In this document: piece after piece, positions 1 to 64,000 of the stretch
How positions within the stretch are numbered: position 1 is the stretch's first letter
How the letters are laid out: the number at the start of each line of letters is the position of its first letter
From: Alphaproteobacteria bacterium
Lineage (GTDB): Bacteria > Pseudomonadota > Alphaproteobacteria > SP197
Reading direction: 5' to 3'
NCBI GenBank assembly: GCA_964291265.2
Contig: OZ219747.1
Location: 2,240,001 to 2,304,000, forward strand
DNA: 64,000 nucleotides
Position numbers and translations under genes: made by a program
The notes under the pieces: model-generated
Told to the model about the DNA's origin: nothing
The model's input: the letters and a program-made list of their open reading frames with translations, nothing else
Database searches by the model: none

Positions 1-872
1 ACCGCGAGGGCGACTTCTGGGAACTGCTCGCCCATGCCGCGGACGCCGGAGCCGCGCTGCTGGTGCGTGCGAGCCGTTCGGCGAAACAGCGCGTGGGTGA
101 GCCCGACGGCAAAAAGACGTGCCTGTGGAAGCATGTCGCGGCCCGGCCGCTGGTCGCGGTGACGGAGCTGACGATCCCGGCCGCTGGCGGCCCGCGCGCC
201 CGCAAGGAGCGCGTCGCCCGTCTCGAGATCCGCACGGCACAGGTCGAGGTGGCGCCGCCGCAAAAAGAGCGCGACGCGGAGCCTGTGTCCATGTTCGCGG
301 TCTCGGCCAGCGAGGCCGGAACCGGTGACGGCGACGAGGCCCTGCACTGGCTGCTGCTGACCACCGAGCGCCCGGCACCAGGGGAGGCCGAGGCCGTGCA
401 CGCGGCGACCGTCCTGGGCTGGTACCGGACGCGATGGAGCATCGAGACCTGGTTCCGCACGCTGAAGACCGGGACCCGGATCAAGGACCGCCGGCTCGAC
501 AGGGCCGACGACCTGAAGACGTGCCTTGCCTTCGACGCCGTCACCGCCGTCCATGTTGCCGACCTGACCGTGCTTGCGCGCGAGCGTCCCTTGACCCCGG
601 CGAGCGAGGTGTTTGCCGAGGAGGACATCGACCTGCTCCGCACGCTGCTGGAATCCCAGGGTCACCGGGAGGTCCGGGCGATGGGCGATGTCCGTGCCGT
701 CGTCATCGGCCTTGGGCGCCTTGTCGGGTGGCATCCCACGCCGCGCCAGACGCTCCCGGGAGCGAAGAAGCTCTGGCAGGGTCTCGAAAGGCTGAACTGG
801 GCGATCCAGGTGCGTGACGCACTTGGCGCAAGAAGGCGGCGCGAAGCACTCGGTGAGAGAAGGCGGGAGTAA
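1..872 (+). CDS. IS4-family (IS50/Tn5-like) transposase, C-terminal part; enters from the window edge
   Basis: WLLLT, YxxRWxIExxFRxLK (YREK) motif and LGxLxGW...PGxKxLWxG C-terminal motif. Confidence 0.85.
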   Translation, partial: REGDFWELLAHAADAGAALLVRASRSAKQRVGEPDGKKTCLWKHVAARPLVAVTELTIPAAGGPRARKERVARLEIRTAQVEVAPPQKERDAEPVSMFAVSASEAGTGDGDEALHWLLLTTERPAPGEAEAVHAATVLGWYRTRWSIETWFRTLKTGTRIKDRRLDRADDLKTCLAFDAVTAVHVADLTVLARERPLTPASEVFAEEDIDLLRTLLESQGHREVRAMGDVRAVVIGLGRLVGWHPTPRQTLPGAKKLWQGLERLNWAIQVRDALGARRRREALGERRRE

Positions 873-902
873 CATCCCTATACACGCGTGGGTGGTTGAA
901 AG
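1..902 (+). mobile_element. Right part of an IS4-family element inserted, inverted, into a related element
   Basis: Ends in GTTGAAAG (895-902); the same octamer at 1819-1826 marks the opposite-strand left end of the host copy. Confidence 0.6.
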
Positions 903-1773
903 GCGCCGCCTGGCCCATGACACGCTCAGGCTCCCGGCACAGCACGGCGCGCCAGTCAGGCGTCAGGGGCTTCATCCATACGGACCGCTGCACGCCCGGG
1001 CCGGTGGCCCCGGGAGGTCGACCCGAGGTCATCTCCTCACAGCGCTCCCAGCCCGCCGCCCGGTAGCTCACGCCGCTGTGCTCGGGACCCACATACGTGT
1101 ACGCCAGAACCGGCTTCACCCCGTACTTCTCGTGCCAGTCCGTAGCCAGACGCCGGCAGGCACAGGCCAGGGCATGGGAGGCCAACTCCTTCACATCCAC
1201 CGATGGAAGAATCAGGAAGCGATCATTGTTGACGATCTCGCCGAGGTGGGCGACACGGGCTCCCTGGGACCAGCCGATGAAGTCGTCGCGCGCCTTCTGG
1301 TGCCAACTCGCCGCACCAAACACCAGGCCGCCGAGGCGACCGTGGCGCGACGAGGTGATCCAGTAGCTCACCCGGGCTCCGGGTGCGCACGCCTCGCCTT
1401 CGGGATGCCAGGTCGCCATCATCGAACGGGCCAGGCGCTTGTCCTCGCCCTCGCCCACAGGCTCCAAGGTGACCTCTCCAAGGTCCTCCAGAGAACAGGC
1501 GAGGAGCTTGTCGGGATAGTCCCGCTCAAGGGTGTCGGCGCCGGTGCCGAAGGCATCAGGCCTTGGTGCAGGAAGGGCGATGTCGAGCGACGCAGCAAGG
1601 TCAGGCAGGGCCGCACGCGCCGAGGCAAGACACAGCTCGCCCTTCGCGTTGCGCCACTCCTCGCGCTCGCACAATCCCCGCGCCAGAGACGAGCGTGTGC
1701 TGCCCTCGGCAGCCGACGCCGCCTTCAGCCAGTCAACCGTCGTCGCAGACAGATGTCGAAAGCCGATCCTCAT
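903..1773 (-). pseudogene. DUF4338 (DruA-like) domain, probably the N-terminus of an IS4-type transposase, truncated by the insertion ending at 902
   Basis: FGAASWHQKARDDFIGW, VNNDRFLILP, LAS, DWHEKYGVKPVLAYTYV and G.SYRAAGW motifs typical of DUF4338. Confidence 0.75.
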
Positions 1774-1780
1774 GGGCCAC

Positions 1781-1809
1781 TATGTAAGGCCTCATGAACG
1801 TCGAGTCAA
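1781..1809 (-). promoter_or_regulatory. Putative sigma70 promoter of the DUF4338 ORF
   Basis: TTGACT-17 nt-TACATA on the minus strand, 8 nt upstream of the ATG at 1773. Confidence 0.45.
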
Positions 1810-1826
1810 GCCTGTCCCGTTGAAAG

Positions 1827-1960
1827 CCCTGGGACTCCAGAGTCGTGCGGAACAGGTCGATGTCCTCCTCCGCAAACACTTGCTCGCCGGGGTCTCGGGA
1901 CGTTCGCGCTGTAAGCTTCGGTCACACGGTGATTGGCGCGATGACAGCGTTGAGCGAATG
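1827..1960 (-). pseudogene. Degenerate fragment of another IS4 transposase copy
   Basis: Reads ERPETPAS/FAEEDIDLFRTTLESQG across a frameshift, matching ERPLTPASEVFAEEDIDLLRTLLESQG of the 1-872 ORF. Confidence 0.6.
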
Positions 1961-2065
1961 TAGGCGAGTCTCCGGTTATGCGTAATTGTCTCTTTCCTCC
2001 TCTTCATCGTCATCCATTGACTGAACGCTTACCGGTGGGGTTGGTGTGATCCGCCAGGTTGTCGG

Positions 2066-2634
2066 CTTCGTCGCATTCAGATCATTTTCCAGAGCCCGGA
2101 CCAGTCCCTCAATCCGGAACGGCGCGTCGACGGCGCCATCGGCAGGCCCCTCGAACTCTATTTCGGCATGTCGGGTTCCGAGAAGTACGACCGGATTGCC
2201 GATCTCCTCGAGATGGTCGGACTCGACCCCGATGACGCGGGACGCTTTCCCGCCGAGCTGTCGGGGGGTGAGCGCCAGCGTGTCTCCATTGCCAGGGCCT
2301 TTGCCGCCGAGCCTGACGTCATCCTGTGTGACGAAGTTCTCTCCGCCCTCGATACCGTGGTGGCCGCCCGTGTGCTCGAACTGATGAAGGAACTGCGGGA
2401 ATCCCAGCAGATGGCATACGTCTTCATCAGCCACGATCTCTCGACGGTCGCGTCGATCGCTGACCGGGTGGCGGTCATGTATGCCGGCAGGATCGTCGAC
2501 GCCGGGTACACCGACGATGTGTTCGCCCCGCCGCATCATCCCTACACGCAGCTTCTCATCAACTCCGTGCCGGTGCTGCGCCAGGGATGGCTCGAGGAGG
2601 TCATCACAAGCCGCGAGACGGAAGCGGGCATGCG
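2066..2634 (+). pseudogene. Dipeptide/oligopeptide ABC transporter ATPase, 5'-truncated; part upstream of the group II intron
   Basis: IQIIFQSPDQSLNP, LSGGERQR signature, ILCDE Walker B, FISHDL, HPYT. Confidence 0.85.
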
Positions 2635-3443
2635 GTGTGGCGAACTGGCGGAAGGTAGGGGGTGAAAGTCCCCTGAAACGAAGGAGTAACCAAACCACGT
2701 TTCTCCGCGAGCCGTGCGTCGGTTCCCGCGAGGGGGCAGGCGAAGCGTCGGTAGCGGTGCGGATGGGCAGGGCTAATGAGCACCGAAAAATCCATGTTTC
2801 GGGGTGCCGAGGCTTTCGTAATGGTCGAAGGCAACATCGCAGGCATCGATTTGGTGAGATGTCGGCGAGCTCCGCGGTGTCAGAGAACCCATGCACGTCC
2901 GTACGCCTTCTGTTGGGACCCTGGGAGGTCTTCGAACTATCCCGCCTGTCGTGGCGGGACCGTGTAGGGAAAGGAGAAAGCCGAAGCCTATGAGGAACGG
3001 TTTGAAGAAGTCAGATTCGGCCATAGTGTGTGCTGGGCAGCGCCCAGATCAGGTGGGTTCAAGTCCCACTGGCGCTCGGGTAAGGGGCGCCATATCCAAA
3101 AGCGGGGGTCATTCCTCGCTGGCCGGGGTGAGCGAATAAGCGACGCCCTAAACGGGCACGAAGTTGGAAACGACGGACACTGCCAAGGGAAGAGCTAAGG
3201 TAACTACTCACCCCCTACTGATGACGGATCGTTTTTCCTGACGGGTTCGGATCCGGCATTTTCTCTTGCCGCCTTCACTTGCTCGCTGCCGATGATCGGA
3301 TGTGCGTGTTCCGACTGACAAGAAGCGGATCGATCTTCGGCTTCAGCTCCACGTTCCGGCCTTGTATGACCAGGTTTTGTCCCCGTGATGATGCAATCAT
3401 CCACAGCGGTTGGCTGCCTTTCCAATCCTCTGGAGATATGCGC

Positions 3444-3472
3444 TTGACATTGTAGGAGGGGCACTCTACATG
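3444..3472 (+). promoter_or_regulatory. Putative sigma70 promoter of the MTase-tnpC unit (copy A)
   Basis: TTGACA-17 nt-TACATG; an equivalent motif lies upstream of the copy B MTase. Confidence 0.5.
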
Positions 3473-4078
3473 CTGGCCATCGGGGCGGTTTGCGTCGGAG
3501 ATATTGATGGCGGCATGGTACGGATCGAAGGCGACGACGGGTCTGAGCCAGGCGATCGTCGCGGCCATGCCGCCGCATGACGTGTACATCGAGGCGTTCC
3601 TTGGGGGCGGCGCGATCATGAAGCGCAAGCCTCCGGCGCTACGCAGCATCGGCATCGACCTCAACCGACGGGCGATCGACACCTTCCGCTGTGACTATCC
3701 GGTGGAGCTTCACCAAGGCTGCGCCCTGCGTTTTCTCGAGACCTTCGCCTTCCAGGGCCGCGAGCTGGTCTACTGCGACCCGCCTTACGTGCAGTCGACG
3801 CGCCGGTCGCAGCGCCGCTACCGCTTCGACTGCACGGACGACGACCATGCAGGACTTTCCTACGCTACGGCTGATTTTTCGGGAAGCCGATGAATCGCGC
3901 CCGAATCGGCCATCTGATCTTTCGCGAGGCCGACGAATCGAGGCCGAATCGGGATGTCCTGGACGGATTCCGTGGCTTCAGTGCCGTCCGCATGGCGACA
4001 CCGGCAGCGTTTTCGGCCCGGATGCTTGGTTCTTGATGTTCTAGCAGCGTTCCGGGGTCCCCGGACGCTCAAGGCGTC

Positions 4079-6156
4079 TCAGGGCCGGGTCAGGGCGTTG
4101 ATGGCCTCGCGACGGTCCAGTTGTAGGCGGCGCCGGGTTTCGGCGAGGCTTTCGGCCTCGCGGCGGTTGGCGAAGATCACCGCGAGCGCGATGTTGTTGA
4201 GGCTGGCCCGGTTCGCCGGGCCGTTGTCGGTGCGGGTCAGGCAGGCGTCTTCGCCGAAGACGCAATCCCTTTGTCGATGGTTCAGATTTTCCACGGCCCA
4301 GTGGCGGCGGTTCAGTCGCAGCAACTCTTCCGGCGACGTGGCCCCCGTATCGAGAGAGGTGATGATGTAATCGGTTTCCGTGTAATCCTTCTCTTCTTGC
4401 TTCCCGGCATCGCCGGAGCCTTTCTTCCCGGCATCGCCGGGGCCTTTCTTCCCGGCATCGCCGGGGCCTTTCTTCCCGGCATCGCCGGAGCCTTCCTTCC
4501 CGGCATCGCCGGGGCCTTCCTTCCCGGCATCGCCGGAGCCTTCCTTCCCGGCATCGCCGGAGCCTTCCTTCCCGGCATCGCCGGAGCCTTTCTTCCACGG
4601 CTCCCGATAGCGGGTGATGCGGGCGACCTGACGGACGCCCGGATAGTTGATCAGACCGTCCAACGGGACGAGGACGCTGATCGAACGCTGCTCCAGTCGA
4701 CCGTGCGCCTTGTCGAACGGCTCCGTGAAGTGGCCGGTAGCGTCTTTTTGCCAATTGATGCTGTCGAGGATGGCGAAGGTCTCCGGAGCGTTGCCCTTGA
4801 CGACGAAGACGTAATCCGCGCGTTGTGTGATCAGCTTTGCGGTATGGCGTGTCGTGTGCAGCGCGTCGAGGGTGATCACCTTGCCGCCGATGTCGCTGCG
4901 CTCCAGGAGATCGTGCATGGCCGCCAGTTCGCCGCCTTCGTCGTTGAAGTTCAGGAGGGAAAAGGGCGCGCCGGTCTCATGGTCGACAAGGGCCACGGTC
5001 TCGTGACGGCCATCGCCGTTGCGGTTGGCGCCGCGGATGCGCTTGCCGTCGGCGGCGAGTGCACGGGCGAGGTGAAGCCGAGGCCGGGACCAGCGGGTGA
5101 GCACATCCTCCAGAGCCTCGGGGTCGATCGACTGGATAACCCGGTGGATGGTGGACTTGGAGACGGGCTCGCGAAGCCCCGTCTTCGGGTTAAGCCACGC
5201 GCCGATGGCCTCCAACTCCTCCTGGGACAGGGACCGCGCGAACTGCGCGGCGGCGACACAGCCCTTCATGTTGGCGAACTCGGCGAGCACGTGCACGGTG
5301 AGCACCGATGCCGCGGTATGCTTCCTTCCCTGCGCCCGGCGGAAGTCGGGAATGGCCGCGAGCTCGGCGTAGAGCGAGCGCAGCACCTTGGGGTCCCGGG
5401 GCGCCAGTTCGGGGCATGAGGGCGGCGCCACGTCGGGGGGAAGCGGCAGCGGGCTCGACAGCAGCGCCCGGGCATCGCGCCTCAGTGCCGTAACGTAGAT
5501 ATCCTTGGGCTTGCCGTGAGGATCGGTGTAACGCCCGTTGGAGCGGGCAAACCCCTTGGTCTCACCCAGACACGTCCAGCCCGCAGCCCTCAACATCGTG
5601 CCGGCAAAGATCTCCGGATCGCAGAACGTCTCCGCCAGCAGCACCCCGTGGCCGTGCACCTGCAGCCAATCGTCACAGAGCCGGCGCGTCATGCACGCAA
5701 GGAAACTCAGAAGCAAGGTTCGCAAACACCCCGGGCTTGGAGATGAGCAAGAACCGCGTGTTGTTGGCCACCACCCCGAGCCGCTGGAACTGCTGCTTAA
5801 GGCTTCCAGCCGGTCCACTGGTCGCGGGGAGCGCACTTGAAGGCGCCGTTCTGCCACGCCGCCAGCCCCAGCCAATGGCCCCTGAAGGTCGCAAGGTAGC
5901 GCAGACCGCGACCCGCCAGGCGACGGAAGCCGAGATAGTGGTGCTTGTTCATCAGCGCGTCCCACAGCGGACGCTCCTCCGGCCTCGCCAGGCGAACATC
6001 GACCTCAGACAGGGAAAAACCCTCAGGTGCTTCCTGATGGATCGGGACAGCTTCCATGAGCTTGCGAATCGACATGACCGGACCGTCGCACATCCCAAGC
6101 GGGATGGCCAGCGGAAAATGTCCGCGCGCGTGCAACATACGAACGCCTGACGTCAA
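4079..6156 (-). pseudogene. DUF4338-ISAs1 transposase fusion with two frameshifts (~5800, ~5700)
   Basis: HHYLG, RDQWTGW, NNTRFL (DUF4338), then PDFRRAQGRKH, DGKRIRG, TLDALHT, VKGN, HGRLEQR, RRHWAVEN (ISAs1 DDE). Confidence 0.85.
4401..4596. repeat. 24-bp tandem repeat x8, in frame within the ISAs1 transposase
   Basis: TTCCCGGCATCGCCGG(A/G)GCCTT(T/C)C units encoding K(K/E)G(S/P)GDAG. Confidence 0.95.
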
Positions 6157-6520
6157 GTGAAATCAAGCGAATTCCAGCGTGGGAAGGCCTTGACGACCAT
6201 GTTGCGCTCCTTGACATCCTGACGTCGCTGCCCTGCCAGGTGATGATCTCCGGCTATCCCTCGCGGCTCTACGACACGCACCTCGCCGGCTGGCGCTCGG
6301 CCGAGATCCAGGTCAACAACCAGGCCTGCGTTGTCACCGAGAAGCTGTGGTTCAACTTCGCACCGGGCCGGCCGCACTGGCATACGTGTGCGGGCAGGAA
6401 CTCGATCGACCGCCAGCGCATCAAGCGCCTCGCAGAGAGCTGGGCGCGGCGCTACCGGACGATGCCCGAAGGCGAGCGGCTCGCCGTGCTGGCGGCAGTC
6501 ATGGCGGTGGAGGCGTCGTC

Positions 6521-7999
6521 ATGGCGAGCGTGAACGGCACGTCTGTGCGCCAGGAGGCCGACGTCTTCCAGAAGCAGTTCCAGGATCTCCGCAAGCAGGG
6601 CAAGGTCAACCAGGAGTGCGAGGAGCTCTTCCGCGGCATGCTGATGCTGATAAAGCTGTTGCTGACCGTGCTCATGGAGAAGATCACACGCAAGACAAGC
6701 CGGAACTCCGGTCTGCCGCCATCGCAGACTGACAAGGACGAGAGCGCGAGGCGCACCGGGAGCCACGGCAAGGGCCCGAAGCCGAACCAGCAGACGGGCG
6801 ACAACCTGCGCACGACCACCATCGAGGAGACGATCACCGTCGATGCCTGCGACGCCTGCGGCGCCGACCTCCACGACGTCGACCCCGTCGACCGGGAGTG
6901 CCGCGTCCTCTACGACATCGTGTTCGAAGTCGTCGAGCGCCGCGTCGAAGCCGAGATCAAGGAATGTCCGAAGTGCCGGGCCCGGACCAAGGGCCGGTTC
7001 CCAGACAACATGCCGGGCCCCCTGCAGTACGGCGTCAGCATCCAGGCCCTCGTCATCAACCTGCTGATCGCCCAGATGCTGTCCCTGCGTCGTGCCGTCT
7101 CGCTCGTGCACGCGATCTCCGGCATCAAGCTCTCCGAGGCGACCTGCCTCGGCTATGTCCGGCGCTTTCACGATGCCCTCGCATCATGGGAGGAGGCCGC
7201 CGTGGCCCATCTCCTGCAACAACCGGCCCTGCATGTCGACGAGACCGGCTTCCGGGTCGCCGGCAAGACCCAATGGCTCCATGTCGTCACCGACGGCACC
7301 CTGACGTGCAAGTTCCCGCACCCCAAGCGCGGCCGGGAGGCGATCGAAGAGATCGGCATCATCCCGCGCTACAAGGGCGTCCTGATCCACGACTGCTGGG
7401 CTGCCTACATGGGCTACGATCAATGCCGCCACCAACTGTGCGGCAGCCATCTCCTGCGCGAACTGACCTTCGTCGTCGAGTCCAACGGCTACCGCTGGGC
7501 GCGACTGATGAAAAGCCTACTGCGCGAGGTCTCCCGCAGGGTCAACAAGAGCGCATCCAAGACCTTGAACGAGGCCGACCGCCGGGCCGTGCGCAAGCGC
7601 TACCGCACCATCCTCACCCAGGGCGCCAAGGAACTGCCCGACATCCCGCCACGGACGAAAGGAAAACGGGGACGCATCGCAAAGTCCGACGCGCACAACC
7701 TGCATGAACGTCTCGTGAAACACGAGAAGTCCGTCCTGCGCTTCATGAAGGACCCCAACGTCAGTTTCACAAATAATACCGGAGAGCAGAAGATCAGGAT
7801 GACAAAGGTCAAGATCAAGGTGTCCGGATGTTTCCGCACCATGCCCCACGCCAAGGCATGGTGCCGCGGCTCAAGCTACCTCACCACCATGGACGCACTC
7901 GGCTACAACCCTCACGTCGCCATCCACATCGCCCTCGACGGAAAGGCCGTAGACATCCTCAACCAGCACTACGGACAACCAGACCCTAACAAGGGGTGA
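6521..7999 (+). CDS. tnpC: IS66-family transposase TnpC, intact
   Basis: NSGLPPS, CxxC zinc finger, HVDETG, WLHV, LIHDCW, HQLCGSHLLREL, FTNN.GEQKIRM.KVKIKVSGCFRT. Confidence 0.92.
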   Translation: MASVNGTSVRQEADVFQKQFQDLRKQGKVNQECEELFRGMLMLIKLLLTVLMEKITRKTSRNSGLPPSQTDKDESARRTGSHGKGPKPNQQTGDNLRTTTIEETITVDACDACGADLHDVDPVDRECRVLYDIVFEVVERRVEAEIKECPKCRARTKGRFPDNMPGPLQYGVSIQALVINLLIAQMLSLRRAVSLVHAISGIKLSEATCLGYVRRFHDALASWEEAAVAHLLQQPALHVDETGFRVAGKTQWLHVVTDGTLTCKFPHPKRGREAIEEIGIIPRYKGVLIHDCWAAYMGYDQCRHQLCGSHLLRELTFVVESNGYRWARLMKSLLREVSRRVNKSASKTLNEADRRAVRKRYRTILTQGAKELPDIPPRTKGKRGRIAKSDAHNLHERLVKHEKSVLRFMKDPNVSFTNNTGEQKIRMTKVKIKVSGCFRTMPHAKAWCRGSSYLTTMDALGYNPHVAIHIALDGKAVDILNQHYGQPDPNKG

Positions 8000-8969
8000 G
8001 TAGTTACGAGCTAAGTTGGTTCACTGTCGAGAGACAACCGGAGGGCAGGGTGTCCACCGTGAGGTGGAATCTGAAGGGCTTGCGGAGAAGTACCGGGCCG
8101 TAATCGAGGGGGCGACCCCATGATGAATCGGTCGGCCAAAGACGGGGCAAGGTCGAGCCGGCACTATGGCGGCGAAGGCGTTCTTACTCACCCGTCGCAC
8201 CAAGGTGTTTGCGAACGGCACGGTACGGAAGATCTGGACGTGACTCCAGGAGGGCTCGTCGTGTTCCCGGGTGGCACCGGGATAACGGCCCCTATAAGCC
8301 GAGAGGCGAAGTGGGAAAGGATGCACGGCGAGCAATCGGACAACCGAATAGTACCACAAGCCCGGTGAAAGCCGGGTGACCGCGCGAGCGGCGACCGGGT
8401 GGGTCGGGGAAGGCGGTTGGCAGAGGTGGTTGGTGAGAGACGGTGAAGGAGCGAGTAAGGATCATGACGCGGACAAGTTCCATGAGCGAAAGACCCGGAC
8501 GTCATGGGCCGAGGAGACTGGTTCACTGGCTCAACCTGACGGGAGAAAGGAAGGTCCACTCACTGGTGGGATCGCTTGATCTCACTGGTTCCTTCCCTGA
8601 ACCTTCGAAGAGCCCCCCCTGTGAAAGCGGCTTACGGGAAAACCGTACGGGCCGTTTGAGCGGCGGACGGAGGCCAGCCCTGCGGGGCGCCTCTTCCGAC
8701 CCGACACCTGTGAAGGCGGCGAACAAGGGAGCGTCAGCTTCTGCGGAGTCGCTGGAGGAAAGGGCCTCAACCAAGGGGAATCCGGGACGCCAAAGCACGC
8801 ACCGAACGCAGTGTCGGGCAAGCGTGCCACAGGCGGCGGCTCGGATACGGGAAGCCACAGGCCAGTCCAGTGGTTTGCCGTCCAGTACCCGAGGTAGGAG
8901 CCGGATGGATTAACGTCCACGTCCGGATCTGCGCGGGGGGTGCGCAGCAATGCGCATCCCTACCGCGTC

Positions 8970-9141
8970 TTCCAATGTCATGCTTCACGACCGCCCGTGT
9001 CCCTTTCGCATGCGCTGCCCCCTTGTCATGTCCGGAACCTGCGACAGGGAGCCGGCGCCGGCAAGGGAGATGGCACACGGGCACATCGTCATGTGCCAGC
9101 ACGACGAGGCAACCCTCCTCGCGGCGCAGGGCGGAACCTGA
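8970..9141 (+). pseudogene. 3' part of the ABC ATPase (Cys-rich oligopeptide-transporter C-terminal domain)
   Basis: CPFRMRCP...C...P...H...C pattern; in frame with 2066-2634 after intron removal. Confidence 0.8.
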
Positions 9142-9148
9142 TTCCTCC

Positions 9149-10582
9149 CTACCCGTCGAGCGGCGGTCTCGTTGCGGAATCGCCGTAGAGCGGCATGGCA
9201 GACCCGATCGCATGGGCCACCCGGAACACGGTCTCTTCGTCGAAGGGGTTGCCGACGATCTGAATGCCCGTGGGGACCCCGTTGGAGTCGAAGCCCGAGG
9301 GGACGGACAGCACCGGCAGGCGGCTGAACGCGTTGAATGCCGGGGTCATGATGACACTGTGGATGTCATGGTTGACACCGCCGACGCTGACGGGCTGTTC
9401 CCAGTCCCTCAGGTCCGCCGGAATCGCGGTGGTTCCCACCGTCGGGCAGATGAAGACGTCGTGGCGCGCCAGGTCGGGCATGAACGTCAGCCAGGCGTTG
9501 CCGATCGCCTTCATGCAGTCGTGGAACATGCGGGGCGTATAGTGTTCGTTGCGTCGTGCGAAGGTCACCGTGTAGTCGCAGGCGAGGTCGGGATGGTGAT
9601 CCGCTGCATCGCTGAATTCATCGGCATAGATCATCCCTCCCCAGGCCGGGAAAGCGTCCAGCAGGTCCCCGGCCCACGGGGTGGCAATCTCTTCCGTGCC
9701 GGCTCCGCCAAGGGCCGTTTCGACGGTCCGCCGCGTGTTCCTCCTCACCGCGTGCGAGACGGCGTGGCAACCGAGATCCTCCGACCAGGCCACCTTCAGC
9801 CCCTCCACGCCTGCAGGACACTCGGACAACAGGGGAGCACCCGGAACATGTGCCGGGTCCCTTGCCCCATGGGGACTGTTGGCGATAGCGTTCTGCACGA
9901 GCGCGGCGTCGCCGCTGGTACGGGTCATGGGGCCGATGTGAAAGAAGGGATCCATCGCCACCTCGGGACTTCCGGGGTTGCGGCCGTAAGGTGGCTTGTA
10001 GCCGGTGATGCCGCACATGGCGGCCGGCATCCTGATGCTTCCGGCGCTGTCGGAACCGGTGGCAAGCGTCGTTGTTCCTGCAGCGACGGCGGCGGCAGCG
10101 CCGCCGGACGAGGCGCCGCACGTGATCGCCGTGTTCCATGGATTGCGCGTCACCCCGTGCAGGCGCGACGTGCAGGTCCAGGGCCAGACGAATTCCGGGC
10201 ACGTGGTGAGGGCATGGATGATCGCGCCCTCATCGACAAGGGCGGCAATGGTGGGATTGGTATGATCCGCCAGGTTGTCGGCGAAGATGAGGGATCCAAA
10301 GGTCCGGGGCTTGCCGAAAACAGCCGTATCTTCCTTGACCGCCAGCGTCAGGCCCTCAAGTCGTCCGGGACCGCCATCCTTCCCGGCATAGCGCGCTTCC
10401 GAGCGCCGTGCCGCTTCCAGGGCTTCATCGAAGAAGGTGTAGGCAAGGGCATTGACACGATCCTCGACCACGCTGGCACGAGCGATCTGTGCCTCGAGAA
10501 CGTCCACGGGCGAGAGCTCGCGGGTCCTGAACAGGCGCAAGGTCTCTCCGGCGTCAAGAAAGCAGAGATCGGTGTCGTTCAT
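9149..10582 (-). CDS. Amidase signature family protein
   Basis: AVKE catalytic Lys, GASSGG, GSDSAGSIRMPA. Confidence 0.9.
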   Translation of the reverse strand: MNDTDLCFLDAGETLRLFRTRELSPVDVLEAQIARASVVEDRVNALAYTFFDEALEAARRSEARYAGKDGGPGRLEGLTLAVKEDTAVFGKPRTFGSLIFADNLADHTNPTIAALVDEGAIIHALTTCPEFVWPWTCTSRLHGVTRNPWNTAITCGASSGGAAAAVAAGTTTLATGSDSAGSIRMPAAMCGITGYKPPYGRNPGSPEVAMDPFFHIGPMTRTSGDAALVQNAIANSPHGARDPAHVPGAPLLSECPAGVEGLKVAWSEDLGCHAVSHAVRRNTRRTVETALGGAGTEEIATPWAGDLLDAFPAWGGMIYADEFSDAADHHPDLACDYTVTFARRNEHYTPRMFHDCMKAIGNAWLTFMPDLARHDVFICPTVGTTAIPADLRDWEQPVSVGGVNHDIHSVIMTPAFNAFSRLPVLSVPSGFDSNGVPTGIQIVGNPFDEETVFRVAHAIGSAMPLYGDSATRPPLDG

Positions 10583-10644
10583 GGGTGGATGATCCGAAGC
10601 GGGAATGTTGCCACCAAACCACGAACCGCACACGGAATCGACCG

Positions 10645-11304
10645 GTGAAGGATCCCGGGCGTCGCCTTGCCGCCGAGTTCATCGGCACGGCCTTCCTTCT
10701 GGCGACCGTCGTCGGATCGGGCATCATGGCGGAGACGCTGTCGCCGGACAATGTCGGCGTTGCGCTTGCCGGAAACACCCTGGCGACGGCGGCCATGCTG
10801 GTCGTCCTGATTCTGGTCTATGGCCCCGTTTCGGGCGCCCACTTCAATCCGGCGGTCACCCTGGCCTTCGCCCTCAAGCGGGACATCACGGTGGGCGAGG
10901 CGGCGGGCTATGTCGTCGTCCAGGTGGCCGGCGCCCTTGCCGGCGCCATGCTCGCCCATGTCATGTTCGACCAGCCGCTTCTCCTTGCTTCGCAGCAGGA
11001 GCGCACGGGCCTGGGCCAGTGGACAGGAGAACTGGTGGCCACGTTCTCCCTGGTGGCCGCCATACTCGGCTGTCTGAAGTGGCGTCCGGATGCGGTGCCC
11101 TGGGCCGTTGGCCTGGCGATCGCCGGCGGATACTGGTACACCTCCTCGACCTCCTTCGCCAACCCGGCCGTCACCATGGCCCGCAGCCTGACGGACACCT
11201 TCTCCGGAATCCTTCCGGCCCACGCGCCGGCATTCATCGCGGCGCAGTGCGCCGGTGCCACCGCCGCCGTCCTGCTGATGGGCTGGCTCCTGCGGCGGAC
11301 GTGA
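10645..11304 (+). CDS. MIP/aquaporin family channel (AqpS-like)
   Basis: SGAHFNPAVT and SFANPAVT NPA motifs; about six hydrophobic segments. Confidence 0.9.
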   Translation: MKDPGRRLAAEFIGTAFLLATVVGSGIMAETLSPDNVGVALAGNTLATAAMLVVLILVYGPVSGAHFNPAVTLAFALKRDITVGEAAGYVVVQVAGALAGAMLAHVMFDQPLLLASQQERTGLGQWTGELVATFSLVAAILGCLKWRPDAVPWAVGLAIAGGYWYTSSTSFANPAVTMARSLTDTFSGILPAHAPAFIAAQCAGATAAVLLMGWLLRRT

Positions 11305-11322
11305 ACCAGAGGAGAATGCAGC

Positions 11323-13707
11323 ATGCGGTTCGCCATGGGCCAGCCCAACCCGAGAACCGAGGATCCTCGCCTCGTGACGGGTGGTGGACGCTATGCTGAT
11401 GACGTGAATCTCGATGGCCAGTTGTGGGGTGCGGTGCTGCGTTCACCCCATGCGCACGCTGCCATCGCCGGCATCGACTGTCGTGACGCCCGCTCCGTGC
11501 CCGGTGTGCGCCTTGTCCTGACCGCCGCCGACCTCGAGGCCGAGGGAATCGGTTCCCTGCCGTTCACCGGCGCCGTCACCAATCGGGACGGATCTCCCAT
11601 CGCGGCCATTCCGCACCCGGTTCTGGCAACCGGCAGGGTACGGCATGTCGGCGAACCGGTGGTTTTCGTGGTCGCGGAGTCGCGCGATGCGGCCCGTGAT
11701 GCATGTGAAGAAGTCCAGGTGGACTACCATCCGCTCGATGCCGTGACCGGCACCGCCGAGGCCCTTGGCGACGATGCGCCGCAACTGTGGAAGGAAGCGC
11801 CGGGCAACGTGGTGCTGGACTGGGAGGTGGGCGACTCCCGGGCGGCCCGCAGCGCCTTCGCTGCGGCGGACCGTGTGGTCGAACTCGAGGTGGTCAACAA
11901 TCGTGTGGTCGTCGCACCCCTGGAGCCGCGCGCCGCGATCGGCGACTACGAACCCGAGAGCGGACGCTTCGTCCTCCATACCTGTTCCCAGGGGACCCAC
12001 AAGCTCGCTGCCCCCCTGGCCAGGGACGTTCTCAAGGTGTCGGGAGACCGACTTCGCGTGCTGACGGGAGATGTCGGCGGCGCCTTCGGCATGAAGAACT
12101 TCCTGTTTCACGAGCATGTCCTCGTGCTGGTTGCGGCGCGGCGACTGCAGCGCCCGGTCAAGTGGACGGCGGATCGCAGCGAGAGCTTTGTCAGCGACCT
12201 GCAGGGCCGTGACCGTGTCATGAAGGGGCGGATGGCCTTCGACAGCGCCTGCCGGATCGTTGCCCTGGAGGTCGACGTCATGGCCAATTTCGGTGCCTAC
12301 GTTTCGCAGTTCATGCCGTTCGTGGCCACTCGGGCCGCCACCGCAATCCAGTCCATGGCCTACAGGATTCCGGCGATTCACACCCGGGTGCGCGGGGTGA
12401 TGACCAACACCGTGCCGATCGATGCCTACCGTGGGGCGGGGCGCCCGGAAACCGGGTTCATGGTCGAACGCCTGCTCGACCTCGCGGCGCGTCGTTTCGG
12501 ACTTTCCGGGAGCGCCATCCGCCGTCTCAATCACGTGCGCAAGGAGGACTTTCCCTGGGACACCGGTGTCGGTGTCATCTACGACTGCGGCGAATTCGCC
12601 AGCCATCTTGACCGGGCGCTCGACCATGCCGATGTCGTCGGTTTCCCGGCTCGCCGCGAAGAGGCAGCCCGTCGCAGCATGTTGCGCGGTCTCGGTGTCA
12701 CGGGCGTCTTCGACCGCTGCGGCGGCATGGGGCCGGACATGGTGGACCTCGACATCGACAGCGAGGGACATGTGGTTGTCAGGGTGGGAACGCAGACAAA
12801 CGGACAGGGCCACGAGACGGTCTACACGCAGATCATCGCCGATCGACTCAAGGTCGATTCGTCACGCATCCGCATTCTCCAGGGGGACAACGAACTGGTG
12901 CCCTTCGGTTCGGGCAACGGTGGTTCCAACTTCATCGCCATAGCCGGCAGCGCCTGTTTCATCGCCGTCGGCCATGCCATCGACAAGGGGCGGCGCATCA
13001 CGGCGCACCTCCTGGAGACGGCGGTGGAGGACATTGTCTTCGAGGACGGTGTCTTTCGCATCGACGGCACCGACCGGACACTGACCTTCGAGGAGGTGGC
13101 AGCGGCCGCCGGTGATCCCGCCGGCGTGATCGAAGGAGAGGAACCGGGCTGGCGGGTGAGCGGCACCTACAGGGCTCCGGACGGACCGGCCTTCCCCAAT
13201 GGCACCCACATCTGCGAACTCGAGGTCGACCCCGAAACCGGAGTGACGGAACTCAAGCGCTATGTCGCCGTGGACGATGCCGGAGTCGTCATCAATCCTC
13301 TGCTGGTTGACGGCCAGATGCACGGTGGTGTGGCCCAGGGTATCGGTCAGGCCCTGGCCGAGGAGGCTCTCTATGATCCCGCATCGGGGCAGCTGCTCAC
13401 GGGTTCCTTCCTCGACTACCAGCTTCCCAGGGCAAGCGATCTCGTCATGATCGAAACCGATCGCATCGAGGTGCCGACAACACGCAATGTTCTCGGCGCC
13501 AAGGGTGTCGGCGAAACCGGGGCGATCGGTGGTCCCCCGGCCGTCATCAACGCGCTGGTGGACGCCCTGGCGCCCCTTGACATCGATCACATCGACATGC
13601 CGGCCACGCCGCTCAAGGTGTGGCGGGCGATCAGGAGTGCTTCCGCGACCGCCTGTCGCGGCCACGGAAGGGAACATGAGAACCACAACCGGGACAATCG
13701 CCGATGA
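11323..13707 (+). CDS. Xanthine dehydrogenase family molybdopterin-binding subunit (form II CoxL-like)
   Basis: VGGAFGMK, AYRGAGRPE, GQGHET, GQMHGGVAQGIGQA, GAKGVGE. Confidence 0.9.
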   Translation: MRFAMGQPNPRTEDPRLVTGGGRYADDVNLDGQLWGAVLRSPHAHAAIAGIDCRDARSVPGVRLVLTAADLEAEGIGSLPFTGAVTNRDGSPIAAIPHPVLATGRVRHVGEPVVFVVAESRDAARDACEEVQVDYHPLDAVTGTAEALGDDAPQLWKEAPGNVVLDWEVGDSRAARSAFAAADRVVELEVVNNRVVVAPLEPRAAIGDYEPESGRFVLHTCSQGTHKLAAPLARDVLKVSGDRLRVLTGDVGGAFGMKNFLFHEHVLVLVAARRLQRPVKWTADRSESFVSDLQGRDRVMKGRMAFDSACRIVALEVDVMANFGAYVSQFMPFVATRAATAIQSMAYRIPAIHTRVRGVMTNTVPIDAYRGAGRPETGFMVERLLDLAARRFGLSGSAIRRLNHVRKEDFPWDTGVGVIYDCGEFASHLDRALDHADVVGFPARREEAARRSMLRGLGVTGVFDRCGGMGPDMVDLDIDSEGHVVVRVGTQTNGQGHETVYTQIIADRLKVDSSRIRILQGDNELVPFGSGNGGSNFIAIAGSACFIAVGHAIDKGRRITAHLLETAVEDIVFEDGVFRIDGTDRTLTFEEVAAAAGDPAGVIEGEEPGWRVSGTYRAPDGPAFPNGTHICELEVDPETGVTELKRYVAVDDAGVVINPLLVDGQMHGGVAQGIGQALAEEALYDPASGQLLTGSFLDYQLPRASDLVMIETDRIEVPTTRNVLGAKGVGETGAIGGPPAVINALVDALAPLDIDHIDMPATPLKVWRAIRSASATACRGHGREHENHNRDNRR

Positions 13708-14867
13708 TTCCCTCGTCAGAGTTTGCCGGACGCCGGGCCCGGGCCCGGCAGGCGGTGCGAGAGGCGGGCCTTGCCGGCCTCCTCGTCTGTTCGCGCGGCG
13801 GTGGCACCACCGACCGCTACGCCGATGTCAAGTACCTCACCAACTTCTACACGCGGTTTCCCTATATTCCGGATGTGCCCGGCGAGTGGAGGGGAAGGGC
13901 CCACGCGTTCGTCGTCCTGCCGGCCGACGGTGAGCCCGTCCTCGTGGCCGATGACCGGCCGAACCGCGACTCGGACCTGGCGGTCGGCGATGTCACGGTG
14001 ACCGGTGACGTGACGGGCGCGGTCATCGCCGCAATGCGGAATGCCGGGCTTGCCGGGGGACGGGTCGGCGTCGCCGGGTCCGACACCCTGCCGTGGAGCC
14101 TCCACAGCGCCTTGGCAGAGGCCCTGCCGGAGGTCGCCTGGGTACCGGCGGACGACATTTTGGGTCGCCTGCGCATGGTGAAGTCCCCGAGCGAGATCGC
14201 GATGCTGCGTCGTGCTTCGCATATCGGCAGCCGGGCGACCGAGGCTATGCTGGAGAGGGCGGTGCCCGGGGTCACCCACGGCGAGGTGGTGGCCGCAGGG
14301 ATGGAGGTTCTCGTCATGGCCGGGGGCATTCTCTACAACGCGTTCATGTCCTCCGGGAAGGGCGGCAACGATCCGGTCACCGTGGCGAGCAGTTTTCCGA
14401 CCTGGGGATCCGACGACGTGCTGGAGGACGGCGACTGGTTTCATGTGGGGATTTCGGGCGCCGTTGACGGCTACTACTTCGATCATGCCCGCTCGAAGCC
14501 GGTCGGCCACGCCACCGCCGAACAGATCCGCGTCTTCGAGGCGCCGCTCCTCGCTGTCAGGGAGGCGATGGCAGGCATCCGTCCCGGCGTGACGGCCGCC
14601 GACATCGCCCGTGCCGGCCGCGAGAAACTCGAGAGCCTGGGTTTCGAACTCGAGGGTTCCTTCAAGGGATTCGGTCACGGTATCGGTCTTGGCTGGGATT
14701 CGCCGTGGCTGGTGGAAAGCGATCACACCCCCATCGAGGAGAACATGGTGCTGTGCGTCGAACGCAGCGTCCGTCACATGGGCTATGTCGGTGATTTCGA
14801 GGAGACCGTCGTGGTCACGAAAGGCGGCTGCGAACTCCTCACCGACGCCCGCGTACGCTGGTGGTAG
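13704..14867 (+). CDS. M24 family Xaa-Pro peptidase-like protein
   Basis: LRMVKSPSEI, GYYFD, GHGIGL, E/EET metal-site motifs; ATGA overlap with the upstream gene. Confidence 0.85.
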   Translation: MIPSSEFAGRRARARQAVREAGLAGLLVCSRGGGTTDRYADVKYLTNFYTRFPYIPDVPGEWRGRAHAFVVLPADGEPVLVADDRPNRDSDLAVGDVTVTGDVTGAVIAAMRNAGLAGGRVGVAGSDTLPWSLHSALAEALPEVAWVPADDILGRLRMVKSPSEIAMLRRASHIGSRATEAMLERAVPGVTHGEVVAAGMEVLVMAGGILYNAFMSSGKGGNDPVTVASSFPTWGSDDVLEDGDWFHVGISGAVDGYYFDHARSKPVGHATAEQIRVFEAPLLAVREAMAGIRPGVTAADIARAGREKLESLGFELEGSFKGFGHGIGLGWDSPWLVESDHTPIEENMVLCVERSVRHMGYVGDFEETVVVTKGGCELLTDARVRWW

Positions 14868-15624
14868 AGTTCCCTGTTCAAGCCCGTCTTGCCACTCGGG
14901 AACCACTTGCGGCCGACGCAGATCGAAGCGGGTGGGCATGGTTGAGGTCGCCAGGCCGAGCGGCGGCGCCTGCAACCGTTTGTTTGACAGCAATCTGGGA
15001 TCAAAGTTATTCAAATCCAGACGCTAACTCTTGATTGTGGCGCATCGTATTCTCGTGAGCTTAACAAGACGCTGACTGCACGCGACCTGACGGGACCCCA
15101 TTTCAGATTCTGACGTGAAGTCTTGACAAGGCCACGTCACGCCGCGTTCCCCAGGGTGAGGAATGTTCCGCATGGACAGGAGCGAAACCGGCCGATACGA
15201 ATCCATCGTCGTCAGCGGCGAGACGGTGCGGGCTTTCGTCCCGGCGCCCCTGCCGCCTGCGCCCGCCCTGGCCTGGCCATTCTGCAACCCCGTCTGGAGC
15301 GGGCCTTGCTTGCGCTTGGACGCCTGGACAGCCTGTCCACGCTGCTGCCCGACATCGGCCTCTTTCTCTACACATACGTGCGCAAGGAAGCGGTCCTCTC
15401 CTCCAGGATCGAAGGGACAAAGTCCTCGTTGTCCGATCTGTTGCTGTTCGAGATGGATGAAGTCCCCGGCGTTCCGTTCGACGATGTCGCGGAGGTCTCA
15501 AGCTACGTGGCAGCCCTGGAGCATGGGTGTAACTACCCAGGTACCTCGTCAGGTCTGAGTCTGTGTTGACGTTGGTTGCGTTGGGTGCGGTTTTGGTGTC
15601 GTCGGTTTGTTGATTCTGCGCGTC

Positions 15625-15653
15625 TTGACTTACTAGGCCGGTGAGCCTATGAG
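15625..15653 (+). promoter_or_regulatory. Putative sigma70 promoter of the MTase-tnpC unit (copy B)
   Basis: TTGACT-17 nt-TATGAG. Confidence 0.45.
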
Positions 15654-15681
15654 TTGCCCTCTGTCATGAGGGGAGCGGCCG

Positions 15682-16350
15682 TTGGGGTACTTCGGATCGA
15701 AGGCGACGCCGGGTTTGTGCCAGGCGCTGATTGCGATGATGCCGCCGCACTCTGTCTACATTGAGAGCCATCTGGGGGGCGGAGCGCTGATGAATCGCAA
15801 GCCTGCGTCTGTGCGCTCGATCGGGATTGACCGTGATGAGCGTGCGCTTGAGGCCTTTGAGTGCGCTTATCCGGTGGAGTTGGTGCACGGCTGTGCTCAC
15901 TCCTTCCTGGCTTCGTTCCCGTTTCTGGGTCCGGAGCTGGTCTACAGCGATCCGCCCTATCTGCACGCGACGCGGCGTTCGTTGCAGCGCTACCGCTTCG
16001 AGTACGAGGAGGCGGACCATGTTGCGCTCCTTGAACTGCTCAAGGGCCTGCCCTGTCAGGTGATGGTCTCGGGCCACCCGTCTGCGCTCTATGACGATCT
16101 TCTGGCGGGCTGGCGCCGGGTGGCGCTGCAGGTGACGACCCAGGCCCAGGTGCGGACCGAGGTGGTATGGTTCAACTTTGCTCCCGACCGGGTGCACTGG
16201 TCGCGCTACGCGGGGCGGAACTTCACCGCCCGCCAGTGCATCAAGCGCAAGGCGGCCAACTGGGGGCGGCGCTACGAGGCCATGCCGCCGGGGGAACGTC
16301 TGGCCGTGCTGGCGGCGATCATGGCCGTCGAGGCCGGGGAGGGTTCGTGA
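15682..16350 (+). CDS. Short Dam-like N6-adenine DNA methyltransferase, intact (222 aa)
   Basis: YFGSK, YIESHLGGGA, YSDPPY, VMVSG, RTEVVWFNF; GTGA overlap with tnpC. Confidence 0.9.
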   Translation: MGYFGSKATPGLCQALIAMMPPHSVYIESHLGGGALMNRKPASVRSIGIDRDERALEAFECAYPVELVHGCAHSFLASFPFLGPELVYSDPPYLHATRRSLQRYRFEYEEADHVALLELLKGLPCQVMVSGHPSALYDDLLAGWRRVALQVTTQAQVRTEVVWFNFAPDRVHWSRYAGRNFTARQCIKRKAANWGRRYEAMPPGERLAVLAAIMAVEAGEGS

Positions 16351-17737
16351 CCGTCTCGCGCTGGCGCGAGGACATCGCCGCCCAGGACGAGGCTTTCACG
16401 TGCCTTCAGGACCTGTTCAGTCCACACTCCTTCGCCGTGACTGCCGTCAAGGCCCTCCGGGATTGGGGCCAGGGGATGTTGCGCCTGAGTGAGGCGCTGG
16501 TCGGGGAGATCGAGGCGCTGGAGCGGGAGAACACCGGCTTGCGCGAACGGATTGATGCACTCGAGCGCAGCGCCGCGCTCGACAGCTCCACCAGCTCCAA
16601 GCCACCGGCCAGCGACGGTCCGAAGAAGAAGAGCGGAAACCGACAGAAGCGCACCCGGAGCCAGCGCGGCAAGTCCGACAGGCCCAGTGGCGGTCAGCGC
16701 GGCCACGAGGGAGTCACCCTGAAGCAGGCCGAGAACCCGGACCACGTCGTCGATCATGCTCCGTCTGCCTGTAAGGGCTGCGGCGCGCCGCTGTCGGATG
16801 ATGACCGTCACGCAGAACCCGTCTGTCGGCAGGTCTTCGACATGCCCGAGCCGTAGCCCCTCGAGGTCACCGAACATCGCGCCCATCGCTGTCTCTGCGC
16901 CGCCTGCGGCGCTGTGACAACAGCCGCCTTCCCGCACGGCGTGAGCGCCCCGGTCCAGTACGGGCCGCGCATCACCGCCTGGGTGACCTACCTGTTGCAC
17001 GCCCAGTTCATTCCCGAGAAGCGCGTCGCCGAGGTCATGAGCGACCTCTTCGCCGTCAGGATCTCAACCGCCACCATCGCCGCCATGGGCAGGCGCACCG
17101 CCCGGCGCTTCGAGAGCTTCCTCGATCATGTCGCAGAGATCATCCGCACCCAAGCACCGGTCAAACACCTCGACGAGACCGGCATCCGCATCAACGGCCA
17201 GACCCACTGGCTCCATGTGCTGTGCACCCCCTTGCTCACCATCCTGCGCATCGCCACCGGGCGCAAACACATCGACGAGACACTCAACGGCATCGTCATC
17301 CATGACGACTTGGTGTTGATGGCTGCATAGAACGGCGGGATTTCGGCGATTTGCCGCGCTTTGTCAGGGTCGTGTTTCTTCCCTGTTGTTAGGTCCTATT
17401 GTCACGTCCTGTTGTCGTGGTTTGAGTGTTCGGCTGGTTGTCTCCCCGAGCGCCGCCGTCTTTTCCTATTGTCGTTTTGGTCCGGTTCGGGTTCCGTCGA
17501 CCTCTGCTTCGGTCTTGGTGACGGTTGCCGGGAGGGTTCCGGTTCCGAGGCACTCGCGGGATCGTCTGTCTTCCCTGTGGGCGGGTCGCGTTGTCCGGTC
17601 CCGGGGCGGCGTTTTTGCCGCCGCCCCGGGTGGATGCTAGATCGGCATCAAGAGAAAGAGCGATGCGATGCCGGGCGGAGTTGTGACGCCCCCCGGCGCA
17701 GCACCCGGACGAGCCGGTCACGGGGGACCGAACTCCC

Positions 17738-18268
17738 GTGTATTGTCGAGCCATTTTGCGTCCGGGTCCACCCCCGCTCTCGAGACGGACGGTGTGCACG
17801 ACAGGACGACTGTTCAACTGCAGGCGGTGTCAGCGGCAGGTTGTTCTCTGCCGGTCGTGTGACCGGGGGCATGTGTATTGCTCCAAGGAGTGCAGGGAGC
17901 GGTCCCGGATCGAGCGGCGCCGCGCGTCGCGTCGTCGCTACCAGAGCACGCTGAAGGGCCGTGAGACGGGCCGTCACCGCCAGCGGCGTTACCGGCTCCG
18001 CAAGGCGGAGGAGGCGCGTGCGTTGAAGGCCAGGGCGGCGATGGTTGCCGAGATCATGGACACGCAGACGTCTGCTGTGGTGCTGCTTGGCGACGTTCCG
18101 GCGGTGTCTGGAGACGCCGGTTCTGAAGAAATCGTTACGGACCACCCTTCCCGACTGCTGCCGACCTCCCTACCTGCGGTTGTGAAGGCGCAAGAGCGAC
18201 GCGAATCGCCGCTTCGGTGCGCCCGGTGCGGACGGGTCGTGACGCATGTGGTGCTGAGGGACCTGTGA
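17738..18268 (+). CDS. Cys-rich, Arg-rich hypothetical protein upstream of istA (start uncertain)
   Basis: CxxC...CxxCDRGHVYCSxEC followed by a basic helix and a C-terminal CxxC; frame conserved in copy 2. Confidence 0.7.
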   Translation: MYCRAILRPGPPPLSRRTVCTTGRLFNCRRCQRQVVLCRSCDRGHVYCSKECRERSRIERRRASRRRYQSTLKGRETGRHRQRRYRLRKAEEARALKARAAMVAEIMDTQTSAVVLLGDVPAVSGDAGSEEIVTDHPSRLLPTSLPAVVKAQERRESPLRCARCGRVVTHVVLRDL

Positions 18269-18300
18269 TGCGGCGTTGAGGAACCAAAGGGAGGGAGTTC

Positions 18301-19794
18301 ATGGCGATCGACGAGGACACGCGGGCGACGATCGTGCGGCTGTCGCGGGCCGAGGGCTGGGCTGTGGGGACGATTGCCCGGCATCTCGGCGTGCACCACG
18401 GCACGGTGACGCGGGCGCTCAAGGCGTCGGGGCAGGAGCGGCGGCCGCGGGCCAAGCTCATCGACCCCTTCGTTGCCTTCCTCGGGGAGCGTCTTGAGGC
18501 GTCGCCGGACCTTCCGGCCAGCACGCTCTGGCGACAGGTCGTGGCCCTGGGCTACCGCGGCGGCGAGGATCACTTCCGTCACGACCTGCGCCGCCTCGGG
18601 CTGAGGCCGGTGAAGAGGCCCGAGCCGTCACTGCGGCTGAGCTTCCTTCCGGGCGAGCAGGCGCAGGTTGACTGGGCCGAGTTCGGGAAGGTCCGCATCG
18701 GCCGGGCGGAGCGCAGGCTCATGGGGCTTCTCGTCACCCTCAGCTACTCGCGCCAGACTGTCCTGAGCCTGTTCCACGACGCGCGGATGGCCAGCTTCCT
18801 GCAAGGCCATGTCGAGGCTTTCGCGGCATTCGGGGGTGTGCCGCGGAGGCTTCTGTACGACAACCTGAAGAGTGCCGTGGTGACGCGCCGCGGCAAGGCG
18901 GTCACCTATCATCCGATGCTGCTCGGCCTCGCGGCCCACTATGCCTTCGAACCGAGCGCCGCCTGGCCCAGGAGCCCGCAGGAGAAGGGCCGCGTGGAAC
19001 GCCGTGTGCGCTTCGCGCGCACCGGGTTCTTCGCCGGGCGCGACATCACGGTCCCGCTCGGCGAGCTCAACGCCGCAGTTCGGGAGTGGTGCTTCGGCGC
19101 CGCCGCGGAGCGGCCCTGGCCGGACGACGACAGTCTCCTGGTGCGGGACGCCTTCGCCCGGGAGAGGGAGCACCTGATCGTCCTTCCCGCCGATCCCTTC
19201 CCGCATCACGAGGTCCGCCCGGTGCGCATCGACAAGACCTGCCACGCCCGCTTCGACACCAACGACTACAGCGTTCCGGGTAGCTTCTCCAAGGCCCTGC
19301 TGACGCTGGTCGCCGACCGCGACGAGGTTCGCATCCTCGACGGCGCCGACGAGGTCGCGCGCCACCGACGCTCCTACGACAGGAAGCAGGCCGTCACCGA
19401 TCCGGAGCATGCCAGGGCGATCGCCGCGGGCAAGCGGCGGGCCCGCTCCATGAGCGTCCGCGACCGGGTCCTGCGCACCGTGCCGCGGGCCGAGGAGATG
19501 CTGGCGCGCGCCGGGACCAACGGGCGCAACGTGGCCTCCTGCGCCCGGATGCTGGAGACGCTTCTCAACGCGCACGGCGCCGACGCTCTCGACCGGGCTG
19601 TCGCCACGGCGCTGGAGCGCGGCTCGTGCCACCCCGAAACCGTGCGCGTCATCATCGAGGAGCGCCGCCGGGAGCAGGGCCTGCCGCCCCTCAGCATCGC
19701 CGACGACGGCCGCGGCGGCCGTGGCACGACGCCGCGGGGGACCGCTCTCGACGCCTACGACAGGCCCGAAGCCAGCGCCAGGAACAAGACATGA
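18301..19794 (+). CDS. istA: IS21-family transposase IstA
   Basis: N-terminal HTH, PGEQAQVDW, LSYSR, LYDNLKSAV, KGRVER, FDTNDYSVP. Confidence 0.93.
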   Translation: MAIDEDTRATIVRLSRAEGWAVGTIARHLGVHHGTVTRALKASGQERRPRAKLIDPFVAFLGERLEASPDLPASTLWRQVVALGYRGGEDHFRHDLRRLGLRPVKRPEPSLRLSFLPGEQAQVDWAEFGKVRIGRAERRLMGLLVTLSYSRQTVLSLFHDARMASFLQGHVEAFAAFGGVPRRLLYDNLKSAVVTRRGKAVTYHPMLLGLAAHYAFEPSAAWPRSPQEKGRVERRVRFARTGFFAGRDITVPLGELNAAVREWCFGAAAERPWPDDDSLLVRDAFAREREHLIVLPADPFPHHEVRPVRIDKTCHARFDTNDYSVPGSFSKALLTLVADRDEVRILDGADEVARHRRSYDRKQAVTDPEHARAIAAGKRRARSMSVRDRVLRTVPRAEEMLARAGTNGRNVASCARMLETLLNAHGADALDRAVATALERGSCHPETVRVIIEERRREQGLPPLSIADDGRGGRGTTPRGTALDAYDRPEASARNKT

Positions 19795-20492
19795 GCGAGC
19801 TCAGGGAGCGTGCCCGGGCGCTCGGCCTCCACGGGCTCGTCGAACGCTGGGACGAGGTCGCCGGGACCGCATGGATCGAGGAGGTGGTCAGCGGCGAGGA
19901 ACAGGCCCGCAGGGCCCGCAGCCACGAGCGCCGCCGCGCCGCGGCGCGGCTGCCCGCCTTCAAGCCCCTGGCGGACTTCGACTGGACATGGCCGCGCGAC
20001 ATCAGCCGGGCTCATGTCGAAGCGCTCCTCGGCCTCGGCTTCGTCGACCGTGCGGACAACGCCGTGCTCGTCGGCGGGCAGGGCACCGGAAAGACCATGA
20101 TCGCTGCCAACGTGGCTCACCAGGCCCTGCTGCACGGCCACACCGTCCGCTTCGAGAAGGCGCCGGAACTGCTCGAGGCACTCGCCGAGACCGTCTCGCG
20201 CAGCGAGCTGCGCCGCCGCCTCGCGATCCTCGCCAGGCCCCGCCTGCTCGTCCTCGACGAAATCGGCTACGTGACCCTCGAAAGCCACCATGCCGACATC
20301 CTCTACGCCATCGTCTCGCGGCGCTATCAGCGCCGCTCGACCATGGTCACGACAAGCCTCGCCTTCGCCCAGTGGGACCGCGTCTTCCCCAGCGCCTCCG
20401 GCATCGCCGGCACCGTCGACCGGCTCATGCACGACGCAACCCTCATCTCCATCGACAGCGACTCCTGGCGGCTCAGGCGTGAAACCCGATAA
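19791..20492 (+). CDS. istB: IS21-family ATPase IstB
   Basis: LADFDW, GGQGTGKT Walker A, LLVLDEIGY Walker B, DRLMH, SWR. Confidence 0.93.
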   Translation: MSELRERARALGLHGLVERWDEVAGTAWIEEVVSGEEQARRARSHERRRAAARLPAFKPLADFDWTWPRDISRAHVEALLGLGFVDRADNAVLVGGQGTGKTMIAANVAHQALLHGHTVRFEKAPELLEALAETVSRSELRRRLAILARPRLLVLDEIGYVTLESHHADILYAIVSRRYQRRSTMVTTSLAFAQWDRVFPSASGIAGTVDRLMHDATLISIDSDSWRLRRETR

Positions 20493-21372
20493 ACCCCGCC
20501 GCGTCGACTTCGACGCCGTCAAGCGCATGCCGTTCGAACGCATCGCCGCCGACTGGGGATACGTCCGCGACGAACAGGCCTCGACACGCGCCAACCCCGT
20601 CCTGTGCGCACCCGGCCTGCCGAAGCTCGTCACGAAGTGCCTCAACAACGGACACTGGGTCTACTTCAACACCCAGAACGATGAAGACAACGGAACCGTC
20701 ATCGACTTCATGCTCAACCGCGGACTGGCCTTCGCCGACATCTGCACCCGCTTCACAGCACCCGACGCCGCGCCACGCGACTTCCGCAGCCTCTGGGCCG
20801 CGGCAACGCCCGATGCGGCCCCGGACTGGCTCACCGGGCGCGGCATCCTCCCGGAGACCCTCGACACCTGCCGCCCCCTGGTCCGCCGCGACCACAACGG
20901 ACGCGTCCTCTTCGCCCATCGCAACAGGAAGCGAAAGCTCACCGGCTTCGAGATCGGTCCCCCCGACGGACCGAAACGCTTCGCCACCGGTGGAACCCGA
21001 AGCCTGTTCGCCGTCCGCGCCGGAACCGCCGCGGACCTCGAGGCCCTCGTCATCACCGAAAGCGCCGTCGACGCCCTCAGCCTGGCCCAGATCGACCAAT
21101 GTCCCCCCAGCCACGCCTTCCTCTCCACCGCCGGGGCACCCTCGCGAAGACAGCACGAACAGATCAGCCTCGCCGCAAGCAGCCTGCCCAACGTCAGGAC
21201 CATCGTCCTCGCCCAGGACCACGACGAGGCCGGAGAGCGACAGGCCGAAACCCTGCGCAAAAAGATGAAGCTCCCCTCCCACGTCTCGTTCCACAGACGC
21301 AGACCGCCGGAAAACGCCGACTGGAACGACGTCGTCAACGCCAGGACCAAAGAACCACAAGCGAGATCATGA
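20479..21372 (+). CDS. Toprim-domain primase-like protein (DUF3991/Toprim type)
   Basis: GTVIDF, WLTGRGI, GFE, VITESAVDALS, STAG, AQDHDEAG, DWND. Confidence 0.8.
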   Translation: MKPDKPRRVDFDAVKRMPFERIAADWGYVRDEQASTRANPVLCAPGLPKLVTKCLNNGHWVYFNTQNDEDNGTVIDFMLNRGLAFADICTRFTAPDAAPRDFRSLWAAATPDAAPDWLTGRGILPETLDTCRPLVRRDHNGRVLFAHRNRKRKLTGFEIGPPDGPKRFATGGTRSLFAVRAGTAADLEALVITESAVDALSLAQIDQCPPSHAFLSTAGAPSRRQHEQISLAASSLPNVRTIVLAQDHDEAGERQAETLRKKMKLPSHVSFHRRRPPENADWNDVVNARTKEPQARS

Positions 21373-21398
21373 CCACGTCCGTCACAAGGAGACCACTC

Positions 21399-21689
21399 AT
21401 GCCCCTCACGCCCGCCGAAAAGCAGCGGCGATACCGGGAACGGCGCAAGGCCGGCATCCCTCCCGTCCACACCCCAAAGCACCGTGACCGGCGCTCGCGA
21501 CCGCAACGCTGGAACGACGCCGTGGCCGAACTGCGCGCCCTGCAGGACGAATGGCGTGACCACCTCGACAGCATCCCCGAAAGCCTCCGTGACACGCCTT
21601 ACGGAGAACGCCTGCAGAGCGTCGCCGATGCCGACATCGAGGCCCTCGAGGACATCGAACCGCCACGCGGCTACGGAAGGGATACGTGA
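21399..21689 (+). CDS. Small hypothetical protein with a basic N-terminus
   Basis: MPLTPAEKQRRYRERRK start with AGGAG RBS; intact in both element copies. Confidence 0.65.
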   Translation: MPLTPAEKQRRYRERRKAGIPPVHTPKHRDRRSRPQRWNDAVAELRALQDEWRDHLDSIPESLRDTPYGERLQSVADADIEALEDIEPPRGYGRDT

Positions 21690-22260
21690 TCCCGCAAGAC
21701 CCTTGAACGCGGTCACGCGTTACCATCCAGGAATGAGAACGTCTCACCCCGACGCGCCGCTCAGCCTCCCCGGGAAACTCCCGGGCCGTCCAAACGACAC
21801 CGCATCACGAGACTGCCGCAGCCGCTGGCCGGACTGGCTTACAGGTCGCAGCATCCGCCCGAAAACACTCGACGCCTGCCGCACCCTGCAGGACGAATGG
21901 CGTGACCGCCTCGACAGCATCCCCGAAACCCTCCGTGACACGCCTTACGGAGAACGCCTGCAGAGCGTCGCCGATGCCGACATCGAGGCTCTCGAGGACA
22001 TCGAACCGCCACGCGGCTACGGAAGGGACACGTAATCTCGCAAGACCCTTGAACGCGGTCACGCGTTACCATCCAGGAATGAGAACGTCTCACCCCGACG
22101 CGCCGCTCAGCCTCCCCGGGAAACACCCGGGCCGTCCAAACGACACCGCATCACGAGACTGCCGCAGCCGCTGAGCCGCAGCAACGCCCGATCCGCCGCC
22201 GGACTGGCTCACAGGTCGCAGCATCCGCCCGAAAACACTCGACGCCTGCCGCACCCTGCG
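21538..22260 (+). repeat. About 346-bp tandem duplication in the right arm of the element
   Basis: CCCTGCAGGACGAATGGCGTGACC begins at both 21538 and 21884. Confidence 0.85.
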
Positions 22261-22475
22261 CCGCCGCAACCGCAACGCACGCAGCCTCTTCGCCCAGCGC
22301 AACAGAAACCGTCAGCTCTCCAGCCTCGAGATCGTCCCGCCCGACGAACCACGACGAGGACGGAGAACGCCAGAACAAGACCCCGCGCAAAAGCCTGAAG
22401 CTCCCCTCCCACATCACGTTCCACAAACGCCGAACGCCAGAAAACGCCGACCGGAACGACATCGTCAACGTCAAT
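22150..22475 (+). pseudogene. Degenerate, internally deleted duplicate of the Toprim gene
   Basis: Colinear similarity to ~20775-20975, then jumps to ~21220-21340. Confidence 0.75.
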
Positions 22476-24479
22476 GCAAGACCAATGGGATCCAACAATA
22501 GGCAGAAAACAAAGACCGGGCGGACCTTCGTCCAATGCCGCACGTTCTCCTGTCGTGGTCACCCACTCACACGATCAGCGCCCAAAAGAGCGGTTCTCCG
22601 CCAATATCCCGCCGTTCTAAATCGCCGCCGACACTTGGCCACTTACTTCACTCTCGAGGGCGTGCGCCACGGTGCCTGCAACGCCCATCACCTGCGCGCA
22701 CTCCAGGCCCTGATCGAGATCGAGAAGGAAGACTGGGCCACCGCCATGCACAGGCTCCTCATCCGTGCCAACAGAGCCGCCCGCTTCGCCCGCAAGAACG
22801 ACCGCGACATCCCCGCTTCACTCCTCGCCCGCATCTCGCAAGCCTGGGACAGGATCCTCGAGCAGGCCATCGCTTCCCACGAACAGAGGCCGCCGCTCCA
22901 GCCCGGAAAGCGCGGACGACGAAAACGCCGCATCGGCCACAACCTCGCGCTTCGCCTTCAGAAGCACAAGGACGGCTGCCTGCGCTTCCTCACCAACCCG
23001 CAAGTCCCGTTCTCCAACAACCAGGCCGAGCAAGACTTCCGTATGAGCAAGCTGCGCCAGAAAATCTCGGGCGGCTTCCGATCCATGCAGGGCGCATGTG
23101 ACTTCGCCAAGCTGCGATCCGTCATCTCCACCGCCCGAAAACAGGGCTGGAATGTCCTCGAAACACTGGCTCACCCTGATCCCATACAGCTGATCCCGAA
23201 ACTGCGCTTCTGACATCCCTCCTCGGCGCCATCAGACCGCAGCCATCAATCCACCTCCCGTCAGGACTCGGCGAAATTAGACCTGGGCAGTTACGCACGG
23301 GTTGCGTCGCCTGCGCGAAGGCTTTCCCCTGTGCAACCGTCTCATCCGGGAGATTCACGGGGTCTTGCTCGGTCGCGGTCGCGGCCGCAACAGGGCGCCC
23401 GGAGAGTTTCGCCGCTCAAAAACTGGATCGGAGGCCGTCGCCCCGGGGTGGCGCGCTTCGTCCCACCTCCGGTTTCCGCGGTTGCCGATTGCATGTCCGG
23501 GCTCGAACGCTTCATTGCCGCTGACAACGGCACATTGCCCCTCGTCCTGCGGGCAGGCCTCGCTCATGTACAGTTCGAGACCATCCACCCGTTCCTCGAT
23601 GGGAATGGTCGGGTAGGACGCCTCCTGATCTCGCTCATGCTGCATCATGGCGGCGTCTTGCGCGAGCCGCTTCTGTATCTGAGTCTCCATTTCAAGCAGC
23701 ACCGTGACGACTACTACGTTCTCCTCAACGATGTGCGGTACCGAGGCGACTGGGAAGCTTGGCTTTCGTTCTATCTCGACGGGGTGGCGGAGACCGCCGA
23801 AGGTGCGGTCGAAACCGCGAAGCGACTGCTGGCGCTGTTCGAGGAAGATCAGGCCAGGATCCGGCAGACAGGACGGGCGGCGGGGTCGGCGCTGCGCGTA
23901 CATCAGGCGTTGCGCGAGCGTCCCATCGGATCGATCAGAAAACTGGCCGGGCGCGCAAGCCTTTCCTTTCCAGCGGCATCGGCAGCGGTGAGGAATCTGC
24001 AAGACCTGGGCATTGCCCGGGAATTGACGGACAAGAAGAAGAACCGGCTCTTCGGTTACGACCGCTATCTGGCCATTCTGGGCGAAGGGACGTAACCATG
24101 GTCATCGGCCGACACTGCCGGTTTCGGACCGGCATCCGGCGAAACGGCCTCCAGGCTGAACAGTGCTGGCCAACTTCCGCCCGCCTTCAATCCAGAGCCA
24201 GTCGCCGTTCCCGGGAATCGCTCCCTGCCGCCATGCCGCGACTCTCCGTTCCCCTGATGCCTGCCACGCTTCCTTGCCGTGCCAGCCTCTCACGCCGTTG
24301 ACCGGAGAGCAGGTGTCGTGGGCCGCAACTCGTTCTTGGCCCCGTGGTCTTGATGAACGCCCGGCATGCGGAATCGTGACGGCTCGCGCCTGCGGCAGGT
24401 TTCCAGGCTACCGTGCCGGTGGCATGGCGCGAGTGTGCGTCGGCGAAGGGCTGAAGCGGGCCAGTCGATGGTCGCAACG

Positions 24480-25066
24480 ACCGCTGTTCCATGGCTCGCC
24501 CGGGCGGTGCGGAGTTCGATGCCCTGGCTCCGGGGAGGCCAAGTGGATTGGCAGGGACGGGCTTGCGTGCAGCGGGAAGCGCTTGTCCGGCGCGAGGTTC
24601 TGGCGCAGCTGCGGGAAGAGGCCGAACGCCTCTCCGCCGAAGCCGTGTTCCATCCTGCCAGCCTCCAATCCCGTTTCTCGCAACTGCCCGAGGACCATCC
24701 ACTGAACCGCTTCCTGCGACGTCGGCAAGGGATGACTCGGGTCGACAGATTCGATCGGGAGGGTGCGATTCTCCGGAATGCCGCACCGGGCTGCGAAACG
24801 CTCTGCACCGACGAGAACCATGGGGACGTGAAGCAGGTGCCGGATGGCGATCGGTCGCCCAGGCTGGTGTGTTGGCAGACCTGCAGTTCCTGCGCCGCGC
24901 GTGCACGTTGCATCGTGTGACGTTGTCGGAAGACAGCGGTCGGCGCAGCCTGCTCGCGAGCCATGCCACCGAGCCTGGCGCTACGACGTCTGCTGACGCG
25001 GCGGTGCGCATCCGCAACCAGGCTCATCTTGACCACCATGCCCCTGATTCGGGAGGGGTGGAGTGA
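24480..25066 (+). pseudogene. Probable degraded 2OG-Fe(II) oxygenase-like gene
   Basis: Fragments LPEDHPLNRF...QG and DLQFLRRACTLHRVT in different frames; abuts the sulfatase start. Confidence 0.3.
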
Positions 25067-26544
25067 GCCAACCCCGCAATATCCTCTGGCTTAACACGGA
25101 CCAACAGATGACCGCCAACAAGCCCGGCGTGGCGCGCAAACTGCCCCTGCAGCGCGCACTGGCCGCGCGGGGCATGAACTTCAGGCGGGCATACACGGCA
25201 CTCCCCGTGTGTTCGCCGTCGCGCGCCTCGATGCTGACGGGCCGTTATCCGCACAATCACGGTCTGACGGAAAACGAGGGGCGGTTCGGAGGACGAGACG
25301 GTCTGGAACCGTCCGACTCCCTCGTCACTGACCCGTTTCGCGCAGAGGGGTACCGTTGCGCCTGGTTCGGCAAATGGCATTTGCATGGCAAGCTGGATGC
25401 GCGCGCTTTCGGTTTCGAGGGCTACGCTCCGGCGGACTATGCCTATCCCTATGTCAGCGAGGAGTATGGCGCCTATCTCGAACGCCACGCCTTGCCTGAC
25501 CCGATAGCGCGGATCGAGTTGTCGGGAGAAAGCGGTACGCCACCAGGCACACCGGTCGCCTTGACCCGGGCCGAAGACTGGTTCGCTGGACGAAGGCAGC
25601 GCCATCCTCGAAGGGCCATCGGAAACGCATGAAGCTTTCTTTGTCGTCGACCTCGCCGAACGCTGGCTTCGTGATTCGGGGGACGACCCCTTCTTCGTGC
25701 GTGTGGACACCTGGGGACCGCATCCCCCCTATGTGGTCGGCGCGCCCTTTGCCGGCATGTTCGCCGACCTGAAGAGCGCGGCCTCGCCGAACCTCGTCTC
25801 GGACCTGACGGCGCGCCCGGCTCACCACGCGGCTTATCGCGACTACTGGCGCGACGTTCTTGCCGATTGCGCCCGTGACTTTGCCCTTCTTTCGCGGCGC
25901 GCCCTGCAATCGGCCGCTCTCTGCGAGACGGCGCTGGTGCGGATTCTGGACGTGCTGGAAGAAGGCGGACGGGCCGATGACACGATCATTGTCTTCACGG
26001 CCGATCACGGGGACGCGGTGGCTTCGAACGGCGGAATGATGAACAAGGGTGGGCTCATGGTGGAGGAAACACTGCGTATCCCCATGCTGATCGCCGGTCC
26101 AGGCATTCCCTCGGGACAGGACGACAGCCTGGTCTGCAACATCGATCTGGCGCCGACGCTGCTCGATTTGTGCGGGATCACTGCGCGCGAGATGGACGGA
26201 ACCAGCCTTTGTCCCCTGCTCCGGCGTCACGGATCCTTGTCCCGCGACGGACTGATGACCGAACACTATGGTCTGAAGACACCGCTCTGGCAGCGCGCGT
26301 TCCACCGGGGACACTGGAAGCTCGTCGTGCAGGAAGACGGATTCACCGAGCTGTATGACCTTGCGACCCTGCCGAGATGAACAGCCTGGCGGACAGCGCC
26401 GCCCATGCAGGGACACTTCGCGACATGCGGGACGGCTTGGCAAGGGCACTGGCGAAGTACGGTGACAACTCGGGTCCCGCGATGGCCTTCCGGGATACGG
26501 CAGCGTCAGACTCCGCTCCTGTCCCGTTGCGTCATCCGGGATGA
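25063..26544 (+). pseudogene. Sulfatase-like hydrolase, frameshifted (~25590, ~26370)
   Basis: NILWLNTDQ, CSPSRASMLTG (CxPxR), GKWH, PHPPY, FTADHG, DLAPTLLD, ELYDL. Confidence 0.85.
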
Positions 26545-26754
26545 AGATCCTGGAGTTAAGCGGATGAGGAATCGGAACTGATTCTTCGGCTTGTGACCGT
26601 GATTCCGCACATGCCGCCGACGGGCCGAGACGTCATGCGTGCGGCCGCGCCTGCCGGTTCCGGAACGCAAGGTGACCACGTCACGACCGTCCCGGGTTCA
26701 ACATCCACGGTCCGTCCCGCGCTGAACCGTTGGCCGACATTCGTTCGGGATTCT

Positions 26755-28611
26755 TCAGGAGCGGGTGGCTGATTCCAGTGTCGTACATGCATCGATCCAG
26801 CGCGTTTCGGCCTTCTCCAGCGCTTTCTCGATCTTTTTTCTGCGGGTCATGAGTTCAGTCACGGTTGTACCCTCATGGGCCTTGGGATCGAACAAGATGC
26901 GGTCGATCTCGTCGCGCGAGCAGGTGAGCTCGTTGACCTCGCTCTCGGCCTTGTCGACCGCCTTGCTCAGCTCCCGTGTGCGTTCCCTTTCGACCGCGGC
27001 TCGACGCCGCTCCTCCTTCTTCCTTGAGCGCGGCACCCTTGATCCAGAGTGACGGCCGAGCACCAGGTTGCGGTAATCGTCGAGATTGCCGGCAAAGTCG
27101 GTGGCCTTGCCGTCGGCAACGAGAACGAGTCGGTCTGCCGTCAGTTCGACGAGGTGGCGGTCGTGGCTGATCATGATCACGGCGCCGCTGTATCCGCTGA
27201 GCGCCTGGACCAGGGATTCCCGGGCCTCGATGTCGAGATGGTTGGTCGGCTCGTCGAGGATGATGAGGTGCGGGGCGTCGCGGGTGATGAGCGCCAGGGT
27301 CAGGCGGGCCCGTTCGCCACCCGAGAGCTGGCTGACCGGCAGGGTGGCCTTGTCGCCGGAGAAACCGAAGCGGCCGAGCTGGGCCCGCACGCGTCGCGGT
27401 GTCGCGTCCGGCATCAGGCGCGTCATGTGAAGGAGAGGCGTCTCGCCGGGATCGAGTTCCTCGATCTGGTGCTGAGCGAAATACCCGACACGCAGCCGTG
27501 AGGCCGCCGTCATCGAGCCGCTCATGACATCGAGCCTGCCCGAAAGCAGGAGGGCCAGCGTCGTCTTCCCGTTGCCGTTGCGTCCCAGGAAGGCGATGCG
27601 CTCGTCGGGGTCGATGCGGAGCTGCAGTCGGGCAAGCACAGGCTGCCCGGCCTCATACCCTACCGATGCGTCATCGAGAAGGATCATGGGCGGCCGCAGG
27701 GTGTCGGGATCCGGAAAGTCGAACTGAAGCGTGCTGTCCTCGATGGCGGCGGCCACCGGTTCCATGCGCTCCAGGGCCTTCAGGCGGCTTTGTGCCTGGC
27801 GTGCCGTGTGAGCCTTGTAGCGCCAGCGGTCGACGTAGGCCATGAGCCTGGTTCTCTGCCGTTCCTGTCGGGTGCGCATCGCCTCGATCTGCCCGAGTCG
27901 CTCGCTCAACTGCCTTTCCCAGGCATCGTAGTCGCCTCGGTAGAGCGTCAACGCGCCGCCTTGGAGGTGCAGGATGTGGTCGCAGACATTGTTGAGGAGA
28001 TCCCGCTCGTGGCTGATGACGAGCAGCGTTCCCCGGTAGGCCTTCAGGAAAGACTCCAGCCACAGGGCCGCCTCGAGATCGAGGTAGTTGCTCGGTTCGT
28101 CCAGCAACAGCATGTCGGGGCGGGAGAACAGCAGGGCGGCCAGGGCAATGCGCATGCGCCAGCCGCCGGAGAAACTGTCGACAGTCTGCTGCTGAGCTAC
28201 CTCGTCGAATCCCAGGCCAGCGAGAATGCGGGCGGCTCTTGCCGGTGCGCTGTAGGCATCGATGGCCTGGAGCCTCTCGTGGATGTCGCCGATGCGCTGG
28301 CTCGTTGCGCCGGTAGCCTCCTCTTCCAGGAGGCGGGTTCGCTCCTCATTGGCGGCAAGGACCCTCTCGAGAGGCGTGTCGTGGCCGGCCGGAACGTCCT
28401 GGGCGAGATAGCCGAGACTGGCGTCGCGCCGCATGTCGACCGTGCCGGCATCGGACTCGATCTCTCCGGCGATGACCTTCATCAGCGTCGATTTTCCTGC
28501 GCCGTTGCGGCCGATCAGGCCGACACGGCTTCCCGGCACCAGCGTCGCCGAAGCGCCATCGAGGATCGTGTGGCCACCAAGCCTCACGGTGATTCCAGAG
28601 AGTGCGAGCAT
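26755..28611 (-). CDS. ABC-F family ATPase
   Basis: Two ABC domains (GRNGAGKST, FSGGWRMR, DEPSN; GRNGNGKTT, LSGGERAR, DEPTN), no TM segments, C-terminal coiled coil. Confidence 0.92.
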   Translation of the reverse strand: MLALSGITVRLGGHTILDGASATLVPGSRVGLIGRNGAGKSTLMKVIAGEIESDAGTVDMRRDASLGYLAQDVPAGHDTPLERVLAANEERTRLLEEEATGATSQRIGDIHERLQAIDAYSAPARAARILAGLGFDEVAQQQTVDSFSGGWRMRIALAALLFSRPDMLLLDEPSNYLDLEAALWLESFLKAYRGTLLVISHERDLLNNVCDHILHLQGGALTLYRGDYDAWERQLSERLGQIEAMRTRQERQRTRLMAYVDRWRYKAHTARQAQSRLKALERMEPVAAAIEDSTLQFDFPDPDTLRPPMILLDDASVGYEAGQPVLARLQLRIDPDERIAFLGRNGNGKTTLALLLSGRLDVMSGSMTAASRLRVGYFAQHQIEELDPGETPLLHMTRLMPDATPRRVRAQLGRFGFSGDKATLPVSQLSGGERARLTLALITRDAPHLIILDEPTNHLDIEARESLVQALSGYSGAVIMISHDRHLVELTADRLVLVADGKATDFAGNLDDYRNLVLGRHSGSRVPRSRKKEERRRAAVERERTRELSKAVDKAESEVNELTCSRDEIDRILFDPKAHEGTTVTELMTRRKKIEKALEKAETRWIDACTTLESATRS

Positions 28612-28820
28612 GATCGACTGATACCACGCCGGCACCCCACGCGTCACTCCGTTGCGACGGCATGAGCAATTCGGCAAGGGACCGCCGCAAGGCTTGACGT
28701 TCGGGTCGCCATTCTATGGCGAGAGGGGCGCAGGGAGCCGGAGGCCTGCAGTGAACGCTTGGACGGCTGCAGCAAGCAGGTCGGCCCCGACACGCTCACA
28801 CCCCGGAACCGGTCGTCCGG

Positions 28821-29717
28821 TCAGCCGGCAGACCGTCCGAGTGGCCGGGGGAGGCCCAGGGGGACGATACGGTAGAGGAGCCTGCGATGGCGCGGAGTTT
28901 CCGGTGCGCCGATGGGCCGGGCGCAATGCAGTGTCACGGTATTGTCCCACATCAGGAGATCGCCCGGGCGGTAACGGTGGGTCCAGGTGAAGCGCCCGGA
29001 GATGGCGTGGAGCTTGAGGCGGCGCACAAGGTCCGACGCTGCACCGTGCTCCATGTTGTCGATGGCCACCATGGAGCCGGCCGGGGCATAGAGCGTCTTC
29101 TCTCCGGTCAGGGTATGCGGCCTCGCGACCGGACGGCGAGCCGGCGGCGGCAGGAGTTCGGCAGTCTCGTCGGTGACGGGTTGCAGGGGATGCTCGAAGT
29201 CCTCGCGTCCACCGAGCATCTCGCCTGTGCCGGAATACACATGGAGTGCTGTCAGAGACTCGATCGTGCGCTGTGTCTCCGGATCAAGTCCGCGCCAGGC
29301 TGCTCCCATGTCGGCAATCAGGGTTTCGCCTCCTTCCGCCGGCGCCTCCAGGCACCACAGCATGGTGGTGGCGTCCGCATCGGCTTCGGTGGCGCAGTCG
29401 GTATGCCAGAACGCGGCGCCGTTGCGGTACTCCTCACGCACGTTGACGCCACCGACATTGCCGACCGTCGACATGAAGTCGTATCCGGGAACATTGCGTT
29501 CCTGGAAACCGTCGACGCGCGGCGTGCCCCAGGCACGGGCAAACCGGGCGAAGTCGTCCGGAGCCAGCTCCTGGTTACGAAAGAGCAGGACCTTGTGTGC
29601 GACAAAGGCCCGTGCCAGTGCTTCGAGAGTCGCAGCATCGAGAGTACGAGAGAGGTCGATACCGCGCACTTCCGCGGCAAAGGTGGCGTTCAGGCGATGA
29701 ATGTCGGGAACGGACAT
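28821..29717 (-). CDS. TauD/TfdA family dioxygenase
   Basis: WHTD, GGETL, GDLLMWDN..TLH, R. Confidence 0.9.
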   Translation of the reverse strand: MSVPDIHRLNATFAAEVRGIDLSRTLDAATLEALARAFVAHKVLLFRNQELAPDDFARFARAWGTPRVDGFQERNVPGYDFMSTVGNVGGVNVREEYRNGAAFWHTDCATEADADATTMLWCLEAPAEGGETLIADMGAAWRGLDPETQRTIESLTALHVYSGTGEMLGGREDFEHPLQPVTDETAELLPPPARRPVARPHTLTGEKTLYAPAGSMVAIDNMEHGAASDLVRRLKLHAISGRFTWTHRYRPGDLLMWDNTVTLHCARPIGAPETPRHRRLLYRIVPLGLPRPLGRSAG

Positions 29718-29760
29718 GCCAGTGGGACTCCTTGGGTACGTGTACGGACAACCCGTCGAC

Positions 29761-30529
29761 GTAACGACTCATCCCTTGTTGAGGTGGCCGTAGTGCTCGT
29801 TGATGATGTCTGCGGCCATTCCGTCGAGGGCGATGTGGATGGCGACGTGATGATTGTATCCGAGTGCCTCCATGGAGGTGAGGAAGCTTGAGTCTCGGCA
29901 CCATGCTATTGCGTGGAGCATGGTGCGGAAACATCCGGACACCTTGATCTTGACCTTTGTCATCCTGATCTTCTGTTCACCGGCATGGTTGGTGAAGCTG
30001 ACGTCGGGGTCCTTCATAAAGCGCAGGACGGACGTCTCGTGTTTCACGAGACGTTCATGCAGGTTGTGCGCGTCGAACTGTGCGATGCGTCCACGTTTTC
30101 CTCATCGTCCGTGGCGGGATGTCGGGCAGTTCTCTGGCGCCCTGGGTGAGGATGGTGCGGTAGCGCTTGCACACGGCCCGGCGGTCGGCCTCGTTCAGGG
30201 TCTTGGATGCGCTCTTGTCGACCCTGTGGCAGGTCTCGCGCTGCAGGTGGCTGCCGCACAGCTGGTGGCGACACTGGTCGTAGCCCATGTAGGCAGCCCA
30301 GCAGTCGTGGATCAGAACGCCCTCATAGGGCGGGATGATACCGATCTCTTCGATCGCCTCCCGGCCGCGCTTGGGGTGCGGGAATGTCACGGTCAGGGTG
30401 CCGTCGGTGACGACATAGGAGCCATGGGGTCTTGCCGGCGACCCGCAAGCCGGTCTCGTCGACATGCCGGCCCGGGCGTTGCAGGAGATGGGTCACGGCG
30501 GCCTCCTCCCATGATGCGAGCGCATCGTG
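29761..30529 (-). pseudogene. IS66 tnpC 3' remnant with right TIR, close to copy A
   Basis: GTAACGACTCATCCC at 29761; frameshifted and deleted copy of ~7170-8007. Confidence 0.85.
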
Positions 30530-30629
30530 AAATCTTGAGGTCACTGCAGTTCCTCTTTTTCTCAGGTGCGGAACCGCAGTCATGGTACACTGTTTGAGGT
30601 GACGAGTCCGGCCGAACAGGGAGTAGGGC

Positions 30630-31523
30630 ATGCCTGCGGATATACTGTTTGCAATCAATCAGAAGCTGTGGCGCCTTGAGAAACTCCTCGACGAAGTCAG
30701 GGAGAAGGTCCGCGGACTCGAAGAGGATGAGAGAGCACTGGCATGGATGCATAAGGTCGAGGACGCCCGCCTGCGGCACATCGAACGAGTAGTCCGCGGC
30801 CTTGAACCGCAGGGATGGGTGCGAAGGTTGTTGATGAGATTGATCGGGGCGACGCGCCCGGACATGGTCAGGGACATCACCGGGATACTCCTTGAACCCG
30901 TCGTCGGAGAATTGGAGGAGTTGCGCAAGCGCCTTGCCGACGCTCGGAAGGAGGTGTGCCGCCTAGAAGAGGAGGCGCGGAGGCTGACATCTCGAAAGCA
31001 CGAGATCACGTACGCCCGCAAGCGGCCCAACGAAGAGACGATCCGCCGCTTCGAGGCGCCGGGACGGGTACGGACGGCGCTAACGCGAATGGTCGAGGAT
31101 GTCTTTGCCACAATGAAGCGCCAGGAGAAAGCAGGCGAAGCCGGCGATTTCGAGGAAATCTGGCGTCTCATGGAGGTCGAGAAGGCGCAACGAGCGCAGC
31201 TGCATGCCTTGTGGCGCATCGATCCGGTGTGCCATGCCAAGGGCACGTGGACGGCAGTCACAAGGGAGAAGCACCTGCCACACGGCATGGGTGCATGCTT
31301 TCCCGCAATGCGAGCGGAGAACGTCACGAGCGAACGCCTGAAGGAAGCGCGAATCCACGGTTGTCGTTCGGAGGTTCAGCGTCTGGAAGAAGAGGAACGC
31401 ATGCTGAGGGAGATGGGTGACGAGATCGGCGGCTGCGTCATTCTCGAACCCCGTCCCGCCGGCTTCTTGGCACCGCCGAAAACGTCGCCCTCGCAGTCCG
31501 GAATGAACGGTCGCCACCTCTGA
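30630..31523 (+). CDS. Hypothetical coiled-coil protein
   Basis: 297-aa ORF with GGAG RBS, rich in charged heptads; no family recognised. Confidence 0.55.
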   Translation: MPADILFAINQKLWRLEKLLDEVREKVRGLEEDERALAWMHKVEDARLRHIERVVRGLEPQGWVRRLLMRLIGATRPDMVRDITGILLEPVVGELEELRKRLADARKEVCRLEEEARRLTSRKHEITYARKRPNEETIRRFEAPGRVRTALTRMVEDVFATMKRQEKAGEAGDFEEIWRLMEVEKAQRAQLHALWRIDPVCHAKGTWTAVTREKHLPHGMGACFPAMRAENVTSERLKEARIHGCRSEVQRLEEEERMLREMGDEIGGCVILEPRPAGFLAPPKTSPSQSGMNGRHL

Positions 31524-31594
31524 CGTCAGAACGTACCCGCTCGGAAGAAGGGGCGTCGGCGAAACCGGGAGTTGCGGAATTCCCGAGGGGCCTC

Positions 31595-32035
31595 ATGCGG
31601 GGCCGAGCGTTGCAGGAGATGCGCTACGGCGGCCTTCTCCCATGGCGCGAGCGCATCGTGAAGGCGCTGGACTTGGCCGAGGCAGGTCGCCTCGGGGAGC
31701 CTGATGCCGGAGATCGCCTGCATGAGCGCGACGGCACGGCGCAAGGATGAGCATGTGGGCGATCAGCAGGTTGATGACGAGAGCCTGGATGCCGACGCCG
31801 TACTGCATGGGGCTCGGCACTACGGGCACTCCTTGATCTCGGCGTCGACGCGGCGCTCGACGACCTCGAACACGATGTCGTAGAGGACGCGTCGCTCCCG
31901 GTCGACGGGGTTGTTGACGCCGTCGAGGTCGGCGCCGCAGGCCTCGACGGCAATCGTCTCCTCGACGGTGGTCTTGCGCAGGTTGTCCCCGTCTGCTGGT
32001 TCGGCTTCGGGCCCTTGCCGTCGCTCCCGGTCATC
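31595..32035 (-). pseudogene. IS66 tnpC middle remnant
   Basis: GKGPKPNQQTG, PMQYGVGIQALVINLLIA, ISGIRLPEATCLG match the copy A TnpC. Confidence 0.8.
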
Positions 32036-32412
32036 GGCAGCGAGCGAGTGAAGGGGGCAAGAGAAAATGCCGGATCCGAACGCCGGCAGGAAAAACGATT
32101 CGTCATCAGAGGGGATGAGTAGATACCCGTCGACATTCTTCGATCCATGTCGCGTTTCAACGGACCCGACGACCTTCCTGAACGGAACTCTTCGTCAGCA
32201 CGGTGGTTTAGAACGTGTCGGCGGCGAGCATACGCAACCCTACCGAGCGGTCCGTATGGTCGAGTTGTTTACTCCTGCAACTCTGCTTCATGGCGCATGC
32301 GGTGATGGAGACGCCTGGACGACGGATTGCAGGTCCCGTGCCGTCAGCCTTTCGATAATGCACCTGAAACCCGAACGGAGTATGTGTTGGAGACGGCAGG
32401 GAGAACCCCGAC

Positions 32413-33621
32413 GTGAGCTATGTCAGTCATCTCGAGTGTTCCGCAACCGGCGAGCGGCACGAGGCTGGTGAGATTCACGGCCTTTCGCGCAGTGGCTGGC
32501 CATTGCTGGTGCGTTACGATTTTGATGGCCTCGGCGACGCGGTCACTCGGGATTCCGTTGCCGCAGCACACGTCGCCGGATTCTGGCGTTGGGCGCCCTT
32601 CCTTCCCGTGGCGCGGGAACAGGACAGGATCTCGCTCGGTGAGGTGACGACACCGCTCATTCCCCTGTTGCGTTCTGCCGGTTGGCCGGCACACGTCATG
32701 GTGAAGGACGAGGGCCGTTTGCCGACAGGTTCATTCAAGGCGAGGGGACTGGCCCTGGCCGTGTCGATGGCGCGGCAACTCGGCCTCCGCCACCTCGCCA
32801 TCCCGACAAACGGCAACGCAGGTGCGGCCCTTGCCGCCTACGCCGGGAGGGCCGGAATCAGGACCACTGTTCTTTGTCCGGCGGATACCCCCGACATCAA
32901 TCTGCGCGAAATCCGCCAGTACGGCGCCGATGTCTGGAAGGTCAACGGCCTCATCAACGATTGCGGCAAGATCGTCGGCGAGGGGGCCGGAACCGTCGGT
33001 TGGTTCGATGTGTCCACCCTGAAGGAACCCTATCGCATCGAAGGCAAGAAGACGATGGGGCTCGAGCTTGCCTGGCAGATGGAGTGGTCCCTGCCGGATG
33101 TGATCTTCTATCCCACCGGAGGCGGCACCGGCCTCATCGGGATGTGGAAGGCCTTCCAGGAGCTTCGCCAACTCGGCTGGATCACCGGTGGTCTGCCCCG
33201 CATGGTGGCCGTGCAGGCGGCAGGGTGTGCTCCCATCGTGCAGGCCTTCGAGTCCGGGAGCACACATGCCGAGCCTTGGCAGGATGCTCATACCGTGGCG
33301 GCGGGCATCCGCGTGCCGGTTGCGATCGGCGACTTTCTCATTCTCGATGCCATCCACGCGTCCGGAGGTTTCGCCATGGCGGTTGACGACGAGTCGATCC
33401 TCCGGGAACGGGACAGGGTGGCGATGGAGGACGGTCTGCTGCTTGCCCCGGAAGGGGCGGCAACGGTCGCCGCCTGGAGGCGGGCCCTGGAGAACGGGCA
33501 GGTCGGCGATGACGAGCGCGTGGTTCTCTTCAATTGCGCCAGTGGCCTCAAGTACCCGATGGCGCAGGCGGTTCAGGAACTCGACATCACGGGGGACATC
33601 GATTTCACGTGCTTCGCATGA
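32413..33621 (+). CDS. thrC: Threonine synthase-like PLP enzyme
   Basis: SLGEVTTP, PTGSFKARG, EGKKTMG, YPTGGGTG. Confidence 0.85.
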   Translation: MSYVSHLECSATGERHEAGEIHGLSRSGWPLLVRYDFDGLGDAVTRDSVAAAHVAGFWRWAPFLPVAREQDRISLGEVTTPLIPLLRSAGWPAHVMVKDEGRLPTGSFKARGLALAVSMARQLGLRHLAIPTNGNAGAALAAYAGRAGIRTTVLCPADTPDINLREIRQYGADVWKVNGLINDCGKIVGEGAGTVGWFDVSTLKEPYRIEGKKTMGLELAWQMEWSLPDVIFYPTGGGTGLIGMWKAFQELRQLGWITGGLPRMVAVQAAGCAPIVQAFESGSTHAEPWQDAHTVAAGIRVPVAIGDFLILDAIHASGGFAMAVDDESILRERDRVAMEDGLLLAPEGAATVAAWRRALENGQVGDDERVVLFNCASGLKYPMAQAVQELDITGDIDFTCFA

Positions 33622-33633
33622 CATCCCGGCACT

Positions 33634-33900
33634 TCAGATGTCCTCGGCCTGTTCTGTCGTCTCCTCGTCCCCAGGCGCTTCTTCGGGTTCTGCGGGAATG
33701 CGTCGGATGATGATGTCGCCGTTCTCGAGGACTTCCGGCAGTTCGTACTGGGGAACGGATTCGATGATGCCGTCAAGCAGCGTCAACAGACCGCGCAACG
33801 CCACTGACGCGTCGGGCACAAGGCCATCGCCTGCCGCCGCGGGCGCCGCGAGACACCACGCCACCGCCGTAGCCATGAAGGCCCGTTTCATGCTCCTCAT
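33634..33900 (-). CDS. Small exported hypothetical protein
   Basis: Signal-peptide-like start; PQYELPEVLENGDIIIRR. Confidence 0.6.
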   Translation of the reverse strand: MRSMKRAFMATAVAWCLAAPAAAGDGLVPDASVALRGLLTLLDGIIESVPQYELPEVLENGDIIIRRIPAEPEEAPGDEETTEQAEDI

Positions 33901-33903
33901 GGT

Positions 33904-34095
33904 TCAGTGTCTGCCGGCACGTCGTGCGCGGCGTTCGGCGACGTGGCCATGGTAGCGAAGCATGATGAACCAGCTCAGGCCAACGAGACCGATGCCCATG
34001 TATCGGGTTGCCTCGCTCTCGGACAGGGCGGCGGCTGTCAGGCCCAGAAGGGAGAGCAGGCTGAAGAGGACGGAGACGGCGATCGTCCAGTACAT
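33904..34095 (-). CDS. Small two-TM membrane protein
   Basis: Two hydrophobic segments, GGAG RBS, basic tail. Confidence 0.5.
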   Translation of the reverse strand: MYWTIAVSVLFSLLSLLGLTAAALSESEATRYMGIGLVGLSWFIMLRYHGHVAERRARRAGRH

Positions 34096-34254
34096 GGACC
34101 TGGCTCCTGTGAAACGAGGCATTCATCGCAAGAATCATGTATTGCCGTCCGGATGTCGAGCCTCTTTTTGTCGGATTGGCCGATGGCGGCTGGCAGGCAG
34201 GAGCAGGACCGGATAGTAAGGTCCATCTTGAGTTCAGGATGAAGGAGACGGGCT

Positions 34255-35124
34255 GTGAAGGTGGCTTTCCTGGGGCTGGGAGTGATGGGCTATCCGATGG
34301 CGGGACATCTGGCGGCCCATGGTCACGATGTGACCGTCTACAATCGCACGCCGACCAAGGCGCAGCGCTGGATCCGGGACCACGGTGGCAGCAGCGCACC
34401 CAGCCCGGCCGAGGCAGCGGCAGGTGCAGAGATGGTCTTCGCCTGTGTCGGTGACGATGACAGTGTGCGCGAGGTGATCTGCGGTGCTGATGGCGCCGCC
34501 GGCGGCATGGACGAGGGCGCGCTCTTCGTTGATCACACGACCGCCTCGGCGGATGTCGCAAGGGACATGGAGGCCGTGCTCGCGGGCCAAGGCATCGGCT
34601 TCGTCGATGCCCCGGTTTCAGGTGGCCAGGCCGGGGCAGAGAACGGCCAACTGACGATCATGGCCGGAGGTAGCGAGGAGCATTTCGACCGCGCCCGTCC
34701 GGTGATGGAGTGCTACGGCAGGGCCGTGACGCTGATGGGTGGCGTCGGTGCCGGTCAACTCTGCAAGATGGCCAACCAGATCTGCATCGCCGGTCTTATC
34801 CAGGGTCTGGCCGAGGGCCTCAACTTCGCCCAGCGTGCCGGACTGGACGGAGACCAGGTCATCGACGTCATCTCGAAGGGCGCCGCCGGTTCATGGCAGA
34901 TGGTCAATCGTGGCAGCACCATGTTGCGGGATGAGTACGAGTTCGGCTTCGCGGTGGACTGGATGCGCAAGGACATGCGCATTGCGATGGCTGAAGCGTC
35001 GCGCAACGGTGCGTCACTGCCGGCAGCGGCTCTCGTGGACCAGTTCTACGCCGAGATTCAGCGCCTTGGCGGCAGCCGCTGGGACACATCGAGTCTGATG
35101 CACCGCCTGAAACGTGTCCCGTGA
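34255..35124 (+). CDS. NAD(P)-dependent beta-hydroxyacid dehydrogenase (MmsB/GlxR family)
   Basis: FLGLGVMGYPMA, DAPVSGG, GQLCKMANQ. Confidence 0.9.
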   Translation: MKVAFLGLGVMGYPMAGHLAAHGHDVTVYNRTPTKAQRWIRDHGGSSAPSPAEAAAGAEMVFACVGDDDSVREVICGADGAAGGMDEGALFVDHTTASADVARDMEAVLAGQGIGFVDAPVSGGQAGAENGQLTIMAGGSEEHFDRARPVMECYGRAVTLMGGVGAGQLCKMANQICIAGLIQGLAEGLNFAQRAGLDGDQVIDVISKGAAGSWQMVNRGSTMLRDEYEFGFAVDWMRKDMRIAMAEASRNGASLPAAALVDQFYAEIQRLGGSRWDTSSLMHRLKRVP

Positions 35125-35190
35125 TCCCGGAGTATCAGTCTGACGCAACGCCGACAAAGGACGCCCGTTCCCCCGTTCCCCCGTTCCCGG

Positions 35191-36747
35191 TCAGGTAAGG
35201 GAGTCCGGCATGGAGAGTTTCCGGCGGGCAATCCAGTCATCGAGTTCCTCGGCCACTGCGGGATCCATGGCCGGAGTCTCGTATTCGGCGAGCATGTCCT
35301 TCCACAGTTGGTTGGCGCGCCTTGCGGCATCGAGCGATCCTTCTGCCTGCCACTGCTCGAAACTGTTGTTGTCGGCAATGGTCGAACGGTAGAAGGCGGA
35401 CTGGAAGTTGTTCTGGGTATGATCGCACCCCAGGAAATGACGGCCCGGGCCGACCTCGCGGATGGCGTCCATCGCCTGTCCGTTCTCCGAAAGATCGACC
35501 CCTGCGCCCAGCACCTGCATCATGCCGATCTGGTCGGCGTCCATGACGAACTTCTCGTAGCCCGAGGCCAGACCTCCCTCAAGCCAGCCGGCGGCATGCA
35601 GCACGAAGTTGACACCCCCCAGGAGCGTGGGAAGGAGGGTTTGCGCGCTTTCGTAGGCTGCCTGGGCGTCAGGAACCTTGGACCCGCACAGCGAGCCGCC
35701 TGACCGGAAGGGGACCCCGAGGCGTCTGGCCAGTTGCGCCGAGGCAAACAGCACGAGTGCCGGTTCCGGAGTGCCGAAGGTCGGAGCTCCCGACTGCATC
35801 GAAATCGAACTGCCGAACGTGCCGAACACCACCGGGGCGCCCTTGCGCACCAGTTGGGTCGTTGCCATGCCGACGAGGGCCTCTGCCAGAATCTGCGCCA
35901 CCGTCCCGGCGACTGTCACGGGGCTCATCGCACCAGACAGAATGAAGGGCGACACGACACAGGCCTGCCCGGCGCCGGCATAGACCTTGAGGGCGCCGAG
36001 CATCGTGCCGTCGAAGGTCATCGGCGAATTGGCGTTGATGAGATTGATGATGCAGCAGTGGTTGTCGACCGTTTCGCTGCCGAGAGCGATACGCGCCAGT
36101 TCAACGGAATCTGCCGCGCGATCGGGTGCGGTGACTGACCCCATGAAAGGCTTGTCGGAGCAGGTGAGGTGGGCATGCACCATGTCGAGATGGCGCTTGT
36201 TGACGGGAATGTCGACCGGTTCGCAGACCGTTCCTCCCGAATGGTGCATGGCCGGCGTCATGTAGGCCAGCTTCACGAAGTTCCGGAAGTCCTCGATGGT
36301 CGCATAACGGCGTCCGTCATCGAGATTGTGAATGAAGGGTGGACCGTAGACCGGGGCGAACACCGTTGCGCCGTTACCGATCTTGACGCTCCTTTGCGGG
36401 TTGCGGGCGCGCTGCATGAATGAGGAGGGCGCGGTGGCGAGCAGGCTGCGGGCGAGACCTCTGGGAAGGTGGAGTGTTTCGCCGTCCTCGGCGACATCGG
36501 CGCCGGCGTCCCGCCACATGGCGACGGTATCGGGGTCGTCCTTGATGGCGATCCCGACCTCTTCCATGATCACTTCGGCATTGTTCTCGATGATCTCCAG
36601 ACCCTCTTGCGAGAGCACGTCGAAGACCGGGACATTGCGCTGGATGTAGGGGAGCGGTGTCGTGTCGAAACGCCGGCTGCGCAGTGCTCGACGGGCGCCG
36701 CTGCCGCCTCGTTCGCGACGCCCGCCGCGTCGCCGGTTCCCGCTCAT
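35191..36747 (-). CDS. Trimethylamine methyltransferase MttB family, non-pyrrolysine (MtgB-like)
   Basis: GPPF, EPVD, INANSPM, GAMSPVTVAG, SGAPTFGTPE, HAAGWLEGG; no in-frame amber. Confidence 0.88.
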   Translation of the reverse strand: MSGNRRRGGRRERGGSGARRALRSRRFDTTPLPYIQRNVPVFDVLSQEGLEIIENNAEVIMEEVGIAIKDDPDTVAMWRDAGADVAEDGETLHLPRGLARSLLATAPSSFMQRARNPQRSVKIGNGATVFAPVYGPPFIHNLDDGRRYATIEDFRNFVKLAYMTPAMHHSGGTVCEPVDIPVNKRHLDMVHAHLTCSDKPFMGSVTAPDRAADSVELARIALGSETVDNHCCIINLINANSPMTFDGTMLGALKVYAGAGQACVVSPFILSGAMSPVTVAGTVAQILAEALVGMATTQLVRKGAPVVFGTFGSSISMQSGAPTFGTPEPALVLFASAQLARRLGVPFRSGGSLCGSKVPDAQAAYESAQTLLPTLLGGVNFVLHAAGWLEGGLASGYEKFVMDADQIGMMQVLGAGVDLSENGQAMDAIREVGPGRHFLGCDHTQNNFQSAFYRSTIADNNSFEQWQAEGSLDAARRANQLWKDMLAEYETPAMDPAVAEELDDWIARRKLSMPDSLT

Positions 36748-36897
36748 GAATGCCTCTTTGGAGCATGTTGTCTGGGCCCCTGGAGGGGACACGCATCTGT
36801 TGCACAGGCGTCCGGGCCGATCAAGGGCGGGGAATGTTCTTGCGGCGGCGAGGGGTCAGTGCGTAATAGGGTTGTCACGGCCCGGAGTGAACAGAAG

Positions 36898-37347
36898 ATG
36901 AAGCAGCGTGCCCGTCCGGTCGGCATCAATCACGTCGCCCTTGAAGTCGGCGATATCGCCGAGGCCATGGCCTTCTACAGGGGCTTCCTCGACTTCGAGA
37001 TCGCCTGGCAGTCTTCCGAGGCCGCCTTCGTCTACTTTGGCGACCAGTTCATCAACTTCATGGCGCCCCGGCGCCAGGGACCCGACGAGGGGAGGCATTT
37101 CGGCATCGCAGTCGATGACAAGCAGATGGCCATCGCCAGGCTCGAGGACATGGGTGTGGAACTGTTGCCCGGCCGTTTCACCGATTTTCTCGACCCCTGG
37201 GGCAACCGGGTGGAACTCACCACCTACACGAACATCCAGTTCACCAAGGCCGATCACGTGCTGAAGGGCATGGGACTCGGCCATCTCGAGAAGACAGAGA
37301 ACGCCAGGGCGGAACTCGCTGCCAAGGGCATGGCGCCTGAAGGCTGA
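36898..37347 (+). CDS. VOC/glyoxalase family protein
   Basis: GINHVALEV, HFGIAVDD, DPWGNRVE. Confidence 0.85.
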   Translation: MKQRARPVGINHVALEVGDIAEAMAFYRGFLDFEIAWQSSEAAFVYFGDQFINFMAPRRQGPDEGRHFGIAVDDKQMAIARLEDMGVELLPGRFTDFLDPWGNRVELTTYTNIQFTKADHVLKGMGLGHLEKTENARAELAAKGMAPEG

Positions 37348-37376
37348 CTAGCTTGCTGGTGAAGGGGAAGAGGACG

Positions 37377-39812
37377 ATGAATTCCCACGCACGTGTGGTC
37401 GTGATCGGCGGCGGTGTCGTCGGAGTCGCCACGCTCTATCACCTCGCCAGGAAAGGCTGGAGCGACGTCGTGCTCGTCGAGCGCCGTGAACTGACCTCCG
37501 GTTCGACCTGGCATGCCGCGGGCCTGTTGCCGCTCTTCAACATGAGCTACTCGGTGGGCCAGGTTCACAAGTATTCGGTCCGCTTCTACCAGGAACTGCA
37601 GGAAGAGACCGGACTGGATGTCGGGTTTCGCAAGGTCTCCAACATCCGCCTGGCCATGAACCGGGACCGCATGGACGAGTATCACCAGTACGCCGGCGTC
37701 GCCGAGACCATCGGTGTCGAGGTGAGGTTCCTGTCACCGGGGGAGGTCGCGGAGATCTGGCCCCTGTGCAACACCGAAGGCCTCGTCGGAGCCATCCAGC
37801 ATCCGCAGGACGGCTACATCCAGCCGGCCGATCTCACCCAGGCGCTGGCCGCCGGAGCACGCAACCGAGGCGCCGATATCCATCGCAACTGCGCCGTCAC
37901 GGGCCTCGAACGGAACCGGTCCGCAGAATGGTGCGTCACCACGGATCATGGATCCATCACCTGCGAACACGTGGTCAGCGCCTCGGGCAGTTTCGCCCGC
38001 CAGGTGGGCGCCATGGCTGGTCTCGATGTTCCGGTCATTCCGGTGGAGCACCAGTACATCGTCACCGAACCCCATGAGGCCCTCCAGAAGCGTCGGGCCG
38101 ATGGTCTGCCCGAACTGGGCGTGCTGAGGGAATCGGACGGCTCCTGGTATATGCGCGAGGAGAGGGCGGGGTTCATTCTCGGACCCTACGAGACCGGGGC
38201 CCCGGCGTGCTATGTCGACGGTCCGGCCGATGACATGGAGTACGAGCTCTTCCAGGAGGACCTCGACCGCCTGGCGCCGCACATCGAGTCGGCGATCAAC
38301 CGGGTGCCGGCCTTTGGCGAGGTCGGTGTCAAGCAGGTCTACAACGGGGCCATCTGCTACACGCCCGACGGCTCACCCATCATCGGGCCTGCCTGGGGCG
38401 TCGAGAACTTCTGGCTCAACGAGGGCCACAGCTTCGGCATCACGGCTGCTGGAGGAGCAGGCTGGCAACTCGCCGAGTGGATGGTCGACGGCGAACCCAC
38501 CATCGACATGCTGGGCGTCGACCCGCGCCGCTTCGGCGACTACGCCACACAGTCCTACCTGGTGGCGAAGAACGAGGAAGCCTATGCCAACGTGTTCACC
38601 ATCCACTATCCCGACGAGGAGCGGCCGGCGGCCCGCCCGCTGCGCCAGGCGCCCTCCCATGACCGCCTGAAGGAGCTTGGCGCCGTGTTCGGCCAGAAGT
38701 TCGGCTGGGAACGGGCCAACTGGTTTGCGCCGTCCGGCATGGCGCAGGAGGATCACTGGTCGTTTCGTCGCTCGCGCTGGTTCGAACCGGTCGGCAACGA
38801 GGTGGAGAATGTCCACAACAATGTCGGCGTCCTCGACATGACGGCATTCGCCAAGTGCCGGGTCGCCGGGCCGGGGGCAGAAGGATTCCTCGAGGCCATG
38901 GTGGCCAACCGGTTGCCCCGGCGCATCGGCAGGGTGGGTCTCGTCCACGCGCTCACCGAGCGCGGCGGGGTCCATTCCGAATTCACGGTGTTCCGGGAGT
39001 CGGCGGAGAGCTTCTACGTGGTTTCCGCCGGCGCCCTGCAGCGCCTTGATCACGACTGGCTCACCAGGCACATGCCGTCCGACGGGTCCGTCACCTTCAC
39101 CGACATCACCAACCAGATGGGGGTTCTGGTGCTTGCCGGCCCGCGTTCGCGGGACCTGCTCTCGGGCCTGACCCGCGACGATCTCTCGAATGAGGGCTTT
39201 CGCTGGCTTTCCGGGCGCTGGATCGATGTCGGCCTGGCGCCGACGCTCGCCCTGCGCATGAACTTCGTCGGTGAACTGGGATGGGAACTGCATCACCCGA
39301 TCGAGTACCAGAATCACATCTTCGATGCCCTCATGACCGCGGGCGCCGAATTCGGCCTGAGGCCCTTCGGCATCCGGGCGATGGAGGCGATGCGCATCGA
39401 GAAGTCCTATCGCATGGTGGGCCAGGAGCTTTCCATCGAGTATGCGGCCCTGGAAAGCGGCCTCGATCGTTTCGTGCGTCTCGACAAGAACGACTTCAAG
39501 GGACGCGCCGGGCTGGTGACATGGCGGGAACGCGGATTCGCCAACCGTTTCGTCACCATGGTGGTGCACGATGTCGACGACGCCGATGCCCTGGGCAACA
39601 ATCCGCTTCGCCGCGATGGCGAACTTGTCGGCCGGGCCACGTCGGGTGGCTACGGCTTCCGGCTCGGCCAGTCCCTGGCGCTGGCCATGGTACGCCCGGA
39701 CGCCGGCGAACCGGGAACCGACCTGACCATCGACATCCTCGGCCGCACCTTCCAGGCCACCGTCTGCGGGGAATCGCCCTTCGATCCGGACAACGAACGG
39801 CTCCGCACCTGA
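37377..39812 (+). CDS. GcvT-family FAD oxidoreductase (dimethylglycine dehydrogenase-like)
   Basis: VIGGGVVG, LTSGSTWHAAG, YTPDG, GWERANWF, GELGWELH, C-terminal GcvT fold. Confidence 0.9.
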   Translation: MNSHARVVVIGGGVVGVATLYHLARKGWSDVVLVERRELTSGSTWHAAGLLPLFNMSYSVGQVHKYSVRFYQELQEETGLDVGFRKVSNIRLAMNRDRMDEYHQYAGVAETIGVEVRFLSPGEVAEIWPLCNTEGLVGAIQHPQDGYIQPADLTQALAAGARNRGADIHRNCAVTGLERNRSAEWCVTTDHGSITCEHVVSASGSFARQVGAMAGLDVPVIPVEHQYIVTEPHEALQKRRADGLPELGVLRESDGSWYMREERAGFILGPYETGAPACYVDGPADDMEYELFQEDLDRLAPHIESAINRVPAFGEVGVKQVYNGAICYTPDGSPIIGPAWGVENFWLNEGHSFGITAAGGAGWQLAEWMVDGEPTIDMLGVDPRRFGDYATQSYLVAKNEEAYANVFTIHYPDEERPAARPLRQAPSHDRLKELGAVFGQKFGWERANWFAPSGMAQEDHWSFRRSRWFEPVGNEVENVHNNVGVLDMTAFAKCRVAGPGAEGFLEAMVANRLPRRIGRVGLVHALTERGGVHSEFTVFRESAESFYVVSAGALQRLDHDWLTRHMPSDGSVTFTDITNQMGVLVLAGPRSRDLLSGLTRDDLSNEGFRWLSGRWIDVGLAPTLALRMNFVGELGWELHHPIEYQNHIFDALMTAGAEFGLRPFGIRAMEAMRIEKSYRMVGQELSIEYAALESGLDRFVRLDKNDFKGRAGLVTWRERGFANRFVTMVVHDVDDADALGNNPLRRDGELVGRATSGGYGFRLGQSLALAMVRPDAGEPGTDLTIDILGRTFQATVCGESPFDPDNERLRT

Positions 39813-39823
39813 TCACAGGCCGC

Positions 39824-39979
39824 GCAGGACGAAAGACCCATCCCGGGCCACAGCAAGGACTGTCGACACGTCAAGCGTCGCCTGCCCATCCCCGATGTCG
39901 GCATCGGCCCTCCGGCTTCCTGCACTGAAGCCCGGCCTTCGTCCAAACCGGACCATGTCCCAAGTCCCAACCGGCGGCA
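39824..39979. repeat. About 150-bp non-coding segment shared downstream of both ankyrin genes (copy 1)
   Basis: High similarity to 51874-52020. Confidence 0.85.
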
Positions 39980-40074
39980 TCAGTCGTAGCGCAGGTCGTT
40001 CAAACGCCAGTAGGCCTTACTCCCCTTCAGTTTGTCGTTCTCTTCAATCATGTTCCATGGGGTCTGGCCAGCCG

Positions 40075-40995
40075 CAGTCCGAGCCTCATGATCCGCGCCC
40101 CAATCAAGCAACACTCCGACCACTTCCGGACTGCTGCTGAATGCTGCCGCCCAGTGAAGCGGGGTCCAGCCATCCTGGTCGCGCGCTTCAAGGTCCGCGC
40201 CCCGGTCGAGCAACAGCCCAACCACTTCCGAACTGCTGCTGTATCTCGCCGCCCAGTGAAGCAGGGTCCAGCCACCCTCGTCGCGCGCTTCAAGGTCCGC
40301 GCCCCGGTCGAGCAGCAGCCCAACCACTTCCGGACTGCTGCTGAATGCTGCCGCCCAGTGAAGCGGGGTCCAGCCACCCTCGGCGCGCGCTTCAAGGTCC
40401 GCGCCCCGGTCGAGCAACAGCCCAACCACTTCCGAACTGCTGCTGTATCTCGCCGCCAAGTGAAGCGGGGTCCAGCCACCCTCGGCGCGCGCTTCAAGGT
40501 CCGCGCCCCGGTCGAGCAACAGCCCAACCACTTCCGAACTGCTGCTGTATCTCGCCGCCAAGTGAAGCGGGGTCCAGCCACCCTCGGCGCGCGCTTCAAG
40601 GTCCGCGCCCCGGTCGAGCAACAGCCCAACCACTTCCGAACTGCTGCTGTATCTCGCCGCCCAGTGAAGCGGGGTCCAGCCACCCTCGGCGCGCGCTTCA
40701 AGGTCCGCGCCCCGGTCGAGCAACAGCCCAACCACTTCCGAACTGCTGCTGAATGCTGCCGCCCAGTGAAGCGGGGTCTGGCCACCCTCGGCGCGCGCTT
40801 CAAGGTCCGCGCCCCGGTCGAGCAGCAGCCCAACCACTTCCGGATTGCTGCTTGCTCCCGCCGCAGCATGAAGCGGGGTCCAGCCACCCACGGCGCGCGC
40901 TTCAAGGTCCGCGCCCCGGTCGAGCAGCAGCCCAACCAATTCCGGATTGCTGCTTGCTCCCGCCGCAGCATGAAGCGGGGTCACGCCATCCTGGT
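40075..40995. repeat. 102-bp near-identical tandem repeats x9 (ankyrin coding)
   Basis: Repeating ...TTCAAGGTCCGCGCCCCGGTCGAGCA(A/G)CAGCCCAACCACTTCCG... unit. Confidence 0.93.
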
Positions 40996-41182
40996 CGCGC
41001 GCATTCGGGTCAGCGCCAGCGTCAAGACAACGGGATACGTCCACCAACGTGGCTCGGTTGAAGAAGTCATAGGTGTTCCAGTCGGAACAGGTGAGCGCCT
41101 TCAGGCAGATTGATGATGCGTTGATCGGGCAATTTAGTGGACATGAGCTTTCGCGCTGCGCTTGGTTTGCGGTTCTTGAAGG

Positions 41183-42046
41183 CTACTTGGAAGGGAAGGC
41201 TGGTGTTCGTGCCTTGAGGACGTCGTTCCAGTCTTTGTGTCCGTCTGGGGGTCTCATGCGGAGAGCTCTTGGGTCTTGGCTGACGAGGCGCTCGGCGGCC
41301 TGTTCTCCGACGGGATCGGCGTCGAAGGCGACGAGGATGCGCTTTGGCGTCCAGGCTTCGGCCCATGTTGGGAGACGGTAAGCGATGCCGGCGGTTGACA
41401 GGATCACGGTAGCGGATTGCCGACATTCCTTGAGGCACCATGCGGAGAGGGCGTCGATGGCGCTTTCGGTGATGATGATGGTGCGTGGCATGGAGCGGTC
41501 CACGGGGATCCAGAAGCTGCCGGCGGCCTTGCGTGATCCTCGCGCCATGGCTCTGTACTGCTTTCCGTCTGCGTTGGGGACGGTACCGACGATCTCGGCG
41601 CCGGAGAGGTCTCTTTGTGCGTTGGTGCATGTGAAGACGGCGTTTCTGCGTTCGTCGGCGGCGACGAGGCCGTGCTGTCGGCAAGCGTCCAGGCAACGGT
41701 CTGGCAGGCGGCGGTCATGGGCGAGGTAGTGGCGTACGGCGTGCCAGGTTTCCTCGCAGTGCGTTGGTGTTCTCGGCCCCTTGCCGCCGGAGCGTGCGGT
41801 GAGGAGTGCGACGGCGTCGTTGAAGCTGCAGCGGTGTGCATGCATGACGAGATCGATGGCGCCGCCACCGCCGGACTGGGTGATGTGGTCGAACCAGCGT
41901 TGTCGGTTGACGCTGATGACGGATCCGTGGCGCTTGAAGCGTCGCGGGTCGCGCGGGTCTCTTCGGTAGCCGAGCCGCAGGGCGAGTGGTTCGAGGGGCT
42001 GGTTGCGGATGTCATCGAGATGCTGATTGTCCCAGGACCGGATCAT
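41183..42046 (-). CDS. Toprim-domain primase-like protein (DUF3991/Toprim type)
   Basis: WFDH..GGGGAIDLVMH, YLAHDRRL, NAVF, IITESAIDALS, STAG, AFDADPVG, KDWND. Confidence 0.82.
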   Translation of the reverse strand: MIRSWDNQHLDDIRNQPLEPLALRLGYRRDPRDPRRFKRHGSVISVNRQRWFDHITQSGGGGAIDLVMHAHRCSFNDAVALLTARSGGKGPRTPTHCEETWHAVRHYLAHDRRLPDRCLDACRQHGLVAADERRNAVFTCTNAQRDLSGAEIVGTVPNADGKQYRAMARGSRKAAGSFWIPVDRSMPRTIIITESAIDALSAWCLKECRQSATVILSTAGIAYRLPTWAEAWTPKRILVAFDADPVGEQAAERLVSQDPRALRMRPPDGHKDWNDVLKARTPAFPSK

Positions 42047-42180
42047 GGTCTGTCGAGCCTCCTGCGTGGTGGACGGGGGGTGGTTCCCGTTGGCGGTTCC
42101 CACCTGAACTCCCAGGGTGAACGGGAACCGGGAACCGGGAACCGCCTGGCGTCGGGGCGTTTTGCGCCTGGTTGTTGCGG

Positions 42181-43128
42181 TCAGGCTTTGGCGACGCGAT
42201 AGGCACCGGGACCGTCCTGTGCGACACGTCCTTCCTGGACGAGCTTGGCTAGAAGCGTGGCGACGGTCGTGTTCCGTGTTGGGACGCGGTCCCGGACCTG
42301 GCGCAGCGAGAGCGGGGCATCGGCGTCGGCGAGGACCTGGACGATGCGCTGTTCGGGGGTTGGCGGCTGCGGCCTGGCGCCGTCGGGTTCCTGTTGCCGC
42401 AGCTGCAGGGCGGCTCCGTTGCCGCTGTCGGTGAGTTCGATGTCGAGATCGGCGAGTCCGGGTGCGGCGCGGTGTTCGACGGTCATGAGGATGGTTTCGT
42501 GGCGGCGCCGCAGGTAGAGGTTGCTGTCGCCCCATGCGTGCAGCTCGCTGCTTCCGCGCAGGGCCTGTCCGGGCCGGCTGGCGGCGCTCTTGCGTGCGTG
42601 GTGGACGAGCAGCACGGCGGCGCCGGAGTGTCGCTGCACGTCGCGCAGGAAGCCGAGGATCGGCGCGATCTCGGCGACGGCGTTTTCATCGACGCCGTGC
42701 AGGCGGACGAGGGGGTCGAGGATGAGCAGGCGGGAGCCGTGACGCTCGACGGTCTCGAGCAGGCTCTGGCGGTCGGTTGGGTGGTCGAGGCGCAGTGCGG
42801 GGACGTCGATGACGGCGATGTCGAGGGTGTCGAAGTCGGCGCCGGCTGCGGCGGCGATGCCCTGGAGGCGGCGTCGCACGATGTGGCCGGCGTCCTCGGC
42901 GGCGAACATGAGCACCGGTCCGGGGTGCACGGCCGGGAAGCGGCGCAGACAGGGGACGCCGGCGGCGACGGCGACGGCGAGATCGAGGGCGAGGAAGGAC
43001 TTTCCGCACTTGGGTTCGCCGCCGATGATGCCGACGGCCTCGCGGCCCCACAGGCTGTCGACGAGCCACTGCCCCTCGGTTGGCCGGTCCTCGAGTTCGG
43101 CCGGGCTGCGGGTTGGCAGGCCGATCAT
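42181..43128 (-). CDS. AAA_25 / RepA-like helicase-type ATPase with a C-terminal HTH-like region
   Basis: WLVDSL, GGEPKCGKS Walker A, FAAED, LLILDPL Walker B, LLVHHARK, LRGSS. Confidence 0.85.
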   Translation of the reverse strand: MIGLPTRSPAELEDRPTEGQWLVDSLWGREAVGIIGGEPKCGKSFLALDLAVAVAAGVPCLRRFPAVHPGPVLMFAAEDAGHIVRRRLQGIAAAAGADFDTLDIAVIDVPALRLDHPTDRQSLLETVERHGSRLLILDPLVRLHGVDENAVAEIAPILGFLRDVQRHSGAAVLLVHHARKSAASRPGQALRGSSELHAWGDSNLYLRRRHETILMTVEHRAAPGLADLDIELTDSGNGAALQLRQQEPDGARPQPPTPEQRIVQVLADADAPLSLRQVRDRVPTRNTTVATLLAKLVQEGRVAQDGPGAYRVAKA

Positions 43129-43955
43129 CGTGTGCGCCTCGGCGGGATGGGTTCGCCCCAGGTTTCGAGGAAGAGCTTTTCGTCGAGCACCTCGCGGTCG
43201 GTGTCGAGGGCGACAGCGAGGAGGTTGTCGGCGAGGATGGTCAGGGAGCGCGGATTGCCGTCTGCATGGACGACGAGGGTCTCCTTGAGGCCGGGGGTCA
43301 TGAGGCCTGGATTGCCGGCGGCGTCGAGCAGGTGGTCGAGCAGGCGGAGCAGTTCGTCGGGTTCGCAGCGCGTCATGACGAGGCGTTGACGGACCCGCGA
43401 GGCGACGGCTTGCAGGTCGGGGCTGTGCAGCTTGGCGAGCAGGCGGCTGTCGCCGGCCAGGACGACGCTGAGGATGGCGCGCGAGTCGAACTCCGTGGAG
43501 GCGAGCAGGCGCAGTTCGGTGAGCACGGCCTGCGGCATCTCCTGGGCCTCGTCGACGAGCAGGACCGGGCGCATGCGGGTGTCCTCGAGATGGGTGAGCC
43601 AGCACTCGCGCAAGGCCTTGAAGCCGGCCCAGAGGTTCCGGCGCAGGGTCGTGATGCCGAAGAGGTCGGTCATCTCGCGGTAGAAGTCTGCGGTGCTCGA
43701 CGAGGGATGGGCGAGCACGGCGACGTCGAGGCCCTCCGCGGTCTCGAGACGCTCGTCGAGCAGGCGCAGGGCGACGCTCTTGCCGGTGCCATGCTCGCCG
43801 GCCACCACGGCGAAGCCGCCCTGGCGCACGAGCTGACGCTCGATCCTGCGGCAGAAGCTGTCGATCGCGGGCGTTGCGAGAAGGCCCTCGACCGGCAGGT
43901 CGGCGGCGAAGGGGTTCCACTTGAGGCCGTAATGGGTGAGGTGTTGGCGGTTCAT
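43125..43955 (-). CDS. ExeA-family AAA ATPase (transposition helper)
   Basis: YGLKWNPF, GEHGTGKS, LLVDEAQ, ELRLL, VLAG, GNPR; ATGA-coupled on both sides. Confidence 0.88.
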   Translation of the reverse strand: MNRQHLTHYGLKWNPFAADLPVEGLLATPAIDSFCRRIERQLVRQGGFAVVAGEHGTGKSVALRLLDERLETAEGLDVAVLAHPSSSTADFYREMTDLFGITTLRRNLWAGFKALRECWLTHLEDTRMRPVLLVDEAQEMPQAVLTELRLLASTEFDSRAILSVVLAGDSRLLAKLHSPDLQAVASRVRQRLVMTRCEPDELLRLLDHLLDAAGNPGLMTPGLKETLVVHADGNPRSLTILADNLLAVALDTDREVLDEKLFLETWGEPIPPRRTR

Positions 43956-44776
43956 GACATGTCTCCCTGATCGTTGTTGTCCTTGCCTTCGTCGTTCGGG
44001 CCGGCCTCCTTGCCGAAGGGCAACCATGCCGGGGGCAGGCCGGTGGCGTCCTGCTCGTCGCGGAGGCGCTTGAGCAGCGGCGCCGGCCCGGTCTGTGGCT
44101 TCACCTCGTCGTCTTCTCTCCGGCGCCCGGTCCGGCGGCGGAGCCCCTCGGCGTTGCGAGACTTGTCCACCGGACGCAGGGTCGAGATGCGGTCCCCGGT
44201 GCGGCCGTCGACCATGTCGATGCCGGAGAGGTCCCAGCGGGCGACGCGCAGGTCGATCTCGCGCAGGTGGCGCCACGGCGCCGGCAGTTGATAGCGGACA
44301 CTCGCCACCGTCACCGTGGCGTCGGAGCGTCGCACCTTGCGACGCATGTTGATGGCTGCATAGAACGGCGGGATTTCGGCGATTTGCCGCGCTTTGTCAG
44401 GGTCGTGTTTCTTCCCTGTTGTCAGGTCCTATTGTCACGTCCTGTTGTCGTGGGTTCAGTGTTCGGCTGATTGTCTCCCCGAGCGCCGCCCGTTTTCCTA
44501 TTGTCGTTTTGGTCCGGTTCGGATTGTTCCGTCGGCCTCTGCTTCGGTCTTGGTGACGGTTGCCGGGAGGGTTTCGGTTCCGAGGCACTCGCGGGATCGT
44601 CTGTTTTCCCTGTGGTCTGGGTCGTGTTGTCCGGTCCCGGGGCGGCGTTTTTGCCGCCGCCCCGGGTGGATGCTAGATCGGCATCGAAAGAAAGAGCGAT
44701 GCGATGCCGGGCAGAGTTGTGATGACGCCCCCCGGCGCAGCACCCGGACGAGCCGGTCACGGGGGACCGAACTCCC

Positions 44777-45307
44777 GTGTATTGTCGAGCCATTTTGCGT
44801 CCGGGTCCACCCCCGCTCTCGAGACGGATCGTGTGCACGACGGGACGACTGTTCAACTGCAAGCGGTGTCAGCGGCAGGTTGTTCTCTGCCGGTCGTGTG
44901 ACCGGGGGCATGTGTATTGCTCCGATGAGTGCAGGGAGCGGTCCCGGATCGAGCGGCGCCGCGCGTCGCGTCGTCGCTACCAGAGCACGCTGAGGGGCCG
45001 TGAGACGGGCCGTCACCGCCAGCGGCGTTACCGGCTCCGCAAGGCGGAGGAGGCGCGTGCGTTGAAGGCCAGGGCGGCGATGCTTGCCGAGATCATGGGC
45101 ACGCAGACGTCTGCTGTGGTGCTGCTTGGCGACGTTCCGGCGGTGTCTGGAGACGCCGGTTCCGAAGAAATCGTTACGGACCACCCTTCCCGACTGCTGC
45201 CGACCTCCCTACCTGCGGTTGTGAAGGCGCGAGAGCGACGCGAATCGCCGCTTCGGTGCGCCCGGTGCGGACGGGTCGTGACGCATGTGGTGCTGAGGGA
45301 CCTGTGA
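44777..45307 (+). CDS. Cys-rich hypothetical protein (copy 2; start uncertain)
   Basis: Near-identical to 17738-18268. Confidence 0.7.
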   Translation: MYCRAILRPGPPPLSRRIVCTTGRLFNCKRCQRQVVLCRSCDRGHVYCSDECRERSRIERRRASRRRYQSTLRGRETGRHRQRRYRLRKAEEARALKARAAMLAEIMGTQTSAVVLLGDVPAVSGDAGSEEIVTDHPSRLLPTSLPAVVKARERRESPLRCARCGRVVTHVVLRDL

Positions 45308-45339
45308 TGCGGCGTTGAGGAACCAAAGGGAGGGAGTTC

Positions 45340-46833
45340 ATGGCGATCGACGAGGACACGCGGGCGACGATCGTGCGGCTGTCGCGGGCCGAGGGCTGGG
45401 CTGTGGGGACGATTGCCCGGCATCTCGGCGTGCACCACGGCACGGTGACGCGGGCGCTCAAGGCGTCGGGGCAGGAGCGGCGGCCGCGGGCCAAGCTCAT
45501 CGACCCCTTCGTTGCCTTCCTCGGGGAGCGTCTTGAGGCGTCGCCGGACCTTCCGGCCAGCACGCTCTGGCGACAGGTCGTGGCCCTGGGCTACCGCGGC
45601 GGCGAGGATCACTTCCGTCACGACCTGCGCCGCCTCGGGCTGAGGCCGGTGAAGAGGCCCGAGCCGTCGCTGCGGCTGAGCTTCCTTCCGGGCGAGCAGG
45701 CGCAGGTTGACTGGGCCGAGTTCGGGAAGGTCCGCATTGGCCGGGCGGAGCGCAGGCTCATGGGGCTTCTCGTCACCCTCAGCTACTCGCGCCAGACTGT
45801 CCTGAGCCTGTTCCACGACGCGCGGATGGCCAGCTTCCTGCAAGGCCATGTCGAGGCTTTCGCGGCATTCGGGGGTGTGCCGCGGAGGCTTCTGTACGAC
45901 AACCTGAAGAGTGCCGTGGTGACGCGCCGCGGCAAGGCGGTCACCTATCATCCGATGCTGCTCGGCCTCGCGGCCCACTATGCCTTCGAACCGAGCGCCG
46001 CCTGGCCCAGGAGCCCGCAGGAGAAGGGCCGCGTGGAACGCCGTGTGCGCTTCGCGCGCACCGGGTTCTTCGCCGGGCGCGACATCACGGTCCCGCTCGG
46101 CGAGCTCAACGCCGCGGTTCGGGAGTGGTGCTTCGGCGCCGCCGCGGAGCGGCCCTGGCCGGACGACGACAGTCTCCTGGTGCGGGACGCCTTCGCCCGG
46201 GAGAGGGAGCACCTGATCGTCCTTCCCGTCGACCCCTTCCCGCATCACGAGGTCCGCCCGGTGCGCATCGACAAGACCTGCCACGCCCGCTTCGACACCA
46301 ACGACTACAGCGTTCCGGGTAGCTTCTCCAAGGCCCTGCTGACGCTGGTCGCCGACCGCGACGAGGTCCGCATCCTCGACGGCGCCGACGAGGTCGCGCG
46401 CCACCGACGCTCCTACGACAGGAAGCAGGCCGTCACCGATCCGGAGCATGCCAGGGCGATCGCCGCGGGCAAGCGGCGGGCCCGCTCCATGAGCGTCCGC
46501 GACCGGGTCCTGCGCACCGTGCCGCGGGCCGAGGAGATGCTGGCGCGCGCCGGGACCAACGGGCGCAACGTGGCCTCCTGCGCCCGGATGCTGGAGACGC
46601 TTCTCAACGCGCACGGCGCCGACGCTCTCGACCGGGCTGTCGCCACGGCGCTGGAGCGCGGCTCGTGCCACCCCGAAACCGTGCGCGTCATCATCGAAGA
46701 GCGCCGCCGGGAGCAGGGCCTGCCGCCCCTCAGCATCGCCGACGACGGCCGCGGCGGCCGTGGCACGACGCCGCGGGGGACCGCTCTCGACGCCTACGAC
46801 AGGCCCGAAGCCAGCGCCAGGAACAAGACATGA
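45340..46833 (+). CDS. istA: IS21-family transposase IstA (copy 2)
   Basis: Near-identical to 18301-19794. Confidence 0.93.
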   Translation: MAIDEDTRATIVRLSRAEGWAVGTIARHLGVHHGTVTRALKASGQERRPRAKLIDPFVAFLGERLEASPDLPASTLWRQVVALGYRGGEDHFRHDLRRLGLRPVKRPEPSLRLSFLPGEQAQVDWAEFGKVRIGRAERRLMGLLVTLSYSRQTVLSLFHDARMASFLQGHVEAFAAFGGVPRRLLYDNLKSAVVTRRGKAVTYHPMLLGLAAHYAFEPSAAWPRSPQEKGRVERRVRFARTGFFAGRDITVPLGELNAAVREWCFGAAAERPWPDDDSLLVRDAFAREREHLIVLPVDPFPHHEVRPVRIDKTCHARFDTNDYSVPGSFSKALLTLVADRDEVRILDGADEVARHRRSYDRKQAVTDPEHARAIAAGKRRARSMSVRDRVLRTVPRAEEMLARAGTNGRNVASCARMLETLLNAHGADALDRAVATALERGSCHPETVRVIIEERRREQGLPPLSIADDGRGGRGTTPRGTALDAYDRPEASARNKT

Positions 46834-47531
46834 GCGAGCTCAGGGAGCGTGCCCGGGCGCTCGGCCTCCACGGGCTCGTCGAACGCTGGGACGAGGTCGC
46901 CGGGACCGCATGGATCGAGGAGGTGGTCAGCGGCGAGGAACAGGCCCGCAGGGCCCGCAGCCACGAGCGCCGCCGCGCCGCGGCGCGGCTGCCCGCCTTC
47001 AAGCCCCTGGCGGACTTCGACTGGACATGGCCGCGCGACATCAGCCGGGCTCATGTCGAAGCGCTCCTCGGCCTCGGCTTCGTCGACCGTGCGGACAACG
47101 CCGTGCTCGTCGGCGGGCAGGGCACCGGAAAGACCATGATCGCCGCCAACGTGGCGCACCAGGCCCTGCTGCACGGCCACACCGTCCGCTTCGAGAAGGC
47201 GCCGGAACTGCTCGAGGCACTCGCCGAGACCGTCTCGCGCAGCGAGCTGCGCCGCCGCCTCGCGATCCTCGCCAGGCCCCGCCTGCTCGTCCTCGACGAA
47301 ATCGGCTACGTGACCCTCGAAAGCCACCATGCCGACATCCTCTACGCCATCGTCTCGCGGCGCTATCAGCGCCGCTCGACCATGGTCACGACAAGCCTCG
47401 CCTTCGCCCAGTGGGACCGCGTCTTCCCCAGCGCCTCCGGCATCGCCGGCACCGTCGACCGGCTCATGCACGACGCAACCCTCATCTCCATCGACAGCGA
47501 CTCCTGGCGGCTCAGGCGTGAAACCCGATAA
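46830..47531 (+). CDS. istB: IS21-family ATPase IstB (copy 2)
   Basis: Same protein as 19791-20492. Confidence 0.93.
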   Translation: MSELRERARALGLHGLVERWDEVAGTAWIEEVVSGEEQARRARSHERRRAAARLPAFKPLADFDWTWPRDISRAHVEALLGLGFVDRADNAVLVGGQGTGKTMIAANVAHQALLHGHTVRFEKAPELLEALAETVSRSELRRRLAILARPRLLVLDEIGYVTLESHHADILYAIVSRRYQRRSTMVTTSLAFAQWDRVFPSASGIAGTVDRLMHDATLISIDSDSWRLRRETR

Positions 47532-48411
47532 ACCCCGCCGCGTCGACTTCGACGCCGTCAAGCGCATGCCGTTCGAACGCATCGCCGCCGACTGGGGATA
47601 CGTCCGCGACGAACAGGCCTCGACACGCGCCAACCCCGTCCTGTGCGCACCCGGCCTGCCGAAGCTCGTCACGAAGTGCCTCAACAACGGACACTGGGTC
47701 TACTTCAACACCCAGAACGATGAAGACAACGGAACCGTCATCGACTTCATGCTCAACCGCGGACTGGCCTTCGCCGACATCTGCACCCGCTTCACAGCAC
47801 CCGACACCGCGCCACGCGACTTCCGCAGCCTCTGGGCCGCGGCAACGCCCGATGCGGCCCCGGACTGGCTCACCGGGCGCGGCATCCTCCCGGAGACCCT
47901 CGACACCTGCCGCCCCCTGGTCCGCCGCGACCACAACGGACGCGTCCTCTTCGCCCATCGCAACAGGAAGCGAAAGCTCACCGGCTTCGAGATCGGTCCC
48001 CCCGACGGACCGAAACGCTTCGCCACCGGTGGAACCCGAAGCCTGTTCGCCGTCCGCGCCGGAACCGCCGCGGACCTCGAGGCCCTCGTCATCACCGAAA
48101 GCGCCGTCGACGCCCTCAGCCTGGCCCAGATCGACCAATGTCCCCCCAGCCACGCCTTCCTCTCCACCGCCGGGGCACCCTCGCGAAGACAGCACGAACA
48201 GATCAGCCTCGCCGCAAGCAGCCTGCCCAACGTCAGGACCATCGTCCTCGCCCAGGACCACGACGAGGCCGGAGAGCGACAGGCCGAAACCCTGCGCAAA
48301 AAGATGAAGCTCCCCTCCCACGTCTCGTTCCACAGACGCAGACCGCCGGAAAACGCCGACTGGAACGACGTCGTCAACGCCAGGACCAAAGAACCACAAG
48401 CGAGATCATGA
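47518..48411 (+). CDS. Toprim primase-like protein (copy 2)
   Basis: Near-identical to 20479-21372. Confidence 0.8.
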   Translation: MKPDKPRRVDFDAVKRMPFERIAADWGYVRDEQASTRANPVLCAPGLPKLVTKCLNNGHWVYFNTQNDEDNGTVIDFMLNRGLAFADICTRFTAPDTAPRDFRSLWAAATPDAAPDWLTGRGILPETLDTCRPLVRRDHNGRVLFAHRNRKRKLTGFEIGPPDGPKRFATGGTRSLFAVRAGTAADLEALVITESAVDALSLAQIDQCPPSHAFLSTAGAPSRRQHEQISLAASSLPNVRTIVLAQDHDEAGERQAETLRKKMKLPSHVSFHRRRPPENADWNDVVNARTKEPQARS

Positions 48412-48437
48412 CCACGTCCGTCACAAGGAGACCACTC

Positions 48438-48728
48438 ATGCCCCTCACGCCCGCCGAAAAGCAGCGGCGATACCGGGAACGGCGCAAGGCCGGCATCCCT
48501 CCCGTCCACACCCCAAAGCATCGTGACCGGCGCTCGCGACCGCAACGCTGGAACGACGCCGTGGCCGAACTGCGCGCCCTGCAGGACGAATGGCGTGACC
48601 GCCTCGACAGCATCCCCGAAACCCTCCGTGACACGCCTTACGGAGAACGCCTGCAGATCGTCGCCGATGCCGACATCGAGGCCCTCGAGGACATCGAACC
48701 GCCACGCGGCTACGGAAGGGATACGTGA
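48438..48728 (+). CDS. Small hypothetical protein (copy 2)
   Basis: Near-identical to 21399-21689. Confidence 0.65.
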   Translation: MPLTPAEKQRRYRERRKAGIPPVHTPKHRDRRSRPQRWNDAVAELRALQDEWRDRLDSIPETLRDTPYGERLQIVADADIEALEDIEPPRGYGRDT

Positions 48729-50822
48729 TCCCGCAAGACCCTTGAACGCGGTCACGCGTTACCATCCAGGAATGAGAACGTCTCACCCCGACGCGCCGCT
48801 CAGCCTCCCCGGGAAACTCCCGGGCCGTCCAAACGACACCGCATCACGAGACTGCCGCAGCCGCTGGCCGGACTGGCTTACAGGTCGCAGCATCCGCCCG
48901 AAAACACTCAACGCCTGCCGCACCCTGCAGGACGAATGGCGTGACCGCCTCGACAGCATCCCCGAAACCCTCCGTGACACGCCTTACGGAGAACGCCTGC
49001 AGATCGTCGCCGATGCCGACATCGAGGCTCTCGAGGACATCGAACCGCCACGCGGCTACGGAAGGGACACGTAATCTCGCAAGACCCTTGAACGCGGTCA
49101 CGCGTTACCATCCAGGAATGAGAACGTCTCACCCCGACGCGCCTCTCAGCCTCCCCGGGAAACCCCCGGGCCGTCCAAACGACACCACATCACGAGACTG
49201 CCGCAGCCGCTGAGCCGCAGCAACGCCCGATCCGCCGCCGGACTGGCTCACAGGTCGCAGCATCCGCCCGAAAACACTCGACGCCTGCCGCACCCTGCGC
49301 CGCCGCAACCGCAACGCACGCAGCCTCTTCGCCCAGCGCAACAGAAACCGTCAGCTCTCCAGCCTCGAGATCGTCCCGCCCGACGAACCACGACGAGGAC
49401 GGAGAACGCCAGAACGAAACCACGCGCAAAAGCCTGAAGCTCCCCTCCCACATCACGTTCCACAAACGCCGAACGCCAGAAAACGCCGACCGGAACGACA
49501 TCGTCAACGTCAATGCAAGACCAATGGGATCCAACAATAGGCAGAAAACAAAGACCGGGCGGACCTTCGTCCAATGCCGCACGTTCTCCTGTCGTGGTCA
49601 CCCACTCACACGATCAGCGCCCAAAAGAGCGGTTCTCCGCCAATATCCCGCCGTTCTAAATCGCCGCCGACAACGCACCTTGATGCGGAAGGCGGCCCGG
49701 AGTTCGCTGCTGTCCGGGCATGTCCGCGAGGCGTCCTCGCTGTCGATCACGCGCCTGAGCGGCGTGACCCCCGTCTCGCGGTGTACGCGGCGGTGATACT
49801 CGCGCTCGAACCAGATGACGGTGGCGTCGTTCAGGTCCTGCAGGGTCAGGGTCTCGACGTTCTCGAGCATCGCCATCAGGCGGCCCTCGACCTGGGCGAA
49901 CAGCACCTCCTGCTTGCCGTTCTGGTACGGGCTGCGGACAAGCGTGTGGTGGTGCAGCACGCCGAGGGCGTGCAGTCCCTCCTGCACCTCCCCGGCCGTC
50001 ATCGCCGATCCGTTGTCGGTCAGAAGGGACCGCGGCAGCCCTCGCTTCATGAAGGCCTGGCTGATGCCGTGAACGAAGATCTCCGTGGTCTCCCCGAGAT
50101 ACCACTGCATGTGGCAGACGAGACGCGAATGGTCGTCGATGAAGCTGAGCAGGATCGGCGTCCTCCACTCCCCGGACGGCGTCAGCACGCGACAGGTCCG
50201 CGCATGGTGGAAGTCGGCGTGCCACAGGGCATGGCTGCGCGAGACCTCGTAGCTCAGCACCTCGCGCCCCTCGACCGCAGGCCGCTCCGCTTCACCACCG
50301 AACTTCCGCTGCCGCCGCCGCCGCTCCAGGCCCGCCGAACGCATGACCCGGGTCAGCGTCGCATAGGACGGCATCGGCCCGAGCGAAGGGTCGGCCTCGA
50401 CCAGCGCGCAAAGGTTGTCGTGGTGGAGCTGAACCGACCACGTGGGGTGCGCCCTGTACTGGTCGCGCAAGGCCGCCATCAGCAGGGGCGAGACGCTCCG
50501 CGCACGACCGGCGTCGCAGCGCACCCGACGGCGCAGCGCCCGCACCGGATCCCGGTCGGCCGACCGCGCCTTGTAGTACCAGCGCTCGATCGTCGACACC
50601 GAGAACCGGATCGTGCCGCCCCTGACGGGATGCTCCCAGTCCCGCCGCGACAGCCGTTGAAGCTCGGCCCGCAGACCCCCCTTCGGCGGCGGCGACGCCA
50701 GCAGCGGGCCAACCACCGCAAAGCGCAGCCGCGTCCAGGCGTCCCCGGCGTCCGCTTCGTCCTTCGTCACCACGACAGCCTTCCTCCCTCGTCGTCCCAT
50801 GGGAGGAAGGCCCTATACGGTC

Positions 50823-51437
50823 CTATGTCATCGCACTACAGGCACTCTCTGCGGGCGGCGACAGACCATCGACGATCCTGCAGAAGCCGGTCCACGGCAT
50901 GAGCCAGACCAGGCTCCGCAGAAGGCGCGATCGAAACGATCCGCCGCGCATCAAGCGCACCAGGGCCACAAGCGGAGGCTCGTCCGCCTCCACCGCCAGA
51001 TCGCCACGTTTCCAGCGCCACGCCGCCGTCGCCGGGAACCTCTCCCGCCACCATCGACGCCACCGGCCAAGCGTCCTCTCCGGGATGCCAGACATGCGGC
51101 TCGCCTTCGCCAGGGGAACACTGCCGCACAGAACCAGGAGGCTCGCAGCCAGGTATACCGGCGCCGCACGGAACCTCCGGCCGAAGAAGCGCACCGAGGG
51201 CGGAGTCGTCCGGCTCCTGCACTCAGCACAGCAGAAGCTGAAACGGCGGTTGTCGCCGCGAAGAGCAGGCGCAAGCGCGTGCGGCTTGCGCGGATACCGC
51301 GCGCTGTGAAGACGACCGCCGCAATGCGGGCATCCCTCCAGGCGGCAGCGCTCCGCCTCGGCCGCATCAATCCTCTCAAGGAGAGGCCAGACATGAGCGC
51401 AGGAAAGTATGGGACCCGGGAAGGAAACGTGCGACAT
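50823..51437 (-). CDS. Zn-finger/HTH accessory protein preceding the transposase (DUF6431-like)
   Basis: CPHCGGRLH, RFSFCCAECRSRTTP, RTLGRWRRWW. Confidence 0.7.
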   Translation of the reverse strand: MSHVSFPGPILSCAHVWPLLERIDAAEAERCRLEGCPHCGGRLHSARYPRKPHALAPALRGDNRRFSFCCAECRSRTTPPSVRFFGRRFRAAPVYLAASLLVLCGSVPLAKASRMSGIPERTLGRWRRWWRERFPATAAWRWKRGDLAVEADEPPLVALVRLMRGGSFRSRLLRSLVWLMPWTGFCRIVDGLSPPAESACSAMT

Positions 51438-51873
51438 TGACTGGCCTCCGGTGATCTCACCGTCACGGAGACAAGCCCCTCGGCCGACTTCTTGCAAGTC
51501 GGTCGAGGGGCAATCACCCCAGACCAGCAGACAATTCAAGCAAAACCGACGGAATCCACGTCAAAAATCGCGCAAACGCTTAACAGGGCGCTGCCGAGAT
51601 CGGAGCGGTGCAGACTGACACGGCGCACGCCGTTGCCAGGATCAGTGCTACCTGCATGATTCGCACGGCGTGACCCCTCCATGTGCTTGACCGTATGTAT
51701 CATCGAATGAGACGGAGTGGCCACAGGAAGCGGTCACGTTTCACTGGGGAGTGATTCTCTTGTGGTCGGCTTTCGTTGCAGCGATGATCTCTTGGCGCGA
51801 GCGTGACCTGCGCCACCGGCCGGTTGTCGTTCATGCGGGTGCTTTCATCGGCCGCGGCGGTTCAGGCGCAGAC

Positions 51874-52020
51874 GCAGGGCGAAAGACCCATCCCGGACCA
51901 CAGCAAGGACTGTCGACACATCAAGCGTCGCCTGCCCATCCACGATGTGGGCATCGGCCCTCCGGCTTCCTGCACGAAGCCCGGCTTCGTCCAAACCGGA
52001 CTATGTCCCAACCGGCGGCA
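51874..52020. repeat. Shared 3' flank of the ankyrin genes (copy 2)
   Basis: High similarity to 39824-39979. Confidence 0.85.
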
Positions 52021-53457
52021 TCAGTCGTAGCGCAGGTCGTGCAAACGCCAGTAGGCCTGGCTCCCCTTCAGACCGTTGTTCTCTTCAATCAGGTTCCACG
52101 GGGTCTTGCCATCCAAAGTCCGAGCCTCATGATCCGCGCCCCGGTCAAGCAACAGCCCGACCACTTCCGGATTGTTGCTATATGCCGCCGCCATGTGAAG
52201 CGGAGTCTGGCCACCCTCGTCGCGCGCTTCTAGGTACGCGCCTCGGTCGAGAAGAGTCCTGATGGAATTCGAGGTACCGTGGCCTGACGCTTCGTGCAAG
52301 GGTGTGAGACCGCCTTCATTGAGGGTGCGGATGTCGGCCCCCGCGTCGACGAGAGCGCCGATGGTTTCGGGTGTTCCGTCTCTTGCTGCGTGGTGGAGGG
52401 GTGTGCAGCCCTCTCCGTCCCTCGCGTTGACTTTTGCCCCCGCGTCTACAAGGATCATAACAGTCTCCGGCGTGCGCAGAGCAGCCCAGTGCATGGGCGT
52501 CCAACCGTATTCGCTAATCGCGTCAGGATCCGCGCCCGCATCGAGCAAGGCCCTGACGGTGTCTGGATTGCCCTGAGCGGAGGGAAGCATGGAGGCAATA
52601 TCATCCATCTCGGCAGGCGTTGCCTTGTGCACAGGCGCCAAGCCGACACTGTAGGTAGCGTGGATATCCGATCCCGAAGCCAGAAGGCCACGGGCGGCCT
52701 CCGGGGAACCAAACATCGTCACGCCGAACGCCACCGCGAAATGCAGGGGCGTGAGGCCTTCTTTTCCCCTCGCGTGGAGGTCGGCTCCGGCGTCAGCGAA
52801 GGCCATGACGATTTCCGGGGTACGCAATGCCGCCCAGTGCAAAAGTGTCCAGCCGTCTTCGTCACTCACGTCGGGATCCGCCCCCGCTCCCAGTAGGGCC
52901 CGGGCGGTTTCGGTGTTTCCGTAAATCACTGCGTAATATAGCGGCGGCAAGCCATTCCCGCCTCTTGCGTTGGGATCCGCTCCCGCGTTCAGAAGGATTT
53001 TGACAGTCTCCGGTGGGATCGGCCCGGCTATGTGCAAAACCGTGTATCCGCCGTGGTGTGTCGCGTTGATGTCGGCTCCCGCGTCCAAGAGGATTCTGAC
53101 GGTCTCCGGTGCGCCTTTCCCGACAGCGAACACCAAGGGTGTTATCCCATCGATCGCAGCATGGATGTCCGCCCCAGCATCCACGAGGGCACTGACGATC
53201 TCGGGTGTGCCAAGTGCTGCCGCGTAGTGTAGGGGCGCAAATCCACCTTCATTGTCATTCCGCGCATTCGGGTCAAAGCCGGCGTCGAGACAACGGGAGA
53301 CATCCTCCAACGTGGCTCGGTCAAAGAAATCAGACGTGTTCCAGTCCAGACAGGGGACCGCCGAGACCGGAGCGGTGCAGACTGACACGGCGCACGCCGC
53401 TGCCAGGATCAGTGCTGCCTTCATGCTTTGGACGGCGAGTTCCTTGGTGGATGTCAT
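52021..53457 (-). CDS. Signal-peptide ankyrin-repeat protein, intact
   Basis: Hydrophobic leader, CLDWNTSDFF cap, roughly 11 divergent TPLH repeats, C-terminal AYWRLHDLRYD shared with the paralog. Confidence 0.92.
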   Translation of the reverse strand: MTSTKELAVQSMKAALILAAACAVSVCTAPVSAVPCLDWNTSDFFDRATLEDVSRCLDAGFDPNARNDNEGGFAPLHYAAALGTPEIVSALVDAGADIHAAIDGITPLVFAVGKGAPETVRILLDAGADINATHHGGYTVLHIAGPIPPETVKILLNAGADPNARGGNGLPPLYYAVIYGNTETARALLGAGADPDVSDEDGWTLLHWAALRTPEIVMAFADAGADLHARGKEGLTPLHFAVAFGVTMFGSPEAARGLLASGSDIHATYSVGLAPVHKATPAEMDDIASMLPSAQGNPDTVRALLDAGADPDAISEYGWTPMHWAALRTPETVMILVDAGAKVNARDGEGCTPLHHAARDGTPETIGALVDAGADIRTLNEGGLTPLHEASGHGTSNSIRTLLDRGAYLEARDEGGQTPLHMAAAYSNNPEVVGLLLDRGADHEARTLDGKTPWNLIEENNGLKGSQAYWRLHDLRYD

Positions 53458-53477
53458 CGGTGCTCCCTATTACTTGG

Positions 53478-54118
53478 GGATTATGTCAAGATCAAGGTAT
53501 CCCGATGTTTCCGCACCATGCTCTATCCCGAAGTTCCAGAGCCGATCAGGCGCAAGTATGTGATATGAATGACATTCGATGGATCTCAGAGGCGTCTGAC
53601 TGGGTACACTACGGCTTGACGCCGAGGAGTTTGAGTGCTCCGCTCTGGAGCGGCGTGGGCCGCGTGGTGACCTGGAAGGGCCCGGCGCCCGCAAGGTGGA
53701 GCGCCACGGTGTTGCGGGTGATGGTGCGCTTTTTGACCTTTCCGACTTCGCGCCGGGGGCTTGCGGAACAGGATGGCGGGAGGAGGGGATCGGCTGAGGA
53801 GGGCTTTGATGTACATGGTTACCGTGCATAGGCGCACCACGGACGCATATCAAACACAAGATGCATTCGCACATGGGTACACTGTGAAGCCTGATGGATC
53901 CGACAAATAGCGCAAAATCAGCGAGTTGTTGTGAAGATCAGCAGGAAGTCATCTGGAACTTCGGTCTAACGCAAAAGCATGGTGCCGGGCCTCAAGCTTC
54001 CTCACCTCCATGGAGGCACTCGGCTACAACCCTCTCGTCGCCATCCAGATCGCCCTAAACGGAAAGGCCGTAGACATCACTACGGCCAACCAGACCCGAA
54101 CAAGGGGTGAACAGTTAC
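53478..54118 (+). pseudogene. IS66 3' remnant with right TIR, interrupted by a mini-IS1634
   Basis: VKIKVSRCFRTM...AWCRASSFLTSMEALGYNP; GGGGTGAACAGTTAC end. Confidence 0.8.
53528..53964 (-). mobile_element. Internally deleted (MITE-like) IS1634-family derivative
   Basis: 13-bp perfect TIR CCGAAGTTCCAGA; retains transposase N-terminal (MYI...SPPPAILFR, GKVKKRT) and C-terminal (TRNTV...TRPTPLQ..ALKLLGV) fragments; imperfect TSD TCTATC/TCTAAC. Confidence 0.7.
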
Positions 54119-54399
54119 CGCTCTCCTCAAGTTTCCGTAGGGTCCGCGTCGTCGTTCGATCCGCTGCACTCGCAAACGAACCTTGCCGCCTGAGCGGCGG
54201 CCGGCGTCGACCCGGTCCATCTGCCACATGCGCCGACAGAACATCGAGTCGCGGAGCATCGATGTCCCGCACCGTCTCGCGGGCTGACATCGCTCCGGCC
54301 TCCCGCCCGGCGAGGACGCAAAGCGCTGTCTCGGACGACCGTTGATGTGCCGGGCGAACTTCGTTTGGATTGAGATCCGAACGCTGCCGCGCGCTGTGC

Positions 54400-54531
54400 T
54401 CGTGGTGTGCGGCCTCCTTTGCGGCCATCTGCATCAGCGCCGCGATCCTGCGCGCCGTCATCGGCGATACCGGAAAGATCGACCGGCGGCCGGTCCGGAA
54501 ACCGGGCGACGCGTGTCAGGTTGACGCCCAT
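54400..54531 (-). pseudogene. Partial duplicate of the HTH antitoxin 3' end
   Basis: MGVNLTRVARFPDRPPVDLSGIADDGA vs MGGNLTLVVRFPDRPPVELSGIADDGA. Confidence 0.7.
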
Positions 54532-54572
54532 CCTCCGCGGCCTGGCGGTCGGTCATACACCGGCTTCGCCTC

Positions 54573-54818
54573 TCATGGCGTGCCGCCCGGGGCGCGGGCC
54601 ATATCGATCGCGATTCCCGCCAGAGCGGCCATCGCGGCGATGATCGCGGCGGCCTGAACCATGAGGGCGCGGTAGAGCGTTGCCGTGACGCGCGAGTCCA
54701 AGGCGCCTAGGTCCGCCTTGGTGGCAAGATCGCCCTCGCCGACGCGGATCGCTTCGGCAACGGCCTCGGCCTGCTTGCGGTTCATGCCTGCGCTGATCTG
54801 CTCGCGGTCGGCGGTCAT
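54573..54818 (-). CDS. Small DUF1640-like coiled-coil/TM protein
   Basis: AGM..KQAEAVA, LATKADL, C-terminal hydrophobic helix. Confidence 0.55.
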   Translation of the reverse strand: MTADREQISAGMNRKQAEAVAEAIRVGEGDLATKADLGALDSRVTATLYRALMVQAAAIIAAMAALAGIAIDMARAPGGTP

Positions 54819-54926
54819 GGATCGTGTTCGATTTCAGCGGCGGGATGGATGCTACCTTCGGCGATTGTGCCGCTCGCCGTCAAGCGACCCGGCCGGGCGT
54901 TTCCGGCCGCCTGACGCGCGGCGTGC

Positions 54927-55283
54927 TCATGGTCCGCGGTCACCCGCGTCAGCGCCCTGATCCGGCGCGCCGTCATCGGCGATGCCGGAAAGCTCGACCG
55001 GCGGCCGGTCCGGAAACCGGACGACGAGCGTCAGGTTGCCGCCCATCGCCTCGACCGTTCGGCGCAGCGTGGACAGCAGCAGGTCGCTGCGCCGCTCCAG
55101 CCGGGAGATGGCGTCCTGGCTGATCCCGAGTTCGCGCGCCACGCTCGCCTGGGTGAGCCGGCGCGCCTTGCGCAGCTCGCGCAAGGTCATCTCCTCGGCC
55201 ATCAGCTCGGCCGCCCGCCGTTCGATCCTCCGGCGGCGTGCGGGCAGCAGGTCCGCCATCACCTCGTCAAGGCTCACGGTCAT
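54927..55283 (-). CDS. XRE/HigA-type HTH antitoxin
   Basis: LRELRKARRLTQASVARELGISQDAISRLERRSDLLLSTL. Confidence 0.85.
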   Translation of the reverse strand: MTVSLDEVMADLLPARRRRIERRAAELMAEEMTLRELRKARRLTQASVARELGISQDAISRLERRSDLLLSTLRRTVEAMGGNLTLVVRFPDRPPVELSGIADDGAPDQGADAGDRGP

Positions 55284-55625
55284 CGCATCCCTCCTTCATC
55301 GGCCAGCCCGGCAAGGTGCCGGTCGAACCAGCCGCAGGCCTTGCGAATGAGCGCGCGATAGAACCGCCGCCCGACTTGTCGCCGGCCACCGGCAGGACGG
55401 CCTGAGCGCCCGGGGTCGAAGGTGACCCGCCATTCCCCGTCCGCTGCGCTGAACCGCATCTCCTTCATGTTTGCTTGGCCGCGAGCCGTGCAGCGTGTCC
55501 ACGTGCGGCCGACCCAGCTGCGGTCCGAACCGTTCCAGCAACCGGCCGACCGCGTCGACCTCATCCTGCACCGGGGAGGCAGCTTGCGACACTCCGGCAC
55601 GAACTCGTCATGGAAAGCCGCCTGC
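55280..55625 (-). pseudogene. RelE/HigB (Gp49-like) toxin, frameshifted
   Basis: LLERFGPQLGRPHVDTLHGS / NMKEMRFSAADGEWRV.FDP / FYRALIRKA in different frames; ATGA overlap with the antitoxin. Confidence 0.8.
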
Positions 55626-55872
55626 CACGTCAGGCCGACGGGATGGCATCACGGAAACATGAAGTCAACGACACATTCTTGTTCCTGAGCGCCGGCGGCG
55701 GTGCGTCTCGGCGCATCGCCTGGCCGTGGCGTGAGCCGTCAAGCGACCCGGACGGGACGAGTTGGGCCTGGTGTTCCATGATCCCGGCCTGTGGCGGCCT
55801 GAAACGCCGGCAGGACGTGAAACCACCCATTCGGCGTGCGTGAAGCGGCCTCAGTGAAGCCGCCGGTGAGGG

Positions 55873-58800
55873 TCATGAAGTCTTGATCCGTTCGCGGATC
55901 CGCTCCAGGCAGGGTTCGAGATCGCGGCTCAACTCCCGCGGGCTGAAGCGCAACACGGTCCAGCCCGCGGACCGGATGTCACGGTCACGCCTTGCATGTT
56001 CGTCCTTGCCGGTGCCGAAGGCCGCGCCGTCGTATTCGATGTCGAGCCGGACGCCGCCGTGTTCGACCGCGAGGCCGAGCCGGTGCGGGCCGACCTCGAC
56101 ATCCTTCCTCACCGCGATCCCCTCTTTGCGCAGGCGGTCGTGAAGCGCGAGCTCCAGGGGGCCGTGGAATCCCGATTCCTCGAGACGACGGGCGTAGAGT
56201 GCCAGCTCACTGAGTGCGTTGTCGTGGGCGAGGCATGCCTCGATGTCTCCGACGATGACGAGGCGCTTTCTCGCACGTGTGAGAGCGACATTGACGAGGT
56301 TGCGATCGGCGGCGAAGCGCACCTCGGGTTCGGCGAGGTGACGGTCGATGACGGGCGAGAAATACATGACGTCCCTCTCGCCGCCCTGGAACCGATGGGC
56401 CGTGGCGACCATCAGCTCCTTGCACTGGTCGATACCGTGGACTTTTCTGAGGAGCTTTCTAATGAGTTTGGCCTGTTCCACGAAAGGTGTGACGACACCG
56501 ACACTGCAGTCGTTGCCTCGGTAGGTCTGAAGGTCGCGTTCGATGACCTCGGTGACATTCTTCGCTTCCACCCGGTTCAGGCGGCTTCGCCCGTTGGATC
56601 CCCTCTCGCTCCTGCCGACGGCGCGAATCCATTCGAAGGGCCGCAAGGTCTCCGGGGGCGTCGCGGCGCTGCACAGTTCGAGATTGCCGGCGTAGAACTG
56701 CTTGCTTGAAAAGCCGATGATCGCGGCGTGCGAGCGGAAGTGCAGATCGAGGAGGATCGGGCCGGCCGGAACGCGGGATCGGGCCAGTTCGAAGCAACTG
56801 GTGTGGATATAGCTGAATTCATCGGCCTGGTCATCCGTCAAACCGTACTTCTTCGCCAGGAGTCGCTCGCGGCGGTCGCCGAGCGATGTGATGTGCACCA
56901 GCTGGTTCCCGTCCCCGACGATGAGGGCGCGCTTGCCGCGAACCAGGACCGGCAGCGCCGAGGCCACATCGCTCTGGGATGCTTCGTCGATGATGACCAG
57001 GTCGAAAAGACCGGGCTCAAGGTTCAGGTTCGCACGTACGGAGAGGTTGGTGACTGCCCACACGGGCAGGGCCGGCAGGCCCTCTGACGACATGCGTCGG
57101 AAGTTGCGGACCAGCTTGAGCGCCTCCTGGCGCGCCCTCGGATTGTCATGACGGACTTCGTTCCATCGCGCCTCCAGCAGCCGGGCGCCGCCATTGCTGC
57201 GCGCGCGGTTGTGTTCGTGCAACTGGTCATCGAACTGGTGCTTCTGCGGCAGTGCGCGAAGGCGGGTATCGATCTCGTCGATTCGGCGGAGATGGCCTGA
57301 AGCGGCCCGCAGGACGCCGACAACCCACTCGACCGGCCGGAAGATGTTCCGGGGCGTCCTGGTGCGCCGCGGCTTTCCGTTGACAGGCGCCAGGCATGCC
57401 TTGATGTCATCGGCGCCGGCGGCGCCGAGAAGGTCGCCGAGGCGGCCCAGCGCCTGGTGGGCACGCGCCAGGCGCTCTCGATGACGACGGCGCCTGGCGA
57501 ACCACCCGAGGCGGGCGCCAAAGGCGTCGAGAGCCCGGCAGGCGTCTGCCAGGGCGGCCTCGAGGCGTGGAAGGTCGACATCTGTGCGGATGCTCGGCGG
57601 CAGTGCTGCAAGAATTGCCTTGCGTCCGGCCTCGAGGTTGGCGCGTTCGGCCTTGAGCTTGGTCCATTCATGCAGTTGCGCGTAAAGTGGACGAAGGGAT
57701 TCCTCGACCCTGGTCCATGCCTCGCGGCCGTCGCCGGCATGAGCGTCCGGGGAGACCGCTTCGAGTGCGTGGACAATGTCGGCGGCAAGCTCGCCTCGCT
57801 TGCTTGCGGTGAGGGCGCGGACGACGATGGAATTGGGCGATTCGCGGCGCAGCCGGTCAACCACGACATCGACAGCGCCGTTGTTCCTTGACGTGATCAG
57901 CACGGTATCGCCGCGAGCCACGGCGGCGGCCACGACATTCACCAGGACCTGGGACTTGCCGGTTCCCGGCGGGCCCGTCACCACCGTGAAGTCGTTCACC
58001 ATCGCCGAATGGATCACCTTTTCCTGGTTCAGGGACGAGTTGACGATGGTGTGATGGAGCTCGAGCGGCGTCGGTGCGGCAGGAGTTGCCTGTCCGAGGA
58101 GGATGGCGGCCGGGCCTTCGGCGAGCCTGTCGGGGTAATTGGCGATCTCTACGAGGTCTGCGACCAGGTTGCGCGTGAAGTGCGCGCGCGTGGACACCGC
58201 CATGACGACACCGGCGTTGTGGATCCCCTCGGTCTCCGGCAGCGTCGAAAGCGCCGCGGGGTCGAGCTCCATAAGGCCATCGATGCCTTGGTCCTCGAGG
58301 GCGGCGAGAAGGGCGTAGGCCCGCGCGGCCGGGGTGACAGCCTCATCGACCTCGACGCTGGTTCCGACCACCCTCGCCACTTCGGCACGGGAGTCCCGGT
58401 CGAGACCGAGAAGGTCGAGCGCGAACGGATTGAGGTCGACGCGCGTGTTCGATATCCGAAGCGTCCAGACCCCGTCCGACGCCTCGACCTCGGCCTCGGC
58501 AACCAGGAGGGGCGAGCGCGCGAGACCTCCCCGACGGGTCTCGGGGTCGATGCCGACGACGAGGGGCCAGCCGACCAGCAGAGGTTCTCCAGGCCCCGTC
58601 GCGCGGGCCTGGAGCCACTGATGGTGTTGCGACGTCTCGGGAAAGACGAGGGTTTCGTGAAGTGGGCTCGGCGTATCGTGGAGCACGATGTGGTCCTCAT
58701 GCCCATGTATGAGACGGAGCTGGAGCGCGGCCTCCGCCTCAACGCACGCGAGATAGAACGACGCGATGGACGAGAGCGGACCGTTGCCGGCGACACTGGT

Positions 58801-59118
58801 CCGGTCGACCCAGGTTTCATCTGCGCGGAGCTCGATTTTGCCGTTGAACTCGTTGATGCGGCCTCTGATCCAGACATGCGCGCCATCGGGCGGCGCGAAG
58901 GAGGGGTCCCACCAAATGACCGGCAGACGTCGGTCGCCGTCCTCCATGATCAGGGTTGCGAGGGCGCGCTCTCTTTCGTCATGGCGCAGCACCTTCCGGC
59001 CGCGGACGGTTCCGGTTATCTCGACCGTCCGGCCCGCAGTCAGTTCCACTCCTGTCACGCGCCTTCTGCCGCCGGACGCGTCGAACCCGGACGAACGGCA
59101 ACGCTCCTGTCTCGCCAC
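55873..59118 (-). CDS. SF1 (DNA2/UPF1-like) helicase with an N-terminal OB-like region and a C-terminal DUF559/Vsr-like nuclease domain (start may be ~59052)
   Basis: GPPGTGKS, IIDEASQ, VGDGNQL, HFRS, GVVTPF, FQGGERD, NVALTRAR; IEYDG...RD..GWTVLRF. Confidence 0.85.
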   Translation of the reverse strand: MARQERCRSSGFDASGGRRRVTGVELTAGRTVEITGTVRGRKVLRHDERERALATLIMEDGDRRLPVIWWDPSFAPPDGAHVWIRGRINEFNGKIELRADETWVDRTSVAGNGPLSSIASFYLACVEAEAALQLRLIHGHEDHIVLHDTPSPLHETLVFPETSQHHQWLQARATGPGEPLLVGWPLVVGIDPETRRGGLARSPLLVAEAEVEASDGVWTLRISNTRVDLNPFALDLLGLDRDSRAEVARVVGTSVEVDEAVTPAARAYALLAALEDQGIDGLMELDPAALSTLPETEGIHNAGVVMAVSTRAHFTRNLVADLVEIANYPDRLAEGPAAILLGQATPAAPTPLELHHTIVNSSLNQEKVIHSAMVNDFTVVTGPPGTGKSQVLVNVVAAAVARGDTVLITSRNNGAVDVVVDRLRRESPNSIVVRALTASKRGELAADIVHALEAVSPDAHAGDGREAWTRVEESLRPLYAQLHEWTKLKAERANLEAGRKAILAALPPSIRTDVDLPRLEAALADACRALDAFGARLGWFARRRRHRERLARAHQALGRLGDLLGAAGADDIKACLAPVNGKPRRTRTPRNIFRPVEWVVGVLRAASGHLRRIDEIDTRLRALPQKHQFDDQLHEHNRARSNGGARLLEARWNEVRHDNPRARQEALKLVRNFRRMSSEGLPALPVWAVTNLSVRANLNLEPGLFDLVIIDEASQSDVASALPVLVRGKRALIVGDGNQLVHITSLGDRRERLLAKKYGLTDDQADEFSYIHTSCFELARSRVPAGPILLDLHFRSHAAIIGFSSKQFYAGNLELCSAATPPETLRPFEWIRAVGRSERGSNGRSRLNRVEAKNVTEVIERDLQTYRGNDCSVGVVTPFVEQAKLIRKLLRKVHGIDQCKELMVATAHRFQGGERDVMYFSPVIDRHLAEPEVRFAADRNLVNVALTRARKRLVIVGDIEACLAHDNALSELALYARRLEESGFHGPLELALHDRLRKEGIAVRKDVEVGPHRLGLAVEHGGVRLDIEYDGAAFGTGKDEHARRDRDIRSAGWTVLRFSPRELSRDLEPCLERIRERIKTS

Positions 59119-59127
59119 CTTGACGGC

Positions 59128-59411
59128 TCAGCCCGCTGCGCGGTGGCGCGCACGACCGCTTCCGGGTCGCTGTCGATCACCGTCAGCAGCACCCGTGCCG
59201 TCCGGTCGGGAACCCGACGGCCCTGTTCGCAATCCTGAATCGCCGGCGCGTCGAGCCCGACGCGTTCGGCACGTCTGCGACGGCTCAGGTTCATGCGCCA
59301 GCGCAGCGCGACGATCCGGCACGGCAACGCCTTCTCGCCGAGCACGTGGGTGAGAACCTCGTCAGGGGCCGCCTCGATTCCACGGCCTATGTCCGTGTAC
59401 TCCGTACCCAT
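59128..59411 (-). pseudogene. Degenerate HTH (YiaG-like) antitoxin/regulator
   Basis: LRWRMNLSR...IQDCEQGRRVPDRTARVLLTVIDSDPEAV. Confidence 0.55.
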
Positions 59412-59482
59412 TCCTGCCTCTCCCTTTCCATGTCGCCGGCCGTGCCGGCGCCTTGCAGCCCTCCGCCGAAGATCGACAACAG

Positions 59483-59677
59483 TCAGGAGGTGAGCTTGAG
59501 GACCGCGATGATCAGGCCGCCGCCGGTCTGCAGACCGACCATGCGCCAGGTCAGGCGGGCCTCCATGGCGGCAGGATCCGTTTTCAGGACAGCGAGATCG
59601 GTCTTCGTGGTCAGGTACTCCTGACGATCAACGCCTGCGGCCTCCAGTCGGTGAACGATTGCCCGGGGGGCAACCAT
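59483..59677 (-). CDS. Small DUF1640-like protein, possibly degenerate
   Basis: LEAAGVDR, TKTDLAVLK, MEARLTWRMVG and a hydrophobic tail. Confidence 0.45.
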   Translation of the reverse strand: MVAPRAIVHRLEAAGVDRQEYLTTKTDLAVLKTDPAAMEARLTWRMVGLQTGGGLIIAVLKLTS

Positions 59678-59699
59678 GGCGTGTTTCCGAAGGCAGGAA

Positions 59700-60005
59700 C
59701 CTGAACACGGTCAGCCGTGCGTCCATGGGACGTGAGTATGCGGCCTCGCCGCACGAGGAGCAACACTGCTGCGTCCATGCCGGAGAACGGAAGATCAGGG
59801 TGGCAATGGTCAGGATCAAGGTGCCTGGATGCTTCCGCACCAGGCGCCACGCAGACGCATGGTGCCGAAGCTCAAGCGGCCGGTTCTCCATGGTGGCACT
59901 CATCTGCAACCCTCCCGTCGCAATCCGGATTGCCCCCGCCGGACAGGTCGCAGCATGATCAAGCTGCACCACGACCAACCAGACCCCAAGAAGGGACGGG
60001 CGGTG
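59700..60005 (+). pseudogene. Heavily degraded IS66 tnpC 3' remnant
   Basis: HAGERKIRVAMVRIKVPGCFRTRRHADAWCRSS. Confidence 0.7.
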
Positions 60006-60150
60006 ACCCGTCGAGTCGGAAGGCCGAGACAGGCTCTTGTCGGGACTGACGGAAAATGTCGGTCTTCGGTGGTTGCAAGCCGGAACATGCGGCCGCAGGA
60101 TGCGGCGTGGCGTACCGCAACGTCCGAGCAACCGAGGCAGGGAGACGACG

Positions 60151-60999
60151 ATGGATCGCGACACGACTGCGAAGGCATCGACGGGCAACTACACCATGGG
60201 CTACAGCCCGGAATTCCTGAAGCTGCTGGAGCGCAGGAATGCAGCCGTGGCTGCCGCGCATCTCCTGCCCCGGCTCGATCACGGCATGCATCTTCTCGAT
60301 GTCGGCTGCGGGCCAGGCACGATTTCGGTCGGCCTGGCGGAGGCGGTGGCCCCGGGAGAGATGCACGGCATCGACATGGAGGAAACCCAGATCGACATGG
60401 CGCGCATGGCGGCACGCGCTGGCGGGCATGAGAACGCGTTCTTCCGGACGGGCGATGCGACCGCCCTTCCTTTCGATGACGCTACATTCGATGTGGTGCA
60501 CTGCCACGCACTGCTCAATCATGCGCCCGGCACCCAGACTGTGCTGGCCGAGGCCAGAAGGGTCCTGAAGCCCGGAGGCCTGATCGCCTCCCGCGAACTG
60601 TTCGGCGACTCCTCGTTCCTCGAGCCCGAACACTATCTCGGCGCTGTTGGAGGGTCCGATGGCGGCGCTTGGGTGACATTCCTGAAACTCCTTGCTGCCA
60701 ACGGTGGCCATCCGCAGATGGGCAAGGAACTGAAGCGTGCGTTTGCCGACGCCGGGTTCGTGGACATCCATGCGACGGCCTCGTTCGAATCCTTTACCTC
60801 GGCCGAGGATCTGGCCTTTCTTCGCGGTCTGGTCAACGGCTGGTTCTTTGCGCCGGAAACCATGGGAGCCGCACTCAAGCTCGGCGTCGCAACGCAGGTT
60901 GCTTTCGACGAGTGGCGTGACGGGCTTGATCGGTGGATGAAGGACCCTGGCGCATTCGCCGCCTTTGCATGGGGCGAGGCGATTGGGTGCAAGCCGTAA
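60151..60999 (+). CDS. Class I SAM-dependent methyltransferase (UbiE-like)
   Basis: LLDVGCGPG, GDATALPFDDATFDVV, RVLKPGG. Confidence 0.9.
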   Translation: MDRDTTAKASTGNYTMGYSPEFLKLLERRNAAVAAAHLLPRLDHGMHLLDVGCGPGTISVGLAEAVAPGEMHGIDMEETQIDMARMAARAGGHENAFFRTGDATALPFDDATFDVVHCHALLNHAPGTQTVLAEARRVLKPGGLIASRELFGDSSFLEPEHYLGAVGGSDGGAWVTFLKLLAANGGHPQMGKELKRAFADAGFVDIHATASFESFTSAEDLAFLRGLVNGWFFAPETMGAALKLGVATQVAFDEWRDGLDRWMKDPGAFAAFAWGEAIGCKP

Positions 61000-61055
61000 G
61001 GGGGGCTTCGGACGACGGTGATGCGGGGCGCGTTCCGAGGCCACCTCCAGGGGCC

Positions 61056-61886
61056 TCACCGAGGGCCGATGATCTCGTTATGCTGTGCGCCCAGACCGTC
61101 GATTTCCAGGTGCAGGCGGTCGCCGGGCTGCAGGTAGACCGGTGGCTGGTGTCCGAAGCCGACGCCTGCCGGCGTTCCGGTCAACATGACGTCGCCGGGC
61201 TTGAGGGACATGAAACGGCTCACGAAGTGTATCAGGTGGGCCACGGGGAAGATCATGTCGGCGGTTGTTCCGTCCTGCATGCGCTTGCCGTTCACGTCGA
61301 GTGTCAAGCGCAGGCTCTGCGGGTTGGCCACCTCGTCAGCGGTGACAAGCCAGGGCCCGAGAGGGCACCAGGTGTCCCCGGACTTGCCGAGGACCCACTG
61401 TCCGCTCCCCTTGGCCTGGAACTTGCGTTCCGAGACATCGTTGGCGATGCAGTATCCGGCGACATGATCGAGCGCTGTGGACTCGGGTACCTCATGACAG
61501 TGCTTGCCGATGACGACGGCCAGCTCTACCTCCCAATCACAATGATGGCTGTCGCGCAGCATGCGGATCGGATCGTCTGGACCGTTCAGTGACGTTGTAG
61601 GCTTGAAGAAGACAATGGGTTCGACGGGCCGCTCGAGTCCCGCCTCGGCGGCATGGTCGGCATAGTTGAGGCCGATGCAGACAATCTTCCCGATGCCGCT
61701 CAGAGGCACACCGAAGCGTACGTCACCCTCCACGGCGGGGAGGGAGTTGCCGTCGATGTCAGACAGCCCGGTCAGCGCCGCCGCATCGACAGCATCAAGG
61801 TGACCGGCGAGGTCCCTGAGCCGACCCTCCCTGTCGATCAATCCCGGCCGCTCCCGACCCGGATCGCCGAAACTCACGAGTTTCAT
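61056..61886 (-). CDS. Fumarylacetoacetate hydrolase family protein
   Basis: KIVCIGLNYADH, DWEVEL, NDVSER, GKS, PGDVMLTGTPAGVG. Confidence 0.92.
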   Translation of the reverse strand: MKLVSFGDPGRERPGLIDREGRLRDLAGHLDAVDAAALTGLSDIDGNSLPAVEGDVRFGVPLSGIGKIVCIGLNYADHAAEAGLERPVEPIVFFKPTTSLNGPDDPIRMLRDSHHCDWEVELAVVIGKHCHEVPESTALDHVAGYCIANDVSERKFQAKGSGQWVLGKSGDTWCPLGPWLVTADEVANPQSLRLTLDVNGKRMQDGTTADMIFPVAHLIHFVSRFMSLKPGDVMLTGTPAGVGFGHQPPVYLQPGDRLHLEIDGLGAQHNEIIGPR

Positions 61887-62061
61887 GGACCTTGCTCCCC
61901 TGTGGAGTTGCGCAGAGAGGATATGATCGAACGACGCTTCAACCAAGACGGTCGTTGGTCAAACCACGCGGATCAAGAAAGCTGGCCGCCACTGGCACCG
62001 CGGGGTGGATCAGGAGTGCGGGCCGGAATAGACCCTGTCGCTCGGAAGGGACGAACACGCC

Positions 62062-62565
62062 ATGCTCAGCGCGACGCTGCGCCGGGAACGCGCGAAGCAG
62101 AAGAGGGTGACGACGGCGGAGACTCTGGCCTGGCGTCACGAGGGACATGCGTTCAGAGGGCGTTCGTTCCCGACGCTTCGGTCGCCGCGGCTTGGGTTCT
62201 GCCGGACGAGGACGCGGCGGTGGCCGACCTGGCGCTGGACCGGCTGGGCGCGGAGACGGCGTGGGTGCCGGGTGTGTTCTGGCACGAATTGCGCAACCTG
62301 CTCCTGAGAGCGGAACGTCGGGGGCCGATCGACGGGCGCCACGCCGACGCTTCCATGGCGTGGCTGCGCCGTCTTCCCATCGTCTGCCCGGGCGAAACCG
62401 ACGACAGTGCGGTCATGGCCCTGGCGCTTAGCCCATCGGTTGAGCGCCTACGATGCTGAGCTATCTGGCGCTTGCGGTCCGCGAGGGCTATGCGCTGGCG
62501 AGCCTCGACCGGCGCCTGAACGAGGCCGCGGCCGCCGAAGGTGTGACGACATTCGCCTTGAAACA
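62062..62565 (+). pseudogene. VapBC toxin-antitoxin remnant (PIN toxin frameshifted, antitoxin tail)
   Basis: FVPDASVAAAWVLPDE, WHELRNLL, LSAYDA, YLALA, LASLDRRL across frames. Confidence 0.75.
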
Positions 62566-62599
62566 GCTCCTGCATCCAGCGCGGTCGGCTGCATACCGG

Positions 62600-62905
62600 G
62601 GTCCATCTCTGCGGATTTCTGCTTGGGTGCGGGACCTTTTCCCGACGACAGCCGCAACGAGCTGGCGAAGCCCATCTGCGAGCCTCTCCACTGGAAGACG
62701 GCGAGGGGCGCCTACAAGGTCGGGGCCTGCCTCGGGATGCTGGAGACCCTGGAGCGCTGCGGCATCTGACGTTGCCGCCGACCGCAGCCGGGAGATCATG
62801 GCGTCGCCGTCGGAACTGTGCCCGCTTCGCGTCGAACCCCTCACCGACACCGAGGAACGCCTTCGTCGACCGGTATCATTACCTCCGCTACAAGCGCCCC
62901 GATGG
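62600..62905 (+). pseudogene. DUF4338-like fragments
   Basis: SRNELAKPICEPLHW...ACLGMLETLE and FVDRYHYLRYK. Confidence 0.5.
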
Positions 62906-63486
62906 GGGTCTTTCAACCGGACATGTTGGCCGAACGCTTGCGAGCCCGCCATCATCGACCCATGCTGCACCCGACAACAACTGAGAATCATGGGCAGATT
63001 CCGGAGACAGGAAGATGCTGAGCGGTCATGTCCGCGCGCTCCGGGAACCGTGGGGGCGTATCGCTACGGCCGCCAGGAGAGGCGCCCGGTTCCTCGTCGA
63101 ACTCCCGCCATCGAAGCTCTCGACTGAAGGGAACTCCCTGGCGCTTACCGCCCGGATTCAGGTCACGAAGGGTCTCGTTGTCTGCGGTTCGGGACATGAT
63201 GGCAGGGGACGAGAGGACGGAGGTTTCGCGCGGGACGCGGTGACGGTGCTCATCCCGTGCAGTCGTGACGAGACCATGCACCACAACGTCGCTCGGCGGG
63301 TTCCCCGTGATGTCCGAGGACGGAGTCGATCGGTCGCAACAAACGTCACTTGCTCATCGACAGGCAGGCGGATAGCGTGGCCGTGTGTGTCCGACGCGGC
63401 CGTTCCGGGACATCGGGAGCCACGGCAAGGAAGACTCCAGCGCCTTGCATCAACCGCAGGTTCCGGCGCCGCGAGGGGAGAGACCG

Positions 63487-64000
63487 ATGACCCGCCGCCG
63501 TCTTCCGATCGGGATCCAGGACTTCCGGCGCCTCCGGGAGACCGACAGCTACTATGTCGACAAGACCCCTCTCATCCGGGACCTGGTCGGGCAGGGTGAC
63601 CATTATTTCCTGTCGCGTCCGCGCCGCTTCGGCAAGAGCCTGCTGCTCGACACCCTGCGGTCGCTGTTTGCCTGCCACGAACCCCTGTTCCGGGGCCTGG
63701 ACATCCACCGCCACTGGGACTGGTCGGCGCCGCATCCGGTGGTGCGGCTGAGCTTCGGCGGCAAGTACAACGAACCCGGCGAGATCGAAGGGGACATCAT
63801 CGAGCAACTGGAGAGCGTGGAGCGCGGGTACGATCTTCCGCCTGCCCGGACCTCCGATACCGGTCCGAGGCGTCTGCGGAATCTTCTCGACCGCCTGCAC
63901 GGCGCCACCGGCCGGCAGGTGGTGGTGCTGGTGGACGAGTACGACAAGCCGATCCTCGACGTGCTCCACGATCCCGGTCTTGCGACGGCCAACCGGGACT
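63487..64000 (+). CDS. AAA-ATPase-like protein of the AAA + PD-(D/E)XK nuclease family; runs off the window
   Basis: LPIGIQDF, YYVDKT, FLSRPRRFGKSL, VLVDEYDKP. Confidence 0.9.
   Translation, partial: MTRRRLPIGIQDFRRLRETDSYYVDKTPLIRDLVGQGDHYFLSRPRRFGKSLLLDTLRSLFACHEPLFRGLDIHRHWDWSAPHPVVRLSFGGKYNEPGEIEGDIIEQLESVERGYDLPPARTSDTGPRRLRNLLDRLHGATGRQVVVLVDEYDKPILDVLHDPGLATANRD

Follow-up and report, generated by a model that had tools for sequence, protein, structure and literature searches.

Transposase promoters of IS10 and IS50 are controlled by the Dam methylase, which also acts at the ends of these elements. The ISBst12 group of the IS66 family, which from the ISfinder grouping we take to include ISGst1, presumably consists of elements with a single tnpC gene. 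A table in PMC8024623 names ISBst12 as an IS66 group, and PMC9330008 defines transporter ISs (tIS) as ISs that carry passenger genes. Upf31 is a protein of the IncP-1beta plasmid pBP136 (Elg et al. 2025, PMC11997246). As described there, Upf31 represses the promoter that drives it: activity falls from 4.76 to 0.09 XylE units, and the C-terminal residues Y180, F185 and W198 are required for this effect. The same account reports no methylation detected by DpnI/MboI digestion or by SMRT sequencing, the latter based on an expression vector in ER2796 and motif finding, and a main phenotype that involves the plasmid protein KorB.

The stretch of alphaproteobacterial DNA analysed here (64,000 nucleotides, called the window below) carries two IS66-family, tnpC-only insertion sequences, elements A and B, both of which are multicopy in the genome. 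They share with the ISBst12 group (ISGst1) the GTAA terminal inverted repeats (TIRs), the 8-bp target-site duplication (TSD) and a single IS66 DDE transposase, but are about 0.85 kb longer and have a cassette of promoter, palindrome and methyltransferase (MTase)-like gene ahead of tnpC. As in tIS, an extra gene lies within the TIRs and moves with the IS; here, however, that gene appears to be tied into transposase expression and is swapped between IS families as a unit. As at IS10 and IS50, a methylase-type protein is predicted to act at a site overlapping the transposase promoter, although in this case the protein is encoded by the element itself, the site is a bipartite palindrome rather than GATC, and methylation is hypothetical. 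We propose that the cassette is portable and likely autorepressing, and that it throttles the transposase rather than serving as a genome-wide methylase (probability roughly 0.55).

Anatomy and mobility of the two elements

Features of the two elements are as follows.

Element A, 3200-8007, TIR to TIR; GTAAC TIRs match at 15/15 bp
3192..3199, no strand: left TSD, GAGCTAAG
3200..3214, + strand: left TIR, GTAACTACTCACCCC
3444..3472, + strand: predicted promoter (TTGACA) with perfect palindrome TGTAG-N10-CTACA, the predicted operator
3507..3849, + strand: MTase-like ORF, 5' part
3850..6191, - strand: nested ISAs1-family element with 10-bp TSD GACGACCATG, interrupting the MTase-like ORF
6192..6533, + strand: MTase-like ORF, 3' part
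6521..7999, + strand: IS66 tnpC, intact, 492 aa, overlapping the MTase-like ORF by 13 nt
7993..8007, - strand: right TIR
8008..8015, no strand: right TSD, GAGCTAAG

Element B, 15529-23294, TIR to TIR; GTAAC TIRs match at 13/14 bp
15521..15528, no strand: left target-site copy, GCATGGGT, retained at the empty site
15529..15542, + strand: left TIR, GTAACTACCCAGGT
15625..15653, + strand: predicted sigma70-type promoter, -35 TTGACT, 17 nt, -10 TATGAG
15625..15653, + strand: imperfect palindrome ACTAG-N10-CTATG, the predicted operator, overlapping the promoter
15682..16350, + strand: Upf31-family Dam-like ORF, intact, 222 aa; DPPY at residues 90-93, C-terminal helical pair at 181-217
16347..17313, + strand: IS66 tnpC, 5' part, with GTGA overlap with the MTase-like ORF and in-frame TAG at 16854-16856
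17314..22633, + strand: nested IS21-family element inside tnpC, 5-bp TSD CTTGG, with istA (18301-19794), istB (19791-20492) and Toprim cargo
22634..23213, + strand: IS66 tnpC, 3' part
23281..23294, - strand: right TIR
23295..23302, no strand: right target-site copy, GCACGGGT, matching GCATGGGT at 7/8

The first-pass annotation had correctly recognized the GTAAC TIRs, the TTGAC boxes at 3444 and 15625, and the pairing of an MTase-like ORF with an IS66 tnpC in each element. Its 8-bp TSD is exact at element A but not at element B, and the 13-nt and GTGA overlaps, though present in the window, are not general: stop and start overlap in 18 of 62 related loci, and gaps of 2-36 nt separate the genes in the other 44. 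Both are true, multicopy elements; what had gone unreported is that nested ISs break both window copies, so that, with the in-frame TAG in element B, neither is intact.

TnpC is an IS66-type DDE transposase (PF03050, E=3e-42; NF033517, 251.5 bits against a cut-off of 180) with 32-38% identity to the ISGst1 transposase, and the element B protein nests among those of single-gene elements. Genes for tnpA and tnpB are absent upstream of tnpC, and unit-length copies, about 2.45 kb, hold only the MTase-like ORF and tnpC. TIRs starting with GTAA match at 12/14 or more positions in 79 of 92 related loci. The genome contains 16 left-right paired long copies of family A, 15 of them with a perfect (8/8) 8-bp TSD that differs from copy to copy, and eight of family B, one with a 9-bp TSD. 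Empty sites corresponding to elements A and B are present in contigs of two related runs, X3 and X2 respectively. In family B, tnpC is intact in three copies, and in each of them a frameshift in the MTase-like ORF deletes the C-terminal domain; two of these copies are 100% identical and lie at different sites, which indicates that the protein is not required in cis for jumping, on the strength of one mutational event.

Exchange of the cassette between transposases

The unit of promoter and MTase-like ORF also occurs inside IS701 and DDE_Tnp_1-type elements and thus does not define the IS66-specific lineage first suggested. All 79 genome loci, spread over 26 genome titles, have a transposase downstream; they come from the 80 top-ranked of more than 500 matches, a sample biased to close relatives and found in part by the DPPY pattern. 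These comprise 68 IS66 elements (by tblastn), one IS66 element whose start is cut by IS21, four IS701 elements and six of the DDE_Tnp_1 type. The TIRs of the three families are unrelated, and in all three the cassette is upstream of the transposase, reads in its direction and is no more than about 70-140 nt away. DNA shared between IS701- and IS66-type elements runs approximately from the promoter or ORF start through the stop codon and no further, and the ATGA or GTGA overlap has often been re-made after each swap.

Between elements A and B the MTase-like proteins are 62% identical and the TnpCs 28%, which had been read as an old, conserved pairing. Co-descent is rejected by AU tests, both for monophyly of the MTase-bearing TnpCs (p=4e-4; 16-row tree) and for monophyly of the IS66-linked MTases (p=2e-4, with 11 long-branch viral rows dropped); the trees used LG+G4 without mixture, those of the MTases with 45/154 sequences after de-duplication. 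Two loci, L142 and L150, carry an ORF that is B-like over its whole length beside an A-type tnpC and therefore represent swaps of the whole cassette; we rejected within-gene chimeras as an account of them. Programmed fusion of the MTase to the transposase was also rejected in the 62 loci examined, where the tnpC frame is open for more than 150 nt upstream in 0/16 low-GC and 13/46 high-GC loci.

Sister elements with the TIR of element B but no MTase-like gene are single-gene elements of 1547-1583 bp with intact TIRs and TSDs. Since the closest such sisters are these 1.55-kb elements, the cassette joined ISs that already had tnpC alone and does not stand in place of tnpA and tnpB, as had been supposed; the intact sisters also imply that any control is dispensable. 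Our literature search, apart from the ISfinder and TnPedia catalogues, found no description of this layout.

A Dam-fold protein and its promoter palindrome

The MTase-like protein has the fold and motif order of the Dam-family (D12, alpha-class) m6A MTases, with the SAM-binding motif I and catalytic DPPY in alpha order (X-I-II...IV). Structurally it comes closest to Dam, T4Dam and DpnM (Z 17-18), Dam (2g1p) giving Z 18.2 and rmsd 2.4 over 149 of 246 Dam residues. In contrast to these enzymes it lacks the target-recognition domain between motifs III and IV: profile positions 2-60 and 81-158 align to DpnM 16-72 and 184-266, so that about 20 residues replace about 110. It has in addition the C-terminal helical pair (181-217), which has no counterpart in the structural-match rows listed. 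The score against TIGR00571 is 23.9 bits, under the cut-off of 114.85, and phmmer with the single sequence found no match in PDB, although a profile search did. Residue D90 of DPPY is kept in 261 of 263 aligned homologs, a count free of the DPPY-pattern bias. The ORF is under purifying selection (dN/dS 0.13-0.29, 16 pairs), as is the transposase, and is an integral part of mobile IS66 elements, as the first-pass annotation implied.

Upf31 of pBP136 is 43-44% identical to the MTase-like protein over its full length (about 220 aa), C-terminal domain included. The two share their length, DPPY, the C-terminal helices with W194/W198, and a promoter laid out as -35, half-site, N10, half-site; in upf31p this reads TTGACAGCATCG-N10-CGAGACTG, an inverted repeat that overlaps the gene's own promoter as in the IS cassettes. 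The three residues required for Upf31 repression correspond to Y176, F181 and W194 in element B; element A, a long branch in the tree, keeps only the tryptophan. Upf31 differs in standing alone on a plasmid backbone, whereas the IS protein precedes a transposase and has no KorB partner, and in its half-sites, TCG/CGA rather than TAG/CTA, a change that is essentially one event in the Upf31 clade. The IS-borne proteins form a clade apart from Upf31 (support 100/100, in a sample biased to close matches).

The TAG-N10-CTA palindrome over the -35 and -10 boxes is near-invariant. Across 106 unique IS sites, conservation of the TAG (positions 10-12) stands at 98-100% although this triplet lies in the promoter spacer, where sigma70 demands no sequence, and CTA at 23-25 mirrors it across a free 10-nt spacer; T10 and A25 are each conserved at 98-100%. 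In this genome the motif occurs chiefly at cassette promoters: of 24 sites with the 10-nt spacer, 15 are just upstream of MTase starts and four more within element left ends, compared with 1-5 matches for each spacer of 5-9 or 11-15. A second peak at spacer 16 was rejected as an operator, its source being an inverted repeat at the 3' end of family-A tnpC. Symmetric covariation within the IS clade is weak (pair 9/26, 0.75 observed and 0.66 expected).

How the cassette may act

Autorepression by the IS proteins extends our observations of element anatomy and mobility, cassette limits and swapping, palindrome, fold and missing domain by analogy with Upf31, which shares the promoter geometry. A dimer of the protein likely sits on the palindrome and would repress a presumably shared MTase-tnpC transcript. 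Acting in trans from all copies, it would hold transposition down once copies accumulate, while a newly entered, naive host would permit a burst. Several points count against this: the catalytic motif is near-invariant, with no obvious need for DPPY in a pure repressor, the left half-site of element B (ACTAG) is imperfect, element A has lost two of the three repression residues, symmetric covariation is weak, and the MTase-free sisters do without such control. The KorB phenotype of Upf31 is irrelevant to IS elements.

A less likely possibility is an operator-specific methyl switch. Here the dimer would methylate the symmetric adenines in the palindrome of its own promoter, among them the -11 A within the -10 box, so that methylation silences the transposase promoter and replication or transfer opens it for a short time, much as Dam controls IS10 but with a methylase that the element itself encodes. 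Conservation of DPPY, motif I and motif X in close and distant homologs, the Dam-like structural matches and the constancy of T10 and A25 are all consistent with this switch, as is the host, in which no canonical Dam was found and all 16 PF02086 matches sit at IS-copy positions. Against it stand the missing target-recognition domain, a SAM pocket whose conservation may equally be structural or allosteric, and the negative DpnI/MboI and SMRT results for Upf31 (PMC11997246), although the SMRT test as described there lacked the cognate promoter and a rare bipartite site could escape it. More broadly, we tentatively consider that a Dam derivative without target recognition became a portable, self-encoded epigenetic switch, captured repeatedly among IS66, IS701 and DDE_Tnp_1-type elements. 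Its dimer would flip or methylate the symmetric adenines of the bipartite operator, with the -11 A in the transposase's promoter among them, and jumping might become coupled to replication, host entry, copy number or SAM level.

It is improbable that the cassette is a selfish passenger that regulates only itself, hitchhiking on ISs, phages and plasmids and affecting the transposase by incidental read-through. Close homologs are nearly always IS-linked, but distant ones (35-53% identity) occur in phages, such as the P2-like SEN5, and on plasmids without an IS: no IS66 element lies downstream in any of 42 full-length viral loci, and an IS is absent beside four of four plasmid homologs inspected. 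These and the MTase-free sisters would suit a passenger. The constant placement in three IS families, the re-made overlaps and purifying selection resembling that on the transposase would not.

We give little credence to the idea of an m6A methylase of broad or no specificity, comparable to Hia5, whose role is to shield intermediates of transposition or to reprogram the host, despite the intact catalytic motifs, the D12/Dam annotation and homologs on conjugative plasmids and phages. An IS inside a cell is already covered by host methylases, which counts against an anti-restriction role. Broad methylation would have shown in the SMRT test of Upf31, a homolog that proved to be a repressor (PMC11997246). 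Hia5, as described in PMC3299994, retains a target-recognition region of about 90 residues, whereas the IS protein has about 20 residues where DpnM has about 110. The first-pass proposals of anti-restriction, end marking or methylome change all fare poorly given the missing domain and a motif that is rare genome-wide. Marking or binding of the TIRs to control transpososome assembly is scarcely credible, even for a protein encoded inside the element and with Dam at IS10 and IS50 ends as a parallel, because 100-270 nt separate the palindrome from the left end and it stands outside the TIR, just 6 of 90 elements have TAG-N10-YTA within their final 250 nt, and the carriers' TIRs are unrelated.

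Control of ISs normally rests on host factors or on the element's own transposase. If the autorepression reading is true, simple ISs would have a new means of limiting their copy number, an exchangeable repressor module built on a methylase scaffold, and the poorly understood Upf31 family would gain a defined target. The cassette is a clean test case for such 'DNA methylases', which may act as enzymes or as repressors; in the latter event thousands of database proteins (2767 clusters) would have been mis-read as ordinary methylases.

Anatomy and copies of the two elements

The two elements described in the first-pass annotation are real, and we assign both to the tnpC-only type of the IS66 family. 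Both lie where it had placed them, but the 8-bp target site duplication (TSD) claimed for each is matched at only seven of eight positions in element B. Features of the window are as follows.

Features of the window
703–1773, minus strand: ORF matching Druantia DruA (PF14236, E=6e-22)
3200–8007: element A, perfect 15-bp terminal inverted repeats (TIRs), TSD GAGCTAAG
3850–6191: ISAs1-family element nested inside element A
4079–5965, minus strand: ISAs1-family transposase, 628 aa
15529–23294: element B, TIRs 13/14 bp, TSD 7/8
17314–22633: nested IS21 with a Toprim/DUF3991 ORF as cargo beyond istA/istB

Both window copies are broken. The methyltransferase-like (MTase) ORF of element A is split by the ISAs1-family element, and tnpC of element B carries an in-frame stop and the nested IS21. 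Intact forms are present elsewhere in the genome. Family A has 16 paired copies, 15 of them with perfect 8-bp TSDs, every one different; the ten unit-length copies (97–100% identity) encode a 224-aa ORF and a 492-aa TnpC, and one paired copy is a decayed deletion derivative lacking the ORF. Family B comprises eight long paired copies and two short derivatives. Empty targets of B and of A, found on contigs from two other runs, confirm the element ends and recent movement. One family-A copy (G000:C1:104609–109528 of the source genome) holds a second, inserted in opposite orientation, and one family-B copy (G000:C2:613783–611342) has a 9-bp rather than an 8-bp flanking duplication.

The nested ISAs1-family transposase has an N-terminal extension of ~200 aa, and its coding region contains a 24-bp tandem repeat of 8.5 units (4396–4601); the nested IS21 contains a 346-bp tandem duplication. 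The DruA-like ORF may be part of a different mobile element and not of a defence system. A 592-aa ORF (8870–10648) has no Pfam or NCBIfam match and could be a shadow frame. Contig depth is very high in all three runs over ~2640–3200, immediately left of element A, which suggests other small multicopy repeats there.

A cassette exchanged between transposases

Among the best genome hits to the MTase ORF (79 loci, 26 genome titles, 72–92% identity), an IS66 transposase lies downstream in 68; the remaining 11 comprise one locus whose IS66 start is interrupted by IS21, four with IS701 and six with DDE_Tnp_1-type transposases. In metagenome matches, IS66 was detected by tblastn in 61 of 70 informative loci, with two IS701, one weak IS66, one 8-oxoG glycosylase and five loci without an assigned type making up the rest. 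The non-IS66 carriers are true elements: they are multicopy, and each type has its own TIRs, with duplications of 9 bp or 5 bp around the cassette (predicted promoter, overlapping palindrome and MTase-like ORF). Linkage to an IS holds for close homologs but not for distant ones: no IS adjoins any of 42 full-length viral loci or the four plasmid hits inspected from 200 records. The family was found in five of 301 genomes of a class-wide sample, including the source genome. At L208:4001–5527, a homolog of 67% identity that shares the promoter-palindrome precedes an 8-oxoguanine glycosylase gene in place of a transposase.

As first noted, the TnpCs of A and B are divergent (28% identity) compared with their MTases (62%). 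However, the old, conserved pairing within one lineage proposed from this did not survive comparison of the trees. A clade of MTase-bearing TnpCs is rejected (p-AU 4e-4), as are IS66-linked (2e-4), A-type-linked (9e-53) and IS701-linked (1e-36) clades in the MTase tree; a B-type clade is not rejected (0.48). Closer relatives of TnpC-B (41–53%) are single-gene ISs of 1.5–1.8 kb without an MTase, two of which have the same TIR as B and perfect TSDs, and the DNA common to different carriers runs only from promoter or ORF start to stop codon. Judged from these sequences, the unit is a cassette exchanged between transposases, with the direction and number of events beyond the reach of the tree.

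The MTase-like protein and its predicted control site

The 222-aa ORF of element B scores weakly against PHROG DNA methyltransferases and against TIGR00571 (Dam family), here below cut-off, while the MTase piece of element A exceeds the Pfam D12 cut-off. An AlphaFold model of the former is confident (pLDDT 91) and best matches Dam, T4Dam and DpnM (Z 17–18, ~150 residues). The target-recognition region of DpnM (~110 residues) is reduced to ~20 residues here, and a helical pair (181–217) is added at the C-terminus. The protein appears to work like a Dam-fold protein but lacks the target-recognition domain expected of Dam. Catalytic residues are retained (D90 in 261 of 263 aligned homologs), and dN/dS is 0.13–0.29 across 16 pairs.

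The protein is a member of the Upf31 family, its nearest studied relative being IncP-1beta Upf31 (43–44% full-length identity). Elg et al. (PMC11997246) detected no methylation by Upf31 with DpnI/MboI or SMRT; they showed that it represses its own promoter in a manner requiring C-terminal aromatic residues. Element B has all three of these aromatics, whereas element A has only the tryptophan.

Of 159 loci, 154 have a TTGAC box no more than 120 nt from the start. The consensus of 106 unique sites is TTGAC-A-N-C-A-TAG-N10-C-TA-TGCT; sites were picked by positions 1–5 and 24–25, but TAG (kept at 98–100%) and C23 (93%) played no part in the picking. No position of the 10-nt spacer exceeds 0.38 bit. 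In the source genome the pattern is present 24 times, 19 of these at element left ends, and it is rare at right ends (6/90). The promoter upf31p shares this layout but with half-sites TCG/CGA, and a half-site pair exceeds shuffles in 25 of 42 distant phage/plasmid loci. Upstream of phage and plasmid homologs (L002, L005, L006 and other P2-like or plasmid loci) there are often several tandem pairs instead of a single one. At 7947–7974, ~35–60 nt from the right end, the 3'-terminal part of family-A tnpC holds an inverted repeat (CCGTAG-N16-CTACGG) that resembles the half-sites but has a 16-nt spacer.

Likely mode of action

We consider autorepression the most likely mechanism, at a probability of roughly 0.55. 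The cassette promoter would drive a single transcript over ORF and transposase, and a protein dimer on the two half-sites would occlude the -35 and -10 boxes, the repressor presumably being common to all copies in trans. In family B, a frameshift removing the C-terminal domain is common to five of eight copies, including all three in which tnpC is intact, and two of these three are identical to each other although they occupy different sites; this pattern is weakly consistent with the mechanism. Against a repressor stand the invariant DPPY motif and the divergence of element A.

The main rival, methylation confined to the operator, is clearly less probable, though a real contender: the invariant A25 of the site coincides with the adenine at -11 in the -10 box, and the published Upf31 SMRT design, as described, may have been unable to see such methylation. 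A passenger ORF fits worse and is improbable, a broad methylase altering the methylome is more doubtful still, and marking of the element ends is very unlikely.

Our searches, which covered open literature but not ISfinder or the main IS review, found no description of an IS-borne cassette. The tnpC-only IS66 elements and the Upf31 family are already known.

Follow-up and report, generated by a model that had tools for sequence, protein, structure and literature searches.

A multicopy IS21-family transposon with a TOPRIM primase-like gene, tentatively an optional priming helper in copy-out transposition

Within the window, the whole 64,000-nt stretch analysed here, we found two full copies of a mobile element that carries a primase-like gene directly behind istB. 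Tentatively, we read it as an active IS21 transposon whose primase, likely a capture from a conjugative element, is likely kept as an optional helper for the priming of copy-out. As judged from its sequence, the element is a member of the IS21 family by its transposase, its CA ends, the position of istB and its short duplications, and its five-ORF layout thus makes it an IS21 variant, yet one still within the transposase-defined family. Canonical IS21 is described with two ORFs between the repeats (available part of PMC10122671), whereas the operon of the 5.3-kb element here is extended by a conserved Cys-rich gene upstream and a primase-like gene downstream. The features of the two insertions are listed below in window coordinates.

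16914-23213, + strand: IS66 transposase gene split by copy 1 (PF03050 on both pieces); the target, outside the element
17309-17313, + strand: left target-site duplication (TSD) CTTGG of copy 1, from the sequence; right TSD copy at 22634-22638
17314-17363, + strand: left terminal inverted repeat, beginning TGT; 50 nt, 70% complementary to the right end
17792-18268, + strand: Cys-rich protein, 158 aa from a likely GTG; the longest frame opens at 17738
18301-19794, + strand: istA, DDE transposase, 497 aa (NF033546, 222.8 bits; cut-off 160)
19791-20492, + strand: istB, AAA+ helper ATPase, 233 aa (PF01695, 171 bits; cut-off 24.1)
20479-21372, + strand: DUF3991-type Toprim protein, 297 aa (Toprim_2 and DUF3991 profiles; structure model)
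21399-21689, + strand: small basic ORF, 96 aa from a likely ATG; the longest frame opens at 21369
21690-22584, + strand: decayed tail, ~0.9 kb after the small ORF (self-comparison of the element)
22585-22633, + strand: right terminal inverted repeat, final ACA (end alignment)
41092-51582, - strand: a different 5.16-kb transposon split by copy 2 (profile searches, repeat comparison)
44347-49672, + strand: second full copy, with ACGCA on both sides and five ORFs all open

The element is 5,320 bp long with inverted ends TGT...ACA, and four of the five ORFs between these ends are conserved across the clade. A preliminary description of this DNA had reported two near-identical copies with the TSDs CTTGG and ACGCA, and these were borne out (17314-22633 versus 44347-49672; 98.97% identity over 5,327 columns), as was the order Cys-rich ORF, istA, istB, Toprim and small ORF, with all five frames open in both window copies and the Toprim start (20479) overlapping the istB end (20492) by 14 nt. 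Its claim that the whole unit had moved by transposition agreed with the genome at large, where we counted 32 full-length paired copies, well beyond chance; 27 of them carry 5-7-bp target duplications (5 bp in 22, 6 bp in 4 and 7 bp in 1) and five carry none. The element inserts as a single unit, mostly with 5-bp duplications. Copy 1 interrupts an IS66 gene (pieces 16914-17313 and 22634-23213) that also exists as an empty allele in public contigs (joint 17307 to 22633) and whose empty site has 8 matches elsewhere in the genome. In a check for a preference for mobile DNA, 20/31 sites had such a match, but the comparison made with other repeats was a rough one with overlaps. The catalytic residues of IstA were located in its sequence at D124, D187 and E233, numbers identical to those of the DDE residues of IS5376 IstA (available part of PMC10122671). 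In these residues, in the AAA+ helper IstB, and in its CA-ended repeats, mostly 5-bp duplications and weak target preference, the element is like IS21 and IS5376. The istB start overlaps the istA stop, and IstB carries a Walker A motif at residue 95 and a Walker B motif at residue 152, with a score against NF038214 (191.4 bits) slightly below the cut-off of 200. A simple scan with a single 20-nt core (at least 12/20 matches, within 120 nt of each end) detected no second transposase-binding repeat of the L1/L2, R1/R2 type at either end. The element gave no sigma-70-like site in a promoter scan, no match in Rfam, and two terminator-like matches versus 3.3 expected.

We further examined the Toprim protein, for which the Toprim_2 assignment was upheld (E = 3.5e-13), whereas the DUF3991 profile stayed below its own cut-off. 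Its structure model (pLDDT 89.7) predicts a zinc-less N-terminal domain followed by a T7/DnaG-like RNA polymerase domain, and the top Foldseek matches were Aquifex DnaG and T7 primase (T7: Z 15.5, rmsd 3.3 Å over 177 residues). Residues R121, E194, D198, D247, D249, D281 and D284 are present, and profile alignment equates R121, K166, F168, E194, D198, D247 and D249 with T7 R84, K128, F130, E157, D161, D207 and D209, of which R84 and K128 are described as essential in T7 (available part of PMC9198812). E194, D247 and D249 are invariant in the 32 clade members, and D281 and D284 in 31/31 rows with a residue there, while merely 2/30 of the other acidic positions are invariant. D198 (T7 D161) is N in 17/32 clade members, the positions of T7 K122, itself essential, and R124 are occupied by E158 and G160 in the same profile alignment, and no conserved cysteines or zinc ligands were found at residues 38-80 in the 32 rows compared; both E158 and the missing zinc ligands are common to the conjugative-element relatives too. 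The protein is thus like the T7 gp4 primase domain and DnaG in its RNA polymerase domain fold and metal-binding acidic residues, and unlike them in that it lacks conserved zinc ligands, has no helicase fused to it or encoded next to it, and shows E at the K122 position of the profile alignment. On the model, it is primase-shaped with intact predicted catalytic residues, and its activity is predicted.

The preliminary description had held that sporadic linkage among close relatives would speak against its proposal, and the linkage proved not to be sporadic. We found the Toprim gene after istB in 7/7 element lineages of the IstA clade whose sequence extends to istB, from six genomes; it lies directly 3' of istB in 12/12 closest loci and also in G411, G420 and G427. 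A branch with support 99-100 sets the IstAs of these elements apart from the others, and the IstA, IstB and Toprim trees have two strong splits in common. Against the two closest elements, dN/dS was 0.35 and 0.37 for Toprim, 0.34 and 0.35 for IstA, and 0.29 and 0.30 for IstB; the Toprim is intact in 31/32 genome copies, and its frame is open across elements with IstA identity down to 48-78%. Because of its linkage to istB, its co-divergence with istAB and its similar purifying selection, the Toprim is not a sporadic passenger. Its sister group in the tree comprises 26 proteins, 0/80 metagenome loci of this outer group have istA or istB, and sampled outer-group neighbours are CagX/TrbI, TraG/VirD4, topoisomerase and integrase genes. 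DUF3991/TOPRIM proteins are listed among ICE genes (PMC4073490), and the element's protein is like those of conjugative plasmids and ICEs in domain layout, zinc-less N-terminal domain, acidic motifs and its sister-group position; it differs in sharing 30-40% identity with them and in lying behind istB in a transposon without conjugation genes. Capture from a conjugative element is therefore its likely origin. A search of 400 further genomes from the class gave 6 weak matches to the Toprim and no close relative.

Among related loci, 53 are Toprim-less, and 19 of these are whole three-gene elements that possess both ends and target duplications, so this transposase subgroup can do without the primase. 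A second IS21 lineage (15/80 loci) has a catalytically dead Toprim with E changed to K/G/D and DxD to DxT, so that E194 and D249 are lost in 9/9 rows, and its being kept suggests that the retained function can be non-catalytic. Given both the three-gene relatives and this sister lineage, self-priming is not required in the subgroup. A single clade of intact and dead Toprims was rejected (p = 1.4e-5, in a quick tree with long-branch warnings), sisterhood of the corresponding IstAs was not (p = 0.134), and the IstBs of both types were joined with support 56. The two Toprim types may represent two captures, or one capture followed by replacement.

Self-priming by the element's own Toprim is plausible. 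Copy-out has been proposed for IS21 (available part of PMC11208146), and the replication step of copy-out transposition has been described (available part of PMC7780238). One strand would be primed by the 3'-OH that remains in the flanking donor DNA, whereas the displaced strand of 4-5 kb would need new primers; the element's own primase would supply these with no wait for the host primosome, and such priming would speed up copy-out but not be a prerequisite for it. Counted against priming were the 19 three-gene relatives, the dead-Toprim lineage, D198N, E158 at the K122 position, the lack of conserved zinc ligands, the intact host DnaG, the lack of a helicase, and the failure to find a circle junction in the genome or the listed contig joints. 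The host genome has a DnaG frame of 670 codons with its motifs present, and we rejected the Toprim as compensation for a lost host primase since this frame is intact; copy-out of IS911 is said to need host DnaG. The element is like IEE in that a primase-type enzyme acts on an IS copy-out step (available part of bioRxiv 10.1101/2023.06.07.543989), a role that is predicted here; IEE, however, is an AEP PrimPol-helicase that lies outside the IS and promotes excision, whereas here a TOPRIM primase lies inside the element. The 5.16-kb transposon split by copy 2 consists of a Cys-containing ORF, an rve-type DDE transposase, an AAA_22 ATPase, an AAA_25 helicase-like gene and an intact-motif DUF3991-Toprim, and unrelated ExeA-type DDE transposons with a Toprim directly 3' of an ATPase/helicase gene occur in this genome and in five same-genus genomes. 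A bolder reading, possible though open to considerable doubt, is that DDE/AAA+ transposons have repeatedly recruited primases and that the present lineage is a self-priming IS whose own TOPRIM enzyme primes copy-out.

The main rival, somewhat unlikely in our judgement, takes the Toprim for a non-catalytic transposition accessory that would bind single-stranded or branched DNA, or IstA/IstB, and serve replication hand-over, regulation or target choice, the intact site here standing at the start of its decay. A Toprim from a separate source is kept dead in the second IS21 lineage (15/80 loci), D198N occurs in 17/32 intact-clade members, and TnsF, an inactivated recombinase acting as target selector in Tn7-like elements (available part of PMC10293859), offers a precedent. 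However, E194 and D249 are invariant in 32/32 intact-clade rows and lost in the dead clade, and no targeting signature was found, as 17/35 insertions share the direction of the leading strand when skew is taken in 25-kb or 50-kb windows (16/35 with 100 kb) and the 25 sites with 5-bp duplications yielded no consensus target motif. TnsE-like replication targeting was also considered and rejected, with the leading-strand share at 16-17/35. More broadly, the element is like Tn7-like transposons (TniQ, TnsE, TnsF) in combining a DDE transposase, an AAA+ ATPase, a zinc-finger protein and a captured enzyme, which in that group is sometimes inactivated, and the available part of PMC10293859 states that no target selector has been reported for IS21. 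Unlike the Tn7-like group, it has no TniQ, TnsE or TnsF homology in Pfam and NCBIfam, and no target-site or strand bias.

The priming-helper reading also has to be set against functions outside transposition. That the primase is selected cargo, for second-strand priming on conjugatively transferred DNA or for host benefit, is improbable: its nearest outside relatives do lie in conjugation regions, 297/449 matching plasmids are predicted conjugative, and purifying selection is silent on which function is kept, but the gene's position, overlapping istB or adjoining it, is the same in all clade lineages, Toprims occupy the equivalent place in two other transposon lineages, and no other conjugation gene was captured alongside. 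We consider it very unlikely, and largely refuted by conservation, that the Toprim is a neutral hitchhiker from a single capture, spread by element expansion. Part of the element is indeed junk, namely its passenger ORF and the decayed Toprim relic, and its hosts are IS-rich, so that selection against extra DNA may be weak; nevertheless, Toprim dN/dS (~0.35) is in line with that of istAB, the frame is open across elements with IstA identity of 48-78%, and the neighbouring tail relic decayed while the Toprim copy did not. Least probable is excision with replication as an autonomous circle using the element's own primase, since the high copy number (4.1% of the genome) is explained by chromosomal copies and, although a helicase-like gene does accompany the primase of the neighbouring 5.16-kb transposon, the five ORFs of the element include no polymerase, helicase or replication initiator of its own (Pfam, NCBIfam, PHROGs). 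No right-left (circle or tandem) junction occurs in the genome or among five joints listed from three public runs, whose contigs drop rare forms, so a junction missing from the listed joints does not equal absence. The earlier view of an extended IS21 subgroup, moving as one unit with a kept primase-like gene, stands, whereas its suggestion of replication as an excised circle finds no support.

In the literature covered, with most subscription papers and ISfinder outside the search, no IS21 element was described as carrying a gene for a Toprim protein or primase. IS21 serves as a structural model of transposition regulated by an ATPase; it is portrayed as having two genes, and its replicative step is so far a proposal. 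Three-gene elements and four-gene elements with an intact or a dead primase form a natural set on related IstA/IstB, which makes the start of DNA synthesis on the copy-out intermediate, self-supplied or otherwise, directly testable. Such work would give the first biochemical handle on DUF3991-TOPRIM proteins and a handle on the conserved Cys-rich accessory, which occurs in many phyla without annotation. If self-priming were true, the element would become the first demonstrated case of an IS that encodes some of its own replication machinery. The IS21 lineage with a dead primase and the window's helicase-plus-primase transposon would then represent further stages in that recruitment.

The Cys-rich gene lies upstream of istA in 79/80 related loci and encodes an N-terminal Cys cluster, a long basic helix and a C-terminal CxxC; the six N-terminal Cys are kept in 79/79 rows and the C-terminal pair in 76-77. 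Its model (pLDDT 81.7) had no significant match in Foldseek, nor had the protein in NCBIfam, PHROGs or plasmid searches; Pfam returned zf-MYND alone (E = 0.073, not significant), atlas matches were to unnamed clusters alone, and its profile matched 2/400 other genomes of the phylum. A YacG zinc-finger identity was dropped because the rows were weak, with E above 1. The protein is predicted to be zinc-binding and, as an accessory, is older and common to the subgroup as a whole.

The small basic ORF, counted by the preliminary description as part of the unit, is rather a passenger: it is broken in 4/32 genome copies and was not detected in the elements of 4/5 other genomes that have this Toprim. 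The tail behind it holds a duplication with a 346-bp period (units 21534-21827 and 21880-22173), of a type found in none of four related elements checked, as well as what is left of a second Toprim gene after internal deletion (22141-22350, 81%; 22348-22473, 84%). The tail, like the small ORF, is a passenger. The ORF has 1,114 homologues and matched unnamed clusters alone, and a 78% homologue lies in the same genome on a 1,978-bp repeat whose transposase is presumably IS110-like.

The 5.3-kb IS21 unit is real and recently mobile as a whole, as the preliminary description had claimed from two near-identical copies with different 5-bp target site duplications. Both duplications were confirmed, and copies 1 and 2 share 98.97% identity. 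The features concerned in the window are as follows.

17314-22633, IS21 element copy 1, flanked by CTTGG
44347-49672, IS21 element copy 2, flanked by ACGCA
41092-51582, minus strand, ExeA-type transposon (5.16 kb, six copies, 5-bp duplications) with copy 2 of the IS21 element inserted
15123-15569 (Fic_N) and 23331-24095 (Fic), split Fic-family gene
15682-16350, methyltransferase-like ORF of the IS66-type unit

In the host genome (4.83 Mb), we detected 46 left and 40 right ends of the element (TGT...ACA inverted repeats of ~50 nt), with 32 pairs forming full-length copies, 27 of which carry a 5-7-bp duplication; when nested cases are counted, 31 end pairs have a common duplication. The element makes up 196 kb (4.1%) of this genome, and its insertions are simple, with no strand bias and no target motif at the host-genome insertion sites. 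Copy 1 lies in an IS66 transposase gene, of which an allele without the insertion was found in public contigs. Four copies are inserted within other copies of the same element (host contig G000:C2, near 295923, 4058043 and 4237410 and at 4144635-4152391; one case three deep), and thus there is no strict target immunity. At G000:C2:4237410-4258495, two direct copies bracket a 5.1-kb stretch that includes a 4-kb duplicate of C2:3654556-3658598, and a 5-bp duplication is common to the outer ends only; this arrangement resembles the product of a composite or cointegrate-type move. Insertions are also nested at 15123-24095 of the window, where the Fic-family gene is split by an IS66-type unit, itself split by the IS21 element. 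Repeated DNA accounts for ~22% of the host's large contig, and the genome is bigger than several same-genus genomes (2.8-4.8 Mb); its repeat load and size reflect IS expansion.

Canonical IS21 elements contain two ORFs, according to part of PMC10122671, whereas this element holds more. IstA clears the IS21 transposase model and has D124, D187 and E233, numbered identically to the catalytic residues of IS5376 IstA (same part of PMC10122671), and IstB matches PF01695. The fourth ORF shares 14 nt with the istB end; its proposed domain assignment stood for Toprim_2, while DUF3991 gave only a sub-threshold match. Across the 32 copies, the frames are open in 32 (Cys-rich ORF, istA and istB), 31 (Toprim) and 28 (small basic ORF). 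The final 0.9 kb has decayed; this tail contains a 346-bp duplication and what is left, after internal deletion, of a second Toprim gene (81-84% identity), a relic absent from the four related elements checked. Related elements are 4.05-4.7 kb long, and therefore the 5.3 kb here reflects this copy's passengers and tail. The small basic ORF has 1,114 homologues; among the six genomes with the intact-type Toprim, in which the predicted catalytic residues are kept, it was detected only in the host and G431 (44% identity). Its family is also found on a different host repeat of 1,978 bp (G000:C2:2591488-2593465 and three further copies), behind a transposase that is presumably IS110-like, and may be a general IS passenger.

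The Cys-rich ORF was present at 79 of 80 IstA loci (best 80 of 546). Six of its cysteines are kept in 79/79 aligned rows, a long basic helix is predicted, and searches returned no family or fold match. Loci L016-L080 form an IS21 subgroup with three genes, the Cys-rich gene followed by istA and istB (3.2-3.8 kb), in Pseudomonadota, Planctomycetota, Myxococcota, Acidobacteriota, Verrucomicrobiota and others, where the Cys-rich gene is a conserved accessory without annotation. The four-gene form, with Toprim after istB, was not found in the literature searched and is absent from the available parts of PMC8649781, PMC3281130 and PMC7371123.

Toprim follows istB in 27 of these best 80 of 546 loci; in 12, from two genomes, it is of the intact type, and in the other 15 it is of a different type. 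The remaining 53 have no Toprim (5 are not judgeable), and 19 of these 53 are three-gene elements that are complete, flanked by a target duplication and bounded by an end on each side. Searching 33 genomes of the host's order with both proteins, we found identical four-gene order in G411, G420 (Toprim truncated in one copy) and G427, the first part of istA only in G424, and an element of the other clade without Toprim in G418. G431 and G430 contain 27 and 4 full-length Toprim copies, respectively. The suggested istAB-Toprim synteny was borne out in IstA trees (59 and 58 rows, one locus per genome or lineage), where a branch with support of 99-100 separates the intact-type carriers from all other rows, and no locus on their side lacks Toprim. 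Carriers of the other type group apart in a nine-member branch, in which Toprim is full in seven, truncated in one and missing from one. For six elements, both strong splits recur in the trees of IstA, IstB and Toprim. In the two closest pairs, dN/dS was 0.35-0.37 (Toprim), 0.34-0.35 (IstA) and 0.29-0.30 (IstB); more distant pairs, with synonymous sites near saturation, gave 0.4-0.7 for Toprim and 0.3-0.8 for istA and istB.

The Toprim model is confident (pLDDT 89.7), with Aquifex DnaG and T7 primase as top Foldseek matches and a structural alignment to the latter over 177 residues (Z 15.5, rmsd 3.3 A). In a profile alignment, from whose printed form the numbers were counted, R121, K166, F168, E194, D198, D247 and D249 correspond to T7 R84, K128, F130, E157, D161, D207 and D209; we take the four T7 acids to be metal-binding. 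T7 R84, K122 and K128 are essential (part of PMC9198812), and the K122 position is E158 here. We aligned 32 members of the clade that were close to full length: two came from genomes and 30 from a set of 48 close database matches, this protein included (shorter or weaker matches were left out). Five of six motif acids are invariant, against 2 of 30 acidic positions outside the motifs, so the predicted metal site is kept and under selection; in half the clade one ligand is relaxed (D198 to N in 17/32). No conserved cysteines occur in the N-terminal domain of these 32 members.

The nearest Toprim clade has a sister group of 26 more distant proteins, and istA/istB occur in 0/80 metagenome loci of this outer group. 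Among 35 proteins sampled from these loci, the families other than Toprim itself were CagX, TrbI, S26 peptidase, topoisomerase, TraG/VirD4 and integrase, and 15 proteins had no family. Plasmid matches comprise 449 records at <60% identity, 297 predicted conjugative and one a fusion with a MobV relaxase, and DUF3991 TOPRIM proteins are listed among ICE genes (part of PMC4073490); a conjugative element is therefore the likely source. In the other IS21 type, the catalytic E is gone from 9/9 rows and so is the second D of DxD (9/9); its Toprims cluster with the intact ones carried by ExeA-type DDE transposons. A single clade of both IS21 types was rejected (p 1.4e-5, on a tree with long-branch warnings); their history may involve two captures, or one capture then replacement.

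Copy-out/paste-in has been proposed for IS21 (parts of PMC11208146 and of the IEE preprint, bioRxiv 10.1101/2023.06.07.543989), and in copy-out a figure-eight becomes a circle by replication (part of PMC7780238). An element-encoded primase would suit the point in copy-out at which primers are required on the displaced strand, and we tentatively propose, as a possibility short of even odds, that Toprim is a priming enhancer of copy-out transposition. It would be an enhancer, not a requirement, because three-gene relatives move and the host genome encodes DnaG. A non-catalytic accessory role, which we consider the main rival and somewhat less likely, draws support from the IS21 lineage with a dead Toprim, the D198N change and, by analogy, the TnsF precedent (part of PMC10293859). 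That Toprim is cargo with another job is quite improbable, and neutral carriage, set beside the dN/dS values, is very doubtful. An autonomous circle replicator, suggested initially, is the least credible reading of the IS21 element.

The unrelated 5.16-kb ExeA-type transposon is interrupted by the IS21 element in 2/6 copies. It has an AAA_25 helicase-like gene preceding a DUF3991-Toprim gene with intact motifs, besides a Cys-containing ORF, an rve DDE transposase and an AAA_22 ATPase, and its helicase-primase pair may make it a stronger candidate for self-replication than the IS21 element. Helicase-less relatives of ~4 kb (DDE, ExeA-like ATPase, intact Toprim) occur in five same-genus genomes (G408, G417, G420, G423 and G425; L125-L127, L129-L132), with 15 matches in G423. 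Elsewhere in the window, 39980-41047 (minus strand) holds a gene with 102-bp tandem repeats, presumably ankyrin-like.

Follow-up and report, generated by a model that had tools for sequence, protein, structure and literature searches.

The closest described relative of the element analysed here is Tn6049, known from Cupriavidus metallidurans CH34 and also from P. aeruginosa pHS87a, which shares three genes with it in identical order: a Cys-rich ORF, a DDE transposase, and an AAA+ ATPase. In the available accounts, Tn6049 is multi-copy and promiscuous, with 12 copies that hold neither helicase nor primase (PMC2864759). Since Tn6049 moves without them, these two genes are not needed by the family. 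In pMOL28 it measures 3,517 bp and carries a 71-aa ORF with an acidic tail where the present element has a helicase, a palindromic site, and a primase-like gene. A pair formed by DDE transposase and AAA+ ATPase is also shared by IS21, Mu, and the Tn7-like TnsB/TnsC systems, according to the available text of PMC10293859.

The extra genes also have counterparts outside transposons. SaPI/PICI islands are described, in the excerpts available, as having a helicase with a C-terminal winged helix, inverted iterons behind its gene, and a neighbouring primase (PMC9371898; bioRxiv 10.64898/2026.10.17.759575). The element is like this Pri-Rep-ori arrangement in its winged-helix helicase, in the inverted short iterons directly behind it, and in the neighbouring primase. 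However, SaPI Reps are SF3 or MCM-like AAA+ proteins, whereas the helicase here has the RecA fold of SF4; the site spans about 60 bp without an AT-rich centre, against an AT-rich SaPI origin of about 300 bp; and the module lies within a DDE transposon instead of an integrase island. The best match in both sequence and fold is RepA of RSF1010 (IncQ plasmids), at 22% identity. Compared with RSF1010, the element adds a winged helix, has no separate iteron-binding RepC, and has a partner primase of Toprim type, which RSF1010 RepB' is not. In the literature searched, no description of a helicase-site-primase module in a transposon was found; the available text of the Tn7 surveys does not mention one, and that of the IS21 structure paper has no passage on replication.

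The locus lies in the window, the whole 64,000-nucleotide stretch that was analysed. The reading favoured here, to which we give about an even chance, is that helicase, site, and primase make up an exchangeable module, which acts in cis to start the DNA synthesis that copying of the element during transposition would require.

Boundaries, gene layout, and copies

The features of the locus are as follows.

39980..41091, minus strand: downstream part of the ankyrin-repeat gene, whose start is past 51582, parted by the insertion
41087..41091: left copy of the ACAGG target duplication
41092..41150: downstream end, TGAGCG; two degenerate TTGATGG-type boxes lie roughly 18 and 42 bases inward
41183..42046, minus strand: DUF3991-Toprim primase-like gene, 287 aa
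42083..42146: palindromic site, in which GTTCCC repeats and inverted GGGAAC repeats flank a short centre
42181..43128, minus strand: RepA-like superfamily-4 helicase (AAA_25, E 3e-36) with C-terminal winged helix, 315 aa
43125..43955, minus strand: ExeA-like AAA+ ATPase (AAA_22), 276 aa, 53% identity to the Tn6049 ATPase
43952..44346, minus strand: DDE transposase, C-terminal part, severed by the IS21-like insertion
44347..49672, plus strand: nested IS21-like element, 5,326 bp, TG...CA ends, ACGCA duplication
44777-45307: Cys-rich ORF of the nested element
45340-46833: istA of the nested element
46830-47531: istB of the nested element
47518-48411: Toprim of the nested element
48408-48728: small ORF of the nested element
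reaching about 49512: degenerate partial repeat of the nested element
49678..50800, minus strand: DDE transposase, N-terminal part, 49% identity to the Tn6049 transposase
50823-51437, minus strand: Cys-rich and HTH ORF, 204 aa, 46% identity to the first Tn6049 gene
51523..51582: upstream end, TAAGCG read inward in 6/6 full copies
51583..51587: target duplication ACAGG, right copy

The ankyrin gene halves are in phase when ACAGG is counted once, and they match a paralogue at 52021-53457. Subtracting the nested insertion leaves an element of 5,160 bp. ATGA overlaps join transposase to ATPase and ATPase to helicase. An earlier note on this DNA had fixed the ends at 41092 and 51582 by the duplication and the restored ankyrin frame, listed the five ORFs and their ATGA coupling, and described the transposase as disrupted, all of which holds. 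It had also read the TA end as a sign of inactivity, which does not: the intact copies that it proposed to seek exist, and they have this end too. The genome holds six full copies with six different 5-bp duplications, four of them intact and differing pairwise at 15-30 positions. Since TG...TA ends are found in all six, the four intact ones included, the TA end does not mark an inactive copy. The element has spread recently, and only the nested insertion breaks the present copy.

Judged by protein identity (46%, 49%, and 53% for Cys-rich ORF, transposase, and ATPase against Tn6049 locus L132), the three-gene core is Tn6049-like and hence not unnamed. The two also appear to share short imperfect TG-ended inverted repeats, and they have in common TTGATGG-type boxes (found at the downstream end of the element, in its relatives, and in Tn6049), and a 4-5-bp duplication. 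Tn6049 itself is not matched, given 5,160 bp with a helicase against 3.5 kb with a small fourth ORF, and one end of the element reads TA, unlike Tn6049. Relatives end TGAGCG...CGCTCA with the shared boxes, and such TG...CA ends with repeated boxes resemble IS21, Mu, and Tn7-like systems. The element differs from these in its upstream Cys-rich ORF and in having no TnsA, TniQ/TnsD, or resolvase gene within its ends, where all five ORFs are otherwise assigned. The Cys-rich/HTH ORF may be DUF6431-like by model features, which is a lead only. In intact copies the transposase has 505 aa (rve E 3e-10 in one such copy); structure searches with the transposase alignment and the ATPase returned only retroviral integrase cores and weak matches.

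Other family assignments were rejected. The N-terminal part of the transposase scores 109.5 bits against the IS481 model NF033577 (cut-off 224), and the element has five genes; a Tn7-like or Tn5053 assignment is set aside by the lack of selector, TnsA, or resolvase among the five ORFs within the ends. No outer gene matches NF033546 or NF038214, and the outer element is therefore not IS21. The nested element, on the other hand, belongs to IS21, with IstA (222 bits, cut-off 160), IstB (Pfam E 5e-50; 190 bits against an NCBIfam cut-off of 200, on a longer frame), TG...CA ends, and a duplication. It has 30 full copies in the genome, 26 of them with a duplication.

The duplication is 5 bp in 6/6 copies of the element itself and 4 or 5 bp in 45 of 52 parsed copies of its relatives (29 of five bases, 16 of four; 7 without a matching duplication; the parse missed two copies). 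The element is thus mobile as a whole, its ends being fixed and its duplications 4-5 bp long. Most relatives' copies are simple insertions, which cut-and-paste also produces and which count against the copying reading.

Helicase, palindromic site, and primase

The helicase can be placed in superfamily 4 (RepA/DnaB) by its residues and by a fold match. K43, E78, D138, R191, and R220, corresponding to Walker A, the catalytic Glu, Walker B, and the Arg residues, are invariant in 85 sequences. A fold model with pLDDT 93, which replaced an earlier one from a shallow alignment (pLDDT 54), matches RSF1010 RepA best and then DnaB, and RepA is also found by sequence (E 3e-13). In the primase, E194, D242, and D244 (the Toprim Glu and DxD) are invariant in 61 homologues; it matches T7 primase and DnaG weakly, and gives no match to the CHC2 zinc-binding domain. 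Across six pairs, dN/dS is 0.15-0.36 for the helicase, 0.29-0.38 for the primase, and 0.25-0.33 for the transposase; among the four intact copies, the primase shows 7 amino-acid-changing and 3 silent differences. By these sequence measures, both proteins keep their catalytic residues and are under purifying selection. A clamp-binding motif in the helicase tails was dismissed as too weak (8/96, against 2.6% in shuffles).

The palindromic site at 42083-42146, absent from the earlier note, is a candidate origin or helicase-loading site. With a pattern devised after these loci had been seen, and in its looser form (the stricter initial one missed the GTTAC type), the site was found, among loci with 1,200 bases available downstream, in 27/30 of the window type and in 15/23 of a second helicase subfamily, where it is shifted to behind the primase gene and is missing in 8/23. 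It was found in 0/6 helicase-less elements and 0/3 phage loci. In the 4.83-Mb genome it occurs eight times, six of which are the six element copies. Thus, at the sequence level, the site accompanies the helicase across lineages.

Repeat type also seems to track the winged helix: GTTAC repeats occur with recognition-helix starts RPA, RAT, or RTA (9/9), and 6-base GTTCCC repeats with RNA or RNS (7/7). Nearest neighbours match in repeat type in 20/23 cases on the helix and 15/23 on the core. Helix and site adjoin, so linkage alone could suffice. Folding of the site into a hairpin is likewise predicted (median z -3.7); its reading as an intrinsic terminator was rejected, with a T-rich tail in only 7/54 sites. 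A second hairpin-rich block, seen in helicase-only relatives and absent from the present genome, corresponds to no Rfam family (best E 0.42) and has only short plasmid matches.

The same features allow a role away from any fork, which we consider rather unlikely: the ATPase-winged-helix protein would bind the palindrome in an architectural or regulatory capacity, or remodel or migrate the strand-transfer product, with the primase as an optional extra. RadA and RAD51-paralogue folds also score well against the helicase model, the site is short, near one end, and GC-rich at its centre (mean AT 0.34 over 54 sites, 0.37 for the site in the window), and the primase is frequently absent. However, RepA and DnaB top the fold matches, two types of primase have been placed beside the helicase, and other replication-linked occupants are found in the slot.

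Distribution and exchange of the module

Of 80 GTDB loci, 76 have the helicase behind the ATPase, corresponding to 18 of 21 genomes. In the second subfamily, an ExeA-like ATPase lies directly upstream in 65/65 metagenome loci that could be tested, and in 35/46 a gene for a CHC2-DnaG primase, or part of one, lies downstream; one such primase, P0368, matches CHC2 at E 2e-11. The ATPases form at least four deep groups in a tree, with that of Tn6049 nesting in the same clade as that of the element. In the helicase tree, by contrast, a clade made up of the Tn6049-like group is rejected (AU p 4.4e-12), and the helicase of the element itself shares 67-72% identity with helicases whose neighbouring transposases have just 25-27% identity. 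On these comparisons, the helicase has moved between deep transposase/ATPase lineages. Near relatives occur in records of Alphaproteobacteria, Gammaproteobacteria, Chloroflexota, Actinomycetota, and Acidobacteriota. The helicase was present in one of 400 other Pseudomonadota genomes sampled and in 3 of 41 around G110, so its distribution is patchy.

The primase is less constant, being present in 7 of the 18 helicase-bearing genomes and absent from the relatives with most copies (11 and 17 examined). Helicase-less relatives have the primase alone or a peptide resembling an SSB tail, and in 4/4 helicase-less Tn6049-type loci the same slot holds a small ORF that ends in acidic residues and F.

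A further possibility is that helicase, site, and primase were picked up from plasmids or phages and play no part in movement, as passengers. The Toprim family is common on plasmids, where free or MobV relaxase-fused DUF3991-Toprim proteins have the same domain pair at 27-37% identity, and Tn6049 moves without the module in the accounts available. Phage helicases also exist: a single-sequence query found no viral loci, and an alignment query found three phage helicase loci at 37-42% identity, phage records being at 25-35%. Against this stand the testable metagenome helicase loci, all behind a transposon ATPase, the gene coupling, purifying selection equal to that on the transposase, and the repeated exchange between deep lineages. 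The helicase family has more than 150 clusters at 50% identity, and is therefore not recent. This explanation is thus improbable. None of 72,556 plasmids carried the helicase, whether the query was from the second subfamily (E 1e-5) or from the window (E 1e-15), and origin as a recent plasmid or phage fragment was discarded on this ground and on the phage identities of 25-42%.

The Toprim of the nested element shares the TESAxDALS, STAG, DxD, and DWND motifs with that of the outer one (28% identity, E 3e-12). In the tree, transposon Toprims form a group of their own (93/86), those of IS21 elements fall in with another plasmid subset (96/92), and a joint clade is rejected (AU p 6.7e-5), which rules out a single shared origin and indicates a separate recruitment of the same family. 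The shared motifs and independent recruitment claimed in the earlier note are thus borne out, and neither outcome that it had named as fatal, relatives that usually lack the helicase or a recent plasmid or phage fragment, was observed. Its broader class of transposons exists, but with helicase and site, not the Toprim, as the conserved partners.

A possible role in copying the element

If the module does start DNA synthesis, the following course can be proposed. The transposase would nick 3' ends only, because there is no TnsA-like or resolvase gene, and leave a branched intermediate. The winged helix would bind the inverted repeats and load helicase rings, by analogy with SaPI Rep at its iterons, the primase would lay a primer, and a host polymerase would complete the copy, to be pasted in as a circle or resolved from a cointegrate. 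Primase-less elements would use a host priming route, and in helicase-less ones the primase alone, or the small acidic-tail peptide, would bring in fork proteins of the host. In Mu transposition, DNA synthesis on the intermediate is credited to host proteins, such as PriA. Replicative or copy-out transposons need such synthesis, which is normally credited to the host, and the available text on IS911 replicative excision offers an analogy for the copying step (PMC2909936).

Alternatively, the excised circle might replicate by itself, much as small plasmids and satellites do; this would increase copy number and make transfer between hosts likelier, with strand transfer independent of it. The order of winged-helix helicase, inverted repeats, and primase is that of the SaPI replicon, and near relatives are spread over the five groups named above. 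TnGBS-type elements, which form replicating circles, are a precedent. However, the genome has no abutted-end junction, the plasmid searches were negative at both thresholds, the element has no transfer genes, and an origin that is always active, and present many times in the chromosome, would be expected to do harm. We regard this alternative as unlikely. The contigs of four runs, from which rare variants are dropped, listed no circle joint connecting the two ends. In runs X2 and X3, the contigs contain a minority variant without primase and site; a joint that skips 5,165 bases there could reflect either an empty allele or a further copy of a repeated flank, and being ambiguous does not prove polymorphism.

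Returning to synthesis started in cis, a wider view is possible and is put forward tentatively. A widespread class of DDE/AAA+ transposons would have an interchangeable replication slot, filled by a self-loading helicase with a sequence-matched origin, by one of two primases, or by a peptide mimicking an SSB tail and clamp-binding motif; such elements would set up a fork of their own and no longer depend on restart proteins of the host, and an IS21 lineage would have done the same separately. Their own replication module may explain how these elements function across several phyla. A compact, multi-copy transposon with natural variants lacking each part makes the copying step testable by part-swapping, and provides a small SF4 helicase whose predicted DNA-recognition code varies in nature. 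In the IS21 lineage, one conserved aspartate of the Toprim is missing in two of three related genomes.

Ends, copies and core of the element

The transposon at 41092..51582 starts with TGAGCG, ends with CGCTTA and is flanked by the target duplication ACAGG (41087-41091 and 51583-51587); the halves of the flanking ankyrin gene are in phase if this duplication is counted once. Its length is 5,160 bp once the insertion that splits its transposase gene is subtracted:

44347-49672: nested IS21-like element, 5,326 bp, with an ACGCA duplication

In the genome there are six full copies, no two of which share a 5-bp duplication. The IS21-like element sits in two of them, including that of the window; the others carry no insertion, keep all five reading frames open and differ from one another at 15-30 bases. 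The window copy differs by one base from the intact copy at C2:47062, on a contig of the same genome. The earlier note had considered this copy probably inactive because of its TA end and its disrupted transposase. The first reason fails, since all six copies end in TA; the second applies to the window copy, but not to the element generally, given its uninterrupted copies. Remnants at C1:266683-267507 and C2:2223321-2223587 of this genome (G000) are older, diverged helicase and primase copies.

A transposase search of plasmids matched 21 records, 18 of them from Cupriavidus. The pMOL28 locus has the corresponding three genes (46%, 49% and 53% identity), and its ends agree with the Tn6049 ends as printed in PMC4739549. 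Tn6049, described in a passage of PMC2864759 as a 3.5 kb element with 12 copies and an ATPase named gspA, has neither helicase nor primase, unlike the present element. The core is already named (Tn6049-like), and the passages found contain no study of it. A description of the module, which comprises the helicase, a palindromic site and a primase-like gene, was not found in searches of openly readable papers; the passages of two Tn7 surveys that match primase and helicase do not mention it, and those found in PMC13192273 and PMC10122671 contribute nothing further.

A helicase module shared by several transposon lineages

The fourth gene product matches AAA_25 and also RSF1010 RepA (E 3e-13), and its fold model (85 sequences, pLDDT 93) has RepA as the top match and DnaB as the next. 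No variation is seen in Walker A, the catalytic Glu, Walker B and two arginines, and a winged helix is predicted from the model at the C-terminus (about 258-312). The helicase lies behind the ATPase in 76 of the best 80 of 582 GTDB transposase loci (18 of 21 genomes), which are not independent, being the closest matches to the transposase, with many copies of one element and mostly related hosts. Of the four loci without it, two hold broken copies and the others more distant elements.

A helicase match (44%) was found in one of 400 other Pseudomonadota genomes sampled; there, the transposase and ATPase are of a third kind, with the helicase behind them and then a DnaG-type primase whose CHC2 finger is intact. 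In a metagenome search with this helicase as first row (best 80 of 570 loci inspected), an ExeA-like ATPase is directly upstream of this second helicase subfamily in all 65 loci that extend 400 bases upstream. Of the 46 that extend 500 bases downstream, 35 have a CHC2 primase gene or a piece of one on that side. L143:119-5077 (genome G110) and L144-L223 add more transposase/ATPase lineages in which the second subfamily is combined with a CHC2-DnaG primase; L160, L165 and L170 keep only the zinc-finger piece of the primase.

The ATPases of 26 chosen elements form at least four deep groups, and a tree of the helicases from 21 of these elements, with two phage proteins added, is incompatible with a clade of the Tn6049-like group (AU p 4.4e-12). 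Thus, the module moves between transposon lineages. A helicase profile search listed at least 150 clusters at E below 1e-70, counted without gene context, and plasmid searches did not find this helicase on any plasmid. Phage relatives have 25-42% identity; those at L225 and L226 (39-42%) lie immediately upstream of terminase-like genes, without the palindromic site.

The palindromic site and the slot behind the ATPase

42083-42146: palindromic site directly behind the helicase stop; GTTCCC repeats, short centre, inverted GGGAAC repeats

This site was first noticed in relatives with helicases like the window's own (window-type) and afterwards in the second subfamily, where it takes the form GTTCCGTTCC-22 bases-GGAACGGAAC and lies behind the primase gene where one exists. 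A search pattern composed after inspection of both kinds of loci finds it in 27 of the 30 loci of window type, some being copies of one element, and in 15 of the 23 from the second subfamily that extend 1,200 bases downstream; the same pattern was found in none of six helicase-less elements and none of three phage loci. The whole genome has it at eight places, six of which are the six element copies. Across 23 distinct elements of window type, the type of repeat tracks the start of the recognition helix.

Recognition-helix start and repeat type in window-type elements
RPA, RAT or RTA: GTTAC repeat (9 elements)
RNA or RNS: GTTCCC, 6-base period (7 elements)
RHK, RHT, RNE or RNT: 7-base period (7 elements)

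The seven RNA/RNS elements form one winged-helix clade (94/93) with their helicase cores apart, and in one second-subfamily element all four boxes have changed to GTATC along with the helix. Because helix and site adjoin, linkage could also produce this covariation. At L189, a GTATC variant of the site occurs in at least two full copies behind one helicase.

The site has the layout of SaPI origins, as these are presented in passages of PMC9371898 and bioRxiv 10.64898/2026.10.17.759575; unlike theirs, however, its centre is not AT-rich, and the strand can also fold as a hairpin. Replication of an excised circle of the element by itself is a less likely alternative for the role of the module.

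A hairpin-rich block takes the primase-gene position in 10 of 14 helicase-only elements, four of which served as seeds for the comparison, and in none of 13 primase-bearing ones. No Rfam family was found for this block of ~170 bases (L083:12385-12560 and nine other elements), which has a partial match where an IS21 element ends (L257). In all four of the helicase-less Tn6049-type loci examined, a small ORF ending in acidic residues and F stands behind the ATPase:

L128:3716-3928
L130
L132:6309-6524 (the Tn6049 comparison locus)
L133:7263-7478

Two of the four also contain QxDLF, which resembles the clamp-binding motif; the acidic-plus-F ending resembles the SSB tail. One position has several occupants: the helicase with its site, two primases, the hairpin block and the acidic-tail peptide. 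All of them point to fork assembly as a putative role, and this shared slot is the main argument for a function of the module.

Primases and the proposed role of the module

The fifth gene encodes a DUF3991-Toprim protein that lacks zinc ligands and whose catalytic residues do not vary among 61 homologues. Of 18 helicase-bearing genomes, 7 have it behind the helicase (one not assessable); in five genomes from the genus to which the host belongs, elements of a distant transposase group carry it without a helicase. The Toprim of the IS21-like element is 28% identical to that of the transposon, and three other genomes also have it behind istB. A tree of 31 proteins places it among plasmid proteins (96/92), with the transposon Toprims separate (93/86), and the AU test rejects a single clade of both (p 6.7e-5), which bears out the proposal of the earlier note that two transposon systems recruited a Toprim independently. 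The IS21-like Toprim element has 30 full copies in the genome, several nested in one another, and the following features accompany it in the window:

17314-22633: second full IS21-like Toprim element, CTTGG duplication
48408-48728: small ORF behind the IS21 Toprim; further copies lie elsewhere in this genome and in a second one, G005 (L046)
48919-49512: degenerate repeat of this small ORF and of Toprim pieces

In six pairs, helicase and primase are under the same selection as the transposase, but the four intact copies differ in the primase by 7 changing against 3 silent substitutions. A minority deletion variant at L001:1153-2081, in sequencing runs X2 and X3, has neither the primase gene nor the site.

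In the best reading, transposition would generate a nicked, branched intermediate on which the module would start DNA synthesis in cis, turning it into a copy of the element. This is given an even chance. Several observations speak against it: Tn6049 spreads although it has no such module, the primase is missing from high-copy relatives, the variant deleted for primase and site is present in two runs, a junction of abutted ends is absent from the genome, and insertions are mostly simple. A helper role of a non-replicative kind is unlikely, and ranks behind the self-replicating circle; that the module is passenger DNA is more improbable still.

Beside the element lies a paralogue of the interrupted ankyrin gene. 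Its similar leader and a downstream region resembling 39800-40100 identify the arrangement as a tandem duplication. The features of this and other parts of the window are:

52021-53457 and 51751-52050: ankyrin-repeat paralogue with these two regions
703-1773, 4079-5965, 6347-7999 and 22485-23213: DruA-like ORF, DDE_Tnp_1 transposase and IS66 transposases, in an insertion-rich region
54024-55283 and 55873-59118: repeated HTH antitoxin-like ORFs, and a superfamily-1 helicase fused to a nuclease-like domain (AAA_12, MTES_1575)
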